A DNA stretch of 58,650 nucleotides from Acidobacteriota bacterium (GTDB lineage: Bacteria; Acidobacteriota; Vicinamibacteria; Vicinamibacterales; JACQTH01): positions 1 to 58,650 of the forward strand of contig JACOUA010000305.1 of NCBI GenBank assembly GCA_016178075.1. Direction: 5' to 3'. The position numbers and the translations under genes were made by a program. Each line of letters begins with the position of its first letter. The first letter of the stretch is position 1. Positions 1 through 58,650 of the stretch are shown in pieces. The notes below the pieces were generated by a model. The model was not told the origin of the DNA. It saw only the letters and a list, made by a program, of their open reading frames with translations, and ran no database searches.

Positions 1-1
1 C

Positions 2-1120
2 GGTGTCGTCCTCATCCAGGACGGCAAGATTGCTGCGGTGGGCACCAGGGCGTCTGTACGGATCCCCCGAGGCATCCAAGCCATCGACTGTTCAGGATTG
101 ACGATCACAGCAGGGTTTTGGAACAGCCACGTCCACTTCCTCCAGAGAAAATGGGCTGATGCGGCAACTCTGCCGGCGTCGGAGCTCACTCGGCAGCTTC
201 AAGGCATGCTGACGCAGTATGGGTTTACGAGCGTGTTCGATACGTGGTCGATCTGGCAGAACACGTTGCGTCTTCGCGACCGCATCGAGTCTGGTGAGGT
301 ACCGGGCCCAAGGATTCGCTCCACCGGAGAAGCTCTGTTTGGAAAGGGCGTCATGACAACGGCGGCGGCCTGGGGGTCCCTCGGGTTTATGGGACTCGCC
401 GGATTCCAGACGGCCCGGGTGGGGGATGCGGCGGAAGCGCGTGCCGCTTCACAGAAGCTCCTGGACGCGGGTACCGACGGACTTAAGTTTTATGCAGCGA
501 CTCCTGGTCGGAGCGGTGTCGTTCTGCCCGAGAGTGCGATTGAGGCCGGGGTCAAAGAAGCCCACCGCAGAGGAAAACCTGTCTTCGCCCACCCGAGCAG
601 CGGAGCGGGTTTGCTGGCGTCGGTGCGAGCTGGAGTAGATGTATTGGCGCACACGACGCCACAGTCGGGCCCTTGGGACGAGAGCGTGCTGGCAACAATG
701 AAGCAAGCTGGAGTCGCCCTCATACCAACTCTGAAATTGTGGAAGTACGAGTTCCGTCATGAACGGATTTCACTTGCGGACGGCTTTGTGGAGACCGCTA
801 TCGGCCAGTTGCGAGCTTGGCTGGGCTCGGGAGGCGGGGTTCTATTCGGAACCGATGTCGGCTACATGAGTGAGTATGATCCGACCGAGGAATATGTCCT
901 CATGGCCGAGGTCGGCATGAGCTTCCGGCAGATTCTCGCTTCGCTGACAACCGCTCCCGCTGAACGATTCGGCGCATCTAAACAACTCGGACGGATCACC
1001 CCGGGCCTCGCCGCTGATCTCACGGTTCTGAGAAACGACCCTTCCAAGGACATCCGGGCGTTCGCGACCGTTCAGTACGCCCTACGGGACGGGAAGATCA
1101 TCTACCGTGTGCCGCGTTGA
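2..1120 (+). CDS. amidohydrolase family protein, 5' end cut by window edge
   Basis: ORF track gives 38..1120, but the frame stays open back to nt 2 (GVVLIQDGKIAAVG, a typical N-terminal strand of metal-dependent amidohydrolases). HVHF metal motif, VLAHTT, GTDVGY, and C-terminal GRITPGLAADLTVL..DGKIIY. Confidence 0.8.
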   Translation, partial: GVVLIQDGKIAAVGTRASVRIPRGIQAIDCSGLTITAGFWNSHVHFLQRKWADAATLPASELTRQLQGMLTQYGFTSVFDTWSIWQNTLRLRDRIESGEVPGPRIRSTGEALFGKGVMTTAAAWGSLGFMGLAGFQTARVGDAAEARAASQKLLDAGTDGLKFYAATPGRSGVVLPESAIEAGVKEAHRRGKPVFAHPSSGAGLLASVRAGVDVLAHTTPQSGPWDESVLATMKQAGVALIPTLKLWKYEFRHERISLADGFVETAIGQLRAWLGSGGGVLFGTDVGYMSEYDPTEEYVLMAEVGMSFRQILASLTTAPAERFGASKQLGRITPGLAADLTVLRNDPSKDIRAFATVQYALRDGKIIYRVPR

Positions 1121-1523
1121 TCGAGACCAATAACGCGCTCGATTTCGGACGCCGGGCTTCACGATGTCCATCCGACGGCAGCTCGCATTCTGGGCTGCGC
1201 GGCTGTCGCCGTTCGTACGGGGTGGCAGGTGGTACTGGACGTCGAGGAACGATGCGACTCCGTAGCTGATAACCTGCCGGCTGCAGCCGGGTGGATTCTG
1301 GCTTTCACCGGGCGGCTCAACAAGCCGCTGCAGCCGGCGAGCGGCGCGGACGCGCTCGGGTGATCAGACGGCGTGGTGGCGCCGCTCGCGGCTGAGCGCG
1401 AACCGTTGGGCGGATCGGCACTCGCAGGACGAGGCAGATTCTCGCCAGAGATATCGCGACCAATCACGAACCGGTTCAGACAGGATGCCGGTTGCATGAG
1501 ACGATCCGGGTTATACTTCTGGT

Positions 1524-1760
1524 ATGAAGACTGCTGTCTCAATTCCCGACGAGGTTTTTGAAAAAGTCGAACGACTGGCCCGGCGAGCGCGACGGTCTCG
1601 AAGCGAGGTTTTCAGTACCGCCCTTCGGGAATATGTGGCGCGCCACACTCCTGACGAAGTCACCGAAGCGATGGATCGTGTGTGCGCCGCGGTGAAAGAC
1701 GATCCCGACACCTTTGTCTCCGCCGCTGCTCGGCGCGCGCTGGAGCGGACCGAGTGGTAA
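1524..1760 (+). CDS. ribbon-helix-helix (CopG/MazE-like) type II antitoxin
   Basis: 78 aa. N-terminal MKTAVSIPDEVFEKVERLARRARRSRSEVFSTALREY is a classic RHH fold signature. The stop overlaps the GTG of the downstream PemK/MazF gene (GTGGTAA). Confidence 0.8.
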   Translation: MKTAVSIPDEVFEKVERLARRARRSRSEVFSTALREYVARHTPDEVTEAMDRVCAAVKDDPDTFVSAAARRALERTEW

Positions 1761-2098
1761 TCTCGCAAGGCGAGGTGTGGTGGGCGAGTCTGCCGGCGCC
1801 GACTGGGTCGGGACCGGGATTTCGCAGGCCGGTCGTGATCGTTCAGGGCGATCCCTTGAATCGAAGTCGGATCGCGACAGTCGTGTGTGTGCCGTTGACA
1901 AGCAATCTGACGTGGGCGGACGCTCCGGGTCATGTGCGGTTGTCCGCACGGAGCACGAACCTTCCGAAGGATTCGGTCGCCAAGGCATCACAGATCGTCG
2001 CACTCGACAAGGTGCTGCTGACGGATCGGGTCGGCAAGCTGTCCCGAGCGAAGGTCGAGCTACTGCTCGCGGGCATCGATGTCGTTCTTGGCCGATAG
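1754..2098 (+). CDS. mazF: PemK/MazF family type II toxin (endoribonuclease)
   Basis: VISQGEVWWASLPAPTGSGPGFRRPVVIVQGD...CVPLTSNL...PKDSVAKASQIVALDK matches the MazF/PemK family. GTG at 1754 overlaps the antitoxin stop. The track ORF 1682..2098 is the same frame with a longer, unlikely N-terminus. Confidence 0.85.
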   Translation: MVISQGEVWWASLPAPTGSGPGFRRPVVIVQGDPLNRSRIATVVCVPLTSNLTWADAPGHVRLSARSTNLPKDSVAKASQIVALDKVLLTDRVGKLSRAKVELLLAGIDVVLGR

Positions 2099-2246
2099 CT
2101 CGCCTGCGGCTTCTTCTGAGACGGGCCGCCCAACAGGGCGCTGCACCCGTCGGCGCCGCCCGCGCAACGTGCCGACTCGAGGCGGTCGTAGGCGCGGCGC
2201 CGCGGGTGAGCACCACGACGTTGCTGCTTGAATTCAAGAGAGAGGG

Positions 2247-2681
2247 ATGGACGAACGAGTTGCTAGGCTGGCAACACCCGAAGCCTGCGAACAGTTCGCT
2301 ATCAACGTCGAAGAGCGAGGCAAGCCGGAGTTGGCCCTTGCTGCTCGGCGAAGGGCAGTTGAACTCCGAGCGGCTGCGCACGGCGCAAGCACCGTCGCGG
2401 AGCGCGAGGCTCTGCAAGCGGTCTATGCATATGAACGGGTGTTGTCCACGAGGCATGGCCGTAAGACTCGAGCCTCGCGCACCTGGCAAATGATCGAACG
2501 CCGCGGCATCATCCCGGTGGTTGAGCACGTGGTCACACGAACTGCGGAATCCACCGGCTACACCGCTCTTGTGCAGATGGGCATGCAAGATATGGCGTTC
2601 GAAGCCGTAGTTCTTCGCCATCCGGATGTATTCAGCGCTGAAGCCGTTCCGCGCTCGAAGGAAAGGCTTGAGGCCCTCTGA
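2247..2681 (+). CDS. hypothetical protein (144 aa, no family recognised)
   Basis: Clean ORF with protein-like composition (RTWQMIERRGIIPVVEHVV, GMQDMAFEAVVL). GAGGG lies directly upstream of the ATG. I cannot assign a family. Confidence 0.55.
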   Translation: MDERVARLATPEACEQFAINVEERGKPELALAARRRAVELRAAAHGASTVAEREALQAVYAYERVLSTRHGRKTRASRTWQMIERRGIIPVVEHVVTRTAESTGYTALVQMGMQDMAFEAVVLRHPDVFSAEAVPRSKERLEAL

Positions 2682-2718
2682 TTCTCAGACTGGGCTGCAG
2701 TAACCAAACGGAACTCGC

Positions 2719-2991
2719 ATGCTGTACATGGTCATCGAAAACTTTCGGGGCGGGGATCCCATTCCGGTGTACCGGCGTTTCCGCGATCGAGGGCGCTTGA
2801 TGCCTAAAGGGATCGAGTATCGGGGAAGTTGGGTCACCGAGGATTTACGCCGCTGCTTCCAGATAATGGAATGTGAAGACCGGCGCCTGCTCGATCAGTG
2901 GATGGCAAACTGGGACGACATCACTGACTTCGAGGCCATCCCTGTTGTCACCTCTGCGGAGGCCGCAGCGGCGGTAGCTCCGCGGCTCTGA
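2719..2991 (+). CDS. DUF3303 family protein
   Basis: MLYMVIENFRGGDPIPVYRRFRDRGRLMPKGIEYRGSWV...CFQIMECEDRRLLDQWMANW fits the DUF3303 pattern. It has visibly more A/T-ending codons than neighbouring genes. Confidence 0.7.
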   Translation: MLYMVIENFRGGDPIPVYRRFRDRGRLMPKGIEYRGSWVTEDLRRCFQIMECEDRRLLDQWMANWDDITDFEAIPVVTSAEAAAAVAPRL

Positions 2992-3130
2992 AATACGAGC
3001 TGCGGTCTAACCGGCGTTTGCAGCCGACGACGGCTGGCGCGACAATGAGCCGCCGCGGCTGAAACCTCGCCGTTAATATGGCTGCCCGATTCACGTCGTA
3101 TTTTGAAGAGTGTCGAGAACGGGAGGACCC

Positions 3131-3979
3131 ATGATCCGCCGGTACGCAGCTGTCTCGCGCCGCCAGTTCCTGCAGGTGGGCGCCGTCGGAATCGCCGGCC
3201 CAGAGATGGCCAGTGCCGGTCTCTCGTTCGCGTTGCCAGGTGGACAGAGCCGCGCGCGAGTGAATCCCGAACTCACCTCGGTGAAGGCGCTGGTATTCGA
3301 CGTATTTGGCACTGTCGTCGATTGGCGTACACCCGTCACCCGTGAAGTAGAGGACCTGGCGAACCGGAAAGGCTTGAAGGTGGATGGAGCCACATTCGCC
3401 GACGCTTGGCGGGCACAGTACGGTCCGAGCATGAACCGCGTCCGAGCCGGCGAACTGCCCTGGATGAAGCTCGATCGGCTCCATCGGATGATCCTCGACA
3501 AGATTCTGATCGACTTCGGCATCGTCGGGTTGACCGAGGCCGAGACGGACGCGCTCAATCGCGCTTGGCATCGGCTACGGCCGTGGCCGGATACGCTGGC
3601 CGGTCTGAAGCGGCTGAAGAAGAGATTCATCCTCGCGCCGCTTTCGAATGGCAACATCTCGTTGATGACCGACTTGGCAAGACATGCAGGGTTGCCGTGG
3701 GACTGCATCCTGGGAGCAGAACTTGTCCGCCACTACAAGCCTGACCCTGAAGTGTACCAGTCCGCCGCAGACTATCTCGACGTCAAGCCACCCGAAGTCA
3801 TGATGGTCGCAGCGCACCTCGGTGATCTCCGCGCCGCTAAAGGTGTTGGTCTGAAGACAGCGTTCGTCGTCCGGCCGCTCGAATTTGGGCCGGGCGGAAG
3901 GCCTGCCCTGACAGCCGATTCGCCAGTCGACGCGTCGGCGAAGGACTTCAACGACCTGGCCGATCAATTGGGTGTGTAG
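3131..3979 (+). CDS. haloacid dehalogenase type II-like HAD hydrolase with twin-arginine signal peptide
   Basis: GGGAGGA 4 nt upstream of ATG 3131. N-terminus MIRRYAAVSRRQFLQVGAVGIAG..ASA carries a TAT motif (SRRQFL). HAD motif I is DVFGTVVDW, followed by LSNGN and later HAD motifs. Confidence 0.85.
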   Translation: MIRRYAAVSRRQFLQVGAVGIAGPEMASAGLSFALPGGQSRARVNPELTSVKALVFDVFGTVVDWRTPVTREVEDLANRKGLKVDGATFADAWRAQYGPSMNRVRAGELPWMKLDRLHRMILDKILIDFGIVGLTEAETDALNRAWHRLRPWPDTLAGLKRLKKRFILAPLSNGNISLMTDLARHAGLPWDCILGAELVRHYKPDPEVYQSAADYLDVKPPEVMMVAAHLGDLRAAKGVGLKTAFVVRPLEFGPGGRPALTADSPVDASAKDFNDLADQLGV

Positions 3980-3997
3980 ACGCAGCCGTGACGAGCC

Positions 3998-4447
3998 GTG
4001 ACCTGGAACCTCGACCGGATCGATCGTAGCATTGCGGCATTCATGCAGCAGTCGGGCACCACCGCGCTGCGGTGTTCGCTCGCTGTCATCTTCGTATGGT
4101 TTGGTGCCCTCAAGCCGCTGGGCCTCTCACCCGCGGCGGCGTTGGTGGAGTCAACCGTCGCGTGGTTGCCGTTCCTGTCGCCAAGCAGATGGGTCGCGAT
4201 AATCGGCTGGTGGGAGATCGCTATCGGCATCACGTTCTTGTTTCACAGGACGCTCCGACTCGCGATAGCGCTGCTGGCGGTGCAGATGATCGGAACATTC
4301 TTGCCGCTGGTCGTTCTGCCCCACGTGACGTTCCAAGCGGGCCGCGTGCCGTACGCGCCGACGATCGAAGGACAATACATCATCAAGAACCTGCTGATTA
4401 TCTCCGCGGCGCTGGTCGTCGGCGGGACGGTCCGAGAAAAGGCGTAG
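3998..4447 (+). CDS. DUF417/YkgB-like integral membrane protein
   Basis: GTG start. Four predicted TM helices. FVWFGALKPLG and a C-terminal YIIKNLLIISAALVVGG resemble YkgB/DUF417 architecture. The family call is tentative. Confidence 0.55.
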   Translation: MTWNLDRIDRSIAAFMQQSGTTALRCSLAVIFVWFGALKPLGLSPAAALVESTVAWLPFLSPSRWVAIIGWWEIAIGITFLFHRTLRLAIALLAVQMIGTFLPLVVLPHVTFQAGRVPYAPTIEGQYIIKNLLIISAALVVGGTVREKA

Positions 4448-4473
4448 CCGGCGCGGTGCGACGGGTCCGCGAT

Positions 4474-7400
4474 CTACTTCCCGCTGACCGGCTCGAGGCC
4501 GAGACGTTTCAGCTCCACATTGAGCGCCGCCAGATCCTTGCCGAGCACCTGCTGCAGCCGATCGGTCTGGACCTTCAGCTCCGCCGTCACATCCTTGAAG
4601 ATCGGATACGCGTTGGCCGTCGGCTTTCCCTCTCCGGTCAACACGACTCGTAGGAGTGAAGCGACTCGGTTGTTGATCTTGATCGGGAAGTTGAGCGGAT
4701 CCTGGTTGCTCCGGTTCCGCACCTGGTAGATCTCTTCTTCGACCGCGCTCAGGTTCTTCGTCAGCCAGCCGGTGGCCTCTTTGAGGCGCGCGTCCGACGA
4801 TTTCGCGAGGCGATCGTTCGCCTGCTGCCTCACCCGCCGAATCTGGATGACGGCAGTGTTCGCCTCGCTGACCTTGTCGCGAATCTGCAGCGCCAGATCG
4901 AACTGCTCCTTCAGATCGGCGTCGCTGGCGGCGCGAAACGGATGCCTTTTCACGATCAGCGGCTGCGTCTGGGCACGGCCGTCCACGGTCAGCCGGACCT
5001 GGTAGGTGCCGGGCAGCGCCGTCGGACCGTTCGTGGTCGCGCCCCAGAGAATCATGCCGGGGAAGGTCGTCGCCCCTTCGTACTGGACGTCCCACGTGAA
5101 CCGGTTCAGGCCCGCCGCCATCGACGTGGTCGGGGGACCCCCACGGCCGCCACGACCGCCCTCTTCACCGCCCGCTGGTCCCGCCTCCGCCGCACCGGCC
5201 TGTCCCCGTGCGGATTCGGCGCGGCCGGCTGCGGGAGCGTCACCACGGCCCGCCCCACCGCCGCGACCACCGCGACCGCGCTCGCCGGCAGGAGCCGCGC
5301 CTTGAATCGATCGGACGACCTGGCCTTTGGCGTCGAGGATTTCCAGCGACAGCTTCTCCGCCGGCTTCTTCAGCAGATACGTAATGGTCGCGCCCCCGGC
5401 CGAGCGAATCGCGTCGCCCGGCGTGAACAGATAGAAATCGGACGCGGCGGTCACCGCCGGCCCGTACTGGCGCAGCGGCCCAACGCTATCGAGGATGTAA
5501 AAGCCGCGGCCGTGCGTCGCGATCGTGATGTCGTTTGCCTCGACCCAGATATCGGAGACCTGCGTGTCGGGCAGGTTCAGCGACATCGACTCCCAGCGAT
5601 CGCCATCGTTGTACGAGATGTAGAAGCCGTGCTGGGTGCCTGCGTACAGGAGGCCGCGCCGCACGCGATCCTCGCGCACGACGTGCACGTAGTCGCTTGC
5701 CGGGATTCCCGTGACGACCTTTGTCCACGTCTTCCCGAAGTCATGGGTGCGGAAGATGTAGGGCGCAAAATCATTGAGCAGCGGCTTCTTGACGGCAACG
5801 TAGGCCGCGCCCGGATCGAACGCCGACGCGTCGATCTGGCTCACGCGCCCCAGGTCCGGCATCTCCGTCGGCGTCACGTTGGTCCAGGTCTTCCCGCCAT
5901 CCCGCGTCACCTGCACCACGCCGTCGTCCGATCCCGCCCAGAGAACGTTGACGTCGGTCTTCCCGGGCCCGAGCGCGAAGACAGTCGCGTAGACCTCAGG
6001 GCTGTTCATGTCGTGCGTGATCGGCCCGCCCGACTCGCCGAGCGTCTTCGGATCGTGGCGGGTGAGATCCGGGCTGATCTTCTCCCAGCTCTGCCCACCG
6101 TTGGTTGTCTTCCACACGTGCTGCGACGAGGTGTAGAGGACGGTCGAATCGACCGGTGAAAAGATGATCGGGTAGGTCCACTGCCAGCGCTCGACCAGCG
6201 CGCTCGCGGGCTCACCGGAGAAGAAGCGCGGATACGCGCCAACCTCCCGCAGCTCCCCCGTGCGCCGATCGAGCCGCGTCAGAAATGTTCCGTTGTTCGC
6301 CCCGGAATAGAACACGTCGGGATTCCTCGGATCGGGCGCGATATACCCGGGCTCCCCGCCTCCAGCCGCATACGGCGGCACAGCGCCGCCTCGCCCACCC
6401 CCGCCACCACCGCCGCCGCGCCCGCCAAGGTTCGTGTCGCTCGAGACGCACATCGTCGAGTTGTCCTGCTGCGCGCCGCAGACGTGATACGGCACGTGCC
6501 TAGTCGTGATCACGTGATAGAACTGGCCCGTCGGATAATCCTCATCGGACCAGGTCCGCGCCCCGTTGGTCGAGACGGCACCGCCACCGTCGTTCCCCAG
6601 GACGAGATGCTGCGAGTCGTCCGGGTCGATCCACATGTCGTGGTGATCGCCGTGGGTTCCGTTCCCGACCTGCGCCAGCGTCTTCCCGCCATCGGTCGAC
6701 CTGAACGCGCTCGTGTTGAGGGCGTACACAGTGTCCTTGTTGTTGGGATCGGCGAACACGTGCGTGTAGTAGAAGGCGCGCTGACGAATGCTCCGCTCGC
6801 CGTTCACCAGCGTCCAGGTCGCGCCGGCATTGTCGGAGCTGAACAGCCCGCCATTCTCGTTCTCGATGAGCGCGAACACGCGATTCGGATCCGCGCCGGA
6901 GATCGAGACGCTGATCTTGCCAACCGGTCCCTGCGGCAGCCCGGTGCTTCGCGTGATCTCGGTCCAGGTCTCGCCCTCATCCGTCGATTTGAACAGCCCG
7001 CTGCCCGGGCCGCCGCTCGACATCTGGTATTCGATGCGGTACGCCTCCCATAACGCGGCGAACATCACGCTCGGGTTCTTTCGATCGATCGCGACGTCGA
7101 TGGCGGCCGTCTTGTTGTCGCGGAACAGGGTCCGCTTCCAGGTCTTCCCGCCGTCGGTGCTCTTGTAGAGCCCCCGCTCGTCGTTCGGCGCGCCGTATCG
7201 CCCGAACGCGGCGACGAATACAACGTTGGGGTTCGTCGGATGGATCCGGATCTTCGAGATGTTCTGGGCGTCCGCGAAGCCGACATGTGTCCAGGTCTTG
7301 CCGGCGTCCGCTGATTTGTACACGCCATCGCCCGGCATGATGTTGCCGCGGATGCACGATTCACCCGTGCCGATGAAGACGACGTCGGGGTTCGACTCCG

Positions 7401-7752
7401 AGACGGCGACCGCGCCCACCGACGAGCTCTTGATCTGACCGTCGGTCACCGGTGCCCAGGTCTCCCCCGCGTCCGTCGTCTTCCACAGGCCTCCGCCGAC
7501 CGCGCCGAAGTACGCTTCCCTCGGTCGTCCCTTGACCCCCGACACCGCGATCGATCGACCGCCGCGGGCCGGGCCGATGCTGCGCCACTGGAAGCCTTTG
7601 AGCATTTCGGGATCGAGGCCGACCGCACTGGCCGGCGCGGCCTGGCTGATCCGCGCGCCGCGCGCGGCGCCGGCATCGAGGCTCCTCAGGGCAAGCGACG
7701 TCAGCAGGGCGGCGCCGACGCACACGACAAAACGACTCGACGCGCGGAACAT
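4474..7752 (-). CDS. secreted VPS10/sortilin-type BNR (Asp-box) repeat glycosyl-hydrolase-like protein
   Basis: 1092 aa. Signal peptide, AGGAGAA RBS, many SxDxGxTW Asp-boxes (TTDAGETW, SADAGKTW, STDGGKTW, STDEGETW, SDNAGATW, TRDGGKTW, THDFGKTW). Contains Gly/Arg-rich low-complexity inserts. Confidence 0.85.
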   Translation of the reverse strand: MFRASSRFVVCVGAALLTSLALRSLDAGAARGARISQAAPASAVGLDPEMLKGFQWRSIGPARGGRSIAVSGVKGRPREAYFGAVGGGLWKTTDAGETWAPVTDGQIKSSSVGAVAVSESNPDVVFIGTGESCIRGNIMPGDGVYKSADAGKTWTHVGFADAQNISKIRIHPTNPNVVFVAAFGRYGAPNDERGLYKSTDGGKTWKRTLFRDNKTAAIDVAIDRKNPSVMFAALWEAYRIEYQMSSGGPGSGLFKSTDEGETWTEITRSTGLPQGPVGKISVSISGADPNRVFALIENENGGLFSSDNAGATWTLVNGERSIRQRAFYYTHVFADPNNKDTVYALNTSAFRSTDGGKTLAQVGNGTHGDHHDMWIDPDDSQHLVLGNDGGGAVSTNGARTWSDEDYPTGQFYHVITTRHVPYHVCGAQQDNSTMCVSSDTNLGGRGGGGGGGGRGGAVPPYAAGGGEPGYIAPDPRNPDVFYSGANNGTFLTRLDRRTGELREVGAYPRFFSGEPASALVERWQWTYPIIFSPVDSTVLYTSSQHVWKTTNGGQSWEKISPDLTRHDPKTLGESGGPITHDMNSPEVYATVFALGPGKTDVNVLWAGSDDGVVQVTRDGGKTWTNVTPTEMPDLGRVSQIDASAFDPGAAYVAVKKPLLNDFAPYIFRTHDFGKTWTKVVTGIPASDYVHVVREDRVRRGLLYAGTQHGFYISYNDGDRWESMSLNLPDTQVSDIWVEANDITIATHGRGFYILDSVGPLRQYGPAVTAASDFYLFTPGDAIRSAGGATITYLLKKPAEKLSLEILDAKGQVVRSIQGAAPAGERGRGGRGGGAGRGDAPAAGRAESARGQAGAAEAGPAGGEEGGRGGRGGPPTTSMAAGLNRFTWDVQYEGATTFPGMILWGATTNGPTALPGTYQVRLTVDGRAQTQPLIVKRHPFRAASDADLKEQFDLALQIRDKVSEANTAVIQIRRVRQQANDRLAKSSDARLKEATGWLTKNLSAVEEEIYQVRNRSNQDPLNFPIKINNRVASLLRVVLTGEGKPTANAYPIFKDVTAELKVQTDRLQQVLGKDLAALNVELKRLGLEPVSGK

Positions 7753-7825
7753 AGCGGCTTCTCCTGAAAGAAAGACCGAAAAACGTTGAACGCCCGCTAC
7801 ACGCTACCCGCGGACGCCGGCGGGA

Positions 7826-8026
7826 TCAAGGGTTCGGGTCGGGCAGGCCCGCGACGTCATCATGGAAACCATCGAGCGCCGACATCTGGCGATCCTGCGC
7901 CTGCGACAGCGCCAGTAGCGCCACGGTGGCGCCAACGAGCGCCAGCGCCAAGGGATGGATGGCGGAGGCAACCAGCGCAATCAGAACCACGAGCGCGCCG
8001 GCCAGCGACACGTTCCGCGCATTCAA
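7826..8026 (-). CDS. possible small hydrophobic protein (66 aa)
   Basis: The C-terminal part of track ORF 7826..8413 is strongly hydrophobic (VSLAGALVVLIALVASAIHPLALALVGATVALLALS). A candidate TTG start overlaps the TGA of the upstream 137-aa ORF (TTGA). The start and even the reality of this ORF are uncertain. Confidence 0.3.
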   Translation of the reverse strand: MNARNVSLAGALVVLIALVASAIHPLALALVGATVALLALSQAQDRQMSALDGFHDDVAGLPDPNP

Positions 8027-8436
8027 GATTGAGACGGCGAGGGCGCCTGTGACTTCAGGATCTCGTCGATGAGGAACAGGTCCGTGAGGAGCGCGCGCAC
8101 GTGAATCGACGCGTTCAGGTTGTCGACGAGCTGCGAGCTGATACCCGGCTGCGCGAGGACGAGGTCGATCGAGGCGAGCGCGGCGCGGGCGTCGGCGTCC
8201 AGGACGCGCGCGAAGGCGTAATAGTGTTCGGCCGGCTTGAGCGCGTCCCGCTCGACGACGGCCGTCACGACCTCGCTCAGGCCGGTCAGCGCGGCGCGGC
8301 TCCGCCAGAGAAAGTCGCGGAGCTGCAAGCCGGTTGAACTGCCCTGGTCGGTGGGAAGGCCCTGGGCGGCGTAGGCGAGCATGAACTCGTAGCCTGCCTC
8401 GATGGTCTGGCAACGAGAGTCAAGCTCGCCTCTCAA
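8023..8436 (-). CDS. hypothetical protein (137 aa) co-transcribed with the Mo-hydroxylase/cytochrome b genes
   Basis: TTG start 4 nt after the cytochrome b stop. Composition is protein-like (IEAGYEFMLAYAAQG, VRALLTDLFLIDEILK). No family recognised. Confidence 0.5.
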   Translation of the reverse strand: MRGELDSRCQTIEAGYEFMLAYAAQGLPTDQGSSTGLQLRDFLWRSRAALTGLSEVVTAVVERDALKPAEHYYAFARVLDADARAALASIDLVLAQPGISSQLVDNLNASIHVRALLTDLFLIDEILKSQAPSPSQS

Positions 8437-8440
8437 CGTG

Positions 8441-9319
8441 TCAGACAGCGATTCGCCTCCCCTTGGCGGCGTCCTCGTCGGGGGGCGGCGGCGGCACCGG
8501 GCGCGCCACGTTCCACCGCTGCGGATCGTGGTGTTCGAGGTAGTGCCCCCGATCGATCCAGCCGAAGATCATCGAGTAGGTGATCCACAGCTTCTCCGGC
8601 CGGATTGCGAAGTAGACGTGGGCCATCACGAGCGCGACCAGACCGACACCGGCCAGGCCGTGCGCCACATACATCACGCCCCAGGCCTGATCGGTGAACA
8701 AGTACGGGTTGCGCGTGAAGAACGGCGTCTGCACCCGTTTCATCATGAAGACGCCGGTGCCGATGACGGCCAGCCCCGTGATCAGGATGATCAGGTGGTA
8801 CAGCTTGTTCTCGAGCGGGTACTTCCCGTGCTTGCGGGGTGCCGGGGCCGATTGTCCGACGCCGCGGAGCATCCGGCGACGCGAGTCTTCGATATCGCCC
8901 TTCTCCGGCCAGATGGACCAGAAGTCGAGCCAGAAGGTCGCGTGGACCGTGTGATAGATGATCGAAAGCGTCAGGATGACGCCGGCAATCCAGTGAATCG
9001 TCACCCACGCGAACTTCACGCCGACGATCGGCAGAAACGCGCTGAAGAGCAGCACGAACATCGCGGCCGCCATCACCCAGTGGAAGGCGCGCGCCGCGAC
9101 CGAGTGGCGCGCCACCCGCTCGGGAATCCGGGCCGCGAGTGCCGCCGTCGTAGCCGCGTCGCCCTTCTCGGGCACCGGTTGCGGCCAGAAGCGCACGTAG
9201 AGCGCGTGCCCGATCAGAAACAGCACGCCGCCGATCGCCGACAGGTACAGCAGGTCCCACGAGATCCGGATGAGGATGTCCTCACCCCACGGACTGCGTC
9301 CCCACTTTAGGAAGTCCAT
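8441..9319 (-). CDS. cytochrome b (Ni/Fe-hydrogenase/FdnI-type b-cytochrome family) membrane subunit
   Basis: 292 aa, about 5 TM helices with conserved His in TM segments (FHWVMA, IHWIAG, YHTVH, YVAHG, VMAHVY). GGAGGG RBS. The start overlaps the FAD-subunit stop by 13 nt. Confidence 0.8.
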   Translation of the reverse strand: MDFLKWGRSPWGEDILIRISWDLLYLSAIGGVLFLIGHALYVRFWPQPVPEKGDAATTAALAARIPERVARHSVAARAFHWVMAAAMFVLLFSAFLPIVGVKFAWVTIHWIAGVILTLSIIYHTVHATFWLDFWSIWPEKGDIEDSRRRMLRGVGQSAPAPRKHGKYPLENKLYHLIILITGLAVIGTGVFMMKRVQTPFFTRNPYLFTDQAWGVMYVAHGLAGVGLVALVMAHVYFAIRPEKLWITYSMIFGWIDRGHYLEHHDPQRWNVARPVPPPPPDEDAAKGRRIAV

Positions 9320-10320
9320 GAGCCCTCCACGCCGCGGATCGCCCGCTTCACCAGGTTCCTGACGAGCGGCAGCTTGTAGCCGTTGTGCCGCAGCGGCTTC
9401 GCGCCTTCGATGGCCATTAGGCCGGCCATCTCGGCGGTCTGCTCGTTGCGCGGCTTGCCGCGCACGGCCGCCTCCACCGCCCGCAGGCGCACCGGATGGG
9501 CCGCCACGCCGTTGAGCGCCAGCCGCAGGTCCTGAATCGTGCCGCCCGAGGTCTTCATCACCGACGCGACGTTCACGAGCGGGAAGTCCCAGACCTTCCG
9601 GTCACGGACCTTCTCGAAGTAGAACTGCGACCCAGCCCACGTCCCGGGGATCCGGATCGCCACCAGCAGGTCGCCGGGCTTGAGAACGGTCATGCGGGTG
9701 ATATCGATCCCGGGTCCGATGAAGTAGTGCTCCGCGTCGACGATCTGCTCGCCGCTCGTGCTCCGAATCACCATCTTCGCGTCGAGGGCGATGAGCGCGG
9801 GCGCCGTGTCCGACGGGTTGACGGCCACGCAGCGGTCGGCGTCGAAGATTGCGTGCTCGCGGTTCATCGCCGTCGGCGTGTCCGCGTAGCAGATGTTGCC
9901 GCCGGCCCGATAGCACTCCCAGCCGTCGCGGTAGTACCAGCACCGCGTGTCCTGGGAGACATTGCCGCCGATCGTCCCCTGATTGCGAATCTGGGGCGAG
10001 GCCGCGGCTTCGGCCGCCTCGAGCAGCATCCCGAACTTCTCCCGCACGAGCGGGTGCCGCACGAGGTCGGTCAGCGTCGTCATCGCGCCGATCTCGAGGC
10101 CGTCGCCGGAGGCCCGAACCCCCTCGAGCTCCTTGACGCCGACGAGATCGACCACGACCTTCGGGCGCTTGATGCGGTCCTTCAGCCAGTCGAAGCTATC
10201 GAGGCCGCCCGCCATCACCCACGCGTCACTCTTGTACCGATTGAGGAGCGACAGCGCCTCTTCCACGTTCGCCGGCTGGAACAGCTCGAACGCCGGCATC
10301 ACATCGCGAATCACGGCCAT
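9307..10320 (-). CDS. xanthine dehydrogenase family FAD-binding (medium) subunit
   Basis: MAVIRDVMPAFELFQP..SDAWVMAGGLDSFDWLK matches the CoxM/PaoB-like FAD-binding domain. I chose ATG 10320 (AAGAGGA RBS 6 nt upstream) over the track start 10365, which lies inside a repeat element. Confidence 0.85.
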   Translation of the reverse strand: MAVIRDVMPAFELFQPANVEEALSLLNRYKSDAWVMAGGLDSFDWLKDRIKRPKVVVDLVGVKELEGVRASGDGLEIGAMTTLTDLVRHPLVREKFGMLLEAAEAAASPQIRNQGTIGGNVSQDTRCWYYRDGWECYRAGGNICYADTPTAMNREHAIFDADRCVAVNPSDTAPALIALDAKMVIRSTSGEQIVDAEHYFIGPGIDITRMTVLKPGDLLVAIRIPGTWAGSQFYFEKVRDRKVWDFPLVNVASVMKTSGGTIQDLRLALNGVAAHPVRLRAVEAAVRGKPRNEQTAEMAGLMAIEGAKPLRHNGYKLPLVRNLVKRAIRGVEGSWTS

Positions 10321-10334
10321 AGCTGATCCTCTTT

Positions 10335-10478
10335 TAGTTTGCGGCGGGGCGGCCGCTCCGCCCACACCGGAAAAACGACTGGGCTCCGCGGCGGTTCATT
10401 GTTTGGTCCCCGGACCCCTTGGATCCCCGTTGGCCCCGCCGCCTGTCGTCGCTTACGCTCCGGATCTTGTGTGGCACG
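10335..10478 (-). repeat. leader-element copy (core + 9-bp stem, 84-nt insertion in loop) between Moco and FAD subunit genes
   Basis: The minus strand reads ..AAGATCCGGAGCGTAAGCGACGACAGG-GCGGCGGGG-[84 nt]-CCCCGCCGC-AAACTAAAAGAGGATCAGCT-ATG(10320). Confidence 0.8.
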
Positions 10479-10496
10479 TCTTCCTGCTTCAGTCTC

Positions 10497-12926
10497 TTAC
10501 ACATGCGCCGTGAGGGCCTCGTGCGTCCATTTCCCGGCGTCCAGCGCCGCCACGATGACGTCGGGCGTCACCGGCGTGCGTCGGAACGCATCGTCGCCAA
10601 GCGCATCGACCAGCGCGTTCAGGACGGCCCCGTAGCCCGCGCCGACCGGCGGCTCGCCGATGCCGCGCGCGCCGACCGGGGTCTCCGGATCGGGGATGTT
10701 CACCGCGTCCCACTTCATCGCGACCGGCACGTCGAGAATGGTGGGCGGCTTCGTGTGATGGAACCGTTTTGCGAGGGGGCGGCCGTAGTGCTGGTCGTAG
10801 GTCCAGCGCTGACCGATGGCGTGCCCCATGCCCAGCACGCTCCCGCCGTGAATCTGCCCGGCGAGGCTGTGCGGGTGGAGGACGGTGCCGCAGTCCGCGA
10901 CGGCCGTGTAGTCGAGGATTTGATACGCCCCGGTCTCCACGTCCACTTCGACTTCGGCAAAGCCAACGACGTACGAATGCGTGTCGCCGTCGCGCGGGTA
11001 GTTGTCCTTCGCAACGCCCATGAGCCCCAGACCGGCCAGCGCTGTGGCCGACGTCTTGGTCATGGGGTTGATGTCCTTCGGCAGCTCGTGCCCGTCGTAC
11101 TTGCCGCCGAGCTCGATGGCCCGCTTGGCGGCCTGCGCAAAGGTCAGCCCACCGCTCGCGTTGCCTTTCCGATGCACCCGCTCGTTCGAGACGTCGTAGT
11201 CGTCCGGCTTCCCGCCGAGGTCGTGCGCGGCGAGCTCCTGCAGCTTCCGCTTCGCATCCATCGCCCCGGCGTGCGCCGCCCGCGTCATCGCATGGACGGT
11301 CTGACTGCCCGCGGAGCTACAGGACCACGGCACGTGCTTGCTCGTGTCGCCCCAGATGACCTCGCATTTCTCCCACGGCATGCCGAGCAGCTCGGCGGCG
11401 ACGCGATGGACGTCGATCGTCGAATGCGTGCCGAGGTTGCCGATGCCGGACTGGAAGTACAGCCGGCCGTCCGGCCGGATCGTCATGATCGCGTCGAAGC
11501 CGATCGACCCGCCCACGTACGGGCTGACCGCGACACCGATGCCGCGGGCCTTGCTTCCGCGGCGCTGGCCGCTGCGGCCTTTGCGCGCGTCCCAGCCGAA
11601 GAGCTCGACGCCGCGATCGAGCGCTTCTTTCACGAACGCGCTCGTGACGTAGCGCTGTTTGCCGTTCTGTCCCGGCGGACCATACGGCGCCTTGCCGGCC
11701 GGCGCGTTGATGTGCCGCACGGCCACCTGATCGAGGCCGAGCTTGCGAGCCGCCTTCGTGATGATCGGCTCGAGGATCGCGTTGACCTGCATCCCACCGG
11801 GCGAGCGCTGCGAGGTGCGCGGCGGCGTGTTCGTCAGGACCGCCACGCTCCGGAAGCGCATGGTCATCGGCTGATAGGCCAGCGAGGCGATGCTGCCTGA
11901 CGACCGGGCATCACCCTGCGCCGAGTACGGGCCGTTGTCCATGACGATGTAGAGATCGAGCGCGGTGATGCGGCCGTCCTTCCGCATGCCCAGCCGCGCG
12001 CGCGCCTGCATTCCGGCCCGCGCCCGGCCGATGAAGTGCTCTTCCTCGCGGCTGATGCGCATCATCACGGGCCGCCCGGTCTTCTTCGACAGAAGCGCCG
12101 GGATCGCCATGCTGTGCGCGCCGGGAATCTTGCTCCCGAAGCCGCCGCCGGTGTACTCGCTGACGATGACGACCTTCGACGGCTCGACACCGACCCAGCC
12201 GGCGACCGAGGCGACCGTGCGGGCCACGCTCTGCGTCGACCCGTGCAGGTACAACTTGCCGTTCTGCCAGTACGCCATCGCGGTGCGGGTTTCGAGCGGC
12301 TGATGCCCCGTCGACTGGATCACGACCGTCTCGTCGATGACGACGTCCGCCTGCTTGAAGCCGGCGTCCACGTCGCCGACCTTCCACTCATCCGCGCCCT
12401 TGCCGAAGGGCAGCCGTCCGGCCGCGACCTCCCGGAAATCCTCGGCCGTCCACTTGAGCGTGGCGACCTTCCGATCGACGTACGCGTTGCCTTCGAGCCG
12501 CGCGTTGGCGCCCTCAGGCCGTAAGCTCTCGATCGGATCGACCGCGAAGGGCAACGGCTCGAGGTCGAGCTCAATCAGCTCGATCGCGTCCGCCGCCGTG
12601 ACCTCATCGACCGCGGCCACGGCGAGAATCGGCTCGCCCTGATAGACCGGCTCGTTCGTCAGCGCCTGCTCCGGCTTCAGTCCCGACTGGTCCGGCTTGA
12701 CCGGTGGAAAATCGTCCGCGGTCAGGACGCCGACCACGCCTTTCATCGCCAGCGCTTTGCTCGAGTCGATGCGGCGCACCCGCGCGTGAGGCATCGGGCT
12801 GAGCAGCAGCTTACAGAACAGCATCCCCTCGGCCCGATAGTCCTCCGCATACTTCGCCTTGCCCGTGACCTTGGCGACGAGATCCGGCGTCGTGTAATTC
12901 TGGCCGACCAGCGTGCGCTCAGGCAC
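10497..12926 (-). CDS. xanthine dehydrogenase family molybdopterin-binding (large) subunit
   Basis: 809 aa. LVAKVTGKAKYAEDY N-terminus, GGGFGSK motif, C-terminal GIGEPPVGAGYGAVLNAL with the catalytic Glu. GTG start overlaps the Fe-S subunit stop, with a GGAGG RBS. Confidence 0.9.
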   Translation of the reverse strand: MPERTLVGQNYTTPDLVAKVTGKAKYAEDYRAEGMLFCKLLLSPMPHARVRRIDSSKALAMKGVVGVLTADDFPPVKPDQSGLKPEQALTNEPVYQGEPILAVAAVDEVTAADAIELIELDLEPLPFAVDPIESLRPEGANARLEGNAYVDRKVATLKWTAEDFREVAAGRLPFGKGADEWKVGDVDAGFKQADVVIDETVVIQSTGHQPLETRTAMAYWQNGKLYLHGSTQSVARTVASVAGWVGVEPSKVVIVSEYTGGGFGSKIPGAHSMAIPALLSKKTGRPVMMRISREEEHFIGRARAGMQARARLGMRKDGRITALDLYIVMDNGPYSAQGDARSSGSIASLAYQPMTMRFRSVAVLTNTPPRTSQRSPGGMQVNAILEPIITKAARKLGLDQVAVRHINAPAGKAPYGPPGQNGKQRYVTSAFVKEALDRGVELFGWDARKGRSGQRRGSKARGIGVAVSPYVGGSIGFDAIMTIRPDGRLYFQSGIGNLGTHSTIDVHRVAAELLGMPWEKCEVIWGDTSKHVPWSCSSAGSQTVHAMTRAAHAGAMDAKRKLQELAAHDLGGKPDDYDVSNERVHRKGNASGGLTFAQAAKRAIELGGKYDGHELPKDINPMTKTSATALAGLGLMGVAKDNYPRDGDTHSYVVGFAEVEVDVETGAYQILDYTAVADCGTVLHPHSLAGQIHGGSVLGMGHAIGQRWTYDQHYGRPLAKRFHHTKPPTILDVPVAMKWDAVNIPDPETPVGARGIGEPPVGAGYGAVLNALVDALGDDAFRRTPVTPDVIVAALDAGKWTHEALTAHV

Positions 12927-13566
12927 GTGACGACCTCCGCGTGTACTCTGCGGCGAGCATCATGGCGTCGAGGATCTTGTTGTAGTCCTGGCAGCGACAC
13001 AGGTTGCCGGAGATGCCGTGGGCGAGCTCCGGCCGCGTCGGATTCGGATTCGTTTTGAGATAGCCGACCGTGGCCATCACGAAGCCCGGCATGCAGAACG
13101 CGCACTGGAAGCCCTGCGCGTCGACGACCGCCTGCTGCACCGGATGCAGCTGACCGGTCGGACTCGCGAGCCCTTCGATCGTCACGACCTTCCGGCCGCG
13201 TACCGAATGCGTGAGAATCGAGCAGGAGTAATGCGGCACGTCATCGATCAGCACGGTGCAGGCGCCGCACTCGGATCGATCGCATCCAAGCTTGGTGCCC
13301 GTCAGCCCCAGCTTGTAGCGCAGGGTCATGGCGAGCGTTTCCTGCTTCATGACGTCGACGCGCCGCTGCTGTCCGTTGACGTTCAACGTCACCAGACGCT
13401 CGACGGCCCCCGGCAGCGACGGCTGTCCGAGGATGCTTCCGCCCCGGAACAGATAGCTCGTGGTCGAGACCGCCGCGCCGGCCGCGATCACGCCCTTGAT
13501 GAAATTCCGCCTCGAAACCCCGCGCTGACCTTCGTCAGCGGTGACGACTGGGTCGTTCTCTGCCAT
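12919..13566 (-). CDS. (2Fe-2S)-binding small subunit with twin-arginine signal peptide
   Basis: MAENDP..GVSRRNFIKGVIAAGAAV (TAT motif). CDRSECGACTV and CAFCMPG..CRCQDY are the two 2Fe-2S cysteine clusters. ATG 13566 has a GGAGGG RBS. Confidence 0.9.
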   Translation of the reverse strand: MAENDPVVTADEGQRGVSRRNFIKGVIAAGAAVSTTSYLFRGGSILGQPSLPGAVERLVTLNVNGQQRRVDVMKQETLAMTLRYKLGLTGTKLGCDRSECGACTVLIDDVPHYSCSILTHSVRGRKVVTIEGLASPTGQLHPVQQAVVDAQGFQCAFCMPGFVMATVGYLKTNPNPTRPELAHGISGNLCRCQDYNKILDAMMLAAEYTRRSSRA

Positions 13567-13729
13567 CGAACCCTCCGGCCTTAGCGGTTGAAAGTCCGCG
13601 AAATGGTAGCAGGTTCCGGACGCGGTCGCCAGCGATGTCAATAGCGGCCCAGCCGCCGCCCGGACGGTCCCGCCTGGACCATACCCGAGCCGGGTAACCC
13701 GAGGCGGGCCAGGGAGTTGTCCAACCCTG

Positions 13730-14701
13730 TCATTTCCGGACCGCTAGTTCCCTCAGTACCGGCTCGGAACCTTGATCCTCGAACCACGTCACGAACTCGT
13801 CCACCAGGTCGATCTTGAACACGTACTCCCCTGGAACGCGAGGCGCGGCCAGCGAGACCGTGACCTCCCGCGACTCGCCAGGGGCGACGGGGCCACCGAG
13901 CTCCGCGCGGTCGTAGTCGGTCCAGGCGGCTGATTCCTTCCGCCGCACCCGAATTCCCAGCTTGATGCCACGGCCGCGGCCGCGTCCAGGCACCCACGCC
14001 TCTGGACTCGTGTTGATGACGCGAACACGCACGATGATCGGGTTGGCGGCCGTCACTTCGCGCGGGAAGCTCTGCGCTTCGATCGCCGCGCGGTACCCGT
14101 ACGGGACGTACTGATTGGCGAGCCAACGCTCGAACGTGCTGATCGTATCCGGGCTACCAGCGCATCGGCGATCGGCTTCGTACAAGTCGAACATCCGGAC
14201 GATCTCGCGTGATGGACCGAACGGCAGGTGACCGTACGCGAGAGACAGCTCCGCTCGTGCCTCGCTGAGCGGCGAGCCCTCCTTGACCATCCGGGCAAGG
14301 ACGCTGGCGAACCCGGCCCGATCGGCTCCGGCGCTGCAGTGCAACAGCATCGGTTCGGGCGCCTCGCGCAACGCGCGGACGAGCTCGATGACGGCCGGCC
14401 TGGGCGGCAGCAGGCGCGAGGAGAAATCGAGGTCGTAGCGGACGAGCCGGCGCTCCCGCGCGACGCGGCGCTCCTCTTCGTACCACGCTCTGCCCTCTTC
14501 GCGGCCGCGTAGGTTGATGATCGACCGGAGACGGAAGCGATCGATCGCGCGTTCGAGCGCGGCGGCGCGCATCTCGCCGCTGCGATACACGCGGTCGGCG
14601 ATGACGGAATGGAAATTGGATCCGAACCAGACCGGGCCGAACGTCCACACGACCCCCACGAGCGCGCCCAACATCAGCACGATGCTCGCTTTTCTCAGCA
14701 T
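13730..14701 (-). CDS. membrane-anchored protein-tyrosine/dual-specificity phosphatase-like protein with extra C-terminal domain
   Basis: N-terminal TM helix. CX5R P-loop HCSAGADRAG. The roughly 110-aa C-terminal region looks beta-rich (IIVRVRVINTS..GEYVFKIDLVDE). The gene lies 44 nt downstream of ettA on the same strand. Confidence 0.7.
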   Translation of the reverse strand: MLRKASIVLMLGALVGVVWTFGPVWFGSNFHSVIADRVYRSGEMRAAALERAIDRFRLRSIINLRGREEGRAWYEEERRVARERRLVRYDLDFSSRLLPPRPAVIELVRALREAPEPMLLHCSAGADRAGFASVLARMVKEGSPLSEARAELSLAYGHLPFGPSREIVRMFDLYEADRRCAGSPDTISTFERWLANQYVPYGYRAAIEAQSFPREVTAANPIIVRVRVINTSPEAWVPGRGRGRGIKLGIRVRRKESAAWTDYDRAELGGPVAPGESREVTVSLAAPRVPGEYVFKIDLVDEFVTWFEDQGSEPVLRELAVRK

Positions 14702-14744
14702 GGCGGCGATGTCGTGTTTCGTGGATCGCTCACGCAGTCTGGTG

Positions 14745-16424
14745 TCACCTGGTCAAGCGCCTGTACTTGATGCGGTGCGGCTGATCGGCGGCCACGCCGA
14801 GCCGGCGGTGGCGGTCGGCTTCGTACTCCTGGTAGTTCCCTTCGAACCAGACCACCGAGCTGTCACCCTCGAACGCCAGGATGTGTGTGGCGATCCGATC
14901 GAGAAACCAGCGGTCGTGGGTGATGATGATCGCGCACCCGGCAAACGACAGGACGGCTTCCTCGAGCGCTCTGAGCGTGTCGACGTCGAGGTCGTTGGTG
15001 GGCTCGTCGAGGAGCAGCAGGTTCGCCCCGCCCTTCAGCAGCTTGGCGAGATGGACTCGGTTCCGCTCGCCCCCCGAGAGGGTGCCGACCTTGCGCTGTT
15101 GAGCGGCGCCCTTGAAGTTGAACCACGAGACATACGCGCGCGACGCCACCGTCCGTTTGCCGAGCGCGATCTCGTCCTTGCCGCCACCGGAGATCTCCTC
15201 CCAAACGGTGTGGTCCGCGACGAGCGCATCGCGCGTCTGATCGACGTACCCCATCTTCACCGTCTCTCCCACGCGCAGCTCCCCTGTATCGCAGGGCTCA
15301 TGTCCGACCATCATCCTGACGAGCGTGGTCTTGCCCGCGCCGTTCGGGCCGATCACCCCGACGATGCCCCCGCGTGGAAGCGTGAAGCTCATGTCGTCGA
15401 TCAGGAGGAGATCGCCGTACGCCTTGCGCACGTGACGGGCCTCCACGACGACGTCGCCAAGACGCGGGCCGGGAGCGATATAAATCTCGGCTGTGTCGAT
15501 CCGGCCCGCACCGTCCTCGCTCAAGAGCGCGTCGTACGCGTTGAGCCTGGCTTTTCCCTTCGCGTGTCGCGCGCGGGGCGACATCCGGATCCATTCCAGC
15601 TCGCGGTCGAGCGTGCGGTGGCGCTTCGATTCCTGCTTCTCCTCGAGCGCCAGCCGTTGCTGCTTCTGGTCGAGCCACGACGAGTAGTTCCCCTGCCACG
15701 GATAGGCGACGCCGCGATCGAGCTCCAGAATCCAGCCGGCGACGTTGTCGAGAAAGTACCGATCGTGCGTCACGGCGACGACGGTGCCGGGATACTCTTT
15801 CAGGTAGCGCTCGAGCCAGGCGACCGACTCCGCGTCGAGATGGTTCGTCGGCTCGTCGAGCAAGAGGAGATCCGGCGATCGGAGCAACAGCCGGCAGAGC
15901 GCGACCCGCCGGCGCTCACCGCCCGAGAGCGTCTCGACCGCAGCATCGGGCGGCGGCAGACGCAGCGCGTCCATGGCCATCTCCAGCCGAGCGTCGAGAT
16001 CCCAGGCGTTGAACGCATCGATCCGATCCTGGACGCGGCCTTGTTCTTGCAGCACGATCTCCATTTCGTCGGGCGAGAGCTCGTCGGCAAAGCGCGCGTT
16101 GATCTCGTCGAAGCGATTGAGCAGCGCGCGGAGTTCCGCCACGCCTTCCTCGACGTTGCCAAGCACGTCTTTCGAGGGATCGAGACGCGGCTCCTGCGGC
16201 AGGTATCCGATACTGATCCCCTCGGCCGGAAAGGCTTCGCCGAGGAAGTCGGTGTCCTGGCCGGCCATGATGCGAAGCAGGCTGCTCTTGCCGGACCCGT
16301 TGGCGCCGATCACGCCGATCTTCGCGCCCGGCAGGAACGACAGCCAGATATCCTTGAAGACGAGCTGGTCGGGCTGAAACACCTTGCCCAACCCCTTCAT
16401 CGTGTAGATGTATTGGTGGGACAT
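14745..16424 (-). CDS. ettA: energy-dependent translational throttle protein EttA (ABC-F ATPase)
   Basis: 559 aa. N-terminus [44 protein letters not shown] is collinear with E. coli EttA. Two ABC cassettes are present ([22 protein letters not shown]). Confidence 0.95.
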
Positions 16425-17067
16425 GAAAGAAGCTCTCAGCTCTCAGCTCTCAGCTCTCAGCTTGGTCCTGGCCTCGGTGCTGATTCCGGAGACGCTTGTC
16501 TCCGCCGATCAGTCTGACCGGCTCCGTCGTCTGGCGATCGACCCGTCGTCCAGCCAGATCACGATTCAGGTGGGCCGATCGGGGGTCTTCGGATTCGCCG
16601 GCCACGATCACGAAGTCGTGGGTCCGATCGGCTCCGGCGAAATCGCCCTCGATTCGAGCAACCTGGCGCGGTCGAGCGTCACGTTGACCATCGCGACGCG
16701 TTCGCTGAAGGTCACCGGCAAGGGTGAACCCAAAAAAGACGTGCCGGCGGTGCAGGACGCGATGGAGCGCGACGTGCTGGATGTGGCGCGACATCCGACG
16801 ATCCGGTTCGAGTCGCGGCAGGTGAAGGTCACGTCGCCGTCCGAATCGACGCCGGCGCTTGCCATTACAGGAGACCTGACGCTAGGCGGCGTCACGCGCC
16901 CCATCACCGTTCCCGCTCAGGTTCGTCTCGACGGGCGCTCGCTGACCGCCACCGGCACGGTCTCGATCAAGCAGACCGAGTTCGGGATCAAACCGGTGAG
17001 CGCCGTGGGCGGCACGGTCAAGGTGAGGGACGAGCTGCGGATCACGTTCAGGATCAGCGCGCGATAG
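16423..17067 (+). CDS. YceI family periplasmic protein
   Basis: [30 protein letters not shown] are YceI hallmarks. Only the ATG at 16423 yields a signal peptide ([28 protein letters not shown]). That ATG shares CATG with the divergent ettA start, so the start is uncertain. Confidence 0.75.
16431..16463. repeat. heptamer tandem array (AGCTCTC)x4.7; GCTGAGA on the ettA sense strand
   Basis: Direct reading gives agctctc agctctc agctctc agctctc agctt. It lies 6 nt from the ettA ATG and inside the putative yceI signal-peptide codons. Confidence 0.95.
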
Positions 17068-17080
17068 TAGGTCGTCGAAC

Positions 17081-18928
17081 TCACAGCGCCGTTGGTGACA
17101 CCCGACGGGTCGGCGGTGGCGGCGCCGCCTCGGGTTCCGGCGTGAAATCCTCGCCGGGGTTCACGAACCGATCGCTTTCGAACTGATACTGCTTATCGTA
17201 GAGCTGACGGTAGCGCCCGAGCGCCGCCAGCAGCTGCTCGTGCGTGCCGCGCTCCACGATCTCTCCATGTTCCAGGACCAGGATCTGATCGGCGCTCCGG
17301 ATCGTCGACAGGCGGTGCGCAATGACGAACGTCGTCCTGCCGTGGCGGAGCGATCGCAGGCCGTCCTGGATGAGCGCCTCGCTCTCGCTGTCGAGGCTCG
17401 AGGTGGCTTCGTCCAGGACGAGAATCCGCGGGTCGGCGAGGATCGCCCGCGCGATCGCGATCCGCTGGCGCTGGCCCCCCGACAACTTGATCCCGCGCTC
17501 CCCAACGATGGTGTCGTATTTCTCGGGAAACCCTTCGATGAACTCGTCGCAGTGGGCGATGCGGCTCGCCTGGCGGATTTCGGCGTCGGCCGCGTACGGC
17601 TTCGAATAGCGGATGTTGTCCGCCACCGAGCCGTCGAAGAGAAAGTTGTCCTGCAGGACGACGCCGAGCTGCGCACGGTAGTCGTGCAGCCTCAGCTGAT
17701 CCAGGTCGCGGCTGTCGACGAAGATCCGGCCGGCGGTGGGACGATGGAACGCCATCACCAGGCCGATCAACGTGCTCTTGCCCGATCCACTCGGCCCGAC
17801 GAGCGCCGTCGTCGATCCCGCGCGCGCGCGAAACGAAACGTGCCGCAGGACCGGCATATTCTGGCGGTACTCGAAGTTCACATCGTCGAACACCACCTCC
17901 CCGCGAACCTCGTCGATGGGGTCGCGCTTCTCGGACTCGTGACGCTCCGTATCCATCGAGCGAATCTCGCGGATCCGATCGAGGCCGGCAAACGCTTCGG
18001 TAATCTGCGTCCCAATCGACGCGATCTGGACCAGAGGCGCCGCGACCATCCCCGTGAAGAGAATATAGGTGACGAAGTCGCCCAGGGTCATCGTGCCGGC
18101 GAGAATCGCGCGGCCGCCGACCACGATCATGATGACCCCGATGACGCCGATCACGACCGTCGAGACCGCCGTCATGGCCGAAACGCCGGTGATCGTCTGC
18201 GCGACGTTGCGGAAGATTCGATGCACGCCTTTGGCGAAGACCAATTCCTCGCGCTTCTCGGCCGTGTAGGCCTTGACGACTCGAATGCCGCCGAGCGCTT
18301 CGTTCAGCCGGCCCGTCACCTCCGCGTTGATTTTGCCGCGTTCGCGGAAGATGGGCCGAAGCTTCATGAACGCCATCGCGAGGCACCCGCCGAAGGTGCC
18401 GAGCACCACGATCGTGATGAGGGTCAGGCGCCAGTTCAGGTAGAAGAGCACACCGATCGCGATGGTGGCGGTCACCAGGCCGCCGGCCAGCTGCACGAGG
18501 CCATTCCCCACCAGATTCCGGACGCCTTCCGCGTCGGTCATGATGCGGGAAATCAGGACGCCGGTCTTCGTCGAATCGAAGAAGCGGACCGGCAGGTGCA
18601 TGACGTGACGCTGCACCGCGCGCCGCATGTCGGTGATGGCGCGCTGCGCCGCGACGCCCAATACCTGGGAGAGCGCGAACGACGTTGCTGCCTGCACGAT
18701 CGTGGCGCCACCAACCGCCACCGCCAGCCACACGAGCAGGTCCGCGCGGTGCTTGACGATGATCTCGTCGATGAGGACCTTGGACGAGGCCGGCAACACC
18801 AGGCCAGCCAGACGGCTCACGAGCATCAGCACCAGCCCGATCGCCAGCCGGCGCTTGTGCTGCCACACGAGCTCCTGCGCCTCGCGCCAGGCAGCAGAGA
18901 CGGTGACTTTCTTTTTGGGAGGTTCCAT
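17081..18928 (-). CDS. ABC exporter, fused permease/ATPase (MsbA-like)
   Basis: 615 aa. Six-TM N-terminal domain, Walker A GPSGSGKST, signature LSGGQRQR, Walker B ILVLDEATS. Confidence 0.9.
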   Translation of the reverse strand: MEPPKKKVTVSAAWREAQELVWQHKRRLAIGLVLMLVSRLAGLVLPASSKVLIDEIIVKHRADLLVWLAVAVGGATIVQAATSFALSQVLGVAAQRAITDMRRAVQRHVMHLPVRFFDSTKTGVLISRIMTDAEGVRNLVGNGLVQLAGGLVTATIAIGVLFYLNWRLTLITIVVLGTFGGCLAMAFMKLRPIFRERGKINAEVTGRLNEALGGIRVVKAYTAEKREELVFAKGVHRIFRNVAQTITGVSAMTAVSTVVIGVIGVIMIVVGGRAILAGTMTLGDFVTYILFTGMVAAPLVQIASIGTQITEAFAGLDRIREIRSMDTERHESEKRDPIDEVRGEVVFDDVNFEYRQNMPVLRHVSFRARAGSTTALVGPSGSGKSTLIGLVMAFHRPTAGRIFVDSRDLDQLRLHDYRAQLGVVLQDNFLFDGSVADNIRYSKPYAADAEIRQASRIAHCDEFIEGFPEKYDTIVGERGIKLSGGQRQRIAIARAILADPRILVLDEATSSLDSESEALIQDGLRSLRHGRTTFVIAHRLSTIRSADQILVLEHGEIVERGTHEQLLAALGRYRQLYDKQYQFESDRFVNPGEDFTPEPEAAPPPPTRRVSPTAL

Positions 18929-18931
18929 TTT

Positions 18932-18977
18932 GCTATCAGCTATCAGCTTTCAGCTTTCAGCTATCAGCTTTCAGCTA
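18932..18977. repeat. heptamer tandem array (GCTWTCA)x6.5; GCTGAWA on the ABC-exporter sense strand
   Basis: gctatca gctatca gctttca gctttca gctatca gctttca gcta. The array ends 3 nt from the exporter ATG (18928). Confidence 0.95.
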
Positions 18978-19125
18978 GAGCTTCCATCTTCAGTTCACGT
19001 TTCCATATCAGGATCTCCCTTAATCGTATCAGCTTCGGCCCGCTGTCTTGAGCCGCTGATAAACTGACACGAGGCGCAGCGGTTCGGAGAGCTGAAAGGT
19101 GAGAGTCTGAGAAACAATGCCCGAG

Positions 19126-19187
19126 ATCACCACAGAGCGCACAGAGAACAATAGGATTCTCTCCGTGGTCTTCGTGGGCTCCGTGGT
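19126..19187. repeat. CACAGAG-type imperfect hairpin upstream of dinB
   Basis: ATCACCACAGAGCGCACAGAGAA-caatagg-ATTCTCTCCGTGGTCTTCGTGGGCTCCGTGGT, followed by a T7 run at 19196..19202. Confidence 0.8.
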
Positions 19188-19230
19188 AAAGCGGGTTTTT
19201 TTCACAAGCTCTGACAGCTGAGGGCTTCCC

Positions 19231-20295
19231 ATGGACCGCCGCATCCTCCATATCGACATGGACGCGTTCTACGCGTCGGTCGAGCAGCGGGACGACGCGA
19301 GCCTGCGCGGGAAGCCGGTCGCGGTGGGCGGGCCGCCCGACCAGCGCGGGGTCGTGGCCGCGGCCAGCTACGAGGCGCGGATCTTCGGCGTCCACTCCGC
19401 CATGCCGATGGCGACCGCCGTACGCCTTTGCCCCGCGCTCGTCATCGTCGCGCCTGACTTCCAGAAGTATCGGACGGTCTCGAAGGTCATCTTCGACATC
19501 TTCCGATCGGTGACGCCGCTCGTCGAACCGCTGTCGATGGACGAAGCGTACCTCGACGTCACCGAGAATGCCTGGGGCGAGGCGCTCGGGGTCACGGTCG
19601 CGAAGCGCATCAAGCAAGAGATCCGCGATCGCACCGAGCTCACGGCGTCGGCCGGCGTCGCCCCGAACAAATTCCTCGCCAAGATCGCCTCGGGGTGGAA
19701 GAAGCCGAACGGCCTGACGGTCATCGCACCCGACCGCATCGAATCCTTTCTACAGGAGCTACCGATTGACGCGTTCTGGGGCGTCGGTCCGAAGACCGCG
19801 CGCAAGCTCCGCGCCCTGGGGCTGCAGAAAGTGGTGGATGTGCGGGCGGTGGATCTGGAGTTGTTGCGCGGGGCCGTCGGGAGCCTGGCGGAGTGGCTCA
19901 AGCGACTGGCCGACGGTCACGACGATCGAGCGGTCGAACCCGACCGGCCGGCCAAGTCGGCCAGCACGGAGAATACGTATGCGACCGACATCAGGGATCT
20001 GCAGACCATCCGCGCAGAGATCGCCGAGATGGCCCAGCACAGCGCGCGCTGGCTCGAACGGACACAGCGGCTGTGCCGAACGGTGACGATCAAGGTCCGG
20101 TATGGCAACTTCACGACGATCACGCGCAGCCATTCGACAAAGGTCCCGACCCGCTCGGCCGACGAGCTCGTGCGGCGCGCCCTCCACCTGCTCGATCGGA
20201 CCGAGGCCGGCCGCCTCCCCGTGCGCCTCCTGGGCGTCGGCGTCACGGGCCTCACCGAAGAAGGCGAATCGGGGACGATGGACAAACTGTTCTGA
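19231..20295 (+). CDS. dinB: DNA polymerase IV
   Basis: ILHIDMDAFYASVEQRDD..KPVAVGG.. is collinear with the Y-family DinB, and the length (354 aa) fits. Confidence 0.95.
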   Translation: MDRRILHIDMDAFYASVEQRDDASLRGKPVAVGGPPDQRGVVAAASYEARIFGVHSAMPMATAVRLCPALVIVAPDFQKYRTVSKVIFDIFRSVTPLVEPLSMDEAYLDVTENAWGEALGVTVAKRIKQEIRDRTELTASAGVAPNKFLAKIASGWKKPNGLTVIAPDRIESFLQELPIDAFWGVGPKTARKLRALGLQKVVDVRAVDLELLRGAVGSLAEWLKRLADGHDDRAVEPDRPAKSASTENTYATDIRDLQTIRAEIAEMAQHSARWLERTQRLCRTVTIKVRYGNFTTITRSHSTKVPTRSADELVRRALHLLDRTEAGRLPVRLLGVGVTGLTEEGESGTMDKLF

Positions 20296-20409
20296 ATCGC
20301 AAACCTGTAGGGGGCAGGAAAACCTCCGAACCCTACGGCCGTCACCGACTCGGGTTCAGTTTTCCTTCTAGCTCGTCGTACACCTTCCGTCATGACTGCT
20401 CCTTGACAC

Positions 20410-22506
20410 CTACGACCGAGGCGCGCGAAGCGCGAGCACCACCGCGACGACAAAGAGCGCGATGCCAACGATGTCCTGCGTCAGGCCGGCGTAGAAAAGC
20501 AGACCACCGGAGGCCACGAACAATGCGCGCGCGGTCCATCCGATCGGATGTCGGAACCATCCGGCCGCGCCGAACACCACGGCGGCGAGCCCCACCGCGG
20601 CCGTCACCACCGCCACGAGAATCTCGCTCACCGTGCCCTGCATCAGGAGCGCCAGCCCCGAAGGTCCCGAGGTGAAGGCAAACGGCACGAGAAACACCGG
20701 CAGCGTGTAGCGCCAGGCCGCCATCATGGCGCGATAGAAGTTGGCACCGGTGATGGCGCTCGCGGCGAGCGGGCTCAGCCCGACCGGCGGGCTGACCTCG
20801 GACAGGACCGCGTAGTAGAAGATGAACATGTGCGCGGCGTAGATCGGGACGCCCAGCTTGACGAGCGCCGGCGCGACGATCACCGCCGCGATGATGTACG
20901 ACGCGGTGATGGGGAGCGCCAGCCCCAGCGTCCACACGCTCAAGGCCGCCATGATGAGCGTGAGAAAGCGGTTGCCGACGCCGAGCCCGATGATGAGATC
21001 GCCGAACTTCAGGCCCAGCCCGGTCAGCGAGACGACCCCGATGATCAACCCCGCCGCGGCGGTCGTCACCGAAACGGCGAGAATCTGTCGCGACCCCGTA
21101 GCCAAGGCGGCGTTCAGGCTCGACGATCCCGCCAGACGCGACTGAAGAAGGCTGGCTGCGGAGAGCGCGATGAGCCCGAAGACGGCCGCGGCGGTCAGGC
21201 TTCTGATCCCGACCACGCTCCCCAACCCGAGCTGCGACCCGAAGGTGAGGGTCACGACCGCGACCGCCAGAAACACCAGGCCGAATCGCCGATCCAGGAG
21301 GGCCGACTCGCGCCGGACGAGCGAGGTCAGGCAGGCCAGCACGACGGCCCAAGTCGCCGCGAACATCGGCGTCAGGCCGGCCACCATCAGACCGACGAGC
21401 AGAAACAGGCTGACGAAGTGGTACCAGTAGCGGCCGAGCAGCGTCAACGGTCGCGGCATCGGCGACGTCACCGGTTTCAACGCAAACCGGCGCGCATCCA
21501 GCTCGAGCATCAGGAAGATCCCGAGGTAGTACAGGAAGGTGGGAATCAGGGCGTACCTGATCACCTTCAGGTAGCTCACCTGCACGAACTCCGCGATGAG
21601 AAAGGCCGCCGCACCCATCACCGGCGGGCTGATCACGGCGCCGATGCCGCCCGCCGCGAGGATGCCGGCGGCAGCATCGCGCGGATACCCGGCCCGCTCC
21701 AGCATCGGCCACGTGACGGTCCCCACCGTGACCGTTGTCGCCACGCCGGATCCGGTGACCGCGCCGAGCAGCAGCGACGCGAGGACGGCGCCCCGTCCGG
21801 CACCCGCGGATTGCCGTCCGGTGGCTGCGAATGCCAGCTCGACGAAAAAGCGGCCGGCCTTGGATGCTTCCAGCACGGACCCATAGATCGTGAACAGAAT
21901 GATGTAGGTGGCCGCGACGTCGAGCGGCACGCCGAAGATCCCCTCGAGCGTCATGTACAAGTGCCCGATCGTGCGCTCGAGGTCGTAGCCCCGGTGACCC
22001 CACGCGCCGGGCAGGATCGATCCCAACCACGCGTACAAGAGGAAGGCAACGACCAGACCCGTCAGCACCGGGCTCACCGTGCGGCGGGTGGCTTCCAGGA
22101 TCAACAGCATCAGCACGGCGCCCATCGTCACATCCGCGAGGGACGGTGTCACCGAGCGTTCCACGAAGCGATCGAAGTCGACCAGGACGTAGGCCGTCGC
22201 CGCGATCGCCAGCACGGCCAGGATCACGTCGTACCAAGGGACAGTTGCGCGACGTCCTCGCGCGGCCGGATACAGGACGAGCGCGAGCGGGAGCGTGAAC
22301 ATCAGGTGGCTCGCGCGGAACGCGTGTGTGGGAATCGTCGCAATCACCGCGTAGAGGTGATAGAGACTCATCAGCACGAGGGCGACGAAGATCAGCGACC
22401 CCGCGCGGCCGCCGAGCGTGCGCGTGGGCGCCTCGGCTCGCTCGATGATCGCTTCGAGGTCATCCGCGGTTGTTAGGCTATCGGAAGCGGACGTGGACGC
22501 AGACAT
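20410..22506 (-). CDS. TRAP transporter fused permease (TAXI-type, DctQM-like)
   Basis: About 698-aa polytopic membrane protein. ATG 22506 overlaps the stop of the TAXI binding-protein gene (TGATG). Confidence 0.9.
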   Translation of the reverse strand: MSASTSASDSLTTADDLEAIIERAEAPTRTLGGRAGSLIFVALVLMSLYHLYAVIATIPTHAFRASHLMFTLPLALVLYPAARGRRATVPWYDVILAVLAIAATAYVLVDFDRFVERSVTPSLADVTMGAVLMLLILEATRRTVSPVLTGLVVAFLLYAWLGSILPGAWGHRGYDLERTIGHLYMTLEGIFGVPLDVAATYIILFTIYGSVLEASKAGRFFVELAFAATGRQSAGAGRGAVLASLLLGAVTGSGVATTVTVGTVTWPMLERAGYPRDAAAGILAAGGIGAVISPPVMGAAAFLIAEFVQVSYLKVIRYALIPTFLYYLGIFLMLELDARRFALKPVTSPMPRPLTLLGRYWYHFVSLFLLVGLMVAGLTPMFAATWAVVLACLTSLVRRESALLDRRFGLVFLAVAVVTLTFGSQLGLGSVVGIRSLTAAAVFGLIALSAASLLQSRLAGSSSLNAALATGSRQILAVSVTTAAAGLIIGVVSLTGLGLKFGDLIIGLGVGNRFLTLIMAALSVWTLGLALPITASYIIAAVIVAPALVKLGVPIYAAHMFIFYYAVLSEVSPPVGLSPLAASAITGANFYRAMMAAWRYTLPVFLVPFAFTSGPSGLALLMQGTVSEILVAVVTAAVGLAAVVFGAAGWFRHPIGWTARALFVASGGLLFYAGLTQDIVGIALFVVAVVLALRAPRS

Positions 22507-23471
22507 CAACGGGGCAGGTCGCGCAGGATTCCGCTTTCCTCGTAGTAGCGGCGGGCCCCCGGATGGAGGGGAATCGGCAGACCGACGGTCGCGGTCTCGA
22601 GCTTCAGGTTTCGGGCCTCGGGATGAACGGCCGCTAAATCCGCTTTGTTGTCGAACATGCTCTTCGTGATCTGGTACGCCAGCGCTTGGTCGAAATCGGC
22701 GCGGACGACGAGGAGATTGGCGACCCCGACCACGTCGGTGTCACGCGCCGTCTTGTAGACGTCCTTCGGGATCGTCAGCGGAAAATAGAGCGGCCCGTAT
22801 TTCTCGACCAGCTTCGGCAGCAGGTCGGCGCAGGGCACGAGCGTGATGTGGATGTTGGGGGTGTTGGCGAGATCCTGAATCGCGCTCGTCGGTAGTCCGC
22901 CCGACCAGACGAACGCGTCAATCTTGCGATCCTTGATCGCGCCTGCCGACTCGTTCACGCCCAGGCGATCCTGGATCACGTCGGAGGTGTTCAGCCCCGC
23001 CGCCTCGACGGCCCGGAGCCCAATCACCTCAGTGCCCGATCCCGGTGCCCCCAGACTGACACGCTTCCCGCGCAGATCGGCGACCGAGGCGATGCCGCTG
23101 CCGTCGAGCGTGACGAGATGTGTGTAGTTGTTGTAGAGGACGGCGAGCGCGCGAATGTCGAGCGGGGTACTGAAGCGGCCGCGGCCTTTGTGCGCGTCAA
23201 AGGCGGTGTCGGCAAGGCTAAACGCGAGATCGGCGCGCCGTGCCTCGAGCAGCTTCATGTTATCGACCGAGGCGGCGGTCGCTTCCGCCGTCGCCTCGAC
23301 CCCGGGGATCCACTTCCCGAGCAGATTGGCCAGGCCTCCGCCGTAGACGTAGTAGACGCCGCCGGTGCCGCCGGTGGCGATGGTGAGGAACGTGTGGCGC
23401 TCGCCGCACGCGAGACCCAGCGCACCGCACACGACGACGAGCAACAGCGGGAAGCGTCGGACCCAGGGCAT
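22506..23471 (-). CDS. TAXI family TRAP transporter solute-binding subunit
   Basis: Lipoprotein-like signal (LGLACG). The TIATGGTGGVYYVYGGGLANLL motif is typical of TAXI proteins. ATG 23471 preferred over TTG 23477. Confidence 0.9.
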   Translation of the reverse strand: MPWVRRFPLLLVVVCGALGLACGERHTFLTIATGGTGGVYYVYGGGLANLLGKWIPGVEATAEATAASVDNMKLLEARRADLAFSLADTAFDAHKGRGRFSTPLDIRALAVLYNNYTHLVTLDGSGIASVADLRGKRVSLGAPGSGTEVIGLRAVEAAGLNTSDVIQDRLGVNESAGAIKDRKIDAFVWSGGLPTSAIQDLANTPNIHITLVPCADLLPKLVEKYGPLYFPLTIPKDVYKTARDTDVVGVANLLVVRADFDQALAYQITKSMFDNKADLAAVHPEARNLKLETATVGLPIPLHPGARRYYEESGILRDLPR

Positions 23472-23494
23472 GCCCAATTCTGCATCAAGTCATG

Positions 23495-25525
23495 TTATTT
23501 CCTGAAAATCCCCCTCAACCGAGCGCTGATGTCCCGAAGCATGTCAGCTATCGCGCGAGACGCCCGCTCCTGCAGCGTGATCTGATGAAGCGGACAGGTG
23601 CGATTCGGAATCGCATCGCCTGGCTTGAAGTACTCGACGTAGGTGGGACAGCCTTCGGCAGGCCGGAGGTACGTGACGCTGCAGAGGACCTCGTCGCGCA
23701 GGCCGGCGGGCACGGCAAATCGGCCCGACGGTCGTGAACGGGCCGCGCGCCGCATGAAGTCGGCCCAGATCGGCAGCGCCACGCGCGCCCCGAACGCCTC
23801 CCGCGCGATCGGCGTCGGCTGATCGAAGCCCACCCACACGCCGGCGACGAGGCGGTTCGAAAACCCGACGAACCACGCATCCTTGAAGTCGTCCGTCGTC
23901 CCCGTCTTTCCGGCCGCGGGGAAGTCGACGCCGAGCGCACGGGCTCTCGCGCCGGTGCCGCGATCGATCACGTCCTGCAGCATCGAGACGATCTGGAACG
24001 CCGTCTCCGGCGAGAGCACCTGCCGCCGTTCCGCCGGCTCCTCGAGGGCCACGCCGCCCTCCGCATCCAGCACGCGGGGCAGCGCCAGCGGCTTCACGGC
24101 AAACCCGCCGTTGGGAAACATCGAGTACGCCAGCGTGAGCTCGAGCGGCGTCACAACGCCGGTCCCGAGCGCGAGCGAGGGCACGTCCGGGAGCCCCTCG
24201 AGGCCCGCGCGCGACGCCAGCGTCAGGACAGGTTGTGATCCCACCTGCTGCTGCAACATCACGGCGGCGCGATTATCGGAGGCGAGCAAGGCCGCCCGCA
24301 GCGTCAGCTCGTCGGCCGATTCCCCGCGCGCGTTGTGCGGCGCCCACTCGTCGGGCCCCTGGGGCGCGATGCTGTTGAGACCCCGGAGGATCGAGACAGG
24401 CGACAACCCCCGCTCGAGGGCCGCGGCGTAGACGAATGGTTTGAAGGCCGAACCGGGTTGGCGCCGGCTGCGCGTGGCGCGGTTGTACGGATAACTCGCG
24501 AAGTCGCGACCGCCCACGAGCGCGAGCAGGTTCCCGGTGTCGGGATCGACAGCCACGAGCGCCGCCTGAAGATCCCGACGATTCAGACGTTGCAAACCCG
24601 TCTCGACCGCCTGTTCGGCCGCGAGCTGCAGCGCGCGCTCGAATGTGGTGTGGACCTGCCAGTCCGGCGGATGGCTGCCTCCGAACCGATCGCGAAAGCG
24701 CTGACGCAGGAACTCCTTCGCATAGCCCGATCGAGCGATCGCGCTTCGCGGGTACGGCCGGACAAGGAGCTGGGCCCTTGTCGCCTGACGCTCCTCCGCC
24801 CCGCTGATGGCCCGCTCCTCGCGCATACGCCCGAGGACGACGTGGCTGCGGCGGACCGCTGCGTCGAGGTTCGACCAGGGCGAGAACACCGACGGCGCGC
24901 GGATGAGACCCGCGATCAACGCTGCTTCCGCCAACGTGACGTCGCGCGACGGCTTGCCAAACAGCCGGCGCGCCATCGGCTCCACTCCGTACACGCCGGC
25001 GCTGAGATACACACGATTGAGATACAGCTCGAGAATCTGCTGCTTCGTCAACTGCTGCTCGATCATCCAGGCGATGCCCGCTTCTTTCAGCTTCCGGCCC
25101 CAGGTCCGCGAGTTCGACAGAAAGAGCGTGCGGGCGAGCTGTTGCGTGATCGTGCTGCCGCCTTCGACCGCGCCGGCGCGCCGGAGGTTTCGCGCCGTCG
25201 CGCGCACCAGCGCGATGGGATCGATGCCGGGATGCAAGAAGAATCGATGATCTTCGATCGCAACGACGGCCCGCTGCAGGTAGGGTGAGATCTCGGCGAG
25301 CGGCACGTCCTGGCGCTGCTCGTCCATGCGGAACCAGGGCTGCCCATCCGCCGTGTAAAAGACCGTATCGCCGACGCCCAGCCGCAAGCGGCTGACCGCC
25401 AGCTCGTAGCGGGCCAGCCACGCCACCACCGCGAGTCCCCAGGCCACCAGCAGCGCCAACAGGCCCAGCGCCGCGCACTGGCGCAGCGTGATCCCGAACA
25501 GCCGGGTTCGCAATTGGCGCATCAT
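23495..25525 (-). CDS. PBP1A-family bifunctional penicillin-binding protein (transglycosylase/transpeptidase)
   Basis: GT51 motifs AVVAIEDHRFFLHPGIDP, GGSTITQQL, RKLKEA. Transpeptidase motifs SAFKPFVY (SxxK) and KTGTT. I chose ATG 25525 because the track start 25549 (GTG) lies in a repeat hairpin. Confidence 0.9.
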   Translation of the reverse strand: MMRQLRTRLFGITLRQCAALGLLALLVAWGLAVVAWLARYELAVSRLRLGVGDTVFYTADGQPWFRMDEQRQDVPLAEISPYLQRAVVAIEDHRFFLHPGIDPIALVRATARNLRRAGAVEGGSTITQQLARTLFLSNSRTWGRKLKEAGIAWMIEQQLTKQQILELYLNRVYLSAGVYGVEPMARRLFGKPSRDVTLAEAALIAGLIRAPSVFSPWSNLDAAVRRSHVVLGRMREERAISGAEERQATRAQLLVRPYPRSAIARSGYAKEFLRQRFRDRFGGSHPPDWQVHTTFERALQLAAEQAVETGLQRLNRRDLQAALVAVDPDTGNLLALVGGRDFASYPYNRATRSRRQPGSAFKPFVYAAALERGLSPVSILRGLNSIAPQGPDEWAPHNARGESADELTLRAALLASDNRAAVMLQQQVGSQPVLTLASRAGLEGLPDVPSLALGTGVVTPLELTLAYSMFPNGGFAVKPLALPRVLDAEGGVALEEPAERRQVLSPETAFQIVSMLQDVIDRGTGARARALGVDFPAAGKTGTTDDFKDAWFVGFSNRLVAGVWVGFDQPTPIAREAFGARVALPIWADFMRRAARSRPSGRFAVPAGLRDEVLCSVTYLRPAEGCPTYVEYFKPGDAIPNRTCPLHQITLQERASRAIADMLRDISARLRGIFRK

Positions 25526-25595
25526 TTCTTGGTTGCGGCGGGGCCCCACCCCCGCCGCCTGCCGTCGCTTACGCTCCGGATCTTGCTTGCCACGC
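25526..25595 (-). repeat. leader-element copy directly upstream of the PBP1A start
   Basis: The minus strand reads GCGTGGCAAGCAAGATCCGGAGCGTAAGCGACGGCAGG-GCGGCGGGG-GTGGGG-CCCCGCCGC-AACCAAGAA-ATG(25525). Confidence 0.8.
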
Positions 25596-25692
25596 GTTCC
25601 CGCTTAGTGTCGCAGAGCGATAGGGCCCCGGAAAGCAGGGTCGAGGTGTGTTGATTCGGACCCAACTATCGGGATGCAAGCCTGCGGCCAGC

Positions 25693-25935
25693 CTACCTCT
25701 CAATTCGGACTCTGATGAGCTCGACGCGATCGACGGGCGCCTCGCCGTTTCGCGGAACCGACTCGATCGCCTCCACGACCGACAGCCCATCGACGACACG
25801 CCCGAACACGCTGTACCGGCGGTCGAGCGTGGGGGCGCGTCCTGCGCAGATGAAGAACGACGTCGACGCGCTGTTGGGCGTCGAATCTGGCCATCGACAG
25901 GATCCCCTTGGCCCCACCCCTACGGAAGTCTCGGC
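25693..25935 (-). pseudogene. cyclophilin-type peptidyl-prolyl isomerase remnant (N-terminal half missing, 1-nt frameshift)
   Basis: GILSMAR reads in one frame (25886..25906). The next frame gives STPNSASTSFFICAG..YSVFGRVVDGLSVVEAIESVP..PVDRVELIRVRI. Only about 80 of about 160 residues remain, and the remnant starts right at the permease stop. Confidence 0.6.
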
Positions 25936-25938
25936 ATG

Positions 25939-28101
25939 TCAACGACGGAGCAACCCCCTGTGGTTGCCCTCTCGCGTTCCTTTCCACAATACGATCAGGC
26001 CGGCGATCATGATTGCGGTACCGAAGGTCGTGAGGCGCCAGGACGGCATCTCCGATCCGCCAAGCCCCAACGCCTCGGCGATCCACCGCTCGTGGACAAT
26101 CGTCGCGATGAACGCGTTGTTCACCGCATGTGCCGTCATGCTGGCGAAGATCGAGCCGCTGCGCCACGCGAGCACGCCGAGCATCGCGCCGAGGAACACG
26201 GTCGGCAGCAGTCGGTAGATTGAGGCGTGCGCGACGCCAAACAGGAGCGCGGTGACGCCGACCGCCGCGGCTGGACCGAATCGTCGCAGCCCCGACATCA
26301 CCAGACCGCGGAAGAACAACTCCTCGCAGACCGCCGGCATCACGCCGATCAGCAGCCAGATGAGCCACAGCGGAAGCGGTTGATCCTTGAAGAGCACCAG
26401 GCGCTCCAGCGCGCGAACATATTCCTCCGGCGGTGGGAGCAGCCTCATGAGGACGCCGGTGGCGAACGTCCAGGACGAGAGTCCCAGCAGAATCGCGGCG
26501 ACGACACCCGCCAGCGCGGGACGTTTGACCAGCAGCGTCTCGCGCGGCGCGTAGCCAAGTCCGAACACGACTAGCGCGCCCGGTAGGAGAAAAAACCCGA
26601 GCTCGGTGGCCACCAGCGTCGTGATCGTCCCCGCCTGCTGCAGCAGCAAGCTCCCGTAGAAGGCCGACACCAGCGCGACCGCGAATGTCACGAGGGACAC
26701 CGCCGCCGACGGCAGCCGGCCGGGCCGGCGATCGAGGCCGAGCAGCGTCCGCCACGGCTCTCGTCCGCCCAGCAGAAGCTGCTCGTGCTCGAAGACGCTC
26801 GCCGCGAAGGTGACCGCGAGCGCCGCATAAGTGAAGGCCGAGACGAGCGTTAGGAACACCAGATCCGGCGGCGCCTCGTGCAGAAGGAGCGCCTTGATGA
26901 GAAGCGCAATGTTGATGACCGGCACGAACGCGGTCCACGCGTTCAGCTGGACTCCGGGCACCATCGTGACACCGGCTGGGAGCGCCAGCAGCATGTACAC
27001 AGGCATCAGGAAGTTCTGCCCGTCCTTGAAGTCTTTCGCCATCGCCGCGACGGCGAGAAACACCGCCGTGACGATGAAGGTCACCGGCACGAGCATGACG
27101 AACGCCAGCAGGTACGTGGACGGCCCGATCGTGACGGTGCCCGGCATGATCCGGCCCAGCGCGGCGGCGAGGCTGACGATATTGGCGAGCGCGGCGATGA
27201 GCCCAATGATCCAGACCGCGATGAACTTACCGGTGATGATTTCCGCCGATCCGATCGGCGCGCACAGCAGCGTCTGCATCGTGCCGCGCTCTTTCTCCCC
27301 GGCCGTCATGTCGATGGCCGGATAGAGTCCGCCGAGCAGCGACATGGCGATCAGCATGAACGGCAGGAACGTCCCAAGCGCCTGCCCCGTCCGCCGCTGC
27401 CGAGGGGCGACATTGGTCGCGTCCGCGCGGAGCGCGACCGAGAAGCCTTCATCCAGCCCACGCGCGCGCTGCCGTTGAAGGACGACGTCGCGGCGGAAGG
27501 TTTCGAGCGCGCGCCCGACACGCTGCCGCGCGAGCGTGGAGTTCTGATTCACCGAATCGAAGTACATCGACGCGCGACCCATCCGCCCCGCCTGCAGGGC
27601 GGCTTCGAGCCCTGGCCACAGGACGAGGATCGCATCGGCTCGACGCCGCAGTAACGCGTCACGGGCCGCCTGCGTCACGAGATCGTCGGGCTCGGTCTCC
27701 GCCCGACCGGCCTCGGTCGGGCGCGACTCTGCGGGGCGCGCCCCGCTCTCGCGCTCCGGCTGCGCGGGCGGCTCGGGAGTTTCTGAGGGAGGGACAATCG
27801 AGCCTTGATCGAACCGCCGGCGCAGATCCGGCGAGATCTCGGCCCAGGCGACCGGCTCGATGGTGCGATCAGCCTTCAGCGCGTCCACCAGTCGCGCGGG
27901 CGCCGCTCCCCACACCGCGACCGTCGACGCCCGCTCCTCGCGGGCTTCACGCTGCGATTCCTGCAGTTTGCCGAGACCGATGAACAGCAGCGGATACACC
28001 AGGACCGGCAGCCCGACCATCATCAGCAGCGTGCGCCGGTCGCGCAGCGTCTCCCGGATCTCCTTGCGGACGATGGTCAGGACGATGGAGGGTCTGAGCA
28101 T
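25939..28101 (-). CDS. ABC-2 (NatB-like) permease fused to a CPBP (CAAX/Abi) intramembrane protease domain
   Basis: N-terminus MLRPSIVLTIVRKEIRETLRDRRTLL is typical of NatB-type permeases. The C-terminal domain has CPBP motifs CEELFFRG, FGVAH and HAVNN. ATG 28101 preferred over track start 28149. Confidence 0.85.
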   Translation of the reverse strand: MLRPSIVLTIVRKEIRETLRDRRTLLMMVGLPVLVYPLLFIGLGKLQESQREAREERASTVAVWGAAPARLVDALKADRTIEPVAWAEISPDLRRRFDQGSIVPPSETPEPPAQPERESGARPAESRPTEAGRAETEPDDLVTQAARDALLRRRADAILVLWPGLEAALQAGRMGRASMYFDSVNQNSTLARQRVGRALETFRRDVVLQRQRARGLDEGFSVALRADATNVAPRQRRTGQALGTFLPFMLIAMSLLGGLYPAIDMTAGEKERGTMQTLLCAPIGSAEIITGKFIAVWIIGLIAALANIVSLAAALGRIMPGTVTIGPSTYLLAFVMLVPVTFIVTAVFLAVAAMAKDFKDGQNFLMPVYMLLALPAGVTMVPGVQLNAWTAFVPVINIALLIKALLLHEAPPDLVFLTLVSAFTYAALAVTFAASVFEHEQLLLGGREPWRTLLGLDRRPGRLPSAAVSLVTFAVALVSAFYGSLLLQQAGTITTLVATELGFFLLPGALVVFGLGYAPRETLLVKRPALAGVVAAILLGLSSWTFATGVLMRLLPPPEEYVRALERLVLFKDQPLPLWLIWLLIGVMPAVCEELFFRGLVMSGLRRFGPAAAVGVTALLFGVAHASIYRLLPTVFLGAMLGVLAWRSGSIFASMTAHAVNNAFIATIVHERWIAEALGLGGSEMPSWRLTTFGTAIMIAGLIVLWKGTREGNHRGLLRR

Positions 28102-28858
28102 GAATCGCCTTAGGATTCGGGATTCGGGATTCTTGCCCCTCCCTCGCATAGAGCAAGAACGTATCCGTCAGGTTACTGCGGCGCGAGCGCGCGAGAAGCT
28201 CCGACAGCGTGCCGGCATCGATGACGCGCCCGCGATGCAGCAGCACGATGCGGTCGCAGAGATACTCGGCTTCCCCCATCACATGCGTCGAAAACAGGAT
28301 CGTGCGGCCGGCCCCGCGCTCGCGGCGAATGGCTTGGACGATGAACTGGCCGCTCATCACGTCGAGCGCGGCCGTGGGCTCGTCGAGAATCAGCAGATCC
28401 GGTTCGTGCAAGAACGCGCGCGCGATGTTCGCGCGCTGTTTCTGCCCGGACGACAGCGAGCCGCAGGGGCGATCCAGGAACTCCTCCATCTCGAGCTCGC
28501 GCGCCAACTGGCCGACGCGTCGCGCGATCGCCTCGTCACCCATCACGTGCAGGCGGCCGAAGTACCAGAGCATCTCTCGCGACGAAAGACGCTGGTACAG
28601 TCGCGTGTCGCCCGACAGAAACCCCATGCGCCGCTTCGCGGCGATGCGCTGGCGAATCACGTCGACATCCCCGAGTCTCACCTCGCCCGCATCTGGCTCG
28701 AGGATCCCCGCCACCATCCGGAGCGTGGTCGTTTTGCCGGCGCCGTTCGGACCCAGGAGCCCGACGACCTCCCCCGGGTTGACGGCAAAGCTCACCTCAT
28801 CGACCGCGGTGATGCCGCCAAATCGCTTCACGAGACCCGTCGCGACGAGGGAGGGCAT
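27947..28858 (-). CDS. ABC transporter ATP-binding protein (NatA-like) with an out-of-frame-looking 3' extension
   Basis: Walker [10 protein letters not shown], signature LSSGQKQR, Walker B LLILDEPT. Homology ends near ..TDTFLLYAREG. The last ~50 codons run through a heptamer array and overlap the permease gene by 155 nt. Confidence 0.85.
   Translation of the reverse strand: MPSLVATGLVKRFGGITAVDEVSFAVNPGEVVGLLGPNGAGKTTTLRMVAGILEPDAGEVRLGDVDVIRQRIAAKRRMGFLSGDTRLYQRLSSREMLWYFGRLHVMGDEAIARRVGQLARELEMEEFLDRPCGSLSSGQKQRANIARAFLHEPDLLILDEPTAALDVMSGQFIVQAIRRERGAGRTILFSTHVMGEAEYLCDRIVLLHRGRVIDAGTLSELLARSRRSNLTDTFLLYAREGQESRIPNPKAIHAQTLHRPDHRPQGDPGDAARPAHAADDGRAAGPGVSAAVHRSRQTAGIAA
28112..28132. repeat. 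heptamer array (GGGATTC)x3 at the ABC ATPase/permease junction
   Basis: aggattc gggattc gggattc. On the sense strand this reads GAATCCC GAATCCC GAATCCT-AAGGCGATTC-ATG(permease). Confidence 0.95.
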
Positions 28859-28876
28859 GCCGGCGATTCTAAATCA

Positions 28877-28919
28877 AGCTCTCAGCTCTCAGCTATCAGC
28901 TCTCAGCTCTGCTCTCAGC
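28877..28919. repeat. heptamer tandem array (AGCTMTC)x6; GCTGAGA on the ABC-ATPase sense strand
   Basis: agctctc agctctc agctatc agctctc agctct gctctc agc. The array lies 18 nt from the ATPase ATG (28858). Confidence 0.95.
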
Positions 28920-29001
28920 GCACAGTTTCGTCTAAGATCGAAGTGGAGATCATCGTCGCGAGTCACCGCGGCGAGCGAGAGCGACCCGCCTCCGCTCTTC
29001 G

Positions 29002-29066
29002 AGCTTCCGCCTTCGCTGAAGCTACGGCGGACCGCCGAAGCCTTGGCGGAGGCTGGTCGGCGGGCA
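29002..29066. repeat. REP-like long palindromic element (CGGCGGACCGCCG centre)
   Basis: AGCTTCCGCCTTCGCTGAAGCTACGGCGGACCGCCGAAGCCTTGGCGGAGGCTGGTCGGCGG. About 85% identical by eye to the reverse complement of 35083..35148. Confidence 0.8.
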
Positions 29067-29084
29067 AGGCCGCTTGTCCGCCGT

Positions 29085-29142
29085 AGCCGTGGCGAAGGCG
29101 GATGGCAGGTCGTGGGGGTGGGGCCCCACGACAAACCCAAGA
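29085..29142 (+). repeat. leader-element copy directly upstream of the lhr start (plus strand)
   Basis: The plus strand reads GCCGTGGCGAAGGCGGATGGCAGG-GTCGTGGGG-GTGGGG-CCCCACGAC-AAACCCAAGA-ATG(29143). The core is more diverged, but the stem is perfect. Confidence 0.75.
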
Positions 29143-32100
29143 ATGACGAAGCCGGACGCCGCGCTGCACCTGTTTCATCCGGTCGTGCGCCAGTGGTTCG
29201 TCGACACGTTCGGCCGCCCGACGGCCGCGCAGGCGCAGGGCTGGCCAGCCATCGCGCGCGGGGAGTCGGTGCTGATCCTCGCGCCGACCGGCAGCGGCAA
29301 GACCCTCGCCGCCTTTCTCTGGTGCATCGAGCGGCTGATGTTCCAGCCCGTGCCGCCGCGAGGTGAACGCTGTCGGGTGCTGTACATCTCGCCGCTCAAA
29401 GCGCTCGCGGTCGACGTCGACAGGAACTTGCGCGCGCCGATCGCCGGCATCACGCAGGCCGCAGCCCTGCGCCAGGCTCAGGGCGCCCGGAGCTCGTCGA
29501 GGGACGAGGCGCTCGCCCAGGCCTTGTCGGTGCCGACCGTCGGGGTCCGATCCGGCGACACCCCCGCGACCGAGCGCGCGCGGTTTCAGCGCGACCCGAC
29601 CGACATCCTGATCACGACACCGGAGTCGTTCTACCTTCTGCTCACCTCCAACGCGCGCGAGGCGCTGCGCTCGATCGACACCGTCATCGTGGATGAAATC
29701 CACGCCCTGGTCCCGACCAAGCGTGGGGCCCACCTCGCCCTGTCGATCGAGCGGCTCGAGGCGCTCGCCGGCCGGCCGCTGCAGCGCATCGGCCTCTCGG
29801 CCACGCAACGCCCGCTCGACGAGGTGGCGCGCTTCCTGGGCGGCGTCGAATCGTGGCGTCCGGTATCAGCCGGAAGATCCTCGGCCAAGGGATCCTTCCG
29901 CCCGACGTCGGAACTCACGAAGACGATCGAGCGCGCAGCGGCCGCCCTCGAACACGATTTTGGCGATGCGGTCGCCAACGTCCGTTACCGACCCGTCACG
30001 ATCGTCGATGCGGGCTCCCGCAAGCCGCTCGAGCTCCTCGTCGAAGTGCCGGTCGAGGACATGGCGCGGTTGGGCGGCGAGGTGCGGCCGCCGATCGCTC
30101 CGCCGAGGGGCGCCCCGTCGACGTCCATCTGGTCGGCGGTTCACCCTCGGCTCGTGGACCTGATTCGTGCGCATCGATCGACGCTCATCTTCGTGAACAA
30201 CCGCCGGACGGCGGAGCGACTCGCAGCGGCGATTAACGAACAGGCCGCCGAGCCGCTCGCGCGCGCGCATCACGGCTCGCTGGCGCCGGCCCAACGATCG
30301 GAGATCGAGGAGGCCCTCAAAGGCGGCACGCTCCGCGCGCTGGTGGCGACCTCGTCGCTCGAGCTGGGGATTGACATGGGGGCGATCGATCTGGTGATCC
30401 AGATCGAAGCACCCCCGTCGGTGGCGAGCGGGTTGCAGCGCATCGGGCGGGCCGGCCATCGGATCGACGCGCCGAGCCGGGGGGTGATTTTTCCGAAGTT
30501 CCGCGCCGATCTCCTGGCCTGCGCGACGGCCACCCGCGCGATGCACGCGGGGCTGGTGGAGTCGTCGATCTATCCCCGCAACCCGCTCGACATCCTCGCC
30601 CAGCAGGTCGTGGCGATGGCGGCCATGGATCGCTGGCCGATCGACGAGCTGTTCGATCGCGTGCGGCGCGCCGCCCCGTTCGCCACCTTGAGCCGGGCGA
30701 TCTTCGAGAGCGTGCTCGACATGCTGGCCGGACGCTACGCCTCGGACGAGTTCGCCGATCTCAAGCCGCGGCTGACTTGGGACCGCATCCGCCAGACTAT
30801 CGTCGCGCGCGAGGGCGCGCGCCGTGTCGCCGTCGCCAACGCCGGCACGATCCCCGATCGCGGTCTCTACGGCGTCTTCCTCACACGCGGGTCGGAAGGG
30901 GCCCGGGCCGTGCGCGTCGGCGAGCTGGACGAGGAAATGGTCTTCGAGACCAAGGCCGGCGAGACGTTCGTCCTCGGCGCCTCCACGTGGCGCGTCGATG
31001 AGATCACGCACGACCGCGTGCTGGTGTCGCCCGCGCCCGGCGAGCCGGGCAAGATGCCGTTCTGGCGGGGCGACGCTGCCGGCCGCCCCATCGAGTTCGG
31101 CCGGCTGATTGGCACGCTCGTGCGCGAGCTGCTGCAGATGCCACCCGGTGCGGCGGTGAGGCGATTGGTCAAAGAGCATGACCTGGACGAGCGGGCTGCG
31201 GAAAACCTCGTTCGCTACCTCAAGGACCAGACGATCGCCACGGGCGCGGTGCCGAGCGACGACACGATCGTGATCGAGCGCTGCCGCGACGAGCTGGGGG
31301 ACTGGCGCGTCTGCGTCCTCACCCCCTTCGGCAGCCAGATCCACGCGCCGTGGTCGATGGCCGCGGTCGCGCAGTTCAAGGACCGCCGCGATGTCGATGC
31401 CGAGGCCATGTGGACGAACGACGGGTTCGTGCTGCGGGTGCCGGAGACCGACGAGGCCCCTGACGCCTCGCTCGTGCTGCCCGCGGCGAACGACCTCGAG
31501 GCGCTCGTCATTCGACGGCTCGGAGCCTCGTCGCTCCTCGCGGCGAAGTTCCGCGAGGCCGCCGCCCGCGCCCTCCTCCTGCCGAAGCGGCGGCCCGGCG
31601 GCCGCACGCCATTGTGGCAGCAACGAAGACGCGCGTCGGATCTGCTGGCAGCCACGTCGCGGTTCCCCTCGTTCCCCATCGTGCTCGAGGCGTACCGGGA
31701 ATGTCTGCGGGACGTGTTCGACATTCCGGCGCTTCGTGACACGCTTCAGCGCATTGCCGACGAATCGGTGAAGGTCGTCACCGTCACGTCGGATAAACCG
31801 TCACCCTTTGCGTCCGCGCTTCTGTTTGGGTACGTCGCGAAGTACATCTACGAAGGCGATGCGCCGCTCGCCGAGCGCCGCGCACAGGCGCTGACCATCG
31901 ACCAGGCACAGCTCCGAGAGCTCCTTGGCGACGCCGATCTCCGTGACCTGCTCGACGCGGACGCGACCGTCCAGGTGGAGCGCGAGCTCCAGTCGCTGGC
32001 TGCCGGCTATCGTGTCCGAACCGCCGACGGCGTGCACGACCTGCTGCTGCGTCTGGGGCACCTCAGTCTCGACGAGCTCGACGAGCGAACGGAGGGGCTT

Positions 32101-33936
32101 GCGCTGGCGAGCGCGCTCGACGAGCTCTCCCGAGCCTCGCGCGTCATCGGGCTGACGATGCCAGGGGCCACGGGCAAGACGCATGGGGCAGGTTCCGGAG
32201 CAGTCAGCTACATCGCCTCTGAAGACACGAGCCGCTATCGCGACGCGCTCGGGATCACGCCGCCGACCGGCGTACCGGACGCGTTCCTGCAGCCCGTCGC
32301 CGATCCGCTGCGCGACATCCTCCTCCGATTTGCCCGCACGCATGGGCCATTCGGGTTGGACGAGGTGATCGAACGGCTCGGGATCGGTCGTTCGGGCGCG
32401 AGCCGGCGAGCGATCGAAGCGGTGCTCCACGATCTGGTTGAATCCGGACGTCTTCTGGAGGGTGAATTCCGAGCGAGCCGAACGGGACGAGAGTGGTGTC
32501 ACACCGACGTGCTCAGGCTCGTCCGCCGACGCTCACTGGCCCGAATCCGGCGCGAGGTCGAGCCGGTCGCGCCATGTGTGCTCGGACGGCTGGTGACAAC
32601 GTGGCAAGGAGTGACGCAGCCACGACACGGGGCTGATGCGCTGCTCGACGCGGTGCACAGTCTTCAAGGATCGGCCGTGCCTGCCTCGGTGCTGGAGTCC
32701 GAGATTCTACCGGCGCGAGTCGAGGGCTACACCCCGTCAGATCTCGACGCGCTCGCGGCGGCCGGTGAGGTTGTCTGGTGCGGTGTCGAGCCGCTCGGCG
32801 ATCGTGATGGACGGGTCACGCTGTATCTGGCCGATCACGTTGAAACGCTGCGGCGTCGCTCCGAGCAGTCCGCGCCGGCATCGGATCGTGACGCGCGGAT
32901 TGTCCGAGCGCTAGAGCGACAAGGCGCGTCCTTCTTCGGCGACCTCCACCATGCATGCGGCGGCGGATTCCCCGCTGAGACGGTCGCGGCGCTCTGGCGT
33001 CTCGTTTGGAACGGTTTCGTGACGAATGACACCTTCCACGCTCTGCGCGCCTTCGTCCAGGGCGAGGCCCGCCCACGACACCGGCGATCCTCCCGCGACC
33101 CCGGCGCACCGAGCGTCACCTCGCGCCGCGCGATCCCGCCGGCGGCCGAAGGTCGATGGTCCCTCATCGGCGCTCGAGCGGCCGCCGCGAGCATCACGGC
33201 GACCGAATGGAGCGCCGCCACCGCGGCGCAGCTTTTGACCCGCTACGGGCTGGTGACACGAGAGGTCGCCGCGGCCGAAGGCCTGCCGGGTGGCTTCTCC
33301 GCCATCTACGACGTCCTCCGGCGCATGGAGGAGCGCGGGCGCGCGCGCCGCGGATACTTCGTCGAAGGCATCGCAGCCGTGCAGTTCGGGCTTCCCGCAG
33401 CCGTCGATCTTCTTCGCTCCCTCCGTCCCTTGCCGGATCAGCCGGAGGTGGCGGTCCTGGCGGCAACCGATCCCGCCAACCCATACGGAACGTTCCTGAA
33501 GTGGCCCGCGCCGGACTCAGGCGATCCATCGTCTGGACCGAGCTTCGCGCGGGCCACCGGCGCCAGCGTCATGCTCGTCAACGGCGCGCTCGCCGCATAC
33601 TCGAGGCGAACCAACCCGCAGCTCTGGACCTTCCTGCCGGAGGGCGAGCCCGAACGCACCACGACGGCGAGAGCGATCGCGTCGCGGCTTGCGGAGCTTG
33701 CCAGATCCGCCGAGGGAGGCGTGCTGATTTCGGCGATCAACGGCGCACCGGCCCCGGGGCATCCGCTGGCGCCATTTCTCCGGGCGGCCGGCTTCGTCGC
33801 CTCCGCGCTCGGCTACCACATCCCGCGCGGAACAGCCCTCCGGCTGATGAGGCCTGGACGGCGAGCGCCGAAGCTTCAAAGTTCTCCGTTCGCAGCGCTC
33901 AGAAGGCAGCCCGAGGAACCAGAGACCGACAGCTAG
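29143..33936 (+). CDS. lhr: ATP-dependent helicase Lhr (large helicase-related, long form with C-terminal domain)
   Basis: FHPVVRQWF..AQAQGWPAI..LILAPTGSGKTLAAFL, VDEIH, and SSLELGIDMG..QIGRAGH helicase motifs, followed by a roughly 700-aa C-terminal extension. ATG 29143 chosen because the track start 29074 lies in repeats. Confidence 0.9.
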   Translation: MTKPDAALHLFHPVVRQWFVDTFGRPTAAQAQGWPAIARGESVLILAPTGSGKTLAAFLWCIERLMFQPVPPRGERCRVLYISPLKALAVDVDRNLRAPIAGITQAAALRQAQGARSSSRDEALAQALSVPTVGVRSGDTPATERARFQRDPTDILITTPESFYLLLTSNAREALRSIDTVIVDEIHALVPTKRGAHLALSIERLEALAGRPLQRIGLSATQRPLDEVARFLGGVESWRPVSAGRSSAKGSFRPTSELTKTIERAAAALEHDFGDAVANVRYRPVTIVDAGSRKPLELLVEVPVEDMARLGGEVRPPIAPPRGAPSTSIWSAVHPRLVDLIRAHRSTLIFVNNRRTAERLAAAINEQAAEPLARAHHGSLAPAQRSEIEEALKGGTLRALVATSSLELGIDMGAIDLVIQIEAPPSVASGLQRIGRAGHRIDAPSRGVIFPKFRADLLACATATRAMHAGLVESSIYPRNPLDILAQQVVAMAAMDRWPIDELFDRVRRAAPFATLSRAIFESVLDMLAGRYASDEFADLKPRLTWDRIRQTIVAREGARRVAVANAGTIPDRGLYGVFLTRGSEGARAVRVGELDEEMVFETKAGETFVLGASTWRVDEITHDRVLVSPAPGEPGKMPFWRGDAAGRPIEFGRLIGTLVRELLQMPPGAAVRRLVKEHDLDERAAENLVRYLKDQTIATGAVPSDDTIVIERCRDELGDWRVCVLTPFGSQIHAPWSMAAVAQFKDRRDVDAEAMWTNDGFVLRVPETDEAPDASLVLPAANDLEALVIRRLGASSLLAAKFREAAARALLLPKRRPGGRTPLWQQRRRASDLLAATSRFPSFPIVLEAYRECLRDVFDIPALRDTLQRIADESVKVVTVTSDKPSPFASALLFGYVAKYIYEGDAPLAERRAQALTIDQAQLRELLGDADLRDLLDADATVQVERELQSLAAGYRVRTADGVHDLLLRLGHLSLDELDERTEGLALASALDELSRASRVIGLTMPGATGKTHGAGSGAVSYIASEDTSRYRDALGITPPTGVPDAFLQPVADPLRDILLRFARTHGPFGLDEVIERLGIGRSGASRRAIEAVLHDLVESGRLLEGEFRASRTGREWCHTDVLRLVRRRSLARIRREVEPVAPCVLGRLVTTWQGVTQPRHGADALLDAVHSLQGSAVPASVLESEILPARVEGYTPSDLDALAAAGEVVWCGVEPLGDRDGRVTLYLADHVETLRRRSEQSAPASDRDARIVRALERQGASFFGDLHHACGGGFPAETVAALWRLVWNGFVTNDTFHALRAFVQGEARPRHRRSSRDPGAPSVTSRRAIPPAAEGRWSLIGARAAAASITATEWSAATAAQLLTRYGLVTREVAAAEGLPGGFSAIYDVLRRMEERGRARRGYFVEGIAAVQFGLPAAVDLLRSLRPLPDQPEVAVLAATDPANPYGTFLKWPAPDSGDPSSGPSFARATGASVMLVNGALAAYSRRTNPQLWTFLPEGEPERTTTARAIASRLAELARSAEGGVLISAINGAPAPGHPLAPFLRAAGFVASALGYHIPRGTALRLMRPGRRAPKLQSSPFAALRRQPEEPETDS

Positions 33937-35036
33937 TCGCGTCCTTTATCCTTGACCCGTGCGCTGAGCGCCTTGGTCGCGCTCTTCCACCGTCGCTTCC
34001 GATCCAACCGCGCGAACTCGTCCGTCCGCGCCTCGAGCACCACCGCCTCGCGCTGCAGCTTGTGATAGTTCTCCAGCCGTTCGGCTGACAGCCGCCCATC
34101 CTCTGCTGCCTGCTTGACGGCGCATCGCGGCTCGTCGAGATGCCGGCAGTCCGCGAAGTGACAATCGACTGCCAGCGTGTCGATGTCGTCGAAGCGGTCG
34201 CGGACAACGGCCTGGTCCACGTCCCACAGCTGCAGCTCCCGCATCCCCGGCGTATCGATAATCAGGCCGCCCGCCGGGAGGACGATGAGCTCGCGATGGA
34301 TGGTGGTGTGGCGTCCGCGCTGGTCCCGCGGCCGGACCTCGCCGGTGCGAAGCCGGTTCTCGCCGAGAAGCGCGTTGATCAGCGTCGACTTCCCGACGCC
34401 CGACGATCCGAGGAGCGCGACGGTCTGCCCTTCGCGCAGGTACTGTCTGACGGCGTCCAGCCCCTCACGCCGCCTTGGGCTGAGGGCATGAACGGGCACG
34501 TGCGGCGCCAGTCGCTCGACTTCGCGGATCCGATCCGAGACATCGTCAGGGAAGAGATCCGCCTTCGTGAGCAGAATCGTCGGCGTGGCGCCGCTCTCCC
34601 AGGCGAGAACGAGCGCCCGCTCGATGCGGCGAAGGTTGAAATTGCGGTCGAGGCCCGTGACCAGAAACACGCGATCGATGTTGGCGGCGACGATCTGCTC
34701 TTCGGTCAGGGCCCCCGCGACCTTTCGCGAAAAACGGCTCTTGCGCGGGAGGATGGCGACAATGGTCGCTCGGCGGCGATCGCCTTCGACCGTCCGGATG
34801 GCGACCCAGTCGCCGACGGCGGGGAGCTCGTGGCGGCCGACGGCCTGATGTTTCAGCCGGCCGGCGGCCTCGGCGCGCGCCTCGCCGCTCGCGGTGTAGA
34901 CGCGGTAGATGTAGTTGAACTCGATGGCGATCCGGCCGGGGACGAGCCCCTCCGCGGCGAACGGCGCGAAGGCTTCGGCAAAAAACGGGGTCCAGCCGAG
35001 CTTTCCGAGCTTTCGATTGGTGTCGGCGTGCGCCAT
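33933..35036 (-). CDS. rsgA: ribosome small-subunit-dependent GTPase A
   Basis: Circularly permuted GTPase: NIDRVFLV, GSSGVGKSTLINALL, DTPGMREL, and zinc finger CHFADCRHLDEPRCAV. Confidence 0.9.
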   Translation of the reverse strand: MAHADTNRKLGKLGWTPFFAEAFAPFAAEGLVPGRIAIEFNYIYRVYTASGEARAEAAGRLKHQAVGRHELPAVGDWVAIRTVEGDRRRATIVAILPRKSRFSRKVAGALTEEQIVAANIDRVFLVTGLDRNFNLRRIERALVLAWESGATPTILLTKADLFPDDVSDRIREVERLAPHVPVHALSPRRREGLDAVRQYLREGQTVALLGSSGVGKSTLINALLGENRLRTGEVRPRDQRGRHTTIHRELIVLPAGGLIIDTPGMRELQLWDVDQAVVRDRFDDIDTLAVDCHFADCRHLDEPRCAVKQAAEDGRLSAERLENYHKLQREAVVLEARTDEFARLDRKRRWKSATKALSARVKDKGRD

Positions 35037-35082
35037 CGGGATGTTACCGCGCGCGGCGGACGGGCGCGCCCTTAGCCGGAAG

Positions 35083-35148
35083 ACTTCCGCCTGACCGCCT
35101 CCGCCAAGCCTACGGCGGTCCGCCGAAGCTTTATGCGAAGGCGAAAGC
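35083..35148. repeat. REP-like long palindromic element (second copy)
   Basis: The reverse complement reads AGCTTTCGCCTTCGCATAAAGCTTCGGCGGACCGCCGTAGGCTTGGCGGAGGCGGTCAGGCGG. It lies in the rsgA/glnN divergent region. Confidence 0.8.
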
Positions 35149-35208
35149 TACGATAGAATGTTTGCGACCACGATCGACAACCTTCCTTCTCGCACGCTGA
35201 AAAACATT

Positions 35209-37395
35209 ATGAGCCCAACTTCTCGAAGCCACACCGTCATTGCCGCGGCCACCAAGTTCTCCGTCCCGAAGCCCACCGAGCGCAAGCCGCCGATGGACAT
35301 CCAACAGATCTTCGGTGAGAACACCTTCTGGCATGCGGAGATGCAGGCCAGGCTGCCCAAGACGGTCTACCGGAGTCTGCTCTCGACCATTCAAAAAGGG
35401 ACGCCAATCGATACCAAGGTGGCGGAAGCCGTCGCGCTGGCCATGAAAGAGTGGGCCGTCGAGAAAGGCGCCACGCATTTCACGCACTGGTTCCAGCCGC
35501 TGACCGGTCAGACGGCCGAGAAGCACGACTCATTCATCACGCCGAACGAGGGGGGCGGCGCCGTCGCGGAGTTCTCGGGCAAGGACTTGATCCAGGGCGA
35601 GCCTGACGCGTCGAGCTTTCCGAGCGGCGGTCTGCGCGCCACCTTCGAGGCGCGCGGCTACACCGCCTGGGACCCGACGTCGCCCGCGTTCATCATCGAA
35701 AACCCCGGCGGGTCGTATCTCGCGATCCCGACGGCCTTCGCCTCGTGGACCGGCGAGGCGCTCGACGCGAAGACGCCGCTCCTCCGCTCGATGCACGCCC
35801 TCAGCACCCAGGCCATCCGGGTGCTGAAGCTGTTCAACGTCACCAACGTGCACCAGGTCTACACGACCGTCGGGTCCGAGCAGGAGTACTTCATGATCGA
35901 CGAGGAGTTCTACTACCGGCGGCCGGATCTCGTGACGTGCGGCCGGACGCTCTTCGGCGCCAAGCCGCCGCGCGGCCAGGAGCTCGAGGATCACTACTTC
36001 GGATCGATTCAGGATCGCGTACTCAGCTGCATGCTCGAAACGGAAAAGGAGCTCTATCGGCTCGGCGTGCCGGTGAAGACACGCCACAACGAGGTCGCGC
36101 CGAGTCAGTACGAGATTGCGCCCATCTTCGAGAACACGAACGTGGCCAGCGATCATCAGCAGCTCATGATGCTGATGCTGCGGCGGGTCGCGCGGCACTA
36201 CGGCCTCGTCTGCCTGCTGCACGAGAAGCCCTTTGCCGGCATCAACGGCTCGGGCAAACACAACAACTGGTCGATGTCGACCGACACGGGGATGAACCTG
36301 CTCGAGCCGGGAGCCGACCCGCATGACAACCTGCAGTTCCTCTTCTTCTGTATCGCCGTCGTCAAGGCGGTGAACAAGCACCAGGATCTGCTGCGGATCT
36401 CGGTCGCGTACGCGGCGAACGACCATCGCCTCGGGGCCAACGAGGCGCCACCCGCGATCGTCTCGGTGTTCCTGGGGGATCAGCTCACCGAGATCATCGA
36501 GCAGATCGAGAAAGGATCGGCGACGATGAGCAAGCCCGGCGGGCTGCTCGGGCTGGGCACGCGCGTGCTGCCGCCGCTCCCCCGCCATGCAAGCGATCGG
36601 AACCGGACGTCGCCCTTCGCCTTCACCGGCAACAAGTTCGAGTTCCGTGCCGTCGGGTCGTCGCAGAGCCTCGGCTGGCCCAACACCGTGTTGAACATCA
36701 TCGTGGCCGACACGCTCGACGAGATGGCGACCGCGCTCGAGGCGGACTTGAAGAAGAAGGTGTCGTTCGAGAAGGCGGTTGGCAACGTCTTGACCGCGGC
36801 CATCCGCGAGAGCAAGCGCATCGTCTTCAACGGCGACAACTACACGGCCGAGTGGCACGCCGAAGCCGGCCGGCGAGGGCTGCTCAACCTGAAGACGACG
36901 CTCGACGCGCTCGAGCACATGCTCGACGCAAAGAACCGAAAGCTCCTCAGCCGGTTCGAGGTGCTGTCCGAGCGGGAGCTCGAGAGCCGCCACGAGATCG
37001 CCCTCGATCAGTACTTCAAGACGGTGAACATCGAAGGCGAGACCACCGCCTCCATGGCCAGGACGATGATTCTGCCGGCGGCGGTGCGGTATCTGAACGA
37101 GCTGGCCACCACGGTGGAGCGCGGCAAGATCATCGGCACCGATCTCGCGGGCGTGCGCGAGACGCTGAACGAGGTGAACCAGCTCGTCGCGGAGCTTCGT
37201 ACCGCCCTGAACGAGCTGAACAAGCAGAACGCGGACCTCGGCGGCGACACGGTCCACGAAAAGGCCTATCACATGCGCGACAAGGTCATCCCGGCCATGC
37301 GCGCGGTGCGGGACGTCGCCGACAAGCTCGAAACCGTGGTCGCCGAGGATCTCTGGCCGTTTCCCACGTACCGCGACATGCTGTTCGTGAAGTGA
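35209..37395 (+). CDS. glnN: glutamine synthetase type III
   Basis: 728 aa from ATG 35209. [27 protein letters not shown] and [10 protein letters not shown] are GSIII hallmarks, and the length fits GlnN. Confidence 0.9.
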
Positions 37396-37590
37396 GCGCC
37401 GCGCCCACCTTCGTGCCCCTCGAGTACGCGCCGTGCTCGGCCGTCGAGACCAGGCAAAGGGCCCGCGACTGCGATCTGGAGCTGCGGCGCCGGCGGACAG
37501 TGCGGCAGTTCTCCGATCGTCCCGTGCCGCGCGAGGCGATCGAAGACTGCCTCCGGGCGGCCGGCACGGCCCCGAGCGGCGCGAACCTGC
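37392..37590 (+). pseudogene. nitroreductase family gene, 5' fragment only
   Basis: GTG overlaps the glnN stop (GTGA). [41 protein letters not shown] is a nitroreductase N-terminus. Homology stops where QPW is expected, exactly at a GGGAYTC heptamer array. Confidence 0.6.
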
Positions 37591-37591
37591 C

Positions 37592-37612
37592 GGGACTCGG
37601 GATTCGGGTTTC
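37592..37612. repeat. heptamer array (GGGAYTC-like)x3 at the nitroreductase-remnant/M28 peptidase junction
   Basis: gggactc gggattc gggtttc. It begins at the codon where nitroreductase homology ends. Confidence 0.9.
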
Positions 37613-37614
37613 GC

Positions 37615-39030
37615 TTGGAGCCGTCACACGTGCGCAGACGCCCATTCATAGACAGCCATCTTGCTCTCGCGATCGTCACGGTCTGTGGCTTGATCACGCT
37701 CGAGGCCCGGGGACAGCAGTCGTCCCGGCTCGGGTGGCTGGATCCGTATCGCGAGCCGGCGAGTCGGCTGATCGGTGAAGCGATCTCCGACCACTTCGCG
37801 TGGCGCCGCCTCGCGGAGCTGACCGACACGTTCGGCAACCGCTTGAGCGGATCGGAGAATCTCGACCGGGCGATCCGGTGGGCGGCCGCGCAGATGAAGA
37901 GCGACGGCCTGGACAACGTGCGGACCGAGAAGGTGATGGTCCCGCATTGGATTCGCGGCGACGAGCGGCTCGAGATCGTCGAACCGCCCCGGCACACGCT
38001 GGCCATGCTCGGCCTTGGCGGCAGTGTCGGCACGTCCGGGATCGAGGCGGAACCGCTCGTGGTCCGCGGCTTCGACGAGCTGGACCAGAACGCCGCGCGC
38101 GCCAAGGGACGGATCGTCGTCTACAACGTGCCGTTCACGGCCTACAACGAGACGGTCACCTACCGCTCGGGCGGGGCATCGCGCGCGGCGAGACACGGCG
38201 CCCTGGCGGTGCTGGTTCGAGCCGTCGGTCCCGCGGGTCTCCGCACGCCTCACACCGGGGCGCTGCGCTATGAAGACGGGCTGCCCCAGATTCCCGCGGC
38301 GGCCATCTCGTCCGAGGACGCCGACCGACTGCAGCGGATGCAGGACCGCGGCACCCGCGTACGGCTGCGTCTGATCATGGGCGCCCGCATGCTGCCGGAC
38401 GCCGAATCGGCCAACGTCGTGGGCGAAATCCGCGGGCGCGAGCTGCCCGACGAGGTGGTCGTCATCGGTGGGCATCTCGATTCATGGGACGTCGGCGCCG
38501 GCGCGGCCGACGATGGCGGCGGATGCGTCGTTTCCTGGGAGGCGCTTCGGATGATGAAGAAGCTGAACCTCCGGCCCAGGCGGACGGTGCGGGTCGTGCT
38601 CTTCACCAACGAAGAAAACGGCGGCCGCGGCGGACTCGCGTATCTGGAGAAATACCGCGGCGAGCTGAAGAACCACGTCATGATGATGGAATCGGATTCC
38701 GGCGTGTTCCGCCCGGTCGGGTTCGGGTTCTCGGGACCCGAGTCCGGACGCAGAATCCTCGGCGACATCGCCACGCTGCTACGAGGTGTGGGTGCCGATC
38801 GGATCTTCATGGGTGGCGGCGGCGCCGACATCGGTCCGAGCGTGCGCGAGGGAAACATTCCCGCCCTGTCACTGAACGTCGACGGCAACTATTTCCTCAT
38901 CCACCACACTCCGGCCGACACCGTGGACAAGATCGATCCGAACGACGTCGCGCGTGCGGCCGCCGCCGTCGCCGTCATGACCTATGTCATCGCCGAGATG
39001 CCACAGCGGCTCGGCATCGAGAGCCAATGA
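37615..39030 (+). CDS. M28 family metallopeptidase with PA domain (carboxypeptidase Q-like)
   Basis: [28 protein letters not shown] and HHTPADT are the zinc-ligand motifs. A signal-like N-terminus is present. The start may be TTG 37615 or GTG 37630. Confidence 0.85.
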
Positions 39031-39047
39031 GACCGGCGATGGCCTGT

Positions 39048-40934
39048 TTAGAGTTCGACCTGCACGCCGAGCTCCACCACCCGTTCGGGAGGCAGGCGGA
39101 AGAACGCCGTCGCCGGCACGGCGTTGCGCGACATGAAGGCGAACAGCCGCTCCCGCCACACGGCCATTCCGGGCCGACTCGTCGCGATTAACGTCTCCCG
39201 CCCCAGGAAATACGTCGTCTGCTCGAGGTCGATTTTCAAGCCGGCTTCGTCGATGCCGGCAAGCAGTTCCGGGACGCTCGTGTCTTCCATGAAGCCGGAG
39301 TGAACGGTGACGCGGTAGAAGCGCTGCCCGAGCGCGTCGATTCTCACCCGATCCTTGTCGGCGACGTGCGGGAGCTCCTCGGTCAGGATCGTGAGGAGCA
39401 CGACCTGCTCGTGCAGCACCTTGTTGTGACGAAGGTTGTGCAGGAGCGGGAACGGCGTCCCGGCCGGGTTGCCGACCATGAAGACGGCCGTCCCGGGGAC
39501 GCGAGGCGGTGGGTTCCGCGTAATCTGCGCCCAGAACACGTCGAAGGGAATGGCGGCTTCGCGCAGGCGCGCCGCCAGAATCGATCGGCCGGCCTTCCAG
39601 GTTGACATCAGCAGGTAGATGATCGCGGCAACCGCCAGCGGGAACCAGCCCCCCTGCTCGACCTTCAGGATGTTGGCACCGAAGAAGGCCAGGTCGACGA
39701 CGAGAAACGTCGCGGTGACGCCGACGGCGAGGACAATGCGCCACTTCCACACGCGCCGCGCAACCACATACGCCAGCAGCGTGGTGATCACCATCGTCGT
39801 CGTCACCGCGACGCCGTACGCGGCCGCCAGATTGCTGGATGTCTTGAAGCCGAGGACCAGACCGATCGTCGCCAGCATGAGCGCCCAGTTGATCTGCGGG
39901 ACGTAGATCTGCCCGATTTCCTGGGACGAGGTGTGGGCGATCTCCATGCGGGGGCTGTACCCCAGCTGCACCGCTTGCCGCGTTAGCGAGAACGCGCCCG
40001 AGATGACCGCTTGAGACGCGATGACCGTCGCGACCGTCGCGAGCAGCACCATCGGATAGAGCGCCCAGGCCGGCGACAGGTGATAGAAGGGATTCACCCG
40101 CGCGGCCGGATCGTGGAGCAGCAACGCTCCCTGGCCGAAGTAGTTCAGGAGCAGGGCGGGAAGCACGATCACGAACCACGTCAACCGGATCGGACGCTTG
40201 CCGAAGTGACCCATGTCCGCGTACAACGCTTCGCTGCCGGTCGCGACAAGAAAAACGGCGCCAAGCACGAGGAAGCCGTGCCACCGGTTCTGCGCAAAGA
40301 ACGCCACGCCGTGGATCGGGTCGATCGCGGCGAGCACGTGGGGCTCGCGCGCGACCCAGGACGCGCCGAGTCCCGCCAGCACGACGAACCAGATGAAGGT
40401 AATCGGACCGAAGACGGCGCCGATGCCCGACGTGCCGCGACGCTGCACCATGAAAAGGAGCACGAGGATCACAATGGTGATCGGGAGGACGTACGGCTCG
40501 AACAATGGCGTGGCAATCCGGAGACCCTCGACGGCGCTCAGGACCGAGATCGCCGGTGTGATGATGCCGTCGCCGTACAGGAGCGCCGCGCCAAAGAGCC
40601 CCAGCCCCACCAGCAGCGCCTGACGATGGCGCGGTGCCGCCGGAGGCCGCGCGAGCGCCATGAGGGCGAGAATCCCGCCCTCGCCCCGATTGTCGGCCCT
40701 CATCACGAAGGTCAGGTACTTGATCGAGACGATGATGACAAGCGACCAGAAGATGAGGGAGAGAATGCCGAGCACGTTGGCCTCGGTGGCCTCGACGCTG
40801 TGCGATCCGCTGAAACACTCTCGAAGCGCGTAGAGCGGGCTGGTACCGATGTCTCCGTAGACGATCCCCAGCGCGGCCAGCGACAGAGAGAGGAGCCGGC
40901 CGCTGGGATCCTGGTTGTGGCGGGTCACGGACAC
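39048..40934 (-). CDS. kup: KUP/HAK/KT potassium transporter
   Basis: 628 aa. LSLAALGIVYGDIGTSPLYAL N-terminal signature, 12 TM helices plus a cytoplasmic C-domain. GTG start. Confidence 0.95.
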   Translation of the reverse strand: MSVTRHNQDPSGRLLSLSLAALGIVYGDIGTSPLYALRECFSGSHSVEATEANVLGILSLIFWSLVIIVSIKYLTFVMRADNRGEGGILALMALARPPAAPRHRQALLVGLGLFGAALLYGDGIITPAISVLSAVEGLRIATPLFEPYVLPITIVILVLLFMVQRRGTSGIGAVFGPITFIWFVVLAGLGASWVAREPHVLAAIDPIHGVAFFAQNRWHGFLVLGAVFLVATGSEALYADMGHFGKRPIRLTWFVIVLPALLLNYFGQGALLLHDPAARVNPFYHLSPAWALYPMVLLATVATVIASQAVISGAFSLTRQAVQLGYSPRMEIAHTSSQEIGQIYVPQINWALMLATIGLVLGFKTSSNLAAAYGVAVTTTMVITTLLAYVVARRVWKWRIVLAVGVTATFLVVDLAFFGANILKVEQGGWFPLAVAAIIYLLMSTWKAGRSILAARLREAAIPFDVFWAQITRNPPPRVPGTAVFMVGNPAGTPFPLLHNLRHNKVLHEQVVLLTILTEELPHVADKDRVRIDALGQRFYRVTVHSGFMEDTSVPELLAGIDEAGLKIDLEQTTYFLGRETLIATSRPGMAVWRERLFAFMSRNAVPATAFFRLPPERVVELGVQVEL

Positions 40935-40955
40935 CGGCTTGTGAGTCTACCCCAA

Positions 40956-41073
40956 CAGGGATCAGGGACCAGGGATCAGGGACCAGGAAAAGGGCACAGG
41001 GTCTCGAAGTGCCGGCCCCTGACCCCTGATCCCTGATCCCCGATCCTGATGAGGGATCGGGCTCGGGGATCGA
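40956..41073. repeat. inverted pair of heptamer arrays (CAGGGAY x4.5 / YCCCTGA x5) forming a ~100-nt palindrome, plus nested hairpins
   Basis: Left arm 40956..40987 (cagggat cagggac cagggat cagggac cagg). Central GGCAC..GTGCC hairpin. Right arm 41016..41049 (cccctga cccctga tccctga tccccga tcctga), followed by CCCGATCC/GGATCGGG. The region lies between the divergent kup and tlpA-like genes. Confidence 0.9.
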
Positions 41074-41160
41074 CAAAGGCCGATGCCGCGTCGAACGGCA
41101 CCTTTCGTTGACCTGCAGGTCGGCCGCCGGGCTATGATGTCGGCTGCAGCCGAGCCATCC

Positions 41161-42123
41161 ATGAAACACCTCCTGACCGTCGTCTGCCTTTTCGCCGCTG
41201 TCTGTACCACTGCGTCGGCCCGCCAGGCGGCACCGCAGCCACAGGCCAAACCGAACATCATCGCCCAGGTTCGCGCCGCCATCGCGAAGAAGGATTTCGC
41301 GGAAGGTGAGCGGATCCTCGGGCAGTATCGCGCGGCAAACGGCGACACGCCTGATGCCCTGGAAGCCATGTCGTGGCTGGGTCGAGGCGCGCTCGCCGAG
41401 CGCGCCCTCGATCGCGCGGACACGTACGCCCGCGAGACCCATCGCCTCTCCGTGGCCGCGCTCGACAAGCGCGAGCTCGACGCCGAGCCGCGCGTCCCCA
41501 TCGCCCTTGGCGCGGCAATCGAGGTGCAGGCGCACGTGCTCGCGCAGCGGGGCCGGCTGTCCGAGGCGGTCTATTTCCTGAACCGGGAGATCGAGACCTA
41601 CGGCCGGACCTCGATTCGAACCCGGATTCAGAAGAACATCAACCTCCTGACGCTGGAAGGCAGACCCGCGCCGGCATTGCGAGCGCGGGAGCACCTCGGC
41701 GCCAAGCCCGCGGCGCTCGGCGACCTCAAGGGCAAGGCAGTCATCCTCTTCTTCTGGGCGCACTGGTGTCCGGACTGCAAGGCACAGGCGCCGATATTGG
41801 AAAAGCTGCAGCAGGCGTACGCCGGCAAAGGTCTCGTGATTCTGGCGCCGACCCAGCGCTTCGGCTACGTGGCCGGGCGGAAGTCAGCTCGGCCCGAGGA
41901 AGAAACACGGTACATCGAAGAAGTCCGGCAGAAGTTCTACGGCGCGATCGACATGGGGATCACGATCAGCGACGAGGACTACACCGCGTGGGGCGTCAGC
42001 ACGACGCCGACGCTGGTTCTGGTCGATCGGCGCGGGATCGTCCGGCTCTATCACCCGGGACAGATGACCATGGAAGAGCTGGACCCGAAAGTCAGGCTGC
42101 TTCTGGAGAGTGCGACGGACTGA
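41161..42123 (+). CDS. TlpA-family thiol:disulfide oxidoreductase with helical N-terminal domain
   Basis: Signal peptide MKHLLTVVCLFAAVCTTASA. Thioredoxin fold with FFWAHWCPDCKAQ (WCxxC). Confidence 0.8.
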   Translation: MKHLLTVVCLFAAVCTTASARQAAPQPQAKPNIIAQVRAAIAKKDFAEGERILGQYRAANGDTPDALEAMSWLGRGALAERALDRADTYARETHRLSVAALDKRELDAEPRVPIALGAAIEVQAHVLAQRGRLSEAVYFLNREIETYGRTSIRTRIQKNINLLTLEGRPAPALRAREHLGAKPAALGDLKGKAVILFFWAHWCPDCKAQAPILEKLQQAYAGKGLVILAPTQRFGYVAGRKSARPEEETRYIEEVRQKFYGAIDMGITISDEDYTAWGVSTTPTLVLVDRRGIVRLYHPGQMTMEELDPKVRLLLESATD

Positions 42124-44101
42124 CCCTCAGCGCCATTATCGTCGCATCATCGAAGGGTTCGGCGTTCCCGCGGTGCGCGCGGATTTCCCGCTCCACACGA
42201 TCCAGCACCGCATCGATCCCGGACGCGTGCTCGCGCACCAAGAGCTGCTCGAGGCGCTCGGCGCCGAACATCTCTCCCGCTTCGTTTTCGACTTCGACCG
42301 CGCCGTCCGTGTAGAAGAAGAGCAGATCGTCGTCAGCCAGCGCGATCTGCCGCTCGGTGTAGCCGTGCCCGGCAAACAGTCCGACCGGTAGACCGGTCGA
42401 CGCCAGGCGCTCCAAGCCTCCGGCGGCCCGAATGACGAACTGCGGGTTGTGTCCGGCGTTGAGGTAGCGCAGAACCTTGGTCGTCGGATCGAGGATTCCC
42501 ACGAAGAGCGTGAAGTACACGCCTCGGGGTGTGGTCTTCTCGATATCGTCGTCAACGGCCGCGATGAGCTTGGCCAGATCGGGCTCGAGCGGAAGTCGTG
42601 CCCGCAAGGTGGCCTGCACGTTGGCCATGAGCAGCGCCGCGCTCACGCCCTTTCCCGAGACGTCGCCGACCAGGAGCGCAACCTCGCCGCCCGGCATCAC
42701 GAAGTAGTTGAAGAAATCGCCCCCGACCTCGCGCGCGGGAATCGAGACGCCCTTGACTTCCGTGAGCCCGAGGCGCAGGGACTCGCGCGGGAGCATCTCG
42801 GTCTGAATCTGGCGGCACAGTTCCAGCTCACGCTTGAGCCGCTCCTGGTCGACGACCAGTTTCTGGTGCGCCTCGATGTCTTCGGCCATCTGATTGAACG
42901 CCCGGCCGAGCAGACCGAATTCGTCACCGGATTTCGCGGCGACGCGCGCGCTGAAATCGCCGCGCGCGATCCGTTGAACGCCGTTTGTCAGCGCCGAAAG
43001 GCTCCGCGTCATCCGGTTGGACAGCGGCACGATCCCCACGAGGGCGATCGTGATGAACAGGACCCCGATCGCCAGGCTCCGGACGGAGGCGCGCCGAATC
43101 TCCTGCAGCGACTCGCCCAGCGGATGCGCGATCCCGAAGGTGACCCCGCTCGGGTCGTCGCGCGTGACGATCAGCCACTCGGCCGCTTGCCGAACACCTG
43201 CCCCCTCGCGTCGATCGACGCCGAGTCCCTGCAAGACCGCCGCGTCGCCGCCGTTTTGCGTGTGCAGGCCGGTGCCGTCGATCGCGAACGGAATCTCGCC
43301 CCGCCCGCGCCTGGGTGTCGACAACACGCCGGCGAGAATGCGGTTCATGTTGAGCGTCGCCTGGATCTGCCCGACCTCGCGTCCCTGACGATGGACCATG
43401 AAGGCGAGCTGGCGCTGCCGAACGGCGCGCTGCCGCTCCTCCGTGCGCGCCCTGGTCGCCGCCTGGTCCCGCCGCCGATCCTCGACCTGCCGCTTCAGCT
43501 CTTCTGCGCCCTGCTTGATGCCGGCAATCGCCCCTTTCAACCCCAGGTCGAGCCCGGCCGCGAGCACCTCCTGCATCGTCCCGACCCAGGCCGATGGGTC
43601 GATGTCCGCGCCTCGATTGACGTCCGAGCCCGGACGTTTGGCCTTCATCCACCTGGAGACGTCGATCACGATCTTCCGATGCAGGTCGCGGCGCGACGGG
43701 CGCGCCTGACGCGGCGGCGCCGGCGGCTCGGGCGGCGCCGGAGGGGCGGTCGGCACAATCTCGATTCTCTCGAGGAAAGACGCCGCATTCCCCAACAGGG
43801 CGTCGAGCTCGGCCGGGGCCTCGACTTCATCGGCATCCGTGTCCCGGAGCGAAGCCGGCTTCTTGGTGTCGGGCGTGTTGGGCCCCATCGGCACATCCCA
43901 CAGCTGGTCCATTCGCTGCTCGAGGCTGGCGGTGACGGTGTCCATCCGCTGCCCCATCTCGCGGGCCGCGAAGCGGGCCTCCGCCTCGACGGCGTTTTCG
44001 AACGCTTGCCGGGACGAGCTATAGGAATAGAAGGTGACGGCTGACAGCGGGACGACCGATGTGATGAAAAACGCCACGATCAGACGCGTGCGGAGGTTCA
44101 T
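42092..44101 (-). CDS. HAMP domain-containing SpoIIE/PP2C family phosphatase (RsbU-like) with large extracytoplasmic region
   Basis: N-terminal TM, second TM followed by HAMP (LTNGVQRIARGDFSARV). PP2C motifs GGDFFNYF, LLVGDVSGKGVSAALLMA, LFFYTDGAVE. Confidence 0.85.
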   Translation of the reverse strand: MNLRTRLIVAFFITSVVPLSAVTFYSYSSSRQAFENAVEAEARFAAREMGQRMDTVTASLEQRMDQLWDVPMGPNTPDTKKPASLRDTDADEVEAPAELDALLGNAASFLERIEIVPTAPPAPPEPPAPPRQARPSRRDLHRKIVIDVSRWMKAKRPGSDVNRGADIDPSAWVGTMQEVLAAGLDLGLKGAIAGIKQGAEELKRQVEDRRRDQAATRARTEERQRAVRQRQLAFMVHRQGREVGQIQATLNMNRILAGVLSTPRRGRGEIPFAIDGTGLHTQNGGDAAVLQGLGVDRREGAGVRQAAEWLIVTRDDPSGVTFGIAHPLGESLQEIRRASVRSLAIGVLFITIALVGIVPLSNRMTRSLSALTNGVQRIARGDFSARVAAKSGDEFGLLGRAFNQMAEDIEAHQKLVVDQERLKRELELCRQIQTEMLPRESLRLGLTEVKGVSIPAREVGGDFFNYFVMPGGEVALLVGDVSGKGVSAALLMANVQATLRARLPLEPDLAKLIAAVDDDIEKTTPRGVYFTLFVGILDPTTKVLRYLNAGHNPQFVIRAAGGLERLASTGLPVGLFAGHGYTERQIALADDDLLFFYTDGAVEVENEAGEMFGAERLEQLLVREHASGIDAVLDRVEREIRAHRGNAEPFDDATIMALRVSPSHSPEAA

Positions 44102-44122
44102 GAGTTCTCAGCTTTCAGCTTG
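44102..44122. repeat. short heptamer array (2-3 units of AGCTYTC) abutting the SpoIIE-phosphatase start
   Basis: gagttctc agctttc agcttgg. On the sense strand this reads CCAAGCTGAAAGCTGAGAACTC-ATG(44101). Confidence 0.8.
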
Positions 44123-44344
44123 GTTCAGTTACCCCTTCATGATGATACGGTTCATCGGCCGCGGGGTTCCACTATATGCTCCGGAGTAGTGAACCGGCCA
44201 TCGGTTTGAGACTCGCACCATCCCGTCAACGGGGCCAACAAAGATGAGGCGCAGCATCCTCGCAAGTGCCGGTCTCTTGGCGATCGCGGTCACGTCTGCG
44301 CCGTCGTTCTGACCTGAGCTACACTTCCCCACCGCGAGGTGACC

Positions 44345-47300
44345 ATGACAGCCGGTCGAGTCCTGGTTTCGACGTTGTCCTGTTTTCTGATCGCTCAAGG
44401 CGCCCTGGATGGCCCGGCGAAAGCCGGGCGCCACGACACACGTTTGGCAGACGCGCAGCCGAATACCAGCGCTCCGGGCGCGCTCGTACCCGTCTGCTGC
44501 GCGGAGATGCGCTATCGCATGATCGGCCCGCATCGTGGCGGACGAACGAAGGCAGCGGCCGGCGTTCCGAGTCAGCCCGGCGTGTTCTACATCGGGGCCA
44601 CGAACGGCGGAGTCTGGAAAACCACGGACTACGGACGGATTTGGACGCCGATCTTCGACAACCAGCCCACCGGATCGATTGGCGCGATCGCGGTCGCCCC
44701 GTCCGACCCCCACATCATTTATGTCGGCAGCGGCGAGGGCCTGCAGCGGCCGGACCTGTCGACCGGCAACGGCATCTACAAATCCACGGACGCGGGAAAG
44801 ACCTGGACGCATCTCGGTCTCCGCGACGGCCAGCAGATTCCCCAGATCGTCATCCATCCGAAAGATCCGAATCGACTCTGGGTTGCGGTGCTGGGCCACC
44901 CCTATGGACCGAACCCGGAGCGCGGTCTGTTCCGCTCTACCGACGGAGCCCGCACGTTTCAGAAGGTTCTCTACAAGGATGAAAACGTCGGAGCGGTCGA
45001 CGTCGTGCTCGACCCATCCAATCCGGACATCGTGTATGCCGTGCTATGGGAAGCGAGGCAGGGGCCGTGGGAAAACGGCGATTTTCGCGGTCCGGGCAGC
45101 GGTGTCTACAAGTCCACGGACGGCGGCACGACCTGGACACCTATTAATAAAGGATTGCCCACCTTCGAGGAGGACCGCCTCGGCCGCATTGGAATCACCG
45201 TCGCGCCGAGTCAGCCGAAATGCCTGTTTGCGACGGTCGAAGCCACGCGTAACGCCGGCCTGTACCGATCTGACGACGCGGGCGAAAGCTGGTCGCTCAT
45301 CAACGGCGATCCGCGCGTGACGAACCGTGCCTCGGACTTCGCCGAGGTGAAAGTCCACCCGAAGAATCCCGACATCGTCTTCACTGGGAGCATCGTCACC
45401 TGGAAATCGACCGACGGCGGCAAGATCTTCAACGCGCTGCGCGGCGCGCCGGGCGGCGACGACTATCACCGGCTCTGGATCGATCCGAACAACCCGGACG
45501 TCATCCTGATCGCATCCGATCAGGGCGCCATCATTACAGTGAACGGCGGTCAGTCGTGGAGCTCCTGGTACAACCAGCCGACCGCGCAGATGTATCACGT
45601 GACGACCGACAACGCGTTCCCGTACCGCGTCTGCAGCGGACAGCAGGAGAGCGGATCGGTCTGCATTCAGAGCCGTGGAGACGATGGTCGGATCACGTTC
45701 CGGGAGTGGCATCCGGTGGCGGTCGAAGAGTATGGCTACGTCGCCCCCGACCCGCTCGATCCCGACATCGTCTATGGCGGAAAAGTGAGCCGCTACGATC
45801 GGCGGACGGGTCAGCATCAGAACGTCGCTCCCGTGCCGATCGGCCGCGCGGATTACCGCGTGATCCGGACGATGCCGATTCTGTTCTCGCCGATCGATCC
45901 GAAGACGCTGTACTTTGCGTCGAACACGCTCTGGAAGACCACGACCGGTGGGCAGAGCTGGACGCAAATCAGTCCCGACCTGACTCGGGAGACCTGGGAA
46001 GTGCCGGCGAACGTCGGGAAGTACCGCGACACGCCGGAAGCGCGGCCGACGCGGCGCGGCGTCATCTATACGATCGCGCCGTCGCACGTCGACATCAACA
46101 CGATTTGGGTCGGGACCGACGACGGATTGATTCATGTCACCAGGGACGGCGGAAAGACGTGGAGCAACGTCACGCCACCCGATCTCAAGCCGTGGGCCAA
46201 GGTCTCGATCATGGACGCGTCGCATTCCGATGCCGGCACCGCCTATGCCGCTGTGAATACGTTCCGGCTCGACGATCTGCGCCCGCACATCTATCGGACA
46301 CGCGATGGTGGAAAGACGTGGACGCACATCGCCACCGGCATCCCGGATGGCGGCACGGTCAACGTCGTGCGCGAAGATCCGAAGCGGCACGGCCTGTTAT
46401 TTGCCGGCACCGAACAAAACGTGTACGTGTCGTTCGACGACGGCGAGCGCTGGGAGTCACTGCGGTTGAACATGCCGGCGATCTCGATTCGCGATCTGGT
46501 CATCAAAGACGACGACCTCGTGCTCGGCACGCACGGGCGATCGTTCTGGATCCTGGACGACATCACGCCGCTTCGCCAGGTCGACGCAAAGACGGCCACC
46601 ACCGACGTCGTGCTGTTCAAACCGCAAGACGCCTGGCGTTACCGGTGGAGCACCTACACCGACACGCCGCTGCCGCCCGACGAGCCCGCGGGAGAGAACC
46701 CGCCGGACGGCGCGATCATCGATTACCGCCTGCGTTCGGCCTCATCTGCACCGGTCACGATCGAGATTCTCGACGGCGGCGGCAAGCTTGTTCGCCGCTA
46801 CTCGAGCGAGGATCCGGTCGAGCCAATTGCGGACGAAGGCAATGTCCCGCGCTACTGGATCCGGCCGACGCGCGTGCCCTCGAAAGCTGCCGGCATGCAT
46901 CGCTTTGTTTGGGACCTGCACTACCCACCGCCAAAGGCGTTTACGTTCTCCTTCCCGATTTCTGCGACTCCGCGCGACACCTGGCGCGAGCCGCGCGGTC
47001 CGTGGGCCATGCCTGGGACCTACACCGTGAAGCTGACGGTCGGAAGCGTCACGCTGACGCAGCCGCTCGTTGTGAAGATGGATCCGCGCGTGAAGACGCC
47101 GGCTGCTGGTCTCGCGCAGCAATTCACGCTGTCGACGCGTCTGTACGACGCCATCGGCAAGGTCTACGACGCAATTCAGAAGCAGCCGGGCCCTTCGACT
47201 TCGCTCAGGGCAGGCGGCGCGGCGCCAGGTGGGCGGGGTGGCGGACGCGGCGGGCGCGGCGGCGGCGGCGATTCGCTGCGCACCCTGCACGCGCAGCTCC

Positions 47301-47398
47301 TGCAGATCTACGGCGTCATCCAGACGTGCGATTGCGAGCCGACGACGCAGGCGGTCGCGGCCACGGAGGATCTACTCAAACAAGCGGCAGAAATATAG
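44345..47398 (+). CDS. secreted VPS10/sortilin-type BNR repeat glycosyl-hydrolase-like protein (paralogue of 4474..7752)
   Basis: Asp-boxes TTDYGRIW, STDAGKTW, STDGGTTW, SDDAGESW, STDGGKIF, TRDGGKTW (x2). GAGG RBS 6 nt before ATG 44345 (track start GTG 44339). C-terminal RGG tract. Confidence 0.85.
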   Translation: MTAGRVLVSTLSCFLIAQGALDGPAKAGRHDTRLADAQPNTSAPGALVPVCCAEMRYRMIGPHRGGRTKAAAGVPSQPGVFYIGATNGGVWKTTDYGRIWTPIFDNQPTGSIGAIAVAPSDPHIIYVGSGEGLQRPDLSTGNGIYKSTDAGKTWTHLGLRDGQQIPQIVIHPKDPNRLWVAVLGHPYGPNPERGLFRSTDGARTFQKVLYKDENVGAVDVVLDPSNPDIVYAVLWEARQGPWENGDFRGPGSGVYKSTDGGTTWTPINKGLPTFEEDRLGRIGITVAPSQPKCLFATVEATRNAGLYRSDDAGESWSLINGDPRVTNRASDFAEVKVHPKNPDIVFTGSIVTWKSTDGGKIFNALRGAPGGDDYHRLWIDPNNPDVILIASDQGAIITVNGGQSWSSWYNQPTAQMYHVTTDNAFPYRVCSGQQESGSVCIQSRGDDGRITFREWHPVAVEEYGYVAPDPLDPDIVYGGKVSRYDRRTGQHQNVAPVPIGRADYRVIRTMPILFSPIDPKTLYFASNTLWKTTTGGQSWTQISPDLTRETWEVPANVGKYRDTPEARPTRRGVIYTIAPSHVDINTIWVGTDDGLIHVTRDGGKTWSNVTPPDLKPWAKVSIMDASHSDAGTAYAAVNTFRLDDLRPHIYRTRDGGKTWTHIATGIPDGGTVNVVREDPKRHGLLFAGTEQNVYVSFDDGERWESLRLNMPAISIRDLVIKDDDLVLGTHGRSFWILDDITPLRQVDAKTATTDVVLFKPQDAWRYRWSTYTDTPLPPDEPAGENPPDGAIIDYRLRSASSAPVTIEILDGGGKLVRRYSSEDPVEPIADEGNVPRYWIRPTRVPSKAAGMHRFVWDLHYPPPKAFTFSFPISATPRDTWREPRGPWAMPGTYTVKLTVGSVTLTQPLVVKMDPRVKTPAAGLAQQFTLSTRLYDAIGKVYDAIQKQPGPSTSLRAGGAAPGGRGGGRGGRGGGGDSLRTLHAQLLQIYGVIQTCDCEPTTQAVAATEDLLKQAAEI

Positions 47399-47437
47399 GT
47401 GTGGAACGTCGCGGGCGGAAGCCTGCTTCGCAAAGAA

Positions 47438-50400
47438 TCAGAAGTAGAGCTTCGCACCGAGCTGGAACGTACGGTTCTCACCCGCGGTGGTGCTGATGCT
47501 CCCGAAACGGCGGTCGTCCACCGCCGCGACCGGCAGACCGAAGCGAGGCCGGTTGAACAAATTGAAGGCCTCGATCCGCAGCTCCAGATCGATCGTTCGG
47601 GCTGCGGGGAACTTCCGCGCGAGCATCGCGTCGAAGTTCACGAGCGCCGGCGCGCGCAGGGCGTTGCGCGGCGAGTTGCCGAAGGTGAACAGCGGCGGCG
47701 CCACGAAGCAGCTCGTGTCGAACCAGCGATCGATCGTGCGCGCCCCCGCCGGCAGCGTCCCATCGCACACGCGGTTGGCCCTGAGCCGCCCGCCAAGCGA
47801 CTGCGTGGTGTTGGCCTCGACGTGGACGCCGAACGGCAGGCCGCTTCGGGCGATCAAAATGCCGCTCGTCTGCCACCCGCCCAGAATCGCGGCTATCGGT
47901 CCTCCGCGCGTCAACCAGCGCCGATTCGATCCGAACGGAAGATCGTAGCTGTAGCTCAGCGTCAGGCGGTGCGTCTGGCTGTCGGCGCTGATCGACCGCT
48001 CGCCCTTCTGGTCGTAGGCGTTCTGACGCCGGAAGGCGCCGGCGCTGCCCGTGTTGGGATTGTCCCCCGGGAAGAGCCCCGACCCGTCGTCGATCGACTG
48101 CGAAAGCGTGTACGCCAGCAGGAAGGCGAGGCCCGCTGCCGTCCGTTTCTCCACCTTGACTTGAAGCGCGTGATAGATCGAGGAGGAGTTGAACGTGTTG
48201 AGCGCGATGTTGTTGAACTCGGGGAAGGGGCGGCGCTGCTGCGGCGTCTTGCCTCCGAAGGCCTCCGGCGGACCGAGCAGCTCCGGGGGGATTTGATTCA
48301 GGTTGGTGCCGGGGGCATACAGGTTCGTGCCTTTGCTGCCCGCGTAGGCGATTTCGGCCGAGAGGCCCCGCCTCAACTCGCGTTCGACGGCCACGTTCCA
48401 GGTCTGCATGCGCGGCGTGGCTGAATTCGGGTTGAACCACACAATTTCGCCGGCCGTGCGCCCGGTGGTGTCGAAGTCGGAGGCGCCGCCGGGAAACCGG
48501 CTCAGCACGAAGAGCGGGTCGCCAAGCCGCGCGGCGGGCGGCACTGAAAAACTGCGTGCCCATGGAAAGGCGGCTTCGAGCGGCGTCCCGGGGTTGCTGG
48601 CGGTCGCCGGCGTCGCGTAGGAGACGCCGTAAGCGGCGCGCAGCACCATGCGGGTGTTCGGACTGAAGGCAAGCCCGATTCGAGGGCCGAGATTGTTCCA
48701 GTCGGTCTTGTAGAAATACCGCGGCGCGAGGTTGACTCCCGCCCGCATCAACGTCTCGGCGCCCGGCGCGAATCGGGCGCAGTGGACCTCGGCCGACGTG
48801 CCCCGCATCAGCGGCGACTGCTCGGCGCAGGGCGCCTGCGGGTTGAACGACGAGATCCGGTTCTCGCGCTCCGTGAAGTGGAAACCCGGCTCCCAGCGCA
48901 CCCCGGCATTGATCGTCAGGCGCGGGCTGACTTTGAAGTCGTCCTGAACGTACACATCGAAGGTCGGGACAGAGAGCACGGAACGCAGTCCGGGGAGAAA
49001 CTGGAAGCCGCTTCCCAGCCCGAGCAGGAAACTTCCGAACGCGTCGCCGCCGCTCGTCCGGCCGCCCGCAAGGTTGGCGGTCTGGGTCGCGGTGAAGCTG
49101 AACTCACCCGATGCGTTCGTGGGACTGTACGGCCGGTAGGTGCTCTGACGGAAGTCGAAGCCGCCCTTGATCAAATGCCGGCCTCGGATCGCGATGAAAT
49201 TGTCGACGATCTGAATAGACGACGCGAGCGACGAGTTGGGCCTGCTGCGGTCGGTGCCAATCGACGTGAGGCCCGTGATGTTGATGCGCGGGAAGACGTC
49301 CGGCGGCACGTTGGGGACGCCGAGCTTGTTCGGGAAGTCCATCCCGTCGGTCGGCGCTTCGGTCGCGCTTTTGATCCAATTGAATCCGAAGCGGACCTCG
49401 TTGATGGCGCCCGCTCCGAAGGTGTGGCTGTAGCTCACGACGCCGTTCTGCTGGCGTCCGGTGGAGCTGTAGTTGGCCGGGTTCCCGAGTGTCGGGAACG
49501 TCGGCGAGGGGTCGGAGTCGCTGTCGTTCAGCGAGTAGCGCAGCATCAGTCGATCGGTCGCCGCCAGCGCGTGATCGATACGGATGTCGCCCTGATCGCC
49601 CCGCGCCCGACCCGGTCCGCTCAAGACGTAATTGTTCGTGCGACCCGGAAGGTTGGGCAGCGGGTAGTACTCCAGGATCTTCACTGCCGCGAGATCCATC
49701 CGATTGCCGGGGATCGCGTTGACCGGGAACGGCACGCGAGAGCCGTCAGCCACGGTCGTGAGCGGATCGAAGATGATGCCGAGCCCCGAGAGATCACCGC
49801 GCCGCATGGCATCGGTCGGCACCGTGGAGACGCGTGTCGAGGCGGTGCGGGTCCGCGTGCCCTGCCAGTCCGAGAAGAAAAACGTCCTATCCTTTCGAAT
49901 CGGCCCACCGACGGCGAAGCCGAACTGGTTGAAGCGAAGCACCGGCTTCGGGTCTTCCTTGCGCGCGAAGAAGTTGCGGGCGTTGAACGCGTCGTTGCGA
50001 TGGAATTCGAACCCCGTCCCGCGGAAGTCGTTGGTGCCCGATTTGATGGTGGCGACAATCACGCCGCCACCGGTCCGGCCGAACTCGGCGGAGAAACTGT
50101 TGGTCAGGATCTTGAACTCCTGCAGCGCGTCGATCATCGGCGTGTAGCCGACATTGCCGTTACCGACGTTGACCGCTGTCACGCCGTCGAGCTGGATTTC
50201 ATTGAGGCGGTTGCGCCCGCCGCCAATGCGTGAGGAGGCGCCCTGGGCGCTCGCGCTCCCGTCGGTGACGCCGGGAACAAGACTGACAAGGCTGAATGCC
50301 CCGCGGCCCGACAGGGGCATGCTCACGATGCTGCGATTGTCGATGACCTGTCCGAGCGAGCTCGATTCGGTCTGAAGGAGAGGCGCATCGGCCCGAACCT

Positions 50401-50770
50401 CGACGGTGTCGGTCACGCCGCCCGTTTCGAGCGCGACGTCGACCCGGGCGCGCTGGTCGATCTGCAGCGTGATCCCCGTCCGCACGAAGCGCTTGAACCC
50501 GAGGGCGTTGACTTCGAGACTGTAGGTCCCCGGCTGGAGATTCGGGACGACATAGGTTCCGGAGTGATCCGTACGGACCGCCTCGGACCGGTTGGTCCCG
50601 AGATTCGTCACGACGACGTCCGCCCCGCCAATCGCGCCCTGGGTCGCGTCGGTCACGGTCCCCACGATGCTGCCGGTGAAGCCCGCCTGCGCCGCAGAGG
50701 GGTCAGGGGCTGCCAGACTCGCGAGACCCACAGCCGCCACACACCCCAGGAGTCGTCGTCGTTGCCGCAT
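47438..50770 (-). CDS. TonB-dependent receptor with N-terminal carboxypeptidase-regulatory-like domain (Oar-like)
   Basis: 1110 aa. Signal peptide, GSIVGTVTDATQGAIGGADVVVTN..GTYVVPNLQPGTYSL, plug and barrel, terminal ..FQLGAKLYF aromatic residue. GAGGAGG RBS. Confidence 0.9.
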   Translation of the reverse strand: MRQRRRLLGCVAAVGLASLAAPDPSAAQAGFTGSIVGTVTDATQGAIGGADVVVTNLGTNRSEAVRTDHSGTYVVPNLQPGTYSLEVNALGFKRFVRTGITLQIDQRARVDVALETGGVTDTVEVRADAPLLQTESSSLGQVIDNRSIVSMPLSGRGAFSLVSLVPGVTDGSASAQGASSRIGGGRNRLNEIQLDGVTAVNVGNGNVGYTPMIDALQEFKILTNSFSAEFGRTGGGVIVATIKSGTNDFRGTGFEFHRNDAFNARNFFARKEDPKPVLRFNQFGFAVGGPIRKDRTFFFSDWQGTRTRTASTRVSTVPTDAMRRGDLSGLGIIFDPLTTVADGSRVPFPVNAIPGNRMDLAAVKILEYYPLPNLPGRTNNYVLSGPGRARGDQGDIRIDHALAATDRLMLRYSLNDSDSDPSPTFPTLGNPANYSSTGRQQNGVVSYSHTFGAGAINEVRFGFNWIKSATEAPTDGMDFPNKLGVPNVPPDVFPRINITGLTSIGTDRSRPNSSLASSIQIVDNFIAIRGRHLIKGGFDFRQSTYRPYSPTNASGEFSFTATQTANLAGGRTSGGDAFGSFLLGLGSGFQFLPGLRSVLSVPTFDVYVQDDFKVSPRLTINAGVRWEPGFHFTERENRISSFNPQAPCAEQSPLMRGTSAEVHCARFAPGAETLMRAGVNLAPRYFYKTDWNNLGPRIGLAFSPNTRMVLRAAYGVSYATPATASNPGTPLEAAFPWARSFSVPPAARLGDPLFVLSRFPGGASDFDTTGRTAGEIVWFNPNSATPRMQTWNVAVERELRRGLSAEIAYAGSKGTNLYAPGTNLNQIPPELLGPPEAFGGKTPQQRRPFPEFNNIALNTFNSSSIYHALQVKVEKRTAAGLAFLLAYTLSQSIDDGSGLFPGDNPNTGSAGAFRRQNAYDQKGERSISADSQTHRLTLSYSYDLPFGSNRRWLTRGGPIAAILGGWQTSGILIARSGLPFGVHVEANTTQSLGGRLRANRVCDGTLPAGARTIDRWFDTSCFVAPPLFTFGNSPRNALRAPALVNFDAMLARKFPAARTIDLELRIEAFNLFNRPRFGLPVAAVDDRRFGSISTTAGENRTFQLGAKLYF

Positions 50771-50820
50771 GTGACCTCCTCTTGACGGACGATTACACGA
50801 TCATGACCGGCCTTCTTCGT

Positions 50821-50905
50821 TATCGCTCCTGCCCGAACGTAGTTCGACAGCTTCGACCCGGTGCCATGATACTCCTCGTTGAACTGCAGGAGCGCCGTCC
50901 GCTGC
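50821..50905 (-). pseudogene. remnant of an S9 peptidase 3' end (duplicate of 51437..51503)
   Basis: The reverse strand reads RTALLQFNEEYHGTGSKLSNYVR, against AALLQFNEEYHGTGSKPSNYVR in the intact gene. About 90% nt identity over ~67 nt by manual alignment. No start codon and no upstream coding sequence. Confidence 0.55.
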
Positions 50906-50977
50906 TGTCCGGCTGCTTGACACCTTCACCGCGACGATGGCATCGTCGTCGTCGAGGTCGGGAAAGGCGAAGATGAG

Positions 50978-51298
50978 ATGCAGGCGAGCGATGTGCCGCA
51001 AGCGCTTCGGCACACACTTGGAGACGCAGCGACACTCGAACTACTCGAGCTCTTCGACACGGCGCGCGAGGAGAACAGGAACGACGTGCTGACTGCGGCA
51101 ACCGACCGCTTCGAACGACGGCTGACTGAAGAATGTGGAAAGATCCGGCTGGAGATTGCCGGATTGCGCCACGACATGACTCAGGGGTTCGGGACGCTTC
51201 GTGTCGAGCTGCTCAAATGGTCGTTCCTGTTCTGGATCGGGCAAGTGGCGGCCATCACGGCAATCATGACCGCCATCCTTCGTGGCTTCCGGCTGTAG
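50978..51298 (+). CDS. hypothetical coiled-coil protein with C-terminal TM anchor (DUF1640-like architecture)
   Basis: 106 aa. Helical heptad-like middle region (RFERRLTEECGKIRLEIAGLRHDM) and C-terminal LKWSFLFWIGQVAAITAIMTAIL. The family name is tentative. Confidence 0.5.
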   Translation: MQASDVPQALRHTLGDAATLELLELFDTAREENRNDVLTAATDRFERRLTEECGKIRLEIAGLRHDMTQGFGTLRVELLKWSFLFWIGQVAAITAIMTAILRGFRL

Positions 51299-51322
51299 GG
51301 CGGGCCTTGTCAGGCCCGTCCC
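51298..51322. terminator. GC-rich hairpin between convergent genes (candidate bidirectional terminator)
   Basis: GGGCGGGCC-TTGTCA-GGCCCGTCC: 9-bp stem with one G-T pair. It sits between the 106-aa ORF stop (51298) and the S9 peptidase stop (51347). There is no clear U-tract. Confidence 0.4.
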
Positions 51323-51346
51323 CACTCGAACCTCACGAGGTGCGTC

Positions 51347-53473
51347 CTACTCCTGCCCCGGAGGCGCCGTCGTTGTGATCTTCCCACCCGCGGGCCGCGT
51401 GTACTTCTTGAACCAGCTCATCATGTAGAGCTGTGTCCGGACGTAGTTCGACGGCTTCGAGCCGGTGCCGTGGTACTCCTCGTTGAACTGCAGGAGCGCC
51501 GCCGGAACACCGCGCATCTTCAGCGCCGCGTAGTACTCTTCGGTCTGTGGCATCGGCGTCCGCCGATCCAGCACGCCCGTCATCAGCAGTGTCGGCGTGG
51601 TGACCTTCCCCACCGACATCAGCGATGAGTGCGAGAGCCACTCCTGGGGATCCTCCCAGAACGGCTTGCGGAAGAAGCTGTACGTGAAGAGCGGGATATC
51701 GGTGTGACCAGCGAAGCTGAGCCAGTCGATCACCGGGCATCGAACCGCGGCCGCCGCGAAGCGATCGGTGTGGCCGATCACCCAGCTCGACAGCACACCT
51801 CCCCCACTGCAGCCGGAGACGTACATCTTCGTCGTGTCGATGAAGCCTTTGGCCACGATCGTGTCGACACCCGCCATCAAGTCGTCGTAGTCTGGCCCCG
51901 GGTAGTTGTGATCGATCCCGTTCGAGAAGTCGCTGCCGTAGCCGGTGCTGCCGCGCGGATTGGCATAGAGCACGACGAAGTCGTTCGCCGCGAAGTTCTG
52001 GAACATGTAGTTGAACGCGATGCTGTACATCGAGAATGGGCCGCCGTGGATTTCGAGAATGAGGGGGTACTTCTTCGACGCGTCGAACGATGGCGGCCTG
52101 ATAATCCATCCCTGCACTTTCGTGTTCCCGGTCGACTGATACCAGATCTCCTCGGCCTTCGCGACCTGCTTGCCGGCGAGCACGTCACCGTTGACGTCAG
52201 TCAGCTTCGCGATCTGGGTGGGCCTGCCCTGAGCGGAGTCGAAGGGCTGGCGCAGGCTGTAGCGGACGACATCCTGCGGGTGCTCGGAATTGGTCTCGGT
52301 GCCGGCGGCGACGAGATCTCGGGACATCGAATCGAACGTCAGGATGTGGGTGCCGGTCGTCACCGGCTTCACGCCACCGGCGGTCGCTGAGACGAAGTAG
52401 ACGTTCTCGGATCCGCGGTCCTGTGAAGCGAAATAGACACCGCTGCCATCCGGCGCCCACCGCACGTTGGCCGGATCGCGATCGAAGTCACCGCTGATCT
52501 TCCGCATGTTGTCCCCGGCAATCGAGACCACGTAGAGGTCGCTGACCGTGTGGGTGCGGCCGGATGGCGGGTAGCCGGTCAACGCCACGGATCTCCCGTC
52601 GGGCGAAACGGACGGCCGTCCCCAGGAGCCTGGCTTCGAGACGAGATCGCGAATCGTGCTCGTCGCCACGTCGACGATGTAGATCTGCGCTGATTGGTAC
52701 TTCAAATCGGCATTCGGATCTCGCAGGCCGTCGAAGACAATCGACTTGCTGTCGGGCGTCCAGTCAATCGCCGCCGCCGTGCGCAGCTCGCCAGGACCGA
52801 CGTTCCACTTGCCGCTCGTCAGTGGTCGTGGCGTCCCGCCGTCGGCCGGAACAACGAACAGATGCGTGTACCCATCCTCGAGGAAGCCCACCTGGTCCTG
52901 CCGATAATGCAGCGACTCGACGAAGCGCGGCGCGGGCGTCCACTTCGCGCCCTTCGGCTCCGGTGGCATCGAGATGGGCAGGGTGTTCCTCTCCGGCACG
53001 AACATCGAGAAGGCGATCGATTTCCCGTCAGGGGCCCAGCGCGGGCCGCGCGGCGTCTCGGTGACGTGCGTGATCTGCGTGGCTGGTCCATCTACGTCGA
53101 CCCAGCGAACGAAGATCTGAGACCCCTTCGGCTCGCCTTCCGCGAGATACAGCAGCCGCTTGCCGTCCGGCGACCAGCGCGGGCCGGATCCCTTGATGAG
53201 GAGCCGATGCTGCGACCCGTCCGCGTTCAGAATCCAGAGCTCGGACTCCCACTTGTCTTCCAGCGTGTTCACGTGCTGGCGCGTGTAGACGATACGGGAG
53301 CCGTCCGGCGAGATTTGGGCGTCGCTGACGCGCTCCCAATCGAGGTAGTGCTCAGTTGTCAGGCGCGACGACGAGCGGGATTCCTGAGCGCGCACCGGCG
53401 ACTGGGCGAGGAGCCCAATCGCCAAGATGACCGCCACCAACAGACCGACGACGAGCGGGTGACGCAGTCTCAT
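51347..53473 (-). CDS. S9 family serine peptidase (prolyl oligopeptidase/acylaminoacyl-peptidase type) with N-terminal beta-propeller
   Basis: Signal peptide, TolB-like propeller repeats (SPDGSRIVY, SPDGKRLLY, APDGKSIAF, SPDGRSVAL, APDGSGVYF), nucleophile elbow GCSGGG, C-terminal EEYHG. Confidence 0.9.
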   Translation of the reverse strand: MRLRHPLVVGLLVAVILAIGLLAQSPVRAQESRSSSRLTTEHYLDWERVSDAQISPDGSRIVYTRQHVNTLEDKWESELWILNADGSQHRLLIKGSGPRWSPDGKRLLYLAEGEPKGSQIFVRWVDVDGPATQITHVTETPRGPRWAPDGKSIAFSMFVPERNTLPISMPPEPKGAKWTPAPRFVESLHYRQDQVGFLEDGYTHLFVVPADGGTPRPLTSGKWNVGPGELRTAAAIDWTPDSKSIVFDGLRDPNADLKYQSAQIYIVDVATSTIRDLVSKPGSWGRPSVSPDGRSVALTGYPPSGRTHTVSDLYVVSIAGDNMRKISGDFDRDPANVRWAPDGSGVYFASQDRGSENVYFVSATAGGVKPVTTGTHILTFDSMSRDLVAAGTETNSEHPQDVVRYSLRQPFDSAQGRPTQIAKLTDVNGDVLAGKQVAKAEEIWYQSTGNTKVQGWIIRPPSFDASKKYPLILEIHGGPFSMYSIAFNYMFQNFAANDFVVLYANPRGSTGYGSDFSNGIDHNYPGPDYDDLMAGVDTIVAKGFIDTTKMYVSGCSGGGVLSSWVIGHTDRFAAAAVRCPVIDWLSFAGHTDIPLFTYSFFRKPFWEDPQEWLSHSSLMSVGKVTTPTLLMTGVLDRRTPMPQTEEYYAALKMRGVPAALLQFNEEYHGTGSKPSNYVRTQLYMMSWFKKYTRPAGGKITTTAPPGQE

Positions 53474-53774
53474 CGGACACCTCTCTTAGTTTGCCGTGGG
53501 GCTGCTCGCTCCGGCGAGCCCCCACCCCCACGGCCTGCCGTCGCTTACGCTCCGGATCTTGATTGCCACGCCTGTTGTTAAACTTGAAACGCCGTGGGGC
53601 TGCTCGCTCCGGCGAGCCCCCACCCCCACGGCCTGGCACGGCTCGCTTACGCTCGCCGCGCTGGTTTGCCACACCGATCCGCTCAGTGTGCGACTTCGCG
53701 GGGCCCCACCCCACGACCTGCCGTCGCTTATGCTCCAGATCTTGATCGCCACGCCTGTCGTCCAACTTGAACAC
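53474..53774 (-). repeat. three tandem leader-element units upstream of the S9 peptidase start
   Basis: Unit starts are at about 53493, 53591 and 53698 (periods 98 and 107 nt). Units 1 and 2 share an identical 42-nt hairpin, GCCGTGGGG..CCCCACGGC. Unit 3 is degenerate. Unit 1 ends ..AAACTAAGAGAGGTGTCCG-ATG(53473). Confidence 0.85.
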
Positions 53775-53833
53775 AAGGATCCCCTTCTTGCGGGGCGGCG
53801 TGAGTGCGCCGACATTATATAATCCCGGGCCAA

Positions 53834-56800
53834 ATGCTCATGAAGCGCATCTTTCTTTCCTTCCTTCTCGCCCTGGCATCGGCGACCCTTGCGCCCAACG
53901 CCCAACAGAAGCCGACCGCTCTGCGGCCGGCTTCTGCCCCGTTCACCGTGGTCGAAGCGTCCATCGTCGACATGCGGACGGCCATGGAACAGGGGCGCAC
54001 CACGTCGCGCGAGATCGTCCTTCAGTACCTCGCGCGGATCGCGATGCACGAGGACAAGCTCAACGCCGCCATCACCGTCAATCCGCGCGCCCTCGAGGTC
54101 GCCGAGGAACGCGACCGCGAGCGGGCGCAGGGCAAGATCCGCGGGCCGCTCCACGGCATTCCGATCGCGCTCAAGGACAACATCCATACGACCGACATGC
54201 CGACCACCGGCGGCGCGCTCGCCTTCGCCGGTCTGGTGCCGCCGTACGAAGCCACGTTGACGAAGAACTTGCGCGACGCTGGCGCCGTCATCATCGCCAA
54301 AACGGTCATGACCGAGCTGGCCAATTGGGTCGCCAGTGGGATGCCCGGCAACTACAGCGCGGTCGGCCGGTACGGGATGAATCCATATGATCCGCGGCGC
54401 GACCCACGTGAAGCCACGGCCGACGGCCGGCCTGCACTTGCGACGGGAGGATCGAGCTCCGGCATCGGCACCTCGGCGAATCTGTGGGCGGCCAACGTCG
54501 GCACCGAGACATCCGGATCGATCCTCAGCCCTTCGAACCAGAACATGCTGGTCGGCATTAAGCCCACTGTGGGCCGGATCAGCCGGTACGGCATCATTCC
54601 GATTACCGCCGATCAGGACACGGCGGGCCCGATGGCGAAGACCGTGACGGACGCCGCCATCCTGCTCGGCGCGCTCGAGGGTGCTGAGCCGGACGCGAAC
54701 GATCCGGCGACGAAGACCTGCGCTCCGCCGTCCGGGCGCGACTACACCCAATTCCTGAAGCCCGACGGGCTCAAGGGAGCGCGCATCGGGATTCCCCGCG
54801 CGAGCTACTACGACAAGACGACGCCGCCGGGCGCGAAGGAGCCTCGCGGCGGCCTCCCCGAGCCCCAGGCCAAGGTGATGGCCGACGCAATCGCCGCGCT
54901 CACAGCGCAGGGGGCCGTCATCGTCGATCCCGCCGACATTCCGAGCGTCGTCACGAAGGAGGCCAAGGACAACTTCCTTCTTTGGTCCACGTGCGGCGGC
55001 CTGGACAACGCGAAAGGCAAGGACGCCGACTGTTCCGTTGTGCTCAAGTACGGCATGAAGCGCGATTTCAACGAGTGGCTCAAATCGCTCGGGCCGGTGG
55101 CGCCGGTCAGGACGCTGACGGAGCTCCGTCAGTGGAACGTGGCGCACCAGAAGGCGGGCGCGATCAAGTACGGCCAGGCGCAGCTCGACGTCTCCGACGA
55201 AATGGACGTCGACGCCGATCGGGCGCGCCATCGCGCGGATCGGGAGAAAGACCTGCGGCTGAGCGCAACGAGCGGCATCGACGCGGTGATGAAAGAGCAC
55301 GCGCTCGATGCGCTCCTGTTCCCGGGCGCGGGCGGCGCCGCCATCGCCGCGAAACCCGGCTACCCGACCGTGATCGTGCCGTTTGGCTTCGTGCCGAACG
55401 CGCCGACCCCCCCGTTCCCGGATGGGTTCGCTGCGAACCCGGGGCCCCTGGGCGTGGCCTTCACCGGCACGGCGTGCAGCGAACCGCGGCTCATCGGCCT
55501 CGCCTATGCGTTCGAGCAGGCGACCAAGCGCCGGGTGCCCCCGTCGTCCGCGCCGCGGGAGCCTGCCGCGCCGCGGGCGGCTCACCCCGCCTTCAAGATC
55601 GTCGAGGCCACGATTCCCGAGATGCGGGCGGCCATGGAGCAAGGACGCCTCAGCTCGCGTGAACTCGTCCGGCAGTACCTGGCGCGCATCGCGATGTACG
55701 AGGACACGCTGAACGCCTCGATCGCGATCAATCTTCACTCACTCGAGATCGCCGACGAGCGTGACGGCGAGCGGGCGCAGGGAAAGATCCGGGGCCCGTT
55801 GCACGGCATCCCGATCGCGCTCAAGGACAACATCCACACGACCGACATGCCGACGACCGGTGGCGCGTTGGCCTTCGACGGCTATGTGCCTCCGTACGAA
55901 GCGACCCTCACCAAGAATCTGCGCGACGCGGGCGCCATCATCATCGCGAAGACCGGTTTGACCGAGCTGGCCAACTGGGTCGCCGGCGCACCTTCGCCGA
56001 TGCCTGGCAACTACAACGCCGTCGCCGGCTTCGGCTTCAACCCCTACGATCCGCGCCGCGATCCGCGCGAGGCCACGTTCGACGGCCGCCCCGCGCTCGC
56101 GACCGGCGGGTCGAGCTCTGGTGTCGGCACCGCCGCGAGCTTCTGGGCCGGCAACGTCGGGTCCGATACCGGCGGATCGATCATCAGCCCGTCGAATTCG
56201 AACATGTTGGTCGGGATCCGTCCGACCATCGGCCGCATCAGCCGCTACGGCGTCATCCCCATCAGCGCCGATCACGATACCGCCGGCCCGATGACGCGGA
56301 CCGTGGCGGATGCCGCCATCATGCTCGGCGTGCTCGAGAGCCCCGCGCCGGATCCCAAGGATCCGGCGACGAAAACCTGCGCGCCGCCGGCGGGACGTGA
56401 CTACACGAAGTTTCTGAACGCCAGCGGGCTCACGGGCGCGCGCATCGGCATCCCGCGCGCGTTCTACTACGACCGAATCACACTGCCAGGCGAGGAGAGA
56501 CCCCGTAGCGGCCTCAATGCCGAGCAGACGAAGCTGATGGCCGACGCCATCGGCATTCTCAAACAGCAGGGCGCGGTCATCGTCGATCCGGCCGACGTAC
56601 CGAGCTTCGTCGACAAGGACCCGAAGACCAACTTCCTGCTCTGGGACTACTGTTCGGGCGCGGATCAAGCCAAGGGGAAGGACGCGAGCTGCTCGGTGAA
56701 CTTCAAGTACGGGATGAAGCGCGACTTCAACACGTGGCTCGCCAGCCTGGGACCGTCGGCGCCCGTCAAGACCCTGACGGAACTTCGGACCTGGAACCTC

Positions 56801-57217
56801 GCGCACCAGAGAGCCGGCGCGATCAAGTACGCTCAGTCGAGGCTCGACATCTCCGACGAGATGGACCTCGAGGCGGATCGCCCGCGCTTCAACGCGGATC
56901 ACGAGAAGGACCTGCGCCTGAGCCGCGACCGAGGGATTGACGGCGTGCTGAAGGCACAGAAGCTCGATGCGATTCTGACCCCTGGCGGGAGCGGCGCGGG
57001 GCTCGCCGCGCGCGCGGGCTATCCGATCATCGTGGTTCCATTCGGCCTGACGCCGAATGCGCCGACGCCGCCGTTCCCCGACGGGTTCAACGCGAGGCCG
57101 GGACCGTTTGGCGTCGGCTTCACGGGCGCGGCGTGCAGCGAGCCACGGCTCATCGAGCTGGCGTACGCGTTCGAGCAGGCGACCAAGCGGCGCGTGCCGC
57201 CTTCGTCGGTACCGTAA
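53834..57217 (+). CDS. secreted tandem double amidase (two complete amidase-signature domains in one ORF)
   Basis: Signal peptide MKRIFLSFLLALASATLA. Two collinear ~540-aa units (about 53942..55555 and 55592..57214, period 1650 nt), each with the IALKDN Lys and GGSSSG. The nucleophile region is GTETSGSI in unit 1 and GSDTGGSI in unit 2. Confidence 0.85.
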   Translation: MLMKRIFLSFLLALASATLAPNAQQKPTALRPASAPFTVVEASIVDMRTAMEQGRTTSREIVLQYLARIAMHEDKLNAAITVNPRALEVAEERDRERAQGKIRGPLHGIPIALKDNIHTTDMPTTGGALAFAGLVPPYEATLTKNLRDAGAVIIAKTVMTELANWVASGMPGNYSAVGRYGMNPYDPRRDPREATADGRPALATGGSSSGIGTSANLWAANVGTETSGSILSPSNQNMLVGIKPTVGRISRYGIIPITADQDTAGPMAKTVTDAAILLGALEGAEPDANDPATKTCAPPSGRDYTQFLKPDGLKGARIGIPRASYYDKTTPPGAKEPRGGLPEPQAKVMADAIAALTAQGAVIVDPADIPSVVTKEAKDNFLLWSTCGGLDNAKGKDADCSVVLKYGMKRDFNEWLKSLGPVAPVRTLTELRQWNVAHQKAGAIKYGQAQLDVSDEMDVDADRARHRADREKDLRLSATSGIDAVMKEHALDALLFPGAGGAAIAAKPGYPTVIVPFGFVPNAPTPPFPDGFAANPGPLGVAFTGTACSEPRLIGLAYAFEQATKRRVPPSSAPREPAAPRAAHPAFKIVEATIPEMRAAMEQGRLSSRELVRQYLARIAMYEDTLNASIAINLHSLEIADERDGERAQGKIRGPLHGIPIALKDNIHTTDMPTTGGALAFDGYVPPYEATLTKNLRDAGAIIIAKTGLTELANWVAGAPSPMPGNYNAVAGFGFNPYDPRRDPREATFDGRPALATGGSSSGVGTAASFWAGNVGSDTGGSIISPSNSNMLVGIRPTIGRISRYGVIPISADHDTAGPMTRTVADAAIMLGVLESPAPDPKDPATKTCAPPAGRDYTKFLNASGLTGARIGIPRAFYYDRITLPGEERPRSGLNAEQTKLMADAIGILKQQGAVIVDPADVPSFVDKDPKTNFLLWDYCSGADQAKGKDASCSVNFKYGMKRDFNTWLASLGPSAPVKTLTELRTWNLAHQRAGAIKYAQSRLDISDEMDLEADRPRFNADHEKDLRLSRDRGIDGVLKAQKLDAILTPGGSGAGLAARAGYPIIVVPFGLTPNAPTPPFPDGFNARPGPFGVGFTGAACSEPRLIELAYAFEQATKRRVPPSSVP

Positions 57218-57224
57218 GAAGGCT

Positions 57225-57291
57225 CACCGCAGAGATCACAGAGCCCACAGAGAAGATTCCTTTCTCTGTGCTCTTTGTGGGCTCTGTGGTG
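57225..57291 (+). terminator. CACAGAG-type long hairpin 8 nt after the amidase stop (terminator candidate, same family as 19126..19187)
   Basis: CACCGCAGAGATCACAGAGCCCACAGAGAAG-attcc-TTTCTCTGTGCTCTTTGTGGGCTCTGTGGTG. No U-tract. Confidence 0.5.
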
Positions 57292-57337
57292 AATCCGCGA
57301 CACGGACCTCCGGTCGCAGCGTGATGTTCGTGGTGCC

Positions 57338-57367
57338 GGGCTTCAGCCGGGCCAGGGCTTCAGCCGG
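57338..57367 (+). promoter_or_regulatory. two exact 13-nt direct repeats GGGCTTCAGCCGG (17-nt period) upstream of the glycosylase gene
   Basis: gggcttcagccgg gcca gggcttcagccgg. The second copy ends 9 nt before ATG 57377. Each unit contains a short GGCT..AGCC palindrome. Function unknown. Confidence 0.4.
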
Positions 57368-57376
57368 ACCAAACAC

Positions 57377-58012
57377 ATGATGACCCCTGACGACTACACG
57401 CGCGCCCGGCGGATCCTGCTCCGCCGCGATCCCGTCCTCGCGTCGATCATTCGCGGCCGTGGCGCCTGCGGCCTCGCCGACCTGCCACCGCGCGATCCCT
57501 TCACGGCGCTGGTACGCGCGATCACCTACCAGCAGCTTTCGACCAGCGCCGCGACGACGATCTTCAATCGCCTGCTCGCGCGCGTCGCCAACGGATCGTC
57601 ACTCGCGCCGGAACACCTCGTCGCGCTCTCGGACACTGACCTGCGATCGGCGGGCTACAGCCGGCAGAAGATTGGCTACATGAGGGATCTCAGCGAGAGA
57701 GCCTCAGCCGGGACGATTCGGTTGCACGCGCTCCACGACATGACCGACGAAGACGTCATCACCGAGCTGACGCAGATCAAGGGGATCGGCCGCTGGTCGG
57801 CGGAGATGATCTTGATCTTCACGCTCAAACGGCCCGACGTGTTTCCGATCGCCGATTTCGGCATCCTCAAAGCGATTCGACTCGCGTATCGGCTCCGCAA
57901 GCCGCCGAGCGTCGTGCGTCTGCAGAGAATTGCCGAGCCCTGGCGCCCGTACCGATCGGTCGCGTGCTGGTACCTCTGGCGGAGCCTGGACAACGGCACG
58001 CCCGGCAAGTGA
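57377..58012 (+). CDS. DNA-3-methyladenine glycosylase II-like HhH-GPD protein (AlkA C-terminal type)
   Basis: 211 aa. ITYQQLSTSAATTIFNRL, helix-hairpin-helix IKGIGRWSAEMILIF, and catalytic Asp in PIADFG. Confidence 0.8.
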   Translation: MMTPDDYTRARRILLRRDPVLASIIRGRGACGLADLPPRDPFTALVRAITYQQLSTSAATTIFNRLLARVANGSSLAPEHLVALSDTDLRSAGYSRQKIGYMRDLSERASAGTIRLHALHDMTDEDVITELTQIKGIGRWSAEMILIFTLKRPDVFPIADFGILKAIRLAYRLRKPPSVVRLQRIAEPWRPYRSVACWYLWRSLDNGTPGK

Positions 58013-58019
58013 ACGAGAC

Positions 58020-58103
58020 ATGCTGACCCCAGGCACGAGACTCGGGCCCTACGAGATCCAATCGGCGCTCGGGGCAGGCCCCTCGACTCCGCCATGTCAC
58101 TGA
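58020..58103 (+). pseudogene. 27-codon ORF duplicating a Ser/Thr kinase N-terminus (remnant or uORF)
   Basis: MLTPGTRLGPYEIQSALGAG.. parallels MSLSPGSRLGPYEIQAPLGAGGMG of the kinase immediately downstream. Its TGA overlaps the kinase start region (ATGTCACTGA). Confidence 0.4.
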
Positions 58104-58650
58104 GTCCTGGCTCGAGACTCGGTCCTTACGAGATTCAAGCTCCTCTCGGGGCAGGCGGGATGGGCGAGGTCTACAAAGCCCGCGACACGCGCCTCGATCG
58201 GATCGTCGCCATCAAGGTCCTTTCTTCCTCGCTCGCGTCCGATCCGCAATTCCGCGAGCGCTTCGAGCGCGAGGCGCGGACGATCTCTCAGCTCAATCAT
58301 CCTCACATCTGCACGCTCTATGACGTTGGCGAAGCGCCCGACCCGGGACTGGCTCAGGTGACGGGTGCCGAGCTCCGACCCGAGCCGATTCGCTTCCTCG
58401 TCATGGAATATCTCGAAGGGGAAACGCTTGCGGCCGTCCTCGCACATGGCCCGTTGAAGGTCAGGGACGCGATCGAGTACGCGACCCAGATCGCAAGCGC
58501 CCTCGACGCCGCGCACCGCGCCGGCGTCGTGCACCGCGATCTGAAACCCGGCAACGTGATGTTGACCAGGAGCGGCACCACTCGACAAGGCTCGCCGCAG
58601 GCAAAGCTGCTCGACTTCGGCCTGGCCAAAGTGGGCGCCCCGGCGGTCTC
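58094..58650 (+). CDS. Ser/Thr protein kinase, 3' end beyond window (not in ORF track)
   Basis: My own translation gives GPYEIQAPLGAGGMGEVYKA (G-loop), VAIKVL (VAIK Lys), LVMEYLEG, VVHRDLKPGNVM (HRD), KLLDFGLAK (DFG). The frame is open to the window end. Confidence 0.85.
   Translation, partial: MSLSPGSRLGPYEIQAPLGAGGMGEVYKARDTRLDRIVAIKVLSSSLASDPQFRERFEREARTISQLNHPHICTLYDVGEAPDPGLAQVTGAELRPEPIRFLVMEYLEGETLAAVLAHGPLKVRDAIEYATQIASALDAAHRAGVVHRDLKPGNVMLTRSGTTRQGSPQAKLLDFGLAKVGAPAV

Follow-up and report, generated by a model that had tools for sequence, protein, structure and literature searches.

Heptanucleotide tandem arrays adjoin start codons in a putatively Vicinamibacteria-like acidobacterium and differ by whole units between near-identical strains

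The window, by which we mean the whole 58,650-nt stretch of DNA analyzed here, carries genes with Pfam support for EttA, a fused ABC exporter, DinB, an ABC ATPase, a HAMP-SpoIIE phosphatase and YceI. Judged by its sequence, its source would be a Vicinamibacteria-like acidobacterium; the best orthologues of the exporter, at 68-75% protein identity, come from MAGs of Vicinamibacterales and other Acidobacteriota, and the window is present in contigs of groundwater metagenome runs. Four arrays of a 7-nt unit lie on the minus strand, each immediately upstream of a minus-strand gene. Tandem-repeat finding (TRF) and a pattern search locate the ettA array, (GCTGAGA)x4.6 with all units perfect, at 16431-16463, separated by the six nucleotides TCTTTC from the ettA ATG (16424-16422); this array falls within the longest plus-strand yceI ORF. 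The ABC-exporter array, (GCTGAWA)x6.6 at 18932-18977, leaves only AAA (3 nt) before the ATG at 18928-18926. About six units of GCTGAGA and GCTGATA, one of them truncated, occupy 28877-28919 and lie 18 nt 5' of the ABC-ATPase ATG (28858), while the SpoIIE/HAMP array consists of about 2.3 units (AAGCTGAAAGCTGAGA) at 44106-44121, with a 4-nt gap (ACTC) to its ATG (44101). A first-pass annotation of this DNA had described four such arrays with GCTGA(G/A/T)A on the sense strand of the minus-strand gene, and all four are present with exactly this unit. It had also put the array ends 3-20 nt from the start codon, which agrees with the gaps of 3, 4, 6 and 18 nt; the last array, which it had drawn at 44102-44122, needed trimming to the coordinates above. 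Its gene names (ettA, ABC exporter, ABC ATPase, SpoIIE phosphatase) are supported by Pfam, and the intergenic regions of the four arrays are all divergent, as claimed, with 200-300 nt of free space.

Could so many copies of one unit arise by chance? A two-unit pattern, with at most one mismatch allowed, has 14 matches in the window against 0.14 expected, and none of 100 shuffles contained as many. The ettA and exporter start codons are credible because the EttA N-terminus looks canonical and the exporter orthologues align from residues 1-5. In none of the four window leaders is GGAG, GAGG or AGGA found between array and ATG, and the earlier statement that the exporter array leaves no room for a conventional Shine-Dalgarno sequence is thereby borne out. 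A search of the whole window against Rfam at the gathering threshold gave no match. No sigma-70-like promoter was found in or around the window arrays, a terminator scan at these arrays found no terminator, and no T-run follows the 3' arm of a pair. Nor were identical copies of four window proteins found in other contigs, exact array flanks in JGI metagenome contigs, or an RNA-seq run containing the locus.

The exporter array is also the left arm of an outward-facing pair. Its inverted right arm is a degenerate plus-strand array, GCTGAAA GGTGAGA GTCTGAGA, at 19091-19112; the spacer between the two measures 113 nt and the arms are 79-88% complementary. The first-pass annotation had listed this fifth array as preceding a 34-codon ORF. 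The degenerate array is real; the ORF is probably a REP-like element and not a gene, because it overlaps a hairpin (CACAGAG...CTCTGTG, then a T-run, at 19125-19202) of which a second copy lies at 57228-57295, just after a stop codon. REP-like elements of the window, at 28967-29142 and 19125-19195, are distinct from the heptamer arrays. A further degenerate remnant, GCTCTGA CAGCTGA GGGCT on the plus strand at 19208-19226, lies 4 nt 5' of the dinB ATG (19231). The other three GCTGARA arrays of the window are solo, with at most one-unit remnants on the opposite side.

Other heptamer families are present as well. Between kup and a redoxin gene, the related arrays (ATCCCTG/GTCCCTG)x4.6 (40956-40987, minus strand, sense to kup, which starts at 40934) and (CCCTGAT)x5 (41017-41050, plus strand, sense to the redoxin gene at 41083) form the left and right arms of a single palindrome, with 29-nt arms that are 86% complementary and a 30-nt spacer. 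The predicted RNA fold of 41005-41102 reaches -50.7 kcal/mol (z -4.6). This pair and the 18932/19091 pair both obey the order TCAG...CTGA. Another family comprises (GAATCCC)x2.9 at 28113-28132 on the minus strand, in the 3' end of the ABC-ATPase ORF and just 5' of the permease ATG (28101), and (CGGGATT)x3.3 at 37591-37613 on the plus strand, between a truncated nitroreductase-like fragment and an M28 peptidase gene.

Do these arrays change in length? Logan contigs of three groundwater metagenome runs (X1-X3), approximately 99.8% identical to the window, were compared with window positions 27900-44400. In every X1-X3 contig the SpoIIE array is longer by a single TCAGCTT unit, inserted behind 44107, and shows a unit-variant substitution as well (44114 T>C); the flanks of this array contain about six differing positions in 2.6 kb. 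One extra GGATTCG unit behind 28112 is found in run X2 only. Six indels are listed in these 16.5 kb, and none is listed between the X1-X3 contigs and the window in a further 14.25 kb without arrays. Since Logan contigs break at the long arrays (16431, 18932 and 28877), unit change was scored at the shorter ones. Arrays thus arise and change length by complete 7-nt units, the behavior expected of strand slippage, which upholds the earlier suggestion that they are slippage-prone repeats. Whole-unit copy-number differences between near-identical strains are a new finding.

The remark that a copy-number change inside coding sequence would shift the reading frame also proved apt, at a different array from those for which it was made. 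In the window, the ABC-ATPase ORF reads through the 28113-28132 array and then overlaps the permease gene for 150 nt in another frame, for a predicted protein of 303 aa. With the additional unit of run X2, the ATPase ends at a TAA 9 nt before the permease ATG, at 251 aa, and one unit fewer than in the window would, by computation, fuse the ATPase and permease genes. Thus, the copy number of this array sets the position of the ATPase stop codon.

How typical is the window of its lineage? Among arrays of at least three copies in 694 kb of related loci, 66 have a period of 7, 18 a period of 6, and 7 each a period of 8 or 9; heptamer arrays are approximately ninefold commoner than 8- or 9-mer arrays in the Vicinamibacteria-like lineage. 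When the window is included (752 kb, 83% of it coding by a GC3-based gene call), 59 of 71 period-7 arrays are intergenic and 12 lie within CDS, the reverse of the period-6 arrays (3 intergenic versus 16 in CDS). The arrays are confined mainly to non-coding DNA. Their units are very diverse, inverted pairs are frequent, and many arrays begin 0-5 nt after a stop codon or fill the entire stop-to-start spacer. Within a locus, 5 pairs share an identical unit where 0.42 would be expected (at most 4 in any of 2000 composition-preserving shuffles); between loci there are 13 such pairs for an expectation of 1.46 (at most 7 in any shuffle). This reuse of units is a further new finding. The sense-strand unit holds a stop codon in 13 of 37 start-proximal lineage arrays, versus 5 of 37 for the antisense unit. 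In one related locus, L033, there are GCTGGTG arrays, for which a Chi-like reading may apply.

A Shine-Dalgarno 4-mer core accompanies 23% of 522 predicted starts, themselves approximate, over a background of 12% in a control region, so Shine-Dalgarno sequences seem scarce in this lineage. The GCTGADA unit occurs only once in 80 Vicinamibacteria-like loci (in L022), against four or five arrays in the 58-kb window, and in the source metagenome runs, k-mers from the arrays reach about 100 times the depth of those from their flanks; for the 28877 array, depth is 365-595, against 12.7 in its flanks. For these reasons, the GCTGADA family appears to be strongly amplified in this genome or community.

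Beyond this lineage, an exact (GCTGADA)x4 scan with one genome per species returned at least 120 contigs. Among the matches listed, the carriers include Acidobacteriota, Cyanobacteria (Moorena, Trichodesmium, Microcoleus), Chitinophagales, Verrucomicrobiota, Planctomycetota, Gemmatimonadota, Chloroflexota, Vibrio and others. Placement at starts favors the sense orientation: among these listed matches, the start of an ORF of at least 100 aa lies within 40 nt for 30 of 126 sense and 13 of 125 antisense cases, and an ATG opening such an ORF lies within 8 nt in 11 sense cases and 1 antisense case. About half of the acidobacterial GCTGADA arrays listed adjoin an ATG. The sense placement at starts noted in the first-pass annotation thus holds for all four window arrays and for the closest ATGs elsewhere; as a general rule it falls short, as only about 25% of the GCTGADA arrays listed across phyla adjoin a start. 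A similar share of the listed arrays adjoins the stop codon of an opposite-strand gene. For solo arrays the orientation bias is weak (14 versus 9 at starts, 22 versus 15 at ends).

A much stronger asymmetry is seen in the paired arrays. At least two TCAGC units in 7-nt register lie within 150 nt upstream of 43 of the 145 arrays among the matches listed, and downstream of only 3. In other words, approximately 30% of these listed arrays are one arm of a palindrome 5'-(NNTCAGC)n-spacer-(GCTGANN)n-3', in which the UGA-bearing strand reads outward at either end, toward the neighboring gene. Detection bias does not explain the 43:3 polarity, because both arrangements are their own reverse complements, and a strand-symmetric mutational process cannot produce it. 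Pairs with short spacers are predicted to fold at -48 to -55 kcal/mol, and the usual layout between same-strand genes is a stop codon, the TCAGC arm, a loop, the GCTGA arm, an optional Shine-Dalgarno sequence and the ATG. The outward polarity of paired arrays is a new, testable constraint.

Are the arrays conserved at orthologous sites? An array stands at the exporter start in 1 of about 50 orthologues, most of which have a conserved GGAAC-N16-CGTA (ECF-like) motif some 20 nt 5' of the ATG. In three species pairs (two of cyanobacteria and one from Holophagae), (GCTGATA)4-5 is kept before the same ATG, with upstream sequence that is barely alignable. A strongly conserved element, as such pairs might suggest, was rejected on a wider sample: among Holophagaceae orthologues of the gene at locus L147, 6 of 52 have the array, all in a single Geothrix subclade and with drifting units. 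With the array in only 6 of 52 orthologues, the three array-keeping pairs therefore reflect recent common ancestry. Units within the Geothrix subclade vary among GCTGATA, GCTGACA, GCCGATA and GCCGACA, the last of which loses the UGA, and close relatives differ widely in copy number (5 versus 11). In Geothrix fermentans DSM 14018, a (GCTGACA/GCTGATA) array precedes the orthologue at locus L216. A GGAG is retained 3' of the array at the Holophagaceae L147 locus, and because these arrays lie 5' of an intact GGAG, arrays need not replace a Shine-Dalgarno sequence. By these comparisons, the arrays are clade-limited and drift fast at orthologous sites, which is likewise new.

Start-proximal heptamer repeats have been described before. 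TAACTGA repeats are found in marine Beggiatoaceae, cyanobacteria and Bacteroidetes, mostly in forward orientation and ending one to a few nucleotides before a start codon without a ribosome-binding site (MacGregor 2015, PMC4679880). The window arrays likewise consist of tandem 7-nt units, mostly intergenic, directed forward toward a nearby start and lacking a ribosome-binding site. TAGCTGA, which is GCTGATA rotated, appears in Table 3 of that paper as a one-base variant, unrepeated in that genome. The window units TAGCTGA, GAGCTGA and AAGCTGA differ from TAACTGA at one or two positions, and the host phylum, Acidobacteriota, is unlike those of the TAACTGA hosts. TAACTGA repeats come in 2-6 or more copies, in many sets per genome and patchily across phyla, with stops in all frames forward and none in reverse. 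They are predicted to be unstructured, whereas GCTGADA arrays can self-pair via AGCU. Furthermore, outward-facing inverted pairs are common for GCTGADA, compared with one inverted repeat among 170 TAACTGA sets, and strain-level unit polymorphism is seen for the GCTGADA family, unlike in the TAACTGA report. In Nostoc PCC 7120, contiguous heptamers include TTCAAAA at recF and GACYAAT at recO (bioRxiv 10.1101/2022.06.06.494920). They occur in 3-8 copies within 100 nt of, or overlapping, the starts of many genes, and are suspected of having a regulatory role. Units and phylum differ from ours, and some reporter evidence exists there that deletion changes regulation, whereas the window is known from sequence alone. 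Since the published TAACTGA and Nostoc heptamers share the start-adjacent geometry, the window arrays belong to an already reported class of start-proximal heptamer repeats.

Broader repeat classes offer partial parallels. Long simple-sequence repeats of 5-11-nt units, with heptanucleotides commonest, an intergenic location and a slippage origin, were described by Mrazek et al. 2007, as relayed in PMC4679880. Period-7 arrays dominate the lineage of the window too, and the window arrays share above-chance tandem copies, a preference for non-coding DNA and whole-unit changes. The class, as summarized in that source, is descriptive, without a rule of position or orientation, and Acidobacteria are not among the repeat-rich genomes that the summary lists. 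In H. influenzae, the number of 7-bp repeats upstream of hmw1A and hmw2A has an inverse effect on transcription (PMC8262952). There, as here, a 7-bp tandem repeat of strain-variable copy number lies between regulatory DNA and the start; the hmw repeats comprise 15-25 or more units in the promoter region of a host-interaction adhesin, whereas the window arrays comprise 2-7 units at housekeeping ATGs of a free-living bacterium. Contingency loci typically concern surface, host-interaction or restriction genes; the genes found here encode EttA, an ABC exporter, an ABC ATPase and a SpoIIE-type phosphatase. REP elements are extragenic palindromes of 20-40 nt. The arrays resemble REPs and BIMEs in being intergenic, of high copy, hairpin-forming when paired and often placed just after stops; REP elements are unique palindromes, unlike tandem 7-mers, and no link to a RAYT transposase was seen for the window arrays.

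What, then, are the arrays, and what might they do? They are long heptanucleotide simple-sequence repeats of a (T/G/A)AGCTGA family related to TAACTGA. In this genome, the purine-rich, UGA-bearing strand is the sense strand, directly against start codons; the window arrays stand at the position expected for a Shine-Dalgarno sequence, an element that the lineage appears to use sparingly. The reading that we tentatively prefer, although we would give it somewhat less than an even chance, is that of a slippage-generated, length-variable mRNA leader without Shine-Dalgarno pairing, which closes all three frames and tunes expression through its copy number. On this view, transcription would make each array the 3'-terminal 20-50 nt of the 5' leader, from where it would act on its own mRNA in cis. 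A 7-nt unit shifts frame with each repetition, so that three units would supply a UGA in all three frames immediately ahead of the AUG and could insulate the true start from translation arriving from upstream. The C-poor, purine-rich repeat might serve as a ribosome-contact (standby) region without anti-Shine-Dalgarno pairing, perhaps with S1, a cold-shock protein or another binder of single-stranded RNA as partner; the first-pass annotation had likewise named a standby or enhancer site and a protein-binding site as candidates. Each unit added or removed would alter leader length, so that expression would be tuned and not switched. Where an inverted TCAGC-type array lies upstream, the arms could form a long hairpin ending at the ribosome-binding site. 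In favor of this reading are the sense placement at four supported ATGs without a Shine-Dalgarno sequence, the whole-unit strain differences, the orientation bias among the matches listed, the reuse of units, the retention in three species pairs and the published TAACTGA geometry. Against it stand the folds of the leaders, the share of only about 25% of listed arrays at starts, the general absence from orthologous sites and the drift to units that lose the UGA.

Several more specific versions were tried and set aside. An unstructured leader was rejected, as the array leaders are not less structured than shuffles and the exporter leader folds better than they do (z -2.4), via AGCU self-pairing. 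The arrays are not Shine-Dalgarno mimics, because GCUGANA cannot pair with the anti-Shine-Dalgarno core. The one match lies outside that core: UGAU(CC), from the CCCTGAT family, could pair with the GGAUCA immediately 5' of it, a sequence that we take from bacterial 16S rRNA in general and not from the host's own. GCTGANA, CCCTGAT and TAACTGA units all give stops in all frames; an all-frame stop as a universal feature was rejected, given the 13 of 37 lineage arrays with a sense stop and the stop-free GCCGACA. A polarity related to Rho, with C-rich arrays after stops and G-rich arrays before starts, goes in the right direction and is weak (36 versus 24 solo arrays); lineage heptamer arrays after stops are G-rich on the sense strand. 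Paired arrays are not MITEs, their spacers being short and not conserved. Finally, a single binding protein with sequence specificity becomes less likely given that so many unrelated units show the same behavior.

Nearly as likely as the leader reading, though doubtful in itself, is the simpler possibility that the arrays are tolerated junk: slippage repeats in short intergenic spacers, the patterns of which reflect the removal of harmful configurations, such as arrays in CDS, stop-free antisense arrays that extend ORFs, and C-rich, Rho-loading arrays on 5' leaders. This possibility fits well with what is seen directly behind the exporter stop, where more than 11 species have arrays of unrelated units in one orthologous intergenic region. 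It also fits the rapid gain, loss, unit drift and copy-number change, the many arrays that fill whole stop-to-start regions and the weak orientation bias of solo arrays. Heptamers are, moreover, the commonest long simple-sequence repeats in most prokaryotic genomes, for which slippage has been proposed (Mrazek et al. 2007, via PMC4679880). Junk accounts less readily for unit recurrence within and between genomes far above the composition-matched expectation, for a GCTGADA unit in at least 120 contigs from many phyla, and for window arrays that adjoin starts in four of four cases despite the free divergent space around them. Among the matches listed, a palindrome polarity beyond strand-symmetric mutation and the 11-to-1 excess of sense arrays close to an ATG also count against it. 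We think it improbable that the (N)AGCTGA and TAACTGA repeats are one ancient cross-phyla cis-element, read by conserved translation or RNA-surveillance machinery with a footprint of about 7 nt and marking gene boundaries directionally. Were it so, the GCUGA strand would always face the adjacent gene, and starts would be defined independently of Shine-Dalgarno pairing with a strength given by a hypermutable copy number. Candidate readers for such an element are S1 OB folds, cold-shock-domain proteins and Rho, acting via the C-rich antisense strand.

Phase variation by repeats is familiar from the TTTTGAT heptads of ctxAB. A role at the DNA level, with the arrays as direct-repeat operators or as promoter spacers whose unit number sets promoter geometry and phase variation, is conceivable here, and we consider it unlikely. 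All four arrays lie in divergent intergenic regions and copy number differs between strains, which would suit such a role; more 7-bp repeats at hmw1A mean less expression (PMC8262952), and deletion of the Nostoc heptamers altered the action of NtcA and LexA on the recO promoter (bioRxiv 10.1101/2022.06.06.494920). Against this stand the failure to find a sigma-70-like promoter in or around the window arrays, the lack of promoter room where arrays fill same-strand stop-to-start spacers, the housekeeping types of gene (ettA, ABC transporters) in place of surface antigens, an array-to-ATG distance of 1-8 nt, better suited to a translational than to a transcriptional role, and a diversity of units that argues against a single regulator. 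It is also rather improbable, in our estimate the least probable of these readings, that the hairpin is the functional unit, with paired TCAGC...GCTGA arrays forming RNA stem-loops or DNA cruciforms (as REP-like stabilizers, RNase III processing sites or intergenic terminators) and solo arrays being decayed halves. Speaking for it are the inverted partners that about 30% of the arrays among the matches listed have at a distance of up to 150 nt, the strong predicted folds of such pairs, their usual stop-to-ATG layout, the two pairs in the window (18932/19091 and 40956/41017) and the inverted pairs of other lineage heptamer units. Yet three of the four arrays here lack a partner, and the arms of the remaining one (18932/19091, 113 nt apart) stay unpaired in the minimum-energy fold; no T-run follows the 3' arm, and the Rfam search of the window gave no match.

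Start-adjacent heptamers, previously reported from sulfur bacteria and cyanobacteria, are extended by the window to Acidobacteriota, a dominant and poorly studied phylum of soil and groundwater. Any mechanism is constrained by a related unit across phyla, the outward polarity, the whole-unit strain differences and the fast turnover at orthologous sites. If the arrays set translation efficiency, as the leader reading would have it, a mutable expression dial would be available to the housekeeping genes of free-living bacteria and not only to the antigens of pathogens. There are practical consequences as well: arrays break short-read assemblies, they can shift stop codons, as at the ATPase/permease junction, and they can give rise to spurious ORFs or N-terminal extensions in annotation.

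The heptamer array at the junction of an ABC-ATPase gene (27947-28858) and an ABC-2-permease gene (ATG 28101), (GGATTCG)x2.9 at 28113-28132, differs in unit number between the window and metagenome run X2, with consequences for the reading frame. In the window version, the ATPase ORF passes through the array, encodes 303 aa, and overlaps the permease out of frame by 150 nt. In run X2, one additional unit brings a TAA into frame 9 nt 5' of the permease ATG, and the ATPase is shortened to 251 aa. The loss of one unit would fuse the ATPase and permease genes.

Coding sequence may also be subject to repeat-unit changes between ettA and yceI (16408-16480). Here the palindrome CATG contains both the start codon of ettA (CAT, 16422-16424) and an ATG at 16423-16425 that is a candidate start for yceI. 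From this ATG, yceI would read through the antisense array, which would then form part of a plausible signal peptide ending just before DQ; were this start used, a change in unit number would therefore frameshift yceI. Other candidate yceI starts are TTG 16462 and GTG 16476. A third array, of CGGGATT units (37591-37613), lies exactly where a nitroreductase-like frame loses sense. The N-terminal nitroreductase-like fragment occupies frame 3 of 37398-37630, which looks like a gene remnant with the array at its junction, and the adjacent M28 peptidase gene probably starts, with a signal peptide, at GTG 37630.

The divergent intergenic region between kup and the redoxin gene contains two arrays, (CAGGGAY)4.6 at 40956-40987, sense to kup, and (CCCTGAT)5 at 41017-41050, sense to the redoxin gene. 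Together they form an inverted pair with 29-nt arms that are 86% complementary. The second arm can also pair with 41048-41071, and the RNA containing these two segments has a predicted folding energy of -50.7 kcal/mol (z -4.6). A 1-nt insertion behind 40987 is present in each of the metagenome runs X1-X3.

(GCTGGTG)n arrays occupy three separate intergenic regions of one related MAG (locus L033; 5798-5828, 8082-8106, and 9008-9031), indicating that one unit can be reused at several sites of a genome. Within these arrays the octamer GCTGGTGG, identical to Chi of E. coli, is present, probably by coincidence. Exporter orthologues without arrays (L001, L006, L012, L016, L027, L028, L030, and L048; region ~20-70 nt upstream of the ATG at ~4001) have a common leader with GGAAC-N16-CGTA ~20 nt before the ATG, resembling an ECF-sigma promoter, and also share an upstream GATTATGTCATGGCC box. 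Neither this leader motif nor the box is present in the window.

Two further repeat classes are palindromic. A REP-like hairpin occurs at 19125-19202, where it precedes T7 and shares sequence with the supposed 34-codon ORF that lies 5' of dinB, and again at 57228-57295, after the stop of the gene at 53804-57217; the consensus of both copies is GAGATCACAGAGC[G/C]CACAGAGAA...TTCTCT[C/T]GTG...GGGCTC[C/T]GTGG. A GC-rich palindromic element (…GCTTCCGCCTTCGCTGAAGCTACGGCGGACCGCCGAAGCC…) is located at 28967-29142, at about 35075-35150, and in the high-depth bin 53444-53919. With a word depth of up to ~3600 in the metagenome runs versus ~13 in the flanks, this element is a REP/MITE-like repeat of very high copy number. 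Since the 5' end annotated for the long lhr ORF (29074) overlaps the element, lhr probably starts further into that ORF. A 17-nt direct repeat, (GGGCTTCAGCCGGACCA)x2 at 57338-57371, ends 5 nt 5' of ATG 57377 and holds a TTCAGCC motif resembling the antisense heptamer unit.

Run X2 also carries dense substitution clusters, ~20 per 100 nt, at 41621-41719 and 52019-52103. Since these clusters are dense and short amid otherwise near-identical contigs, their pattern suggests recombination tracts between co-occurring strains.

Follow-up and report, generated by a model that had tools for sequence, protein, structure and literature searches.

The ~300-bp leader of an S9 peptidase gene in the 58,650-nucleotide stretch of Acidobacteriota DNA that we analyzed (the window, taken at its full length) consists of three head-to-tail copies of a ~100-nt two-hairpin repeat, followed by GAGGTGTCCGATG, the SD and start codon of the gene (region 53471 to 53771, minus strand). 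Single copies lie upstream of the genes for PBP1A, the FAD subunit of a Mo-hydroxylase, and lhr, so that the window holds six repeat units at four loci, all six in sense orientation relative to the downstream gene (Table 1). The original prediction had described sense-oriented copies upstream of these unrelated genes, including lhr on the opposite strand, and both the orientation and the genes were borne out, the latter by Pfam domains (Peptidase_S9; Transgly plus Transpeptidase for PBP1A; FAD_binding_5/CO_deh_flav_C; and Lhr). Judged from S9 orthologs, with 70 to 78% amino acid identity to the nearest species representatives, the source organism of the window belongs to Vicinamibacterales.

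Table 1. Repeat units of the window and their parts, with scores from a covariance model (CM) built from other genomes only
Feature	Position	Strand	Remarks
27-nt core AAGATCCGGAGCGTAAGCGACGGCAGG	10442-10468, 25558-25584, 53534-53560, 53717-53743	-	0-2 mismatches
S9 peptidase native SD + start codon GAGGTGTCCGATG	53471-53483	-	element end directly 5'
S9 proximal unit	53484-53590	-	CM match 53474-53564, 40.0 bits
S9 proximal unit, left motif TTCAAG	53583-53588	-	
S9 proximal unit, H1	53538-53555	-	short-stem variant inside 27-nt core
S9 proximal unit, H2	53493-53534	-	9-bp stem, 16-nt inner hairpin inserted in loop
S9 proximal unit, tail AAACTAAGA	53484-53492	-	
S9 middle unit	53591-53695	-	CM match 53572-53704, 71.7 bits, E=2e-20
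S9 middle unit, local 5' hairpin	53670-53690	-	fold
S9 middle unit, H1	53637-53660	-	CGCGGC-GAGC-GUAA-GCGA-GCCGUG, conserved G.U pair included
S9 middle unit, H2 (after linker CCAG)	53591-53632	-	
S9 distal unit	53696-53771	-	CM 23.1 bits when searched alone
S9 distal unit, left motif TTCAAG	53766-53771	-	
S9 distal unit, H1 variant	53721-53738	-	
S9 distal unit, H2	53696-53716	-	8 bp including one G.U pair, 5-nt loop
PBP1A copy	25526-25610	-	left motif ACTAAG; CM match 25516-25625, 61.7 bits
PBP1A copy, H1	25562-25579	-	
PBP1A copy, H2	25535-25558	-	
PBP1A copy, tail AACCAAGAA	25526-25534	-	
PBP1A, ATG	25523-25525	-	
FAD-subunit copy	10321-10493	-	CM match 10330-10462, 19.5 bits
Mo-hydroxylase large subunit, stop	10497-10499	-	5' neighbor of FAD-subunit copy
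FAD-subunit copy, H1	10446-10463	-	
FAD-subunit copy, H2 arms	10434-10442 and 10341-10349	-	split by 84-nt insertion 10350-10433
FAD-subunit copy, tail with SD	10321-10340	-	
FAD subunit, ATG	10318-10320	-	3' neighbor of FAD-subunit copy
lhr copy	28964-29142	+	CM match 29047-29151, 49.3 bits
lhr copy, H1 5' half	28967-28984	+	
lhr copy, nested second repeat	28985-29085	+	~100 nt, splits H1
lhr copy, H1 3' arm	29086-29091	+	
lhr copy, H2	29109-29132	+	
lhr copy, tail AAACCCAAGA	29133-29142	+	
lhr, ATG	29143	+	

The layout of the unit was derived from an alignment of 71 canonical copies from which the window sequence was excluded. Over ~80 to 100 nt from its left junction to the start codon, the unit comprises, in order, a weakly conserved 5' segment that begins where ..(C)T(A/G)AAG meets C(A/G)G; a hairpin, H1, of the form C-G-NNNN / NNNN-U-G around GAGC-loop-GCGA; a YAGG linker, (U)GG(C/U)AGG; a GC-rich hairpin, H2, of the form NNNNGGGG-GUGGGG-CCCCNNNN; and an A/purine-rich tail, CAAA(C/G)(U/C)AAGAAA, which adjoins the SD or the ATG. 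In the interior of H1, tandem sheared pairs are possible for GA/AG, and a loop of 3 to 7 nt is closed by GC/GC. Of 36 tetraloops, 24 are GNRA, and of 17 triloops, 10 are GAA. A general third, 5' hairpin (H0) was rejected, as pairing in the alignment reaches only 42.6% and the folds average a z-score of -0.25; a genuine hairpin exists there only in single copies, the S9 middle unit among them.

The near-invariant 27-nt core from which the original prediction started, AAGATCCGGAGCGTAAGCGACGGCAGG, does occur four times on the minus strand of the window, where none would be expected by chance at that mismatch level, but it is absent from the S9 middle unit and the lhr copy. These have in its place the canonical longer H1, CGCGGC-GAGCGnnAGCGA-GCCGTG, and the core itself is the hairpin CCG-GAGC-GUAA-GCGA-CGG, i.e., a short-stem H1 variant plus the linker. 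The subfamily with this core, whose H1 outer stem is just CCG/CGG, is also found upstream of atpA and ilvB in other metagenome-assembled genomes (MAGs). The 9-bp stems, GTGGGG loop, and tails proved to be as first described, with stem-to-ATG distances of 9, 10, 19, and 20 nt; at the three variable stem positions both arms change, leaving the pairing intact in every stem; and the two gene-proximal S9 units do share an identical 42-nt hairpin (53493 to 53534 and 53591 to 53632). The unit periods had been put at 98 and 107 nt, of which the first stands and the second becomes 85 nt when measured hairpin to hairpin. The distal S9 unit, which had been called decayed, is so only mildly, with an 8-bp stem, one G.U pair, and a score of 23 bits, and it is without a separate tail, as the next unit directly adjoins it. 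The S9 middle unit is the most canonical copy of the window. TRF called no tandem repeat in the S9 triplet because the three units are heterogeneous and belong to different subtypes. The split H1 of the lhr copy was traced by eye against loci that the model aligned full-length with a similar insertion (L110 and L088/L099/L068). A further covariance-model match in the window (57442 to 57551, minus strand; 9.6 bits; E=0.44) was treated as noise.

Occurrence and pairing of the repeat across genomes

To survey other genomes, we used the pattern GGCAGG-N3-6-GGGGGTGGGGCCCC, which leaves the 3' arm, the upstream part, and the tail free. More than 115 loci, a lower bound, match it; among the matches listed, the hosts are almost all Vicinamibacterales, Vicinamibacteria, "gp6," or unclassified Acidobacteriota MAGs, and the few from other phyla are without the flanking features. 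With an exact 20-mer of the core, five further loci were recovered in Vicinamibacterales MAGs, three of them directly before atpA. A covariance model of the 71 copies from other genomes, with no window sequence in it, recovered all six window units (71.7, 61.7, 49.3, 40.0, 19.5, and 23.1 bits) as well as ~30 unseeded copies in the fetched loci, which are alike in layout, orientation, and ATG adjacency. The window yielded no match at the gathering threshold in Rfam 15 (including Acido-1 and Acido-Lenti-1), in keeping with the original prediction, which had recognized no named RNA family in it; 10 loci with canonical copies yielded nothing but a tRNA, and at permissive thresholds the best subthreshold scores for the window and the canonical copies were ≤17 bits. 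Literature searches by taxon, topic, and literal sequence returned no description of the repeat. We conclude with high confidence that it represents a new family of oriented interspersed repeats; interspersed intergenic repeats are already known as a general kind, while this family is undescribed. It is specific to Vicinamibacterales (Acidobacteriota subdivision 6), where it forms a non-autonomous, expanding interspersed repeat.

The covariation that had been proposed from the window copies recurs in both stems across the 71 copies from other genomes. The H1 outer stem is 99.3% paired, with three pairs showing 26 to 35 double-sided changes, and H2 is 98.6% paired, with four pairs showing double-sided changes; together, these seven pairs have 11 to 35 double changes each. 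One G.U pair of H1 is kept in 70 of the 71 copies. None of 500 shuffles reached the observed pairing score, and sliding the 3' partners along the alignment as a control lowered pairing to 31 to 42%. The helices thus covary on the transcribed strand, as in a generic structured cis-acting RNA. Independent covariation events are few because the changes fall largely between genome-specific subfamilies. H1 stems are largely genome specific, as seen in 8 of 8, 9 of 11, and 6 of 7 copies from the three MAGs sampled best, and those of H2 vary inside a genome. The H2 mismatches comprise 6 G.U and 8 A.C, showing no RNA-specific wobble asymmetry, and uncompensated single mismatches occur at loci L003 and L004. 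The covariation would look the same for an RNA signal and for a DNA-hairpin requirement, and the two hairpins with their conserved G.U (G.T) pair fit signals for single-stranded DNA transposition equally well. The inner hairpin of H1, GCGAAGC, a classic ultrastable DNA mini-hairpin, would be a good folder as single-stranded DNA too.

Placement before start codons

The bias in orientation and start-codon distance seen in the window is strong across more than 100 copies in other genomes. The first ATG lies ≤40 nt after H2 in 113 of 127 copies, most often at 11 to 12 nt (48 copies), with a second mode at 20 to 22 nt formed by copies that have an AAGAGG-type SD between the tail and the ATG. We applied a strict gene-start test (start codon at ≤45 nt, ORF of ≥80 codons, and GC content at third codon positions [GC3] highest in that frame) along with a mirror control, i.e., the identical test on the other side and strand. 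A validated gene start follows 80 of the 111 terminal copies (at least 72%) versus 8 of 111 (7%) in the mirror control, and many of the failures are short genes (tatA and purS) or upstream-ORF (uORF) cases. Pfam domains were found in 28 of 30 randomly chosen downstream ORFs; since their alignments often begin at residues 1 to 6, the ATG is the true start. The downstream products include NuoF, NuoJ, NuoM, PurS/Q/M/E/F, L11, GltX, and DivIVA, and the host operons include nuo, atp, pur, and rplK.

The upstream gene is codirectional in 94 of 125 copies, and in ~35 of 71 the left junction is no more than ~20 nt away from the stop codon of that gene, which indicates that the unit usually fills the intercistronic spacer. 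Most copies are intercistronic spacers inside operons rather than promoter-proximal 5' untranslated regions. As in MIRU (mycobacterial interspersed repetitive units), these are short dispersed repeats at intercistronic and start-codon sites with a single orientation to transcription. We rejected the notion that orientation is set by replication, as orientations alternate along single contigs while tracking the genes; one contig has copies at 0.39 (-), 0.73 (+), 0.82 (-), and 1.70 Mb (+).

Insertion history and interpretation

Several observations bear on how the units came to occupy these sites. The atpH-atpA spacer measures 0 to 25 nt and is free of the element in ~35 Vicinamibacterales relatives, and only four loci carry the element there (L001, L004, L006, and L130, the last with another upstream module). 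In other MAGs, unrelated repeats occur at the atpH-atpA spot. Element-free S9 orthologs read ..AGGAGGTGTCCGATG, a native sequence that is kept where the element is present, and the window element ends exactly at GAGGTGTCCGATG; at the same site, three relatives have H2-type elements of other subfamilies. Arrays reach six copies with a period of 102 nt (L009). Foreign insertions interrupt the H2 loop (FAD-subunit copy, L046, L111, and L051) or the H1 loop (lhr copy, L068, L088, and L099), and several different upstream modules are joined to a common H2 plus tail.

Of the alternatives that the original prediction had raised, a MITE-like element that delivers a translation-initiation region fits best. 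We favor it because of the presence/absence patterns at orthologous sites, the nesting, the arrays, and the genome-specific subfamilies, and because the native spacer has given way to the tail as far as the SD or the ATG. The outward promoter of that proposal did not hold up, nor did the classical MITE features of terminal inverted repeats (TIR) and target site duplications (TSD). The ends (CRG... and ...CTAAG/AAGAAA) are not mutual reverse complements, and most copies have unlike 5-mers on the left and on the right, e.g., CTAAG versus GTAAG or CTGAG. What does recur is ..AAG before CRG on the left and ..AAG at the right end, as read across copies rather than from filled/empty pairs of near-identical genomes. 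A weak test, tblastn of ~1.4 Mb of flanking loci with approximate IS200 and IS608 TnpA queries, returned only noise for a Y1 transposase; two weak matches both lie inside an S9 peptidase gene and were rejected. Because no transposase, TIR, or TSD was found, we infer mobility only from the presence/absence patterns.

Our preferred reading, to which we assign a probability of about one half, is that the S9 leader consists of three copies of a non-autonomous repeat that spreads at the DNA level and is tolerated as a self-contained initiation leader in the mRNA. The element would spread, or be homogenized, as DNA by a strand-specific route, with the purine-rich 5' edge of translation-initiation regions as its landing site. 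In the mRNA, the 3' module (H2 plus tail) would form a self-contained initiation leader: H2 would lock the GC-rich upstream sequence into a stable hairpin, while the 9- to 20-nt A/purine-rich tail (often with AGGA or AAGAGG) and the start codon would be left unpaired for the ribosome. H1 and H2 may additionally mark a processing or stability boundary between cistrons. An initiation leader is the most likely role of the 3' module, given its sites before start codons in essential operons and the frequent displacement of the native spacer, which leaves H2 and the ATG with no SD between them; this role would explain why the element is tolerated even in the essential nuo, atp, pur, and rplK operons. 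Judged from the sequence, action at the RNA level is plausible; a stable hairpin 11 nt before the ATG could equally well hinder initiation. An SD hidden in H2, where GGGGGUG could pair with CACCUCC, was judged unlikely, as it would lie ~24 nt from the ATG and be locked in the stem.

A possible, if tentative, alternative is a selfish element, of the IS200/IS605-PATE or REP type, that acts at the DNA level alone. Its hairpins would signal, as single-stranded DNA, to an HUH or other transposase supplied in trans; its orientation and start proximity would come from strand-specific insertion 3' of an ..AAG target in purine-rich initiation regions; and its RNA would be merely harmless. The lack of TIR and TSD, a left flank and a right end that each finish in ..AAG yet are not identical within a copy, hairpins near both ends, and a conserved G.T pair that lets only one strand fold well are all consistent with it. 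So are the genome-specific H1 stems, which recall REP/RAYT pairs, the inner H1 sequence GCGAAGC as an ultrastable DNA mini-hairpin, the nested insertions and insertion hot spots, the equal frequency of G.U and A.C mismatches in H2, and decay by single uncompensated mismatches. Against it stand the failure to find a Y1 transposase in the 1.4 Mb of flanking loci, weak test though this is, and an orientation that tracks genes and not replication direction, whereas IS200/IS605 elements track the replication fork. Moreover, the tail is conserved within the element and takes over the function of the SD spacer in essential operons, and hairpin modules at orthologous sites have changed less than synonymous positions. 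Across six orthologous sets of copies, the 75-nt H1-to-tail stretch shows identities of 0.79 to 0.95, compared with 0.61 to 0.73 at synonymous third positions of the adjacent gene (in the more diverged pairs) and 0.45 to 0.69 in the 5' 50 nt. This excess conservation is compatible with selection in place; it could alternatively stem from gene conversion between copies or repeated insertion.

Constraint at orthologous sites is likewise compatible with "operon punctuation," in which a trans-acting protein or RNase would recognize H1 or the YAGG linker and cleave between H1 and H2, giving the upstream mRNA a 3' hairpin and the downstream mRNA a 5' hairpin and so setting the relative stability and translation of the cistrons. 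Two hairpins joined by a conserved single-stranded linker, the tandem G.A pairs and GNRA bias (24 of 36 tetraloops) of H1, and boundaries at which higher downstream output is needed (atpH-atpA and nusG-rplK) all suit such a role, and the genome-specific H1 stems could reflect coevolution with a binding factor. We nevertheless think it rather unlikely, as the downstream genes are very diverse, the presence or absence of the element at the same operon junction among close relatives marks it as dispensable, and several unrelated upstream modules have only H2 plus tail in common. Of similarly doubtful standing is a self-propagating "translation-initiation cassette," a mobile element that would place a hairpin-insulated and largely SD-independent ribosome entry site, possibly with an RNA processing boundary, between cistrons order-wide; its H1 would coevolve with a genome-encoded partner, and operon stoichiometry (atpH-atpA, nusG-rplK, nuo, and pur) would be actively shaped rather than merely tolerated.

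It is very improbable that the 5' segment (TTGACT ... GAATCA) is an outward sigma-70-type mobile promoter with H1/H2 as its 5' untranslated region: in some copies TTGACT does precede a (G/T)AATCA-like hexamer by 17 nt, and units do precede genes needing strong expression, but TTGACT is confined to a minority of copies, the -10-like hexamer is without the invariant T at its end, conservation in the unit is lowest in the 5' segment, no conserved -35/-10 hexamers 16 to 18 nt apart were found across copies, and a sigma-70-like promoter scan of positions 53350 to 53950 found no site. A sigma-54 -24/-12 reading of TGGCAGG, made by eye, was rejected, as there is no GC at -12. We give as little credence to a U-tract-less ("I-shaped") attenuator or terminator acting on the upstream gene, since, for all that H2 is very stable, GC-rich, and usually 60 to 100 nt downstream of a codirectional stop codon, the sequence after it is A-rich and not U-rich, units in nuo, atp, and pur directly precede essential cistrons with no room for a new promoter, and a terminator scan of positions 53350 to 53950 found no terminator-like site.

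Vicinamibacterales abound in soils and have hardly been cultured, and to our knowledge nothing is known of their gene expression. Our analysis extends an observation in one window to this whole bacterial order and supplies a practical annotation landmark for true start codons and operon junctions. The repeat may reveal how initiation sites stay unstructured in GC-rich genomes that are poor in SDs, and it offers a compact, ready-made leader module for synthetic operons.

Comparison with known repeat families

Putative mobile promoters, reportedly described by Nijveen, Matus-Garcia, and van Passel in 2012, are homologous upstream sequences before unrelated genes within a genome; the present element differs in that no promoter signal was found and most of its copies lie inside operons. 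Correia elements of Neisseria, BOX, and ERIC resemble it as ~100- to 150-nt modular or mosaic sequences that are cotranscribed with their neighbors, fold as RNA, and can alter expression. However, 26-bp TIRs and a TA duplication characterize Correia elements, which are found in both orientations, and BOX and ERIC keep no fixed distance to start codons. Like it, IS200/IS605-derived PATEs lack TIR and TSD and have subterminal hairpins and a structure specific to one strand; the short conserved motif of their left flank and right end may have a counterpart here. In contrast to these, the orientation of the present element follows genes, its initiation tail is conserved, and no TnpA partner was found in the sampled flanks.

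The likeness to REP/BIME and REPIN-RAYT systems lies in GC-rich imperfect palindromes in transcribed intergenic DNA, species-specific classes, clusters, and a possible role in mRNA stability. REPs, however, have a GTAG head and form inverted doublets, whereas here H2 is preceded by YAGG and units run head to tail in a single orientation; REPs mostly follow stop codons regardless of the next start, whereas the Vicinamibacterales element adjoins start codons; and REPIN systems have a RAYT, of which none was found for this element in the sampled flanks.

The closest analog is MIRU. A review that summarizes Supply et al. 1997 (PMC12548453) describes these as mobile repeats whose insertion at start codons hardly affects the gene that follows. 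They achieve this by means of an ORF translationally coupled to that gene through a -4-nt overlap. Like MIRU, the present element is short (~50 to 100 bp), dispersed in a GC-rich genome, and apparently mobile; it occupies start-codon or intercistronic sites in operons in a single orientation to transcription, can form tandem arrays, and is apparently built so that insertion barely disturbs downstream expression. The two share no sequence similarity and belong to different phyla. A search for a MIRU-type internal ORF showed no frame conservation over the unit: by length modulo 3, junction-to-ATG distances are split 26/20/15, and ATGA occurs in 40 of 108 copies, with lengths modulo 3 of 10/11/7 in the ATGA subset. 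Where MIRU relies on a coupled ORF, this element has two strong hairpins and its own A-rich leader. It may thus be a second independent case, after MIRU, of a mobile repeat that lands harmlessly at start codons, by a different trick.

Genes and spacer around the S9 and PBP1A copies

The amidase start (ATG 53834/53840) and the distal S9 unit (the copy of the two-hairpin element farthest from the S9 peptidase start codon) are separated by a gap of ~60 nt. This gap contains a 10-bp AT palindrome, ATTATATAAT, which presents a perfect TATAAT on either strand. The palindrome could be a -10 element common to divergent promoters, in which case the three units would all lie within a 5' UTR of ~340 nt in the S9 mRNA, and the amidase transcript would be almost leaderless. 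The amidase itself is encoded as a single ORF of 1127 aa with two Amidase domains, and its halves show 73-77% DNA identity at a period of ~1655 nt; it is a tandem duplication that has become fused or else two paralogues with a missed stop between them. Immediately 5' of the PBP1A element lies a short ORF, ending in FGRVVDGLSVVEAIESVPRNGEAPVDRVELIRVRIER, that looks like the C-terminal portion of a cyclophilin-type PPIase and may be a truncated gene.

Insertions and other repeats

In the FAD-subunit copy, the H2 loop is interrupted by an 84-nt insertion, which includes a stretch, GGGGACCAAACAATGAAC, that is similar to a second H2 3' arm with its tail and ATG. The insertion is probably a piece of another unit. 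A second repeat family, of the type CCGCCTCCGC...GCTACGGCG...GCGGAGGC and a long inverted repeat in its own right, sits within the H1 or H2 loop of the element, both in the window and at loci in other genomes (L068, L088, L099, L045, L046, L111, L025, and L051). Heptamer microsatellites are found at gene boundaries in the window, and similar arrays occupy intergenic spacers of related MAGs, namely, the GGTCAGG type in L213/L218/L238, inverted arrays of ATTGCGG in L224/L233/L234, and other heptamers in the atpH-atpA spacer of L128, L146, L154, and L155.

Positions in the window of features at or near the element and of heptamer arrays
Feature	Position	Strand	Setting
84-nt insertion	10350-10433	-	H2 loop, FAD-subunit copy
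(AGCTCTC/AGCTATC)n	16430-16476		gene boundary
(AGCTCTC/AGCTATC)n	18923-18983		gene boundary
PPIase-like ORF	25693-25900	-	5' of PBP1A element
(AGCTCTC/AGCTATC)n	28876-28922		gene boundary
Second-family repeat	28985-29085		within hairpin loop of element
Palindrome	53814-53823		S9-amidase gap
Amidase ORF	53834-57217

Short uORFs and a tandem array at other loci

At three orthologous loci (L036, about 4330-4370; L100; and L104), the ATG adjoining the element starts a short uORF (ATGATA..., 6-12 codons), the end of which coincides with, or shortly precedes, the main gene's SD or start codon. Elsewhere, six near-identical units with a period of 102 nt are arranged in tandem 5' of a FAA-hydrolase gene (L009, 6650-7285), an array similar to a variable-number tandem repeat (VNTR).
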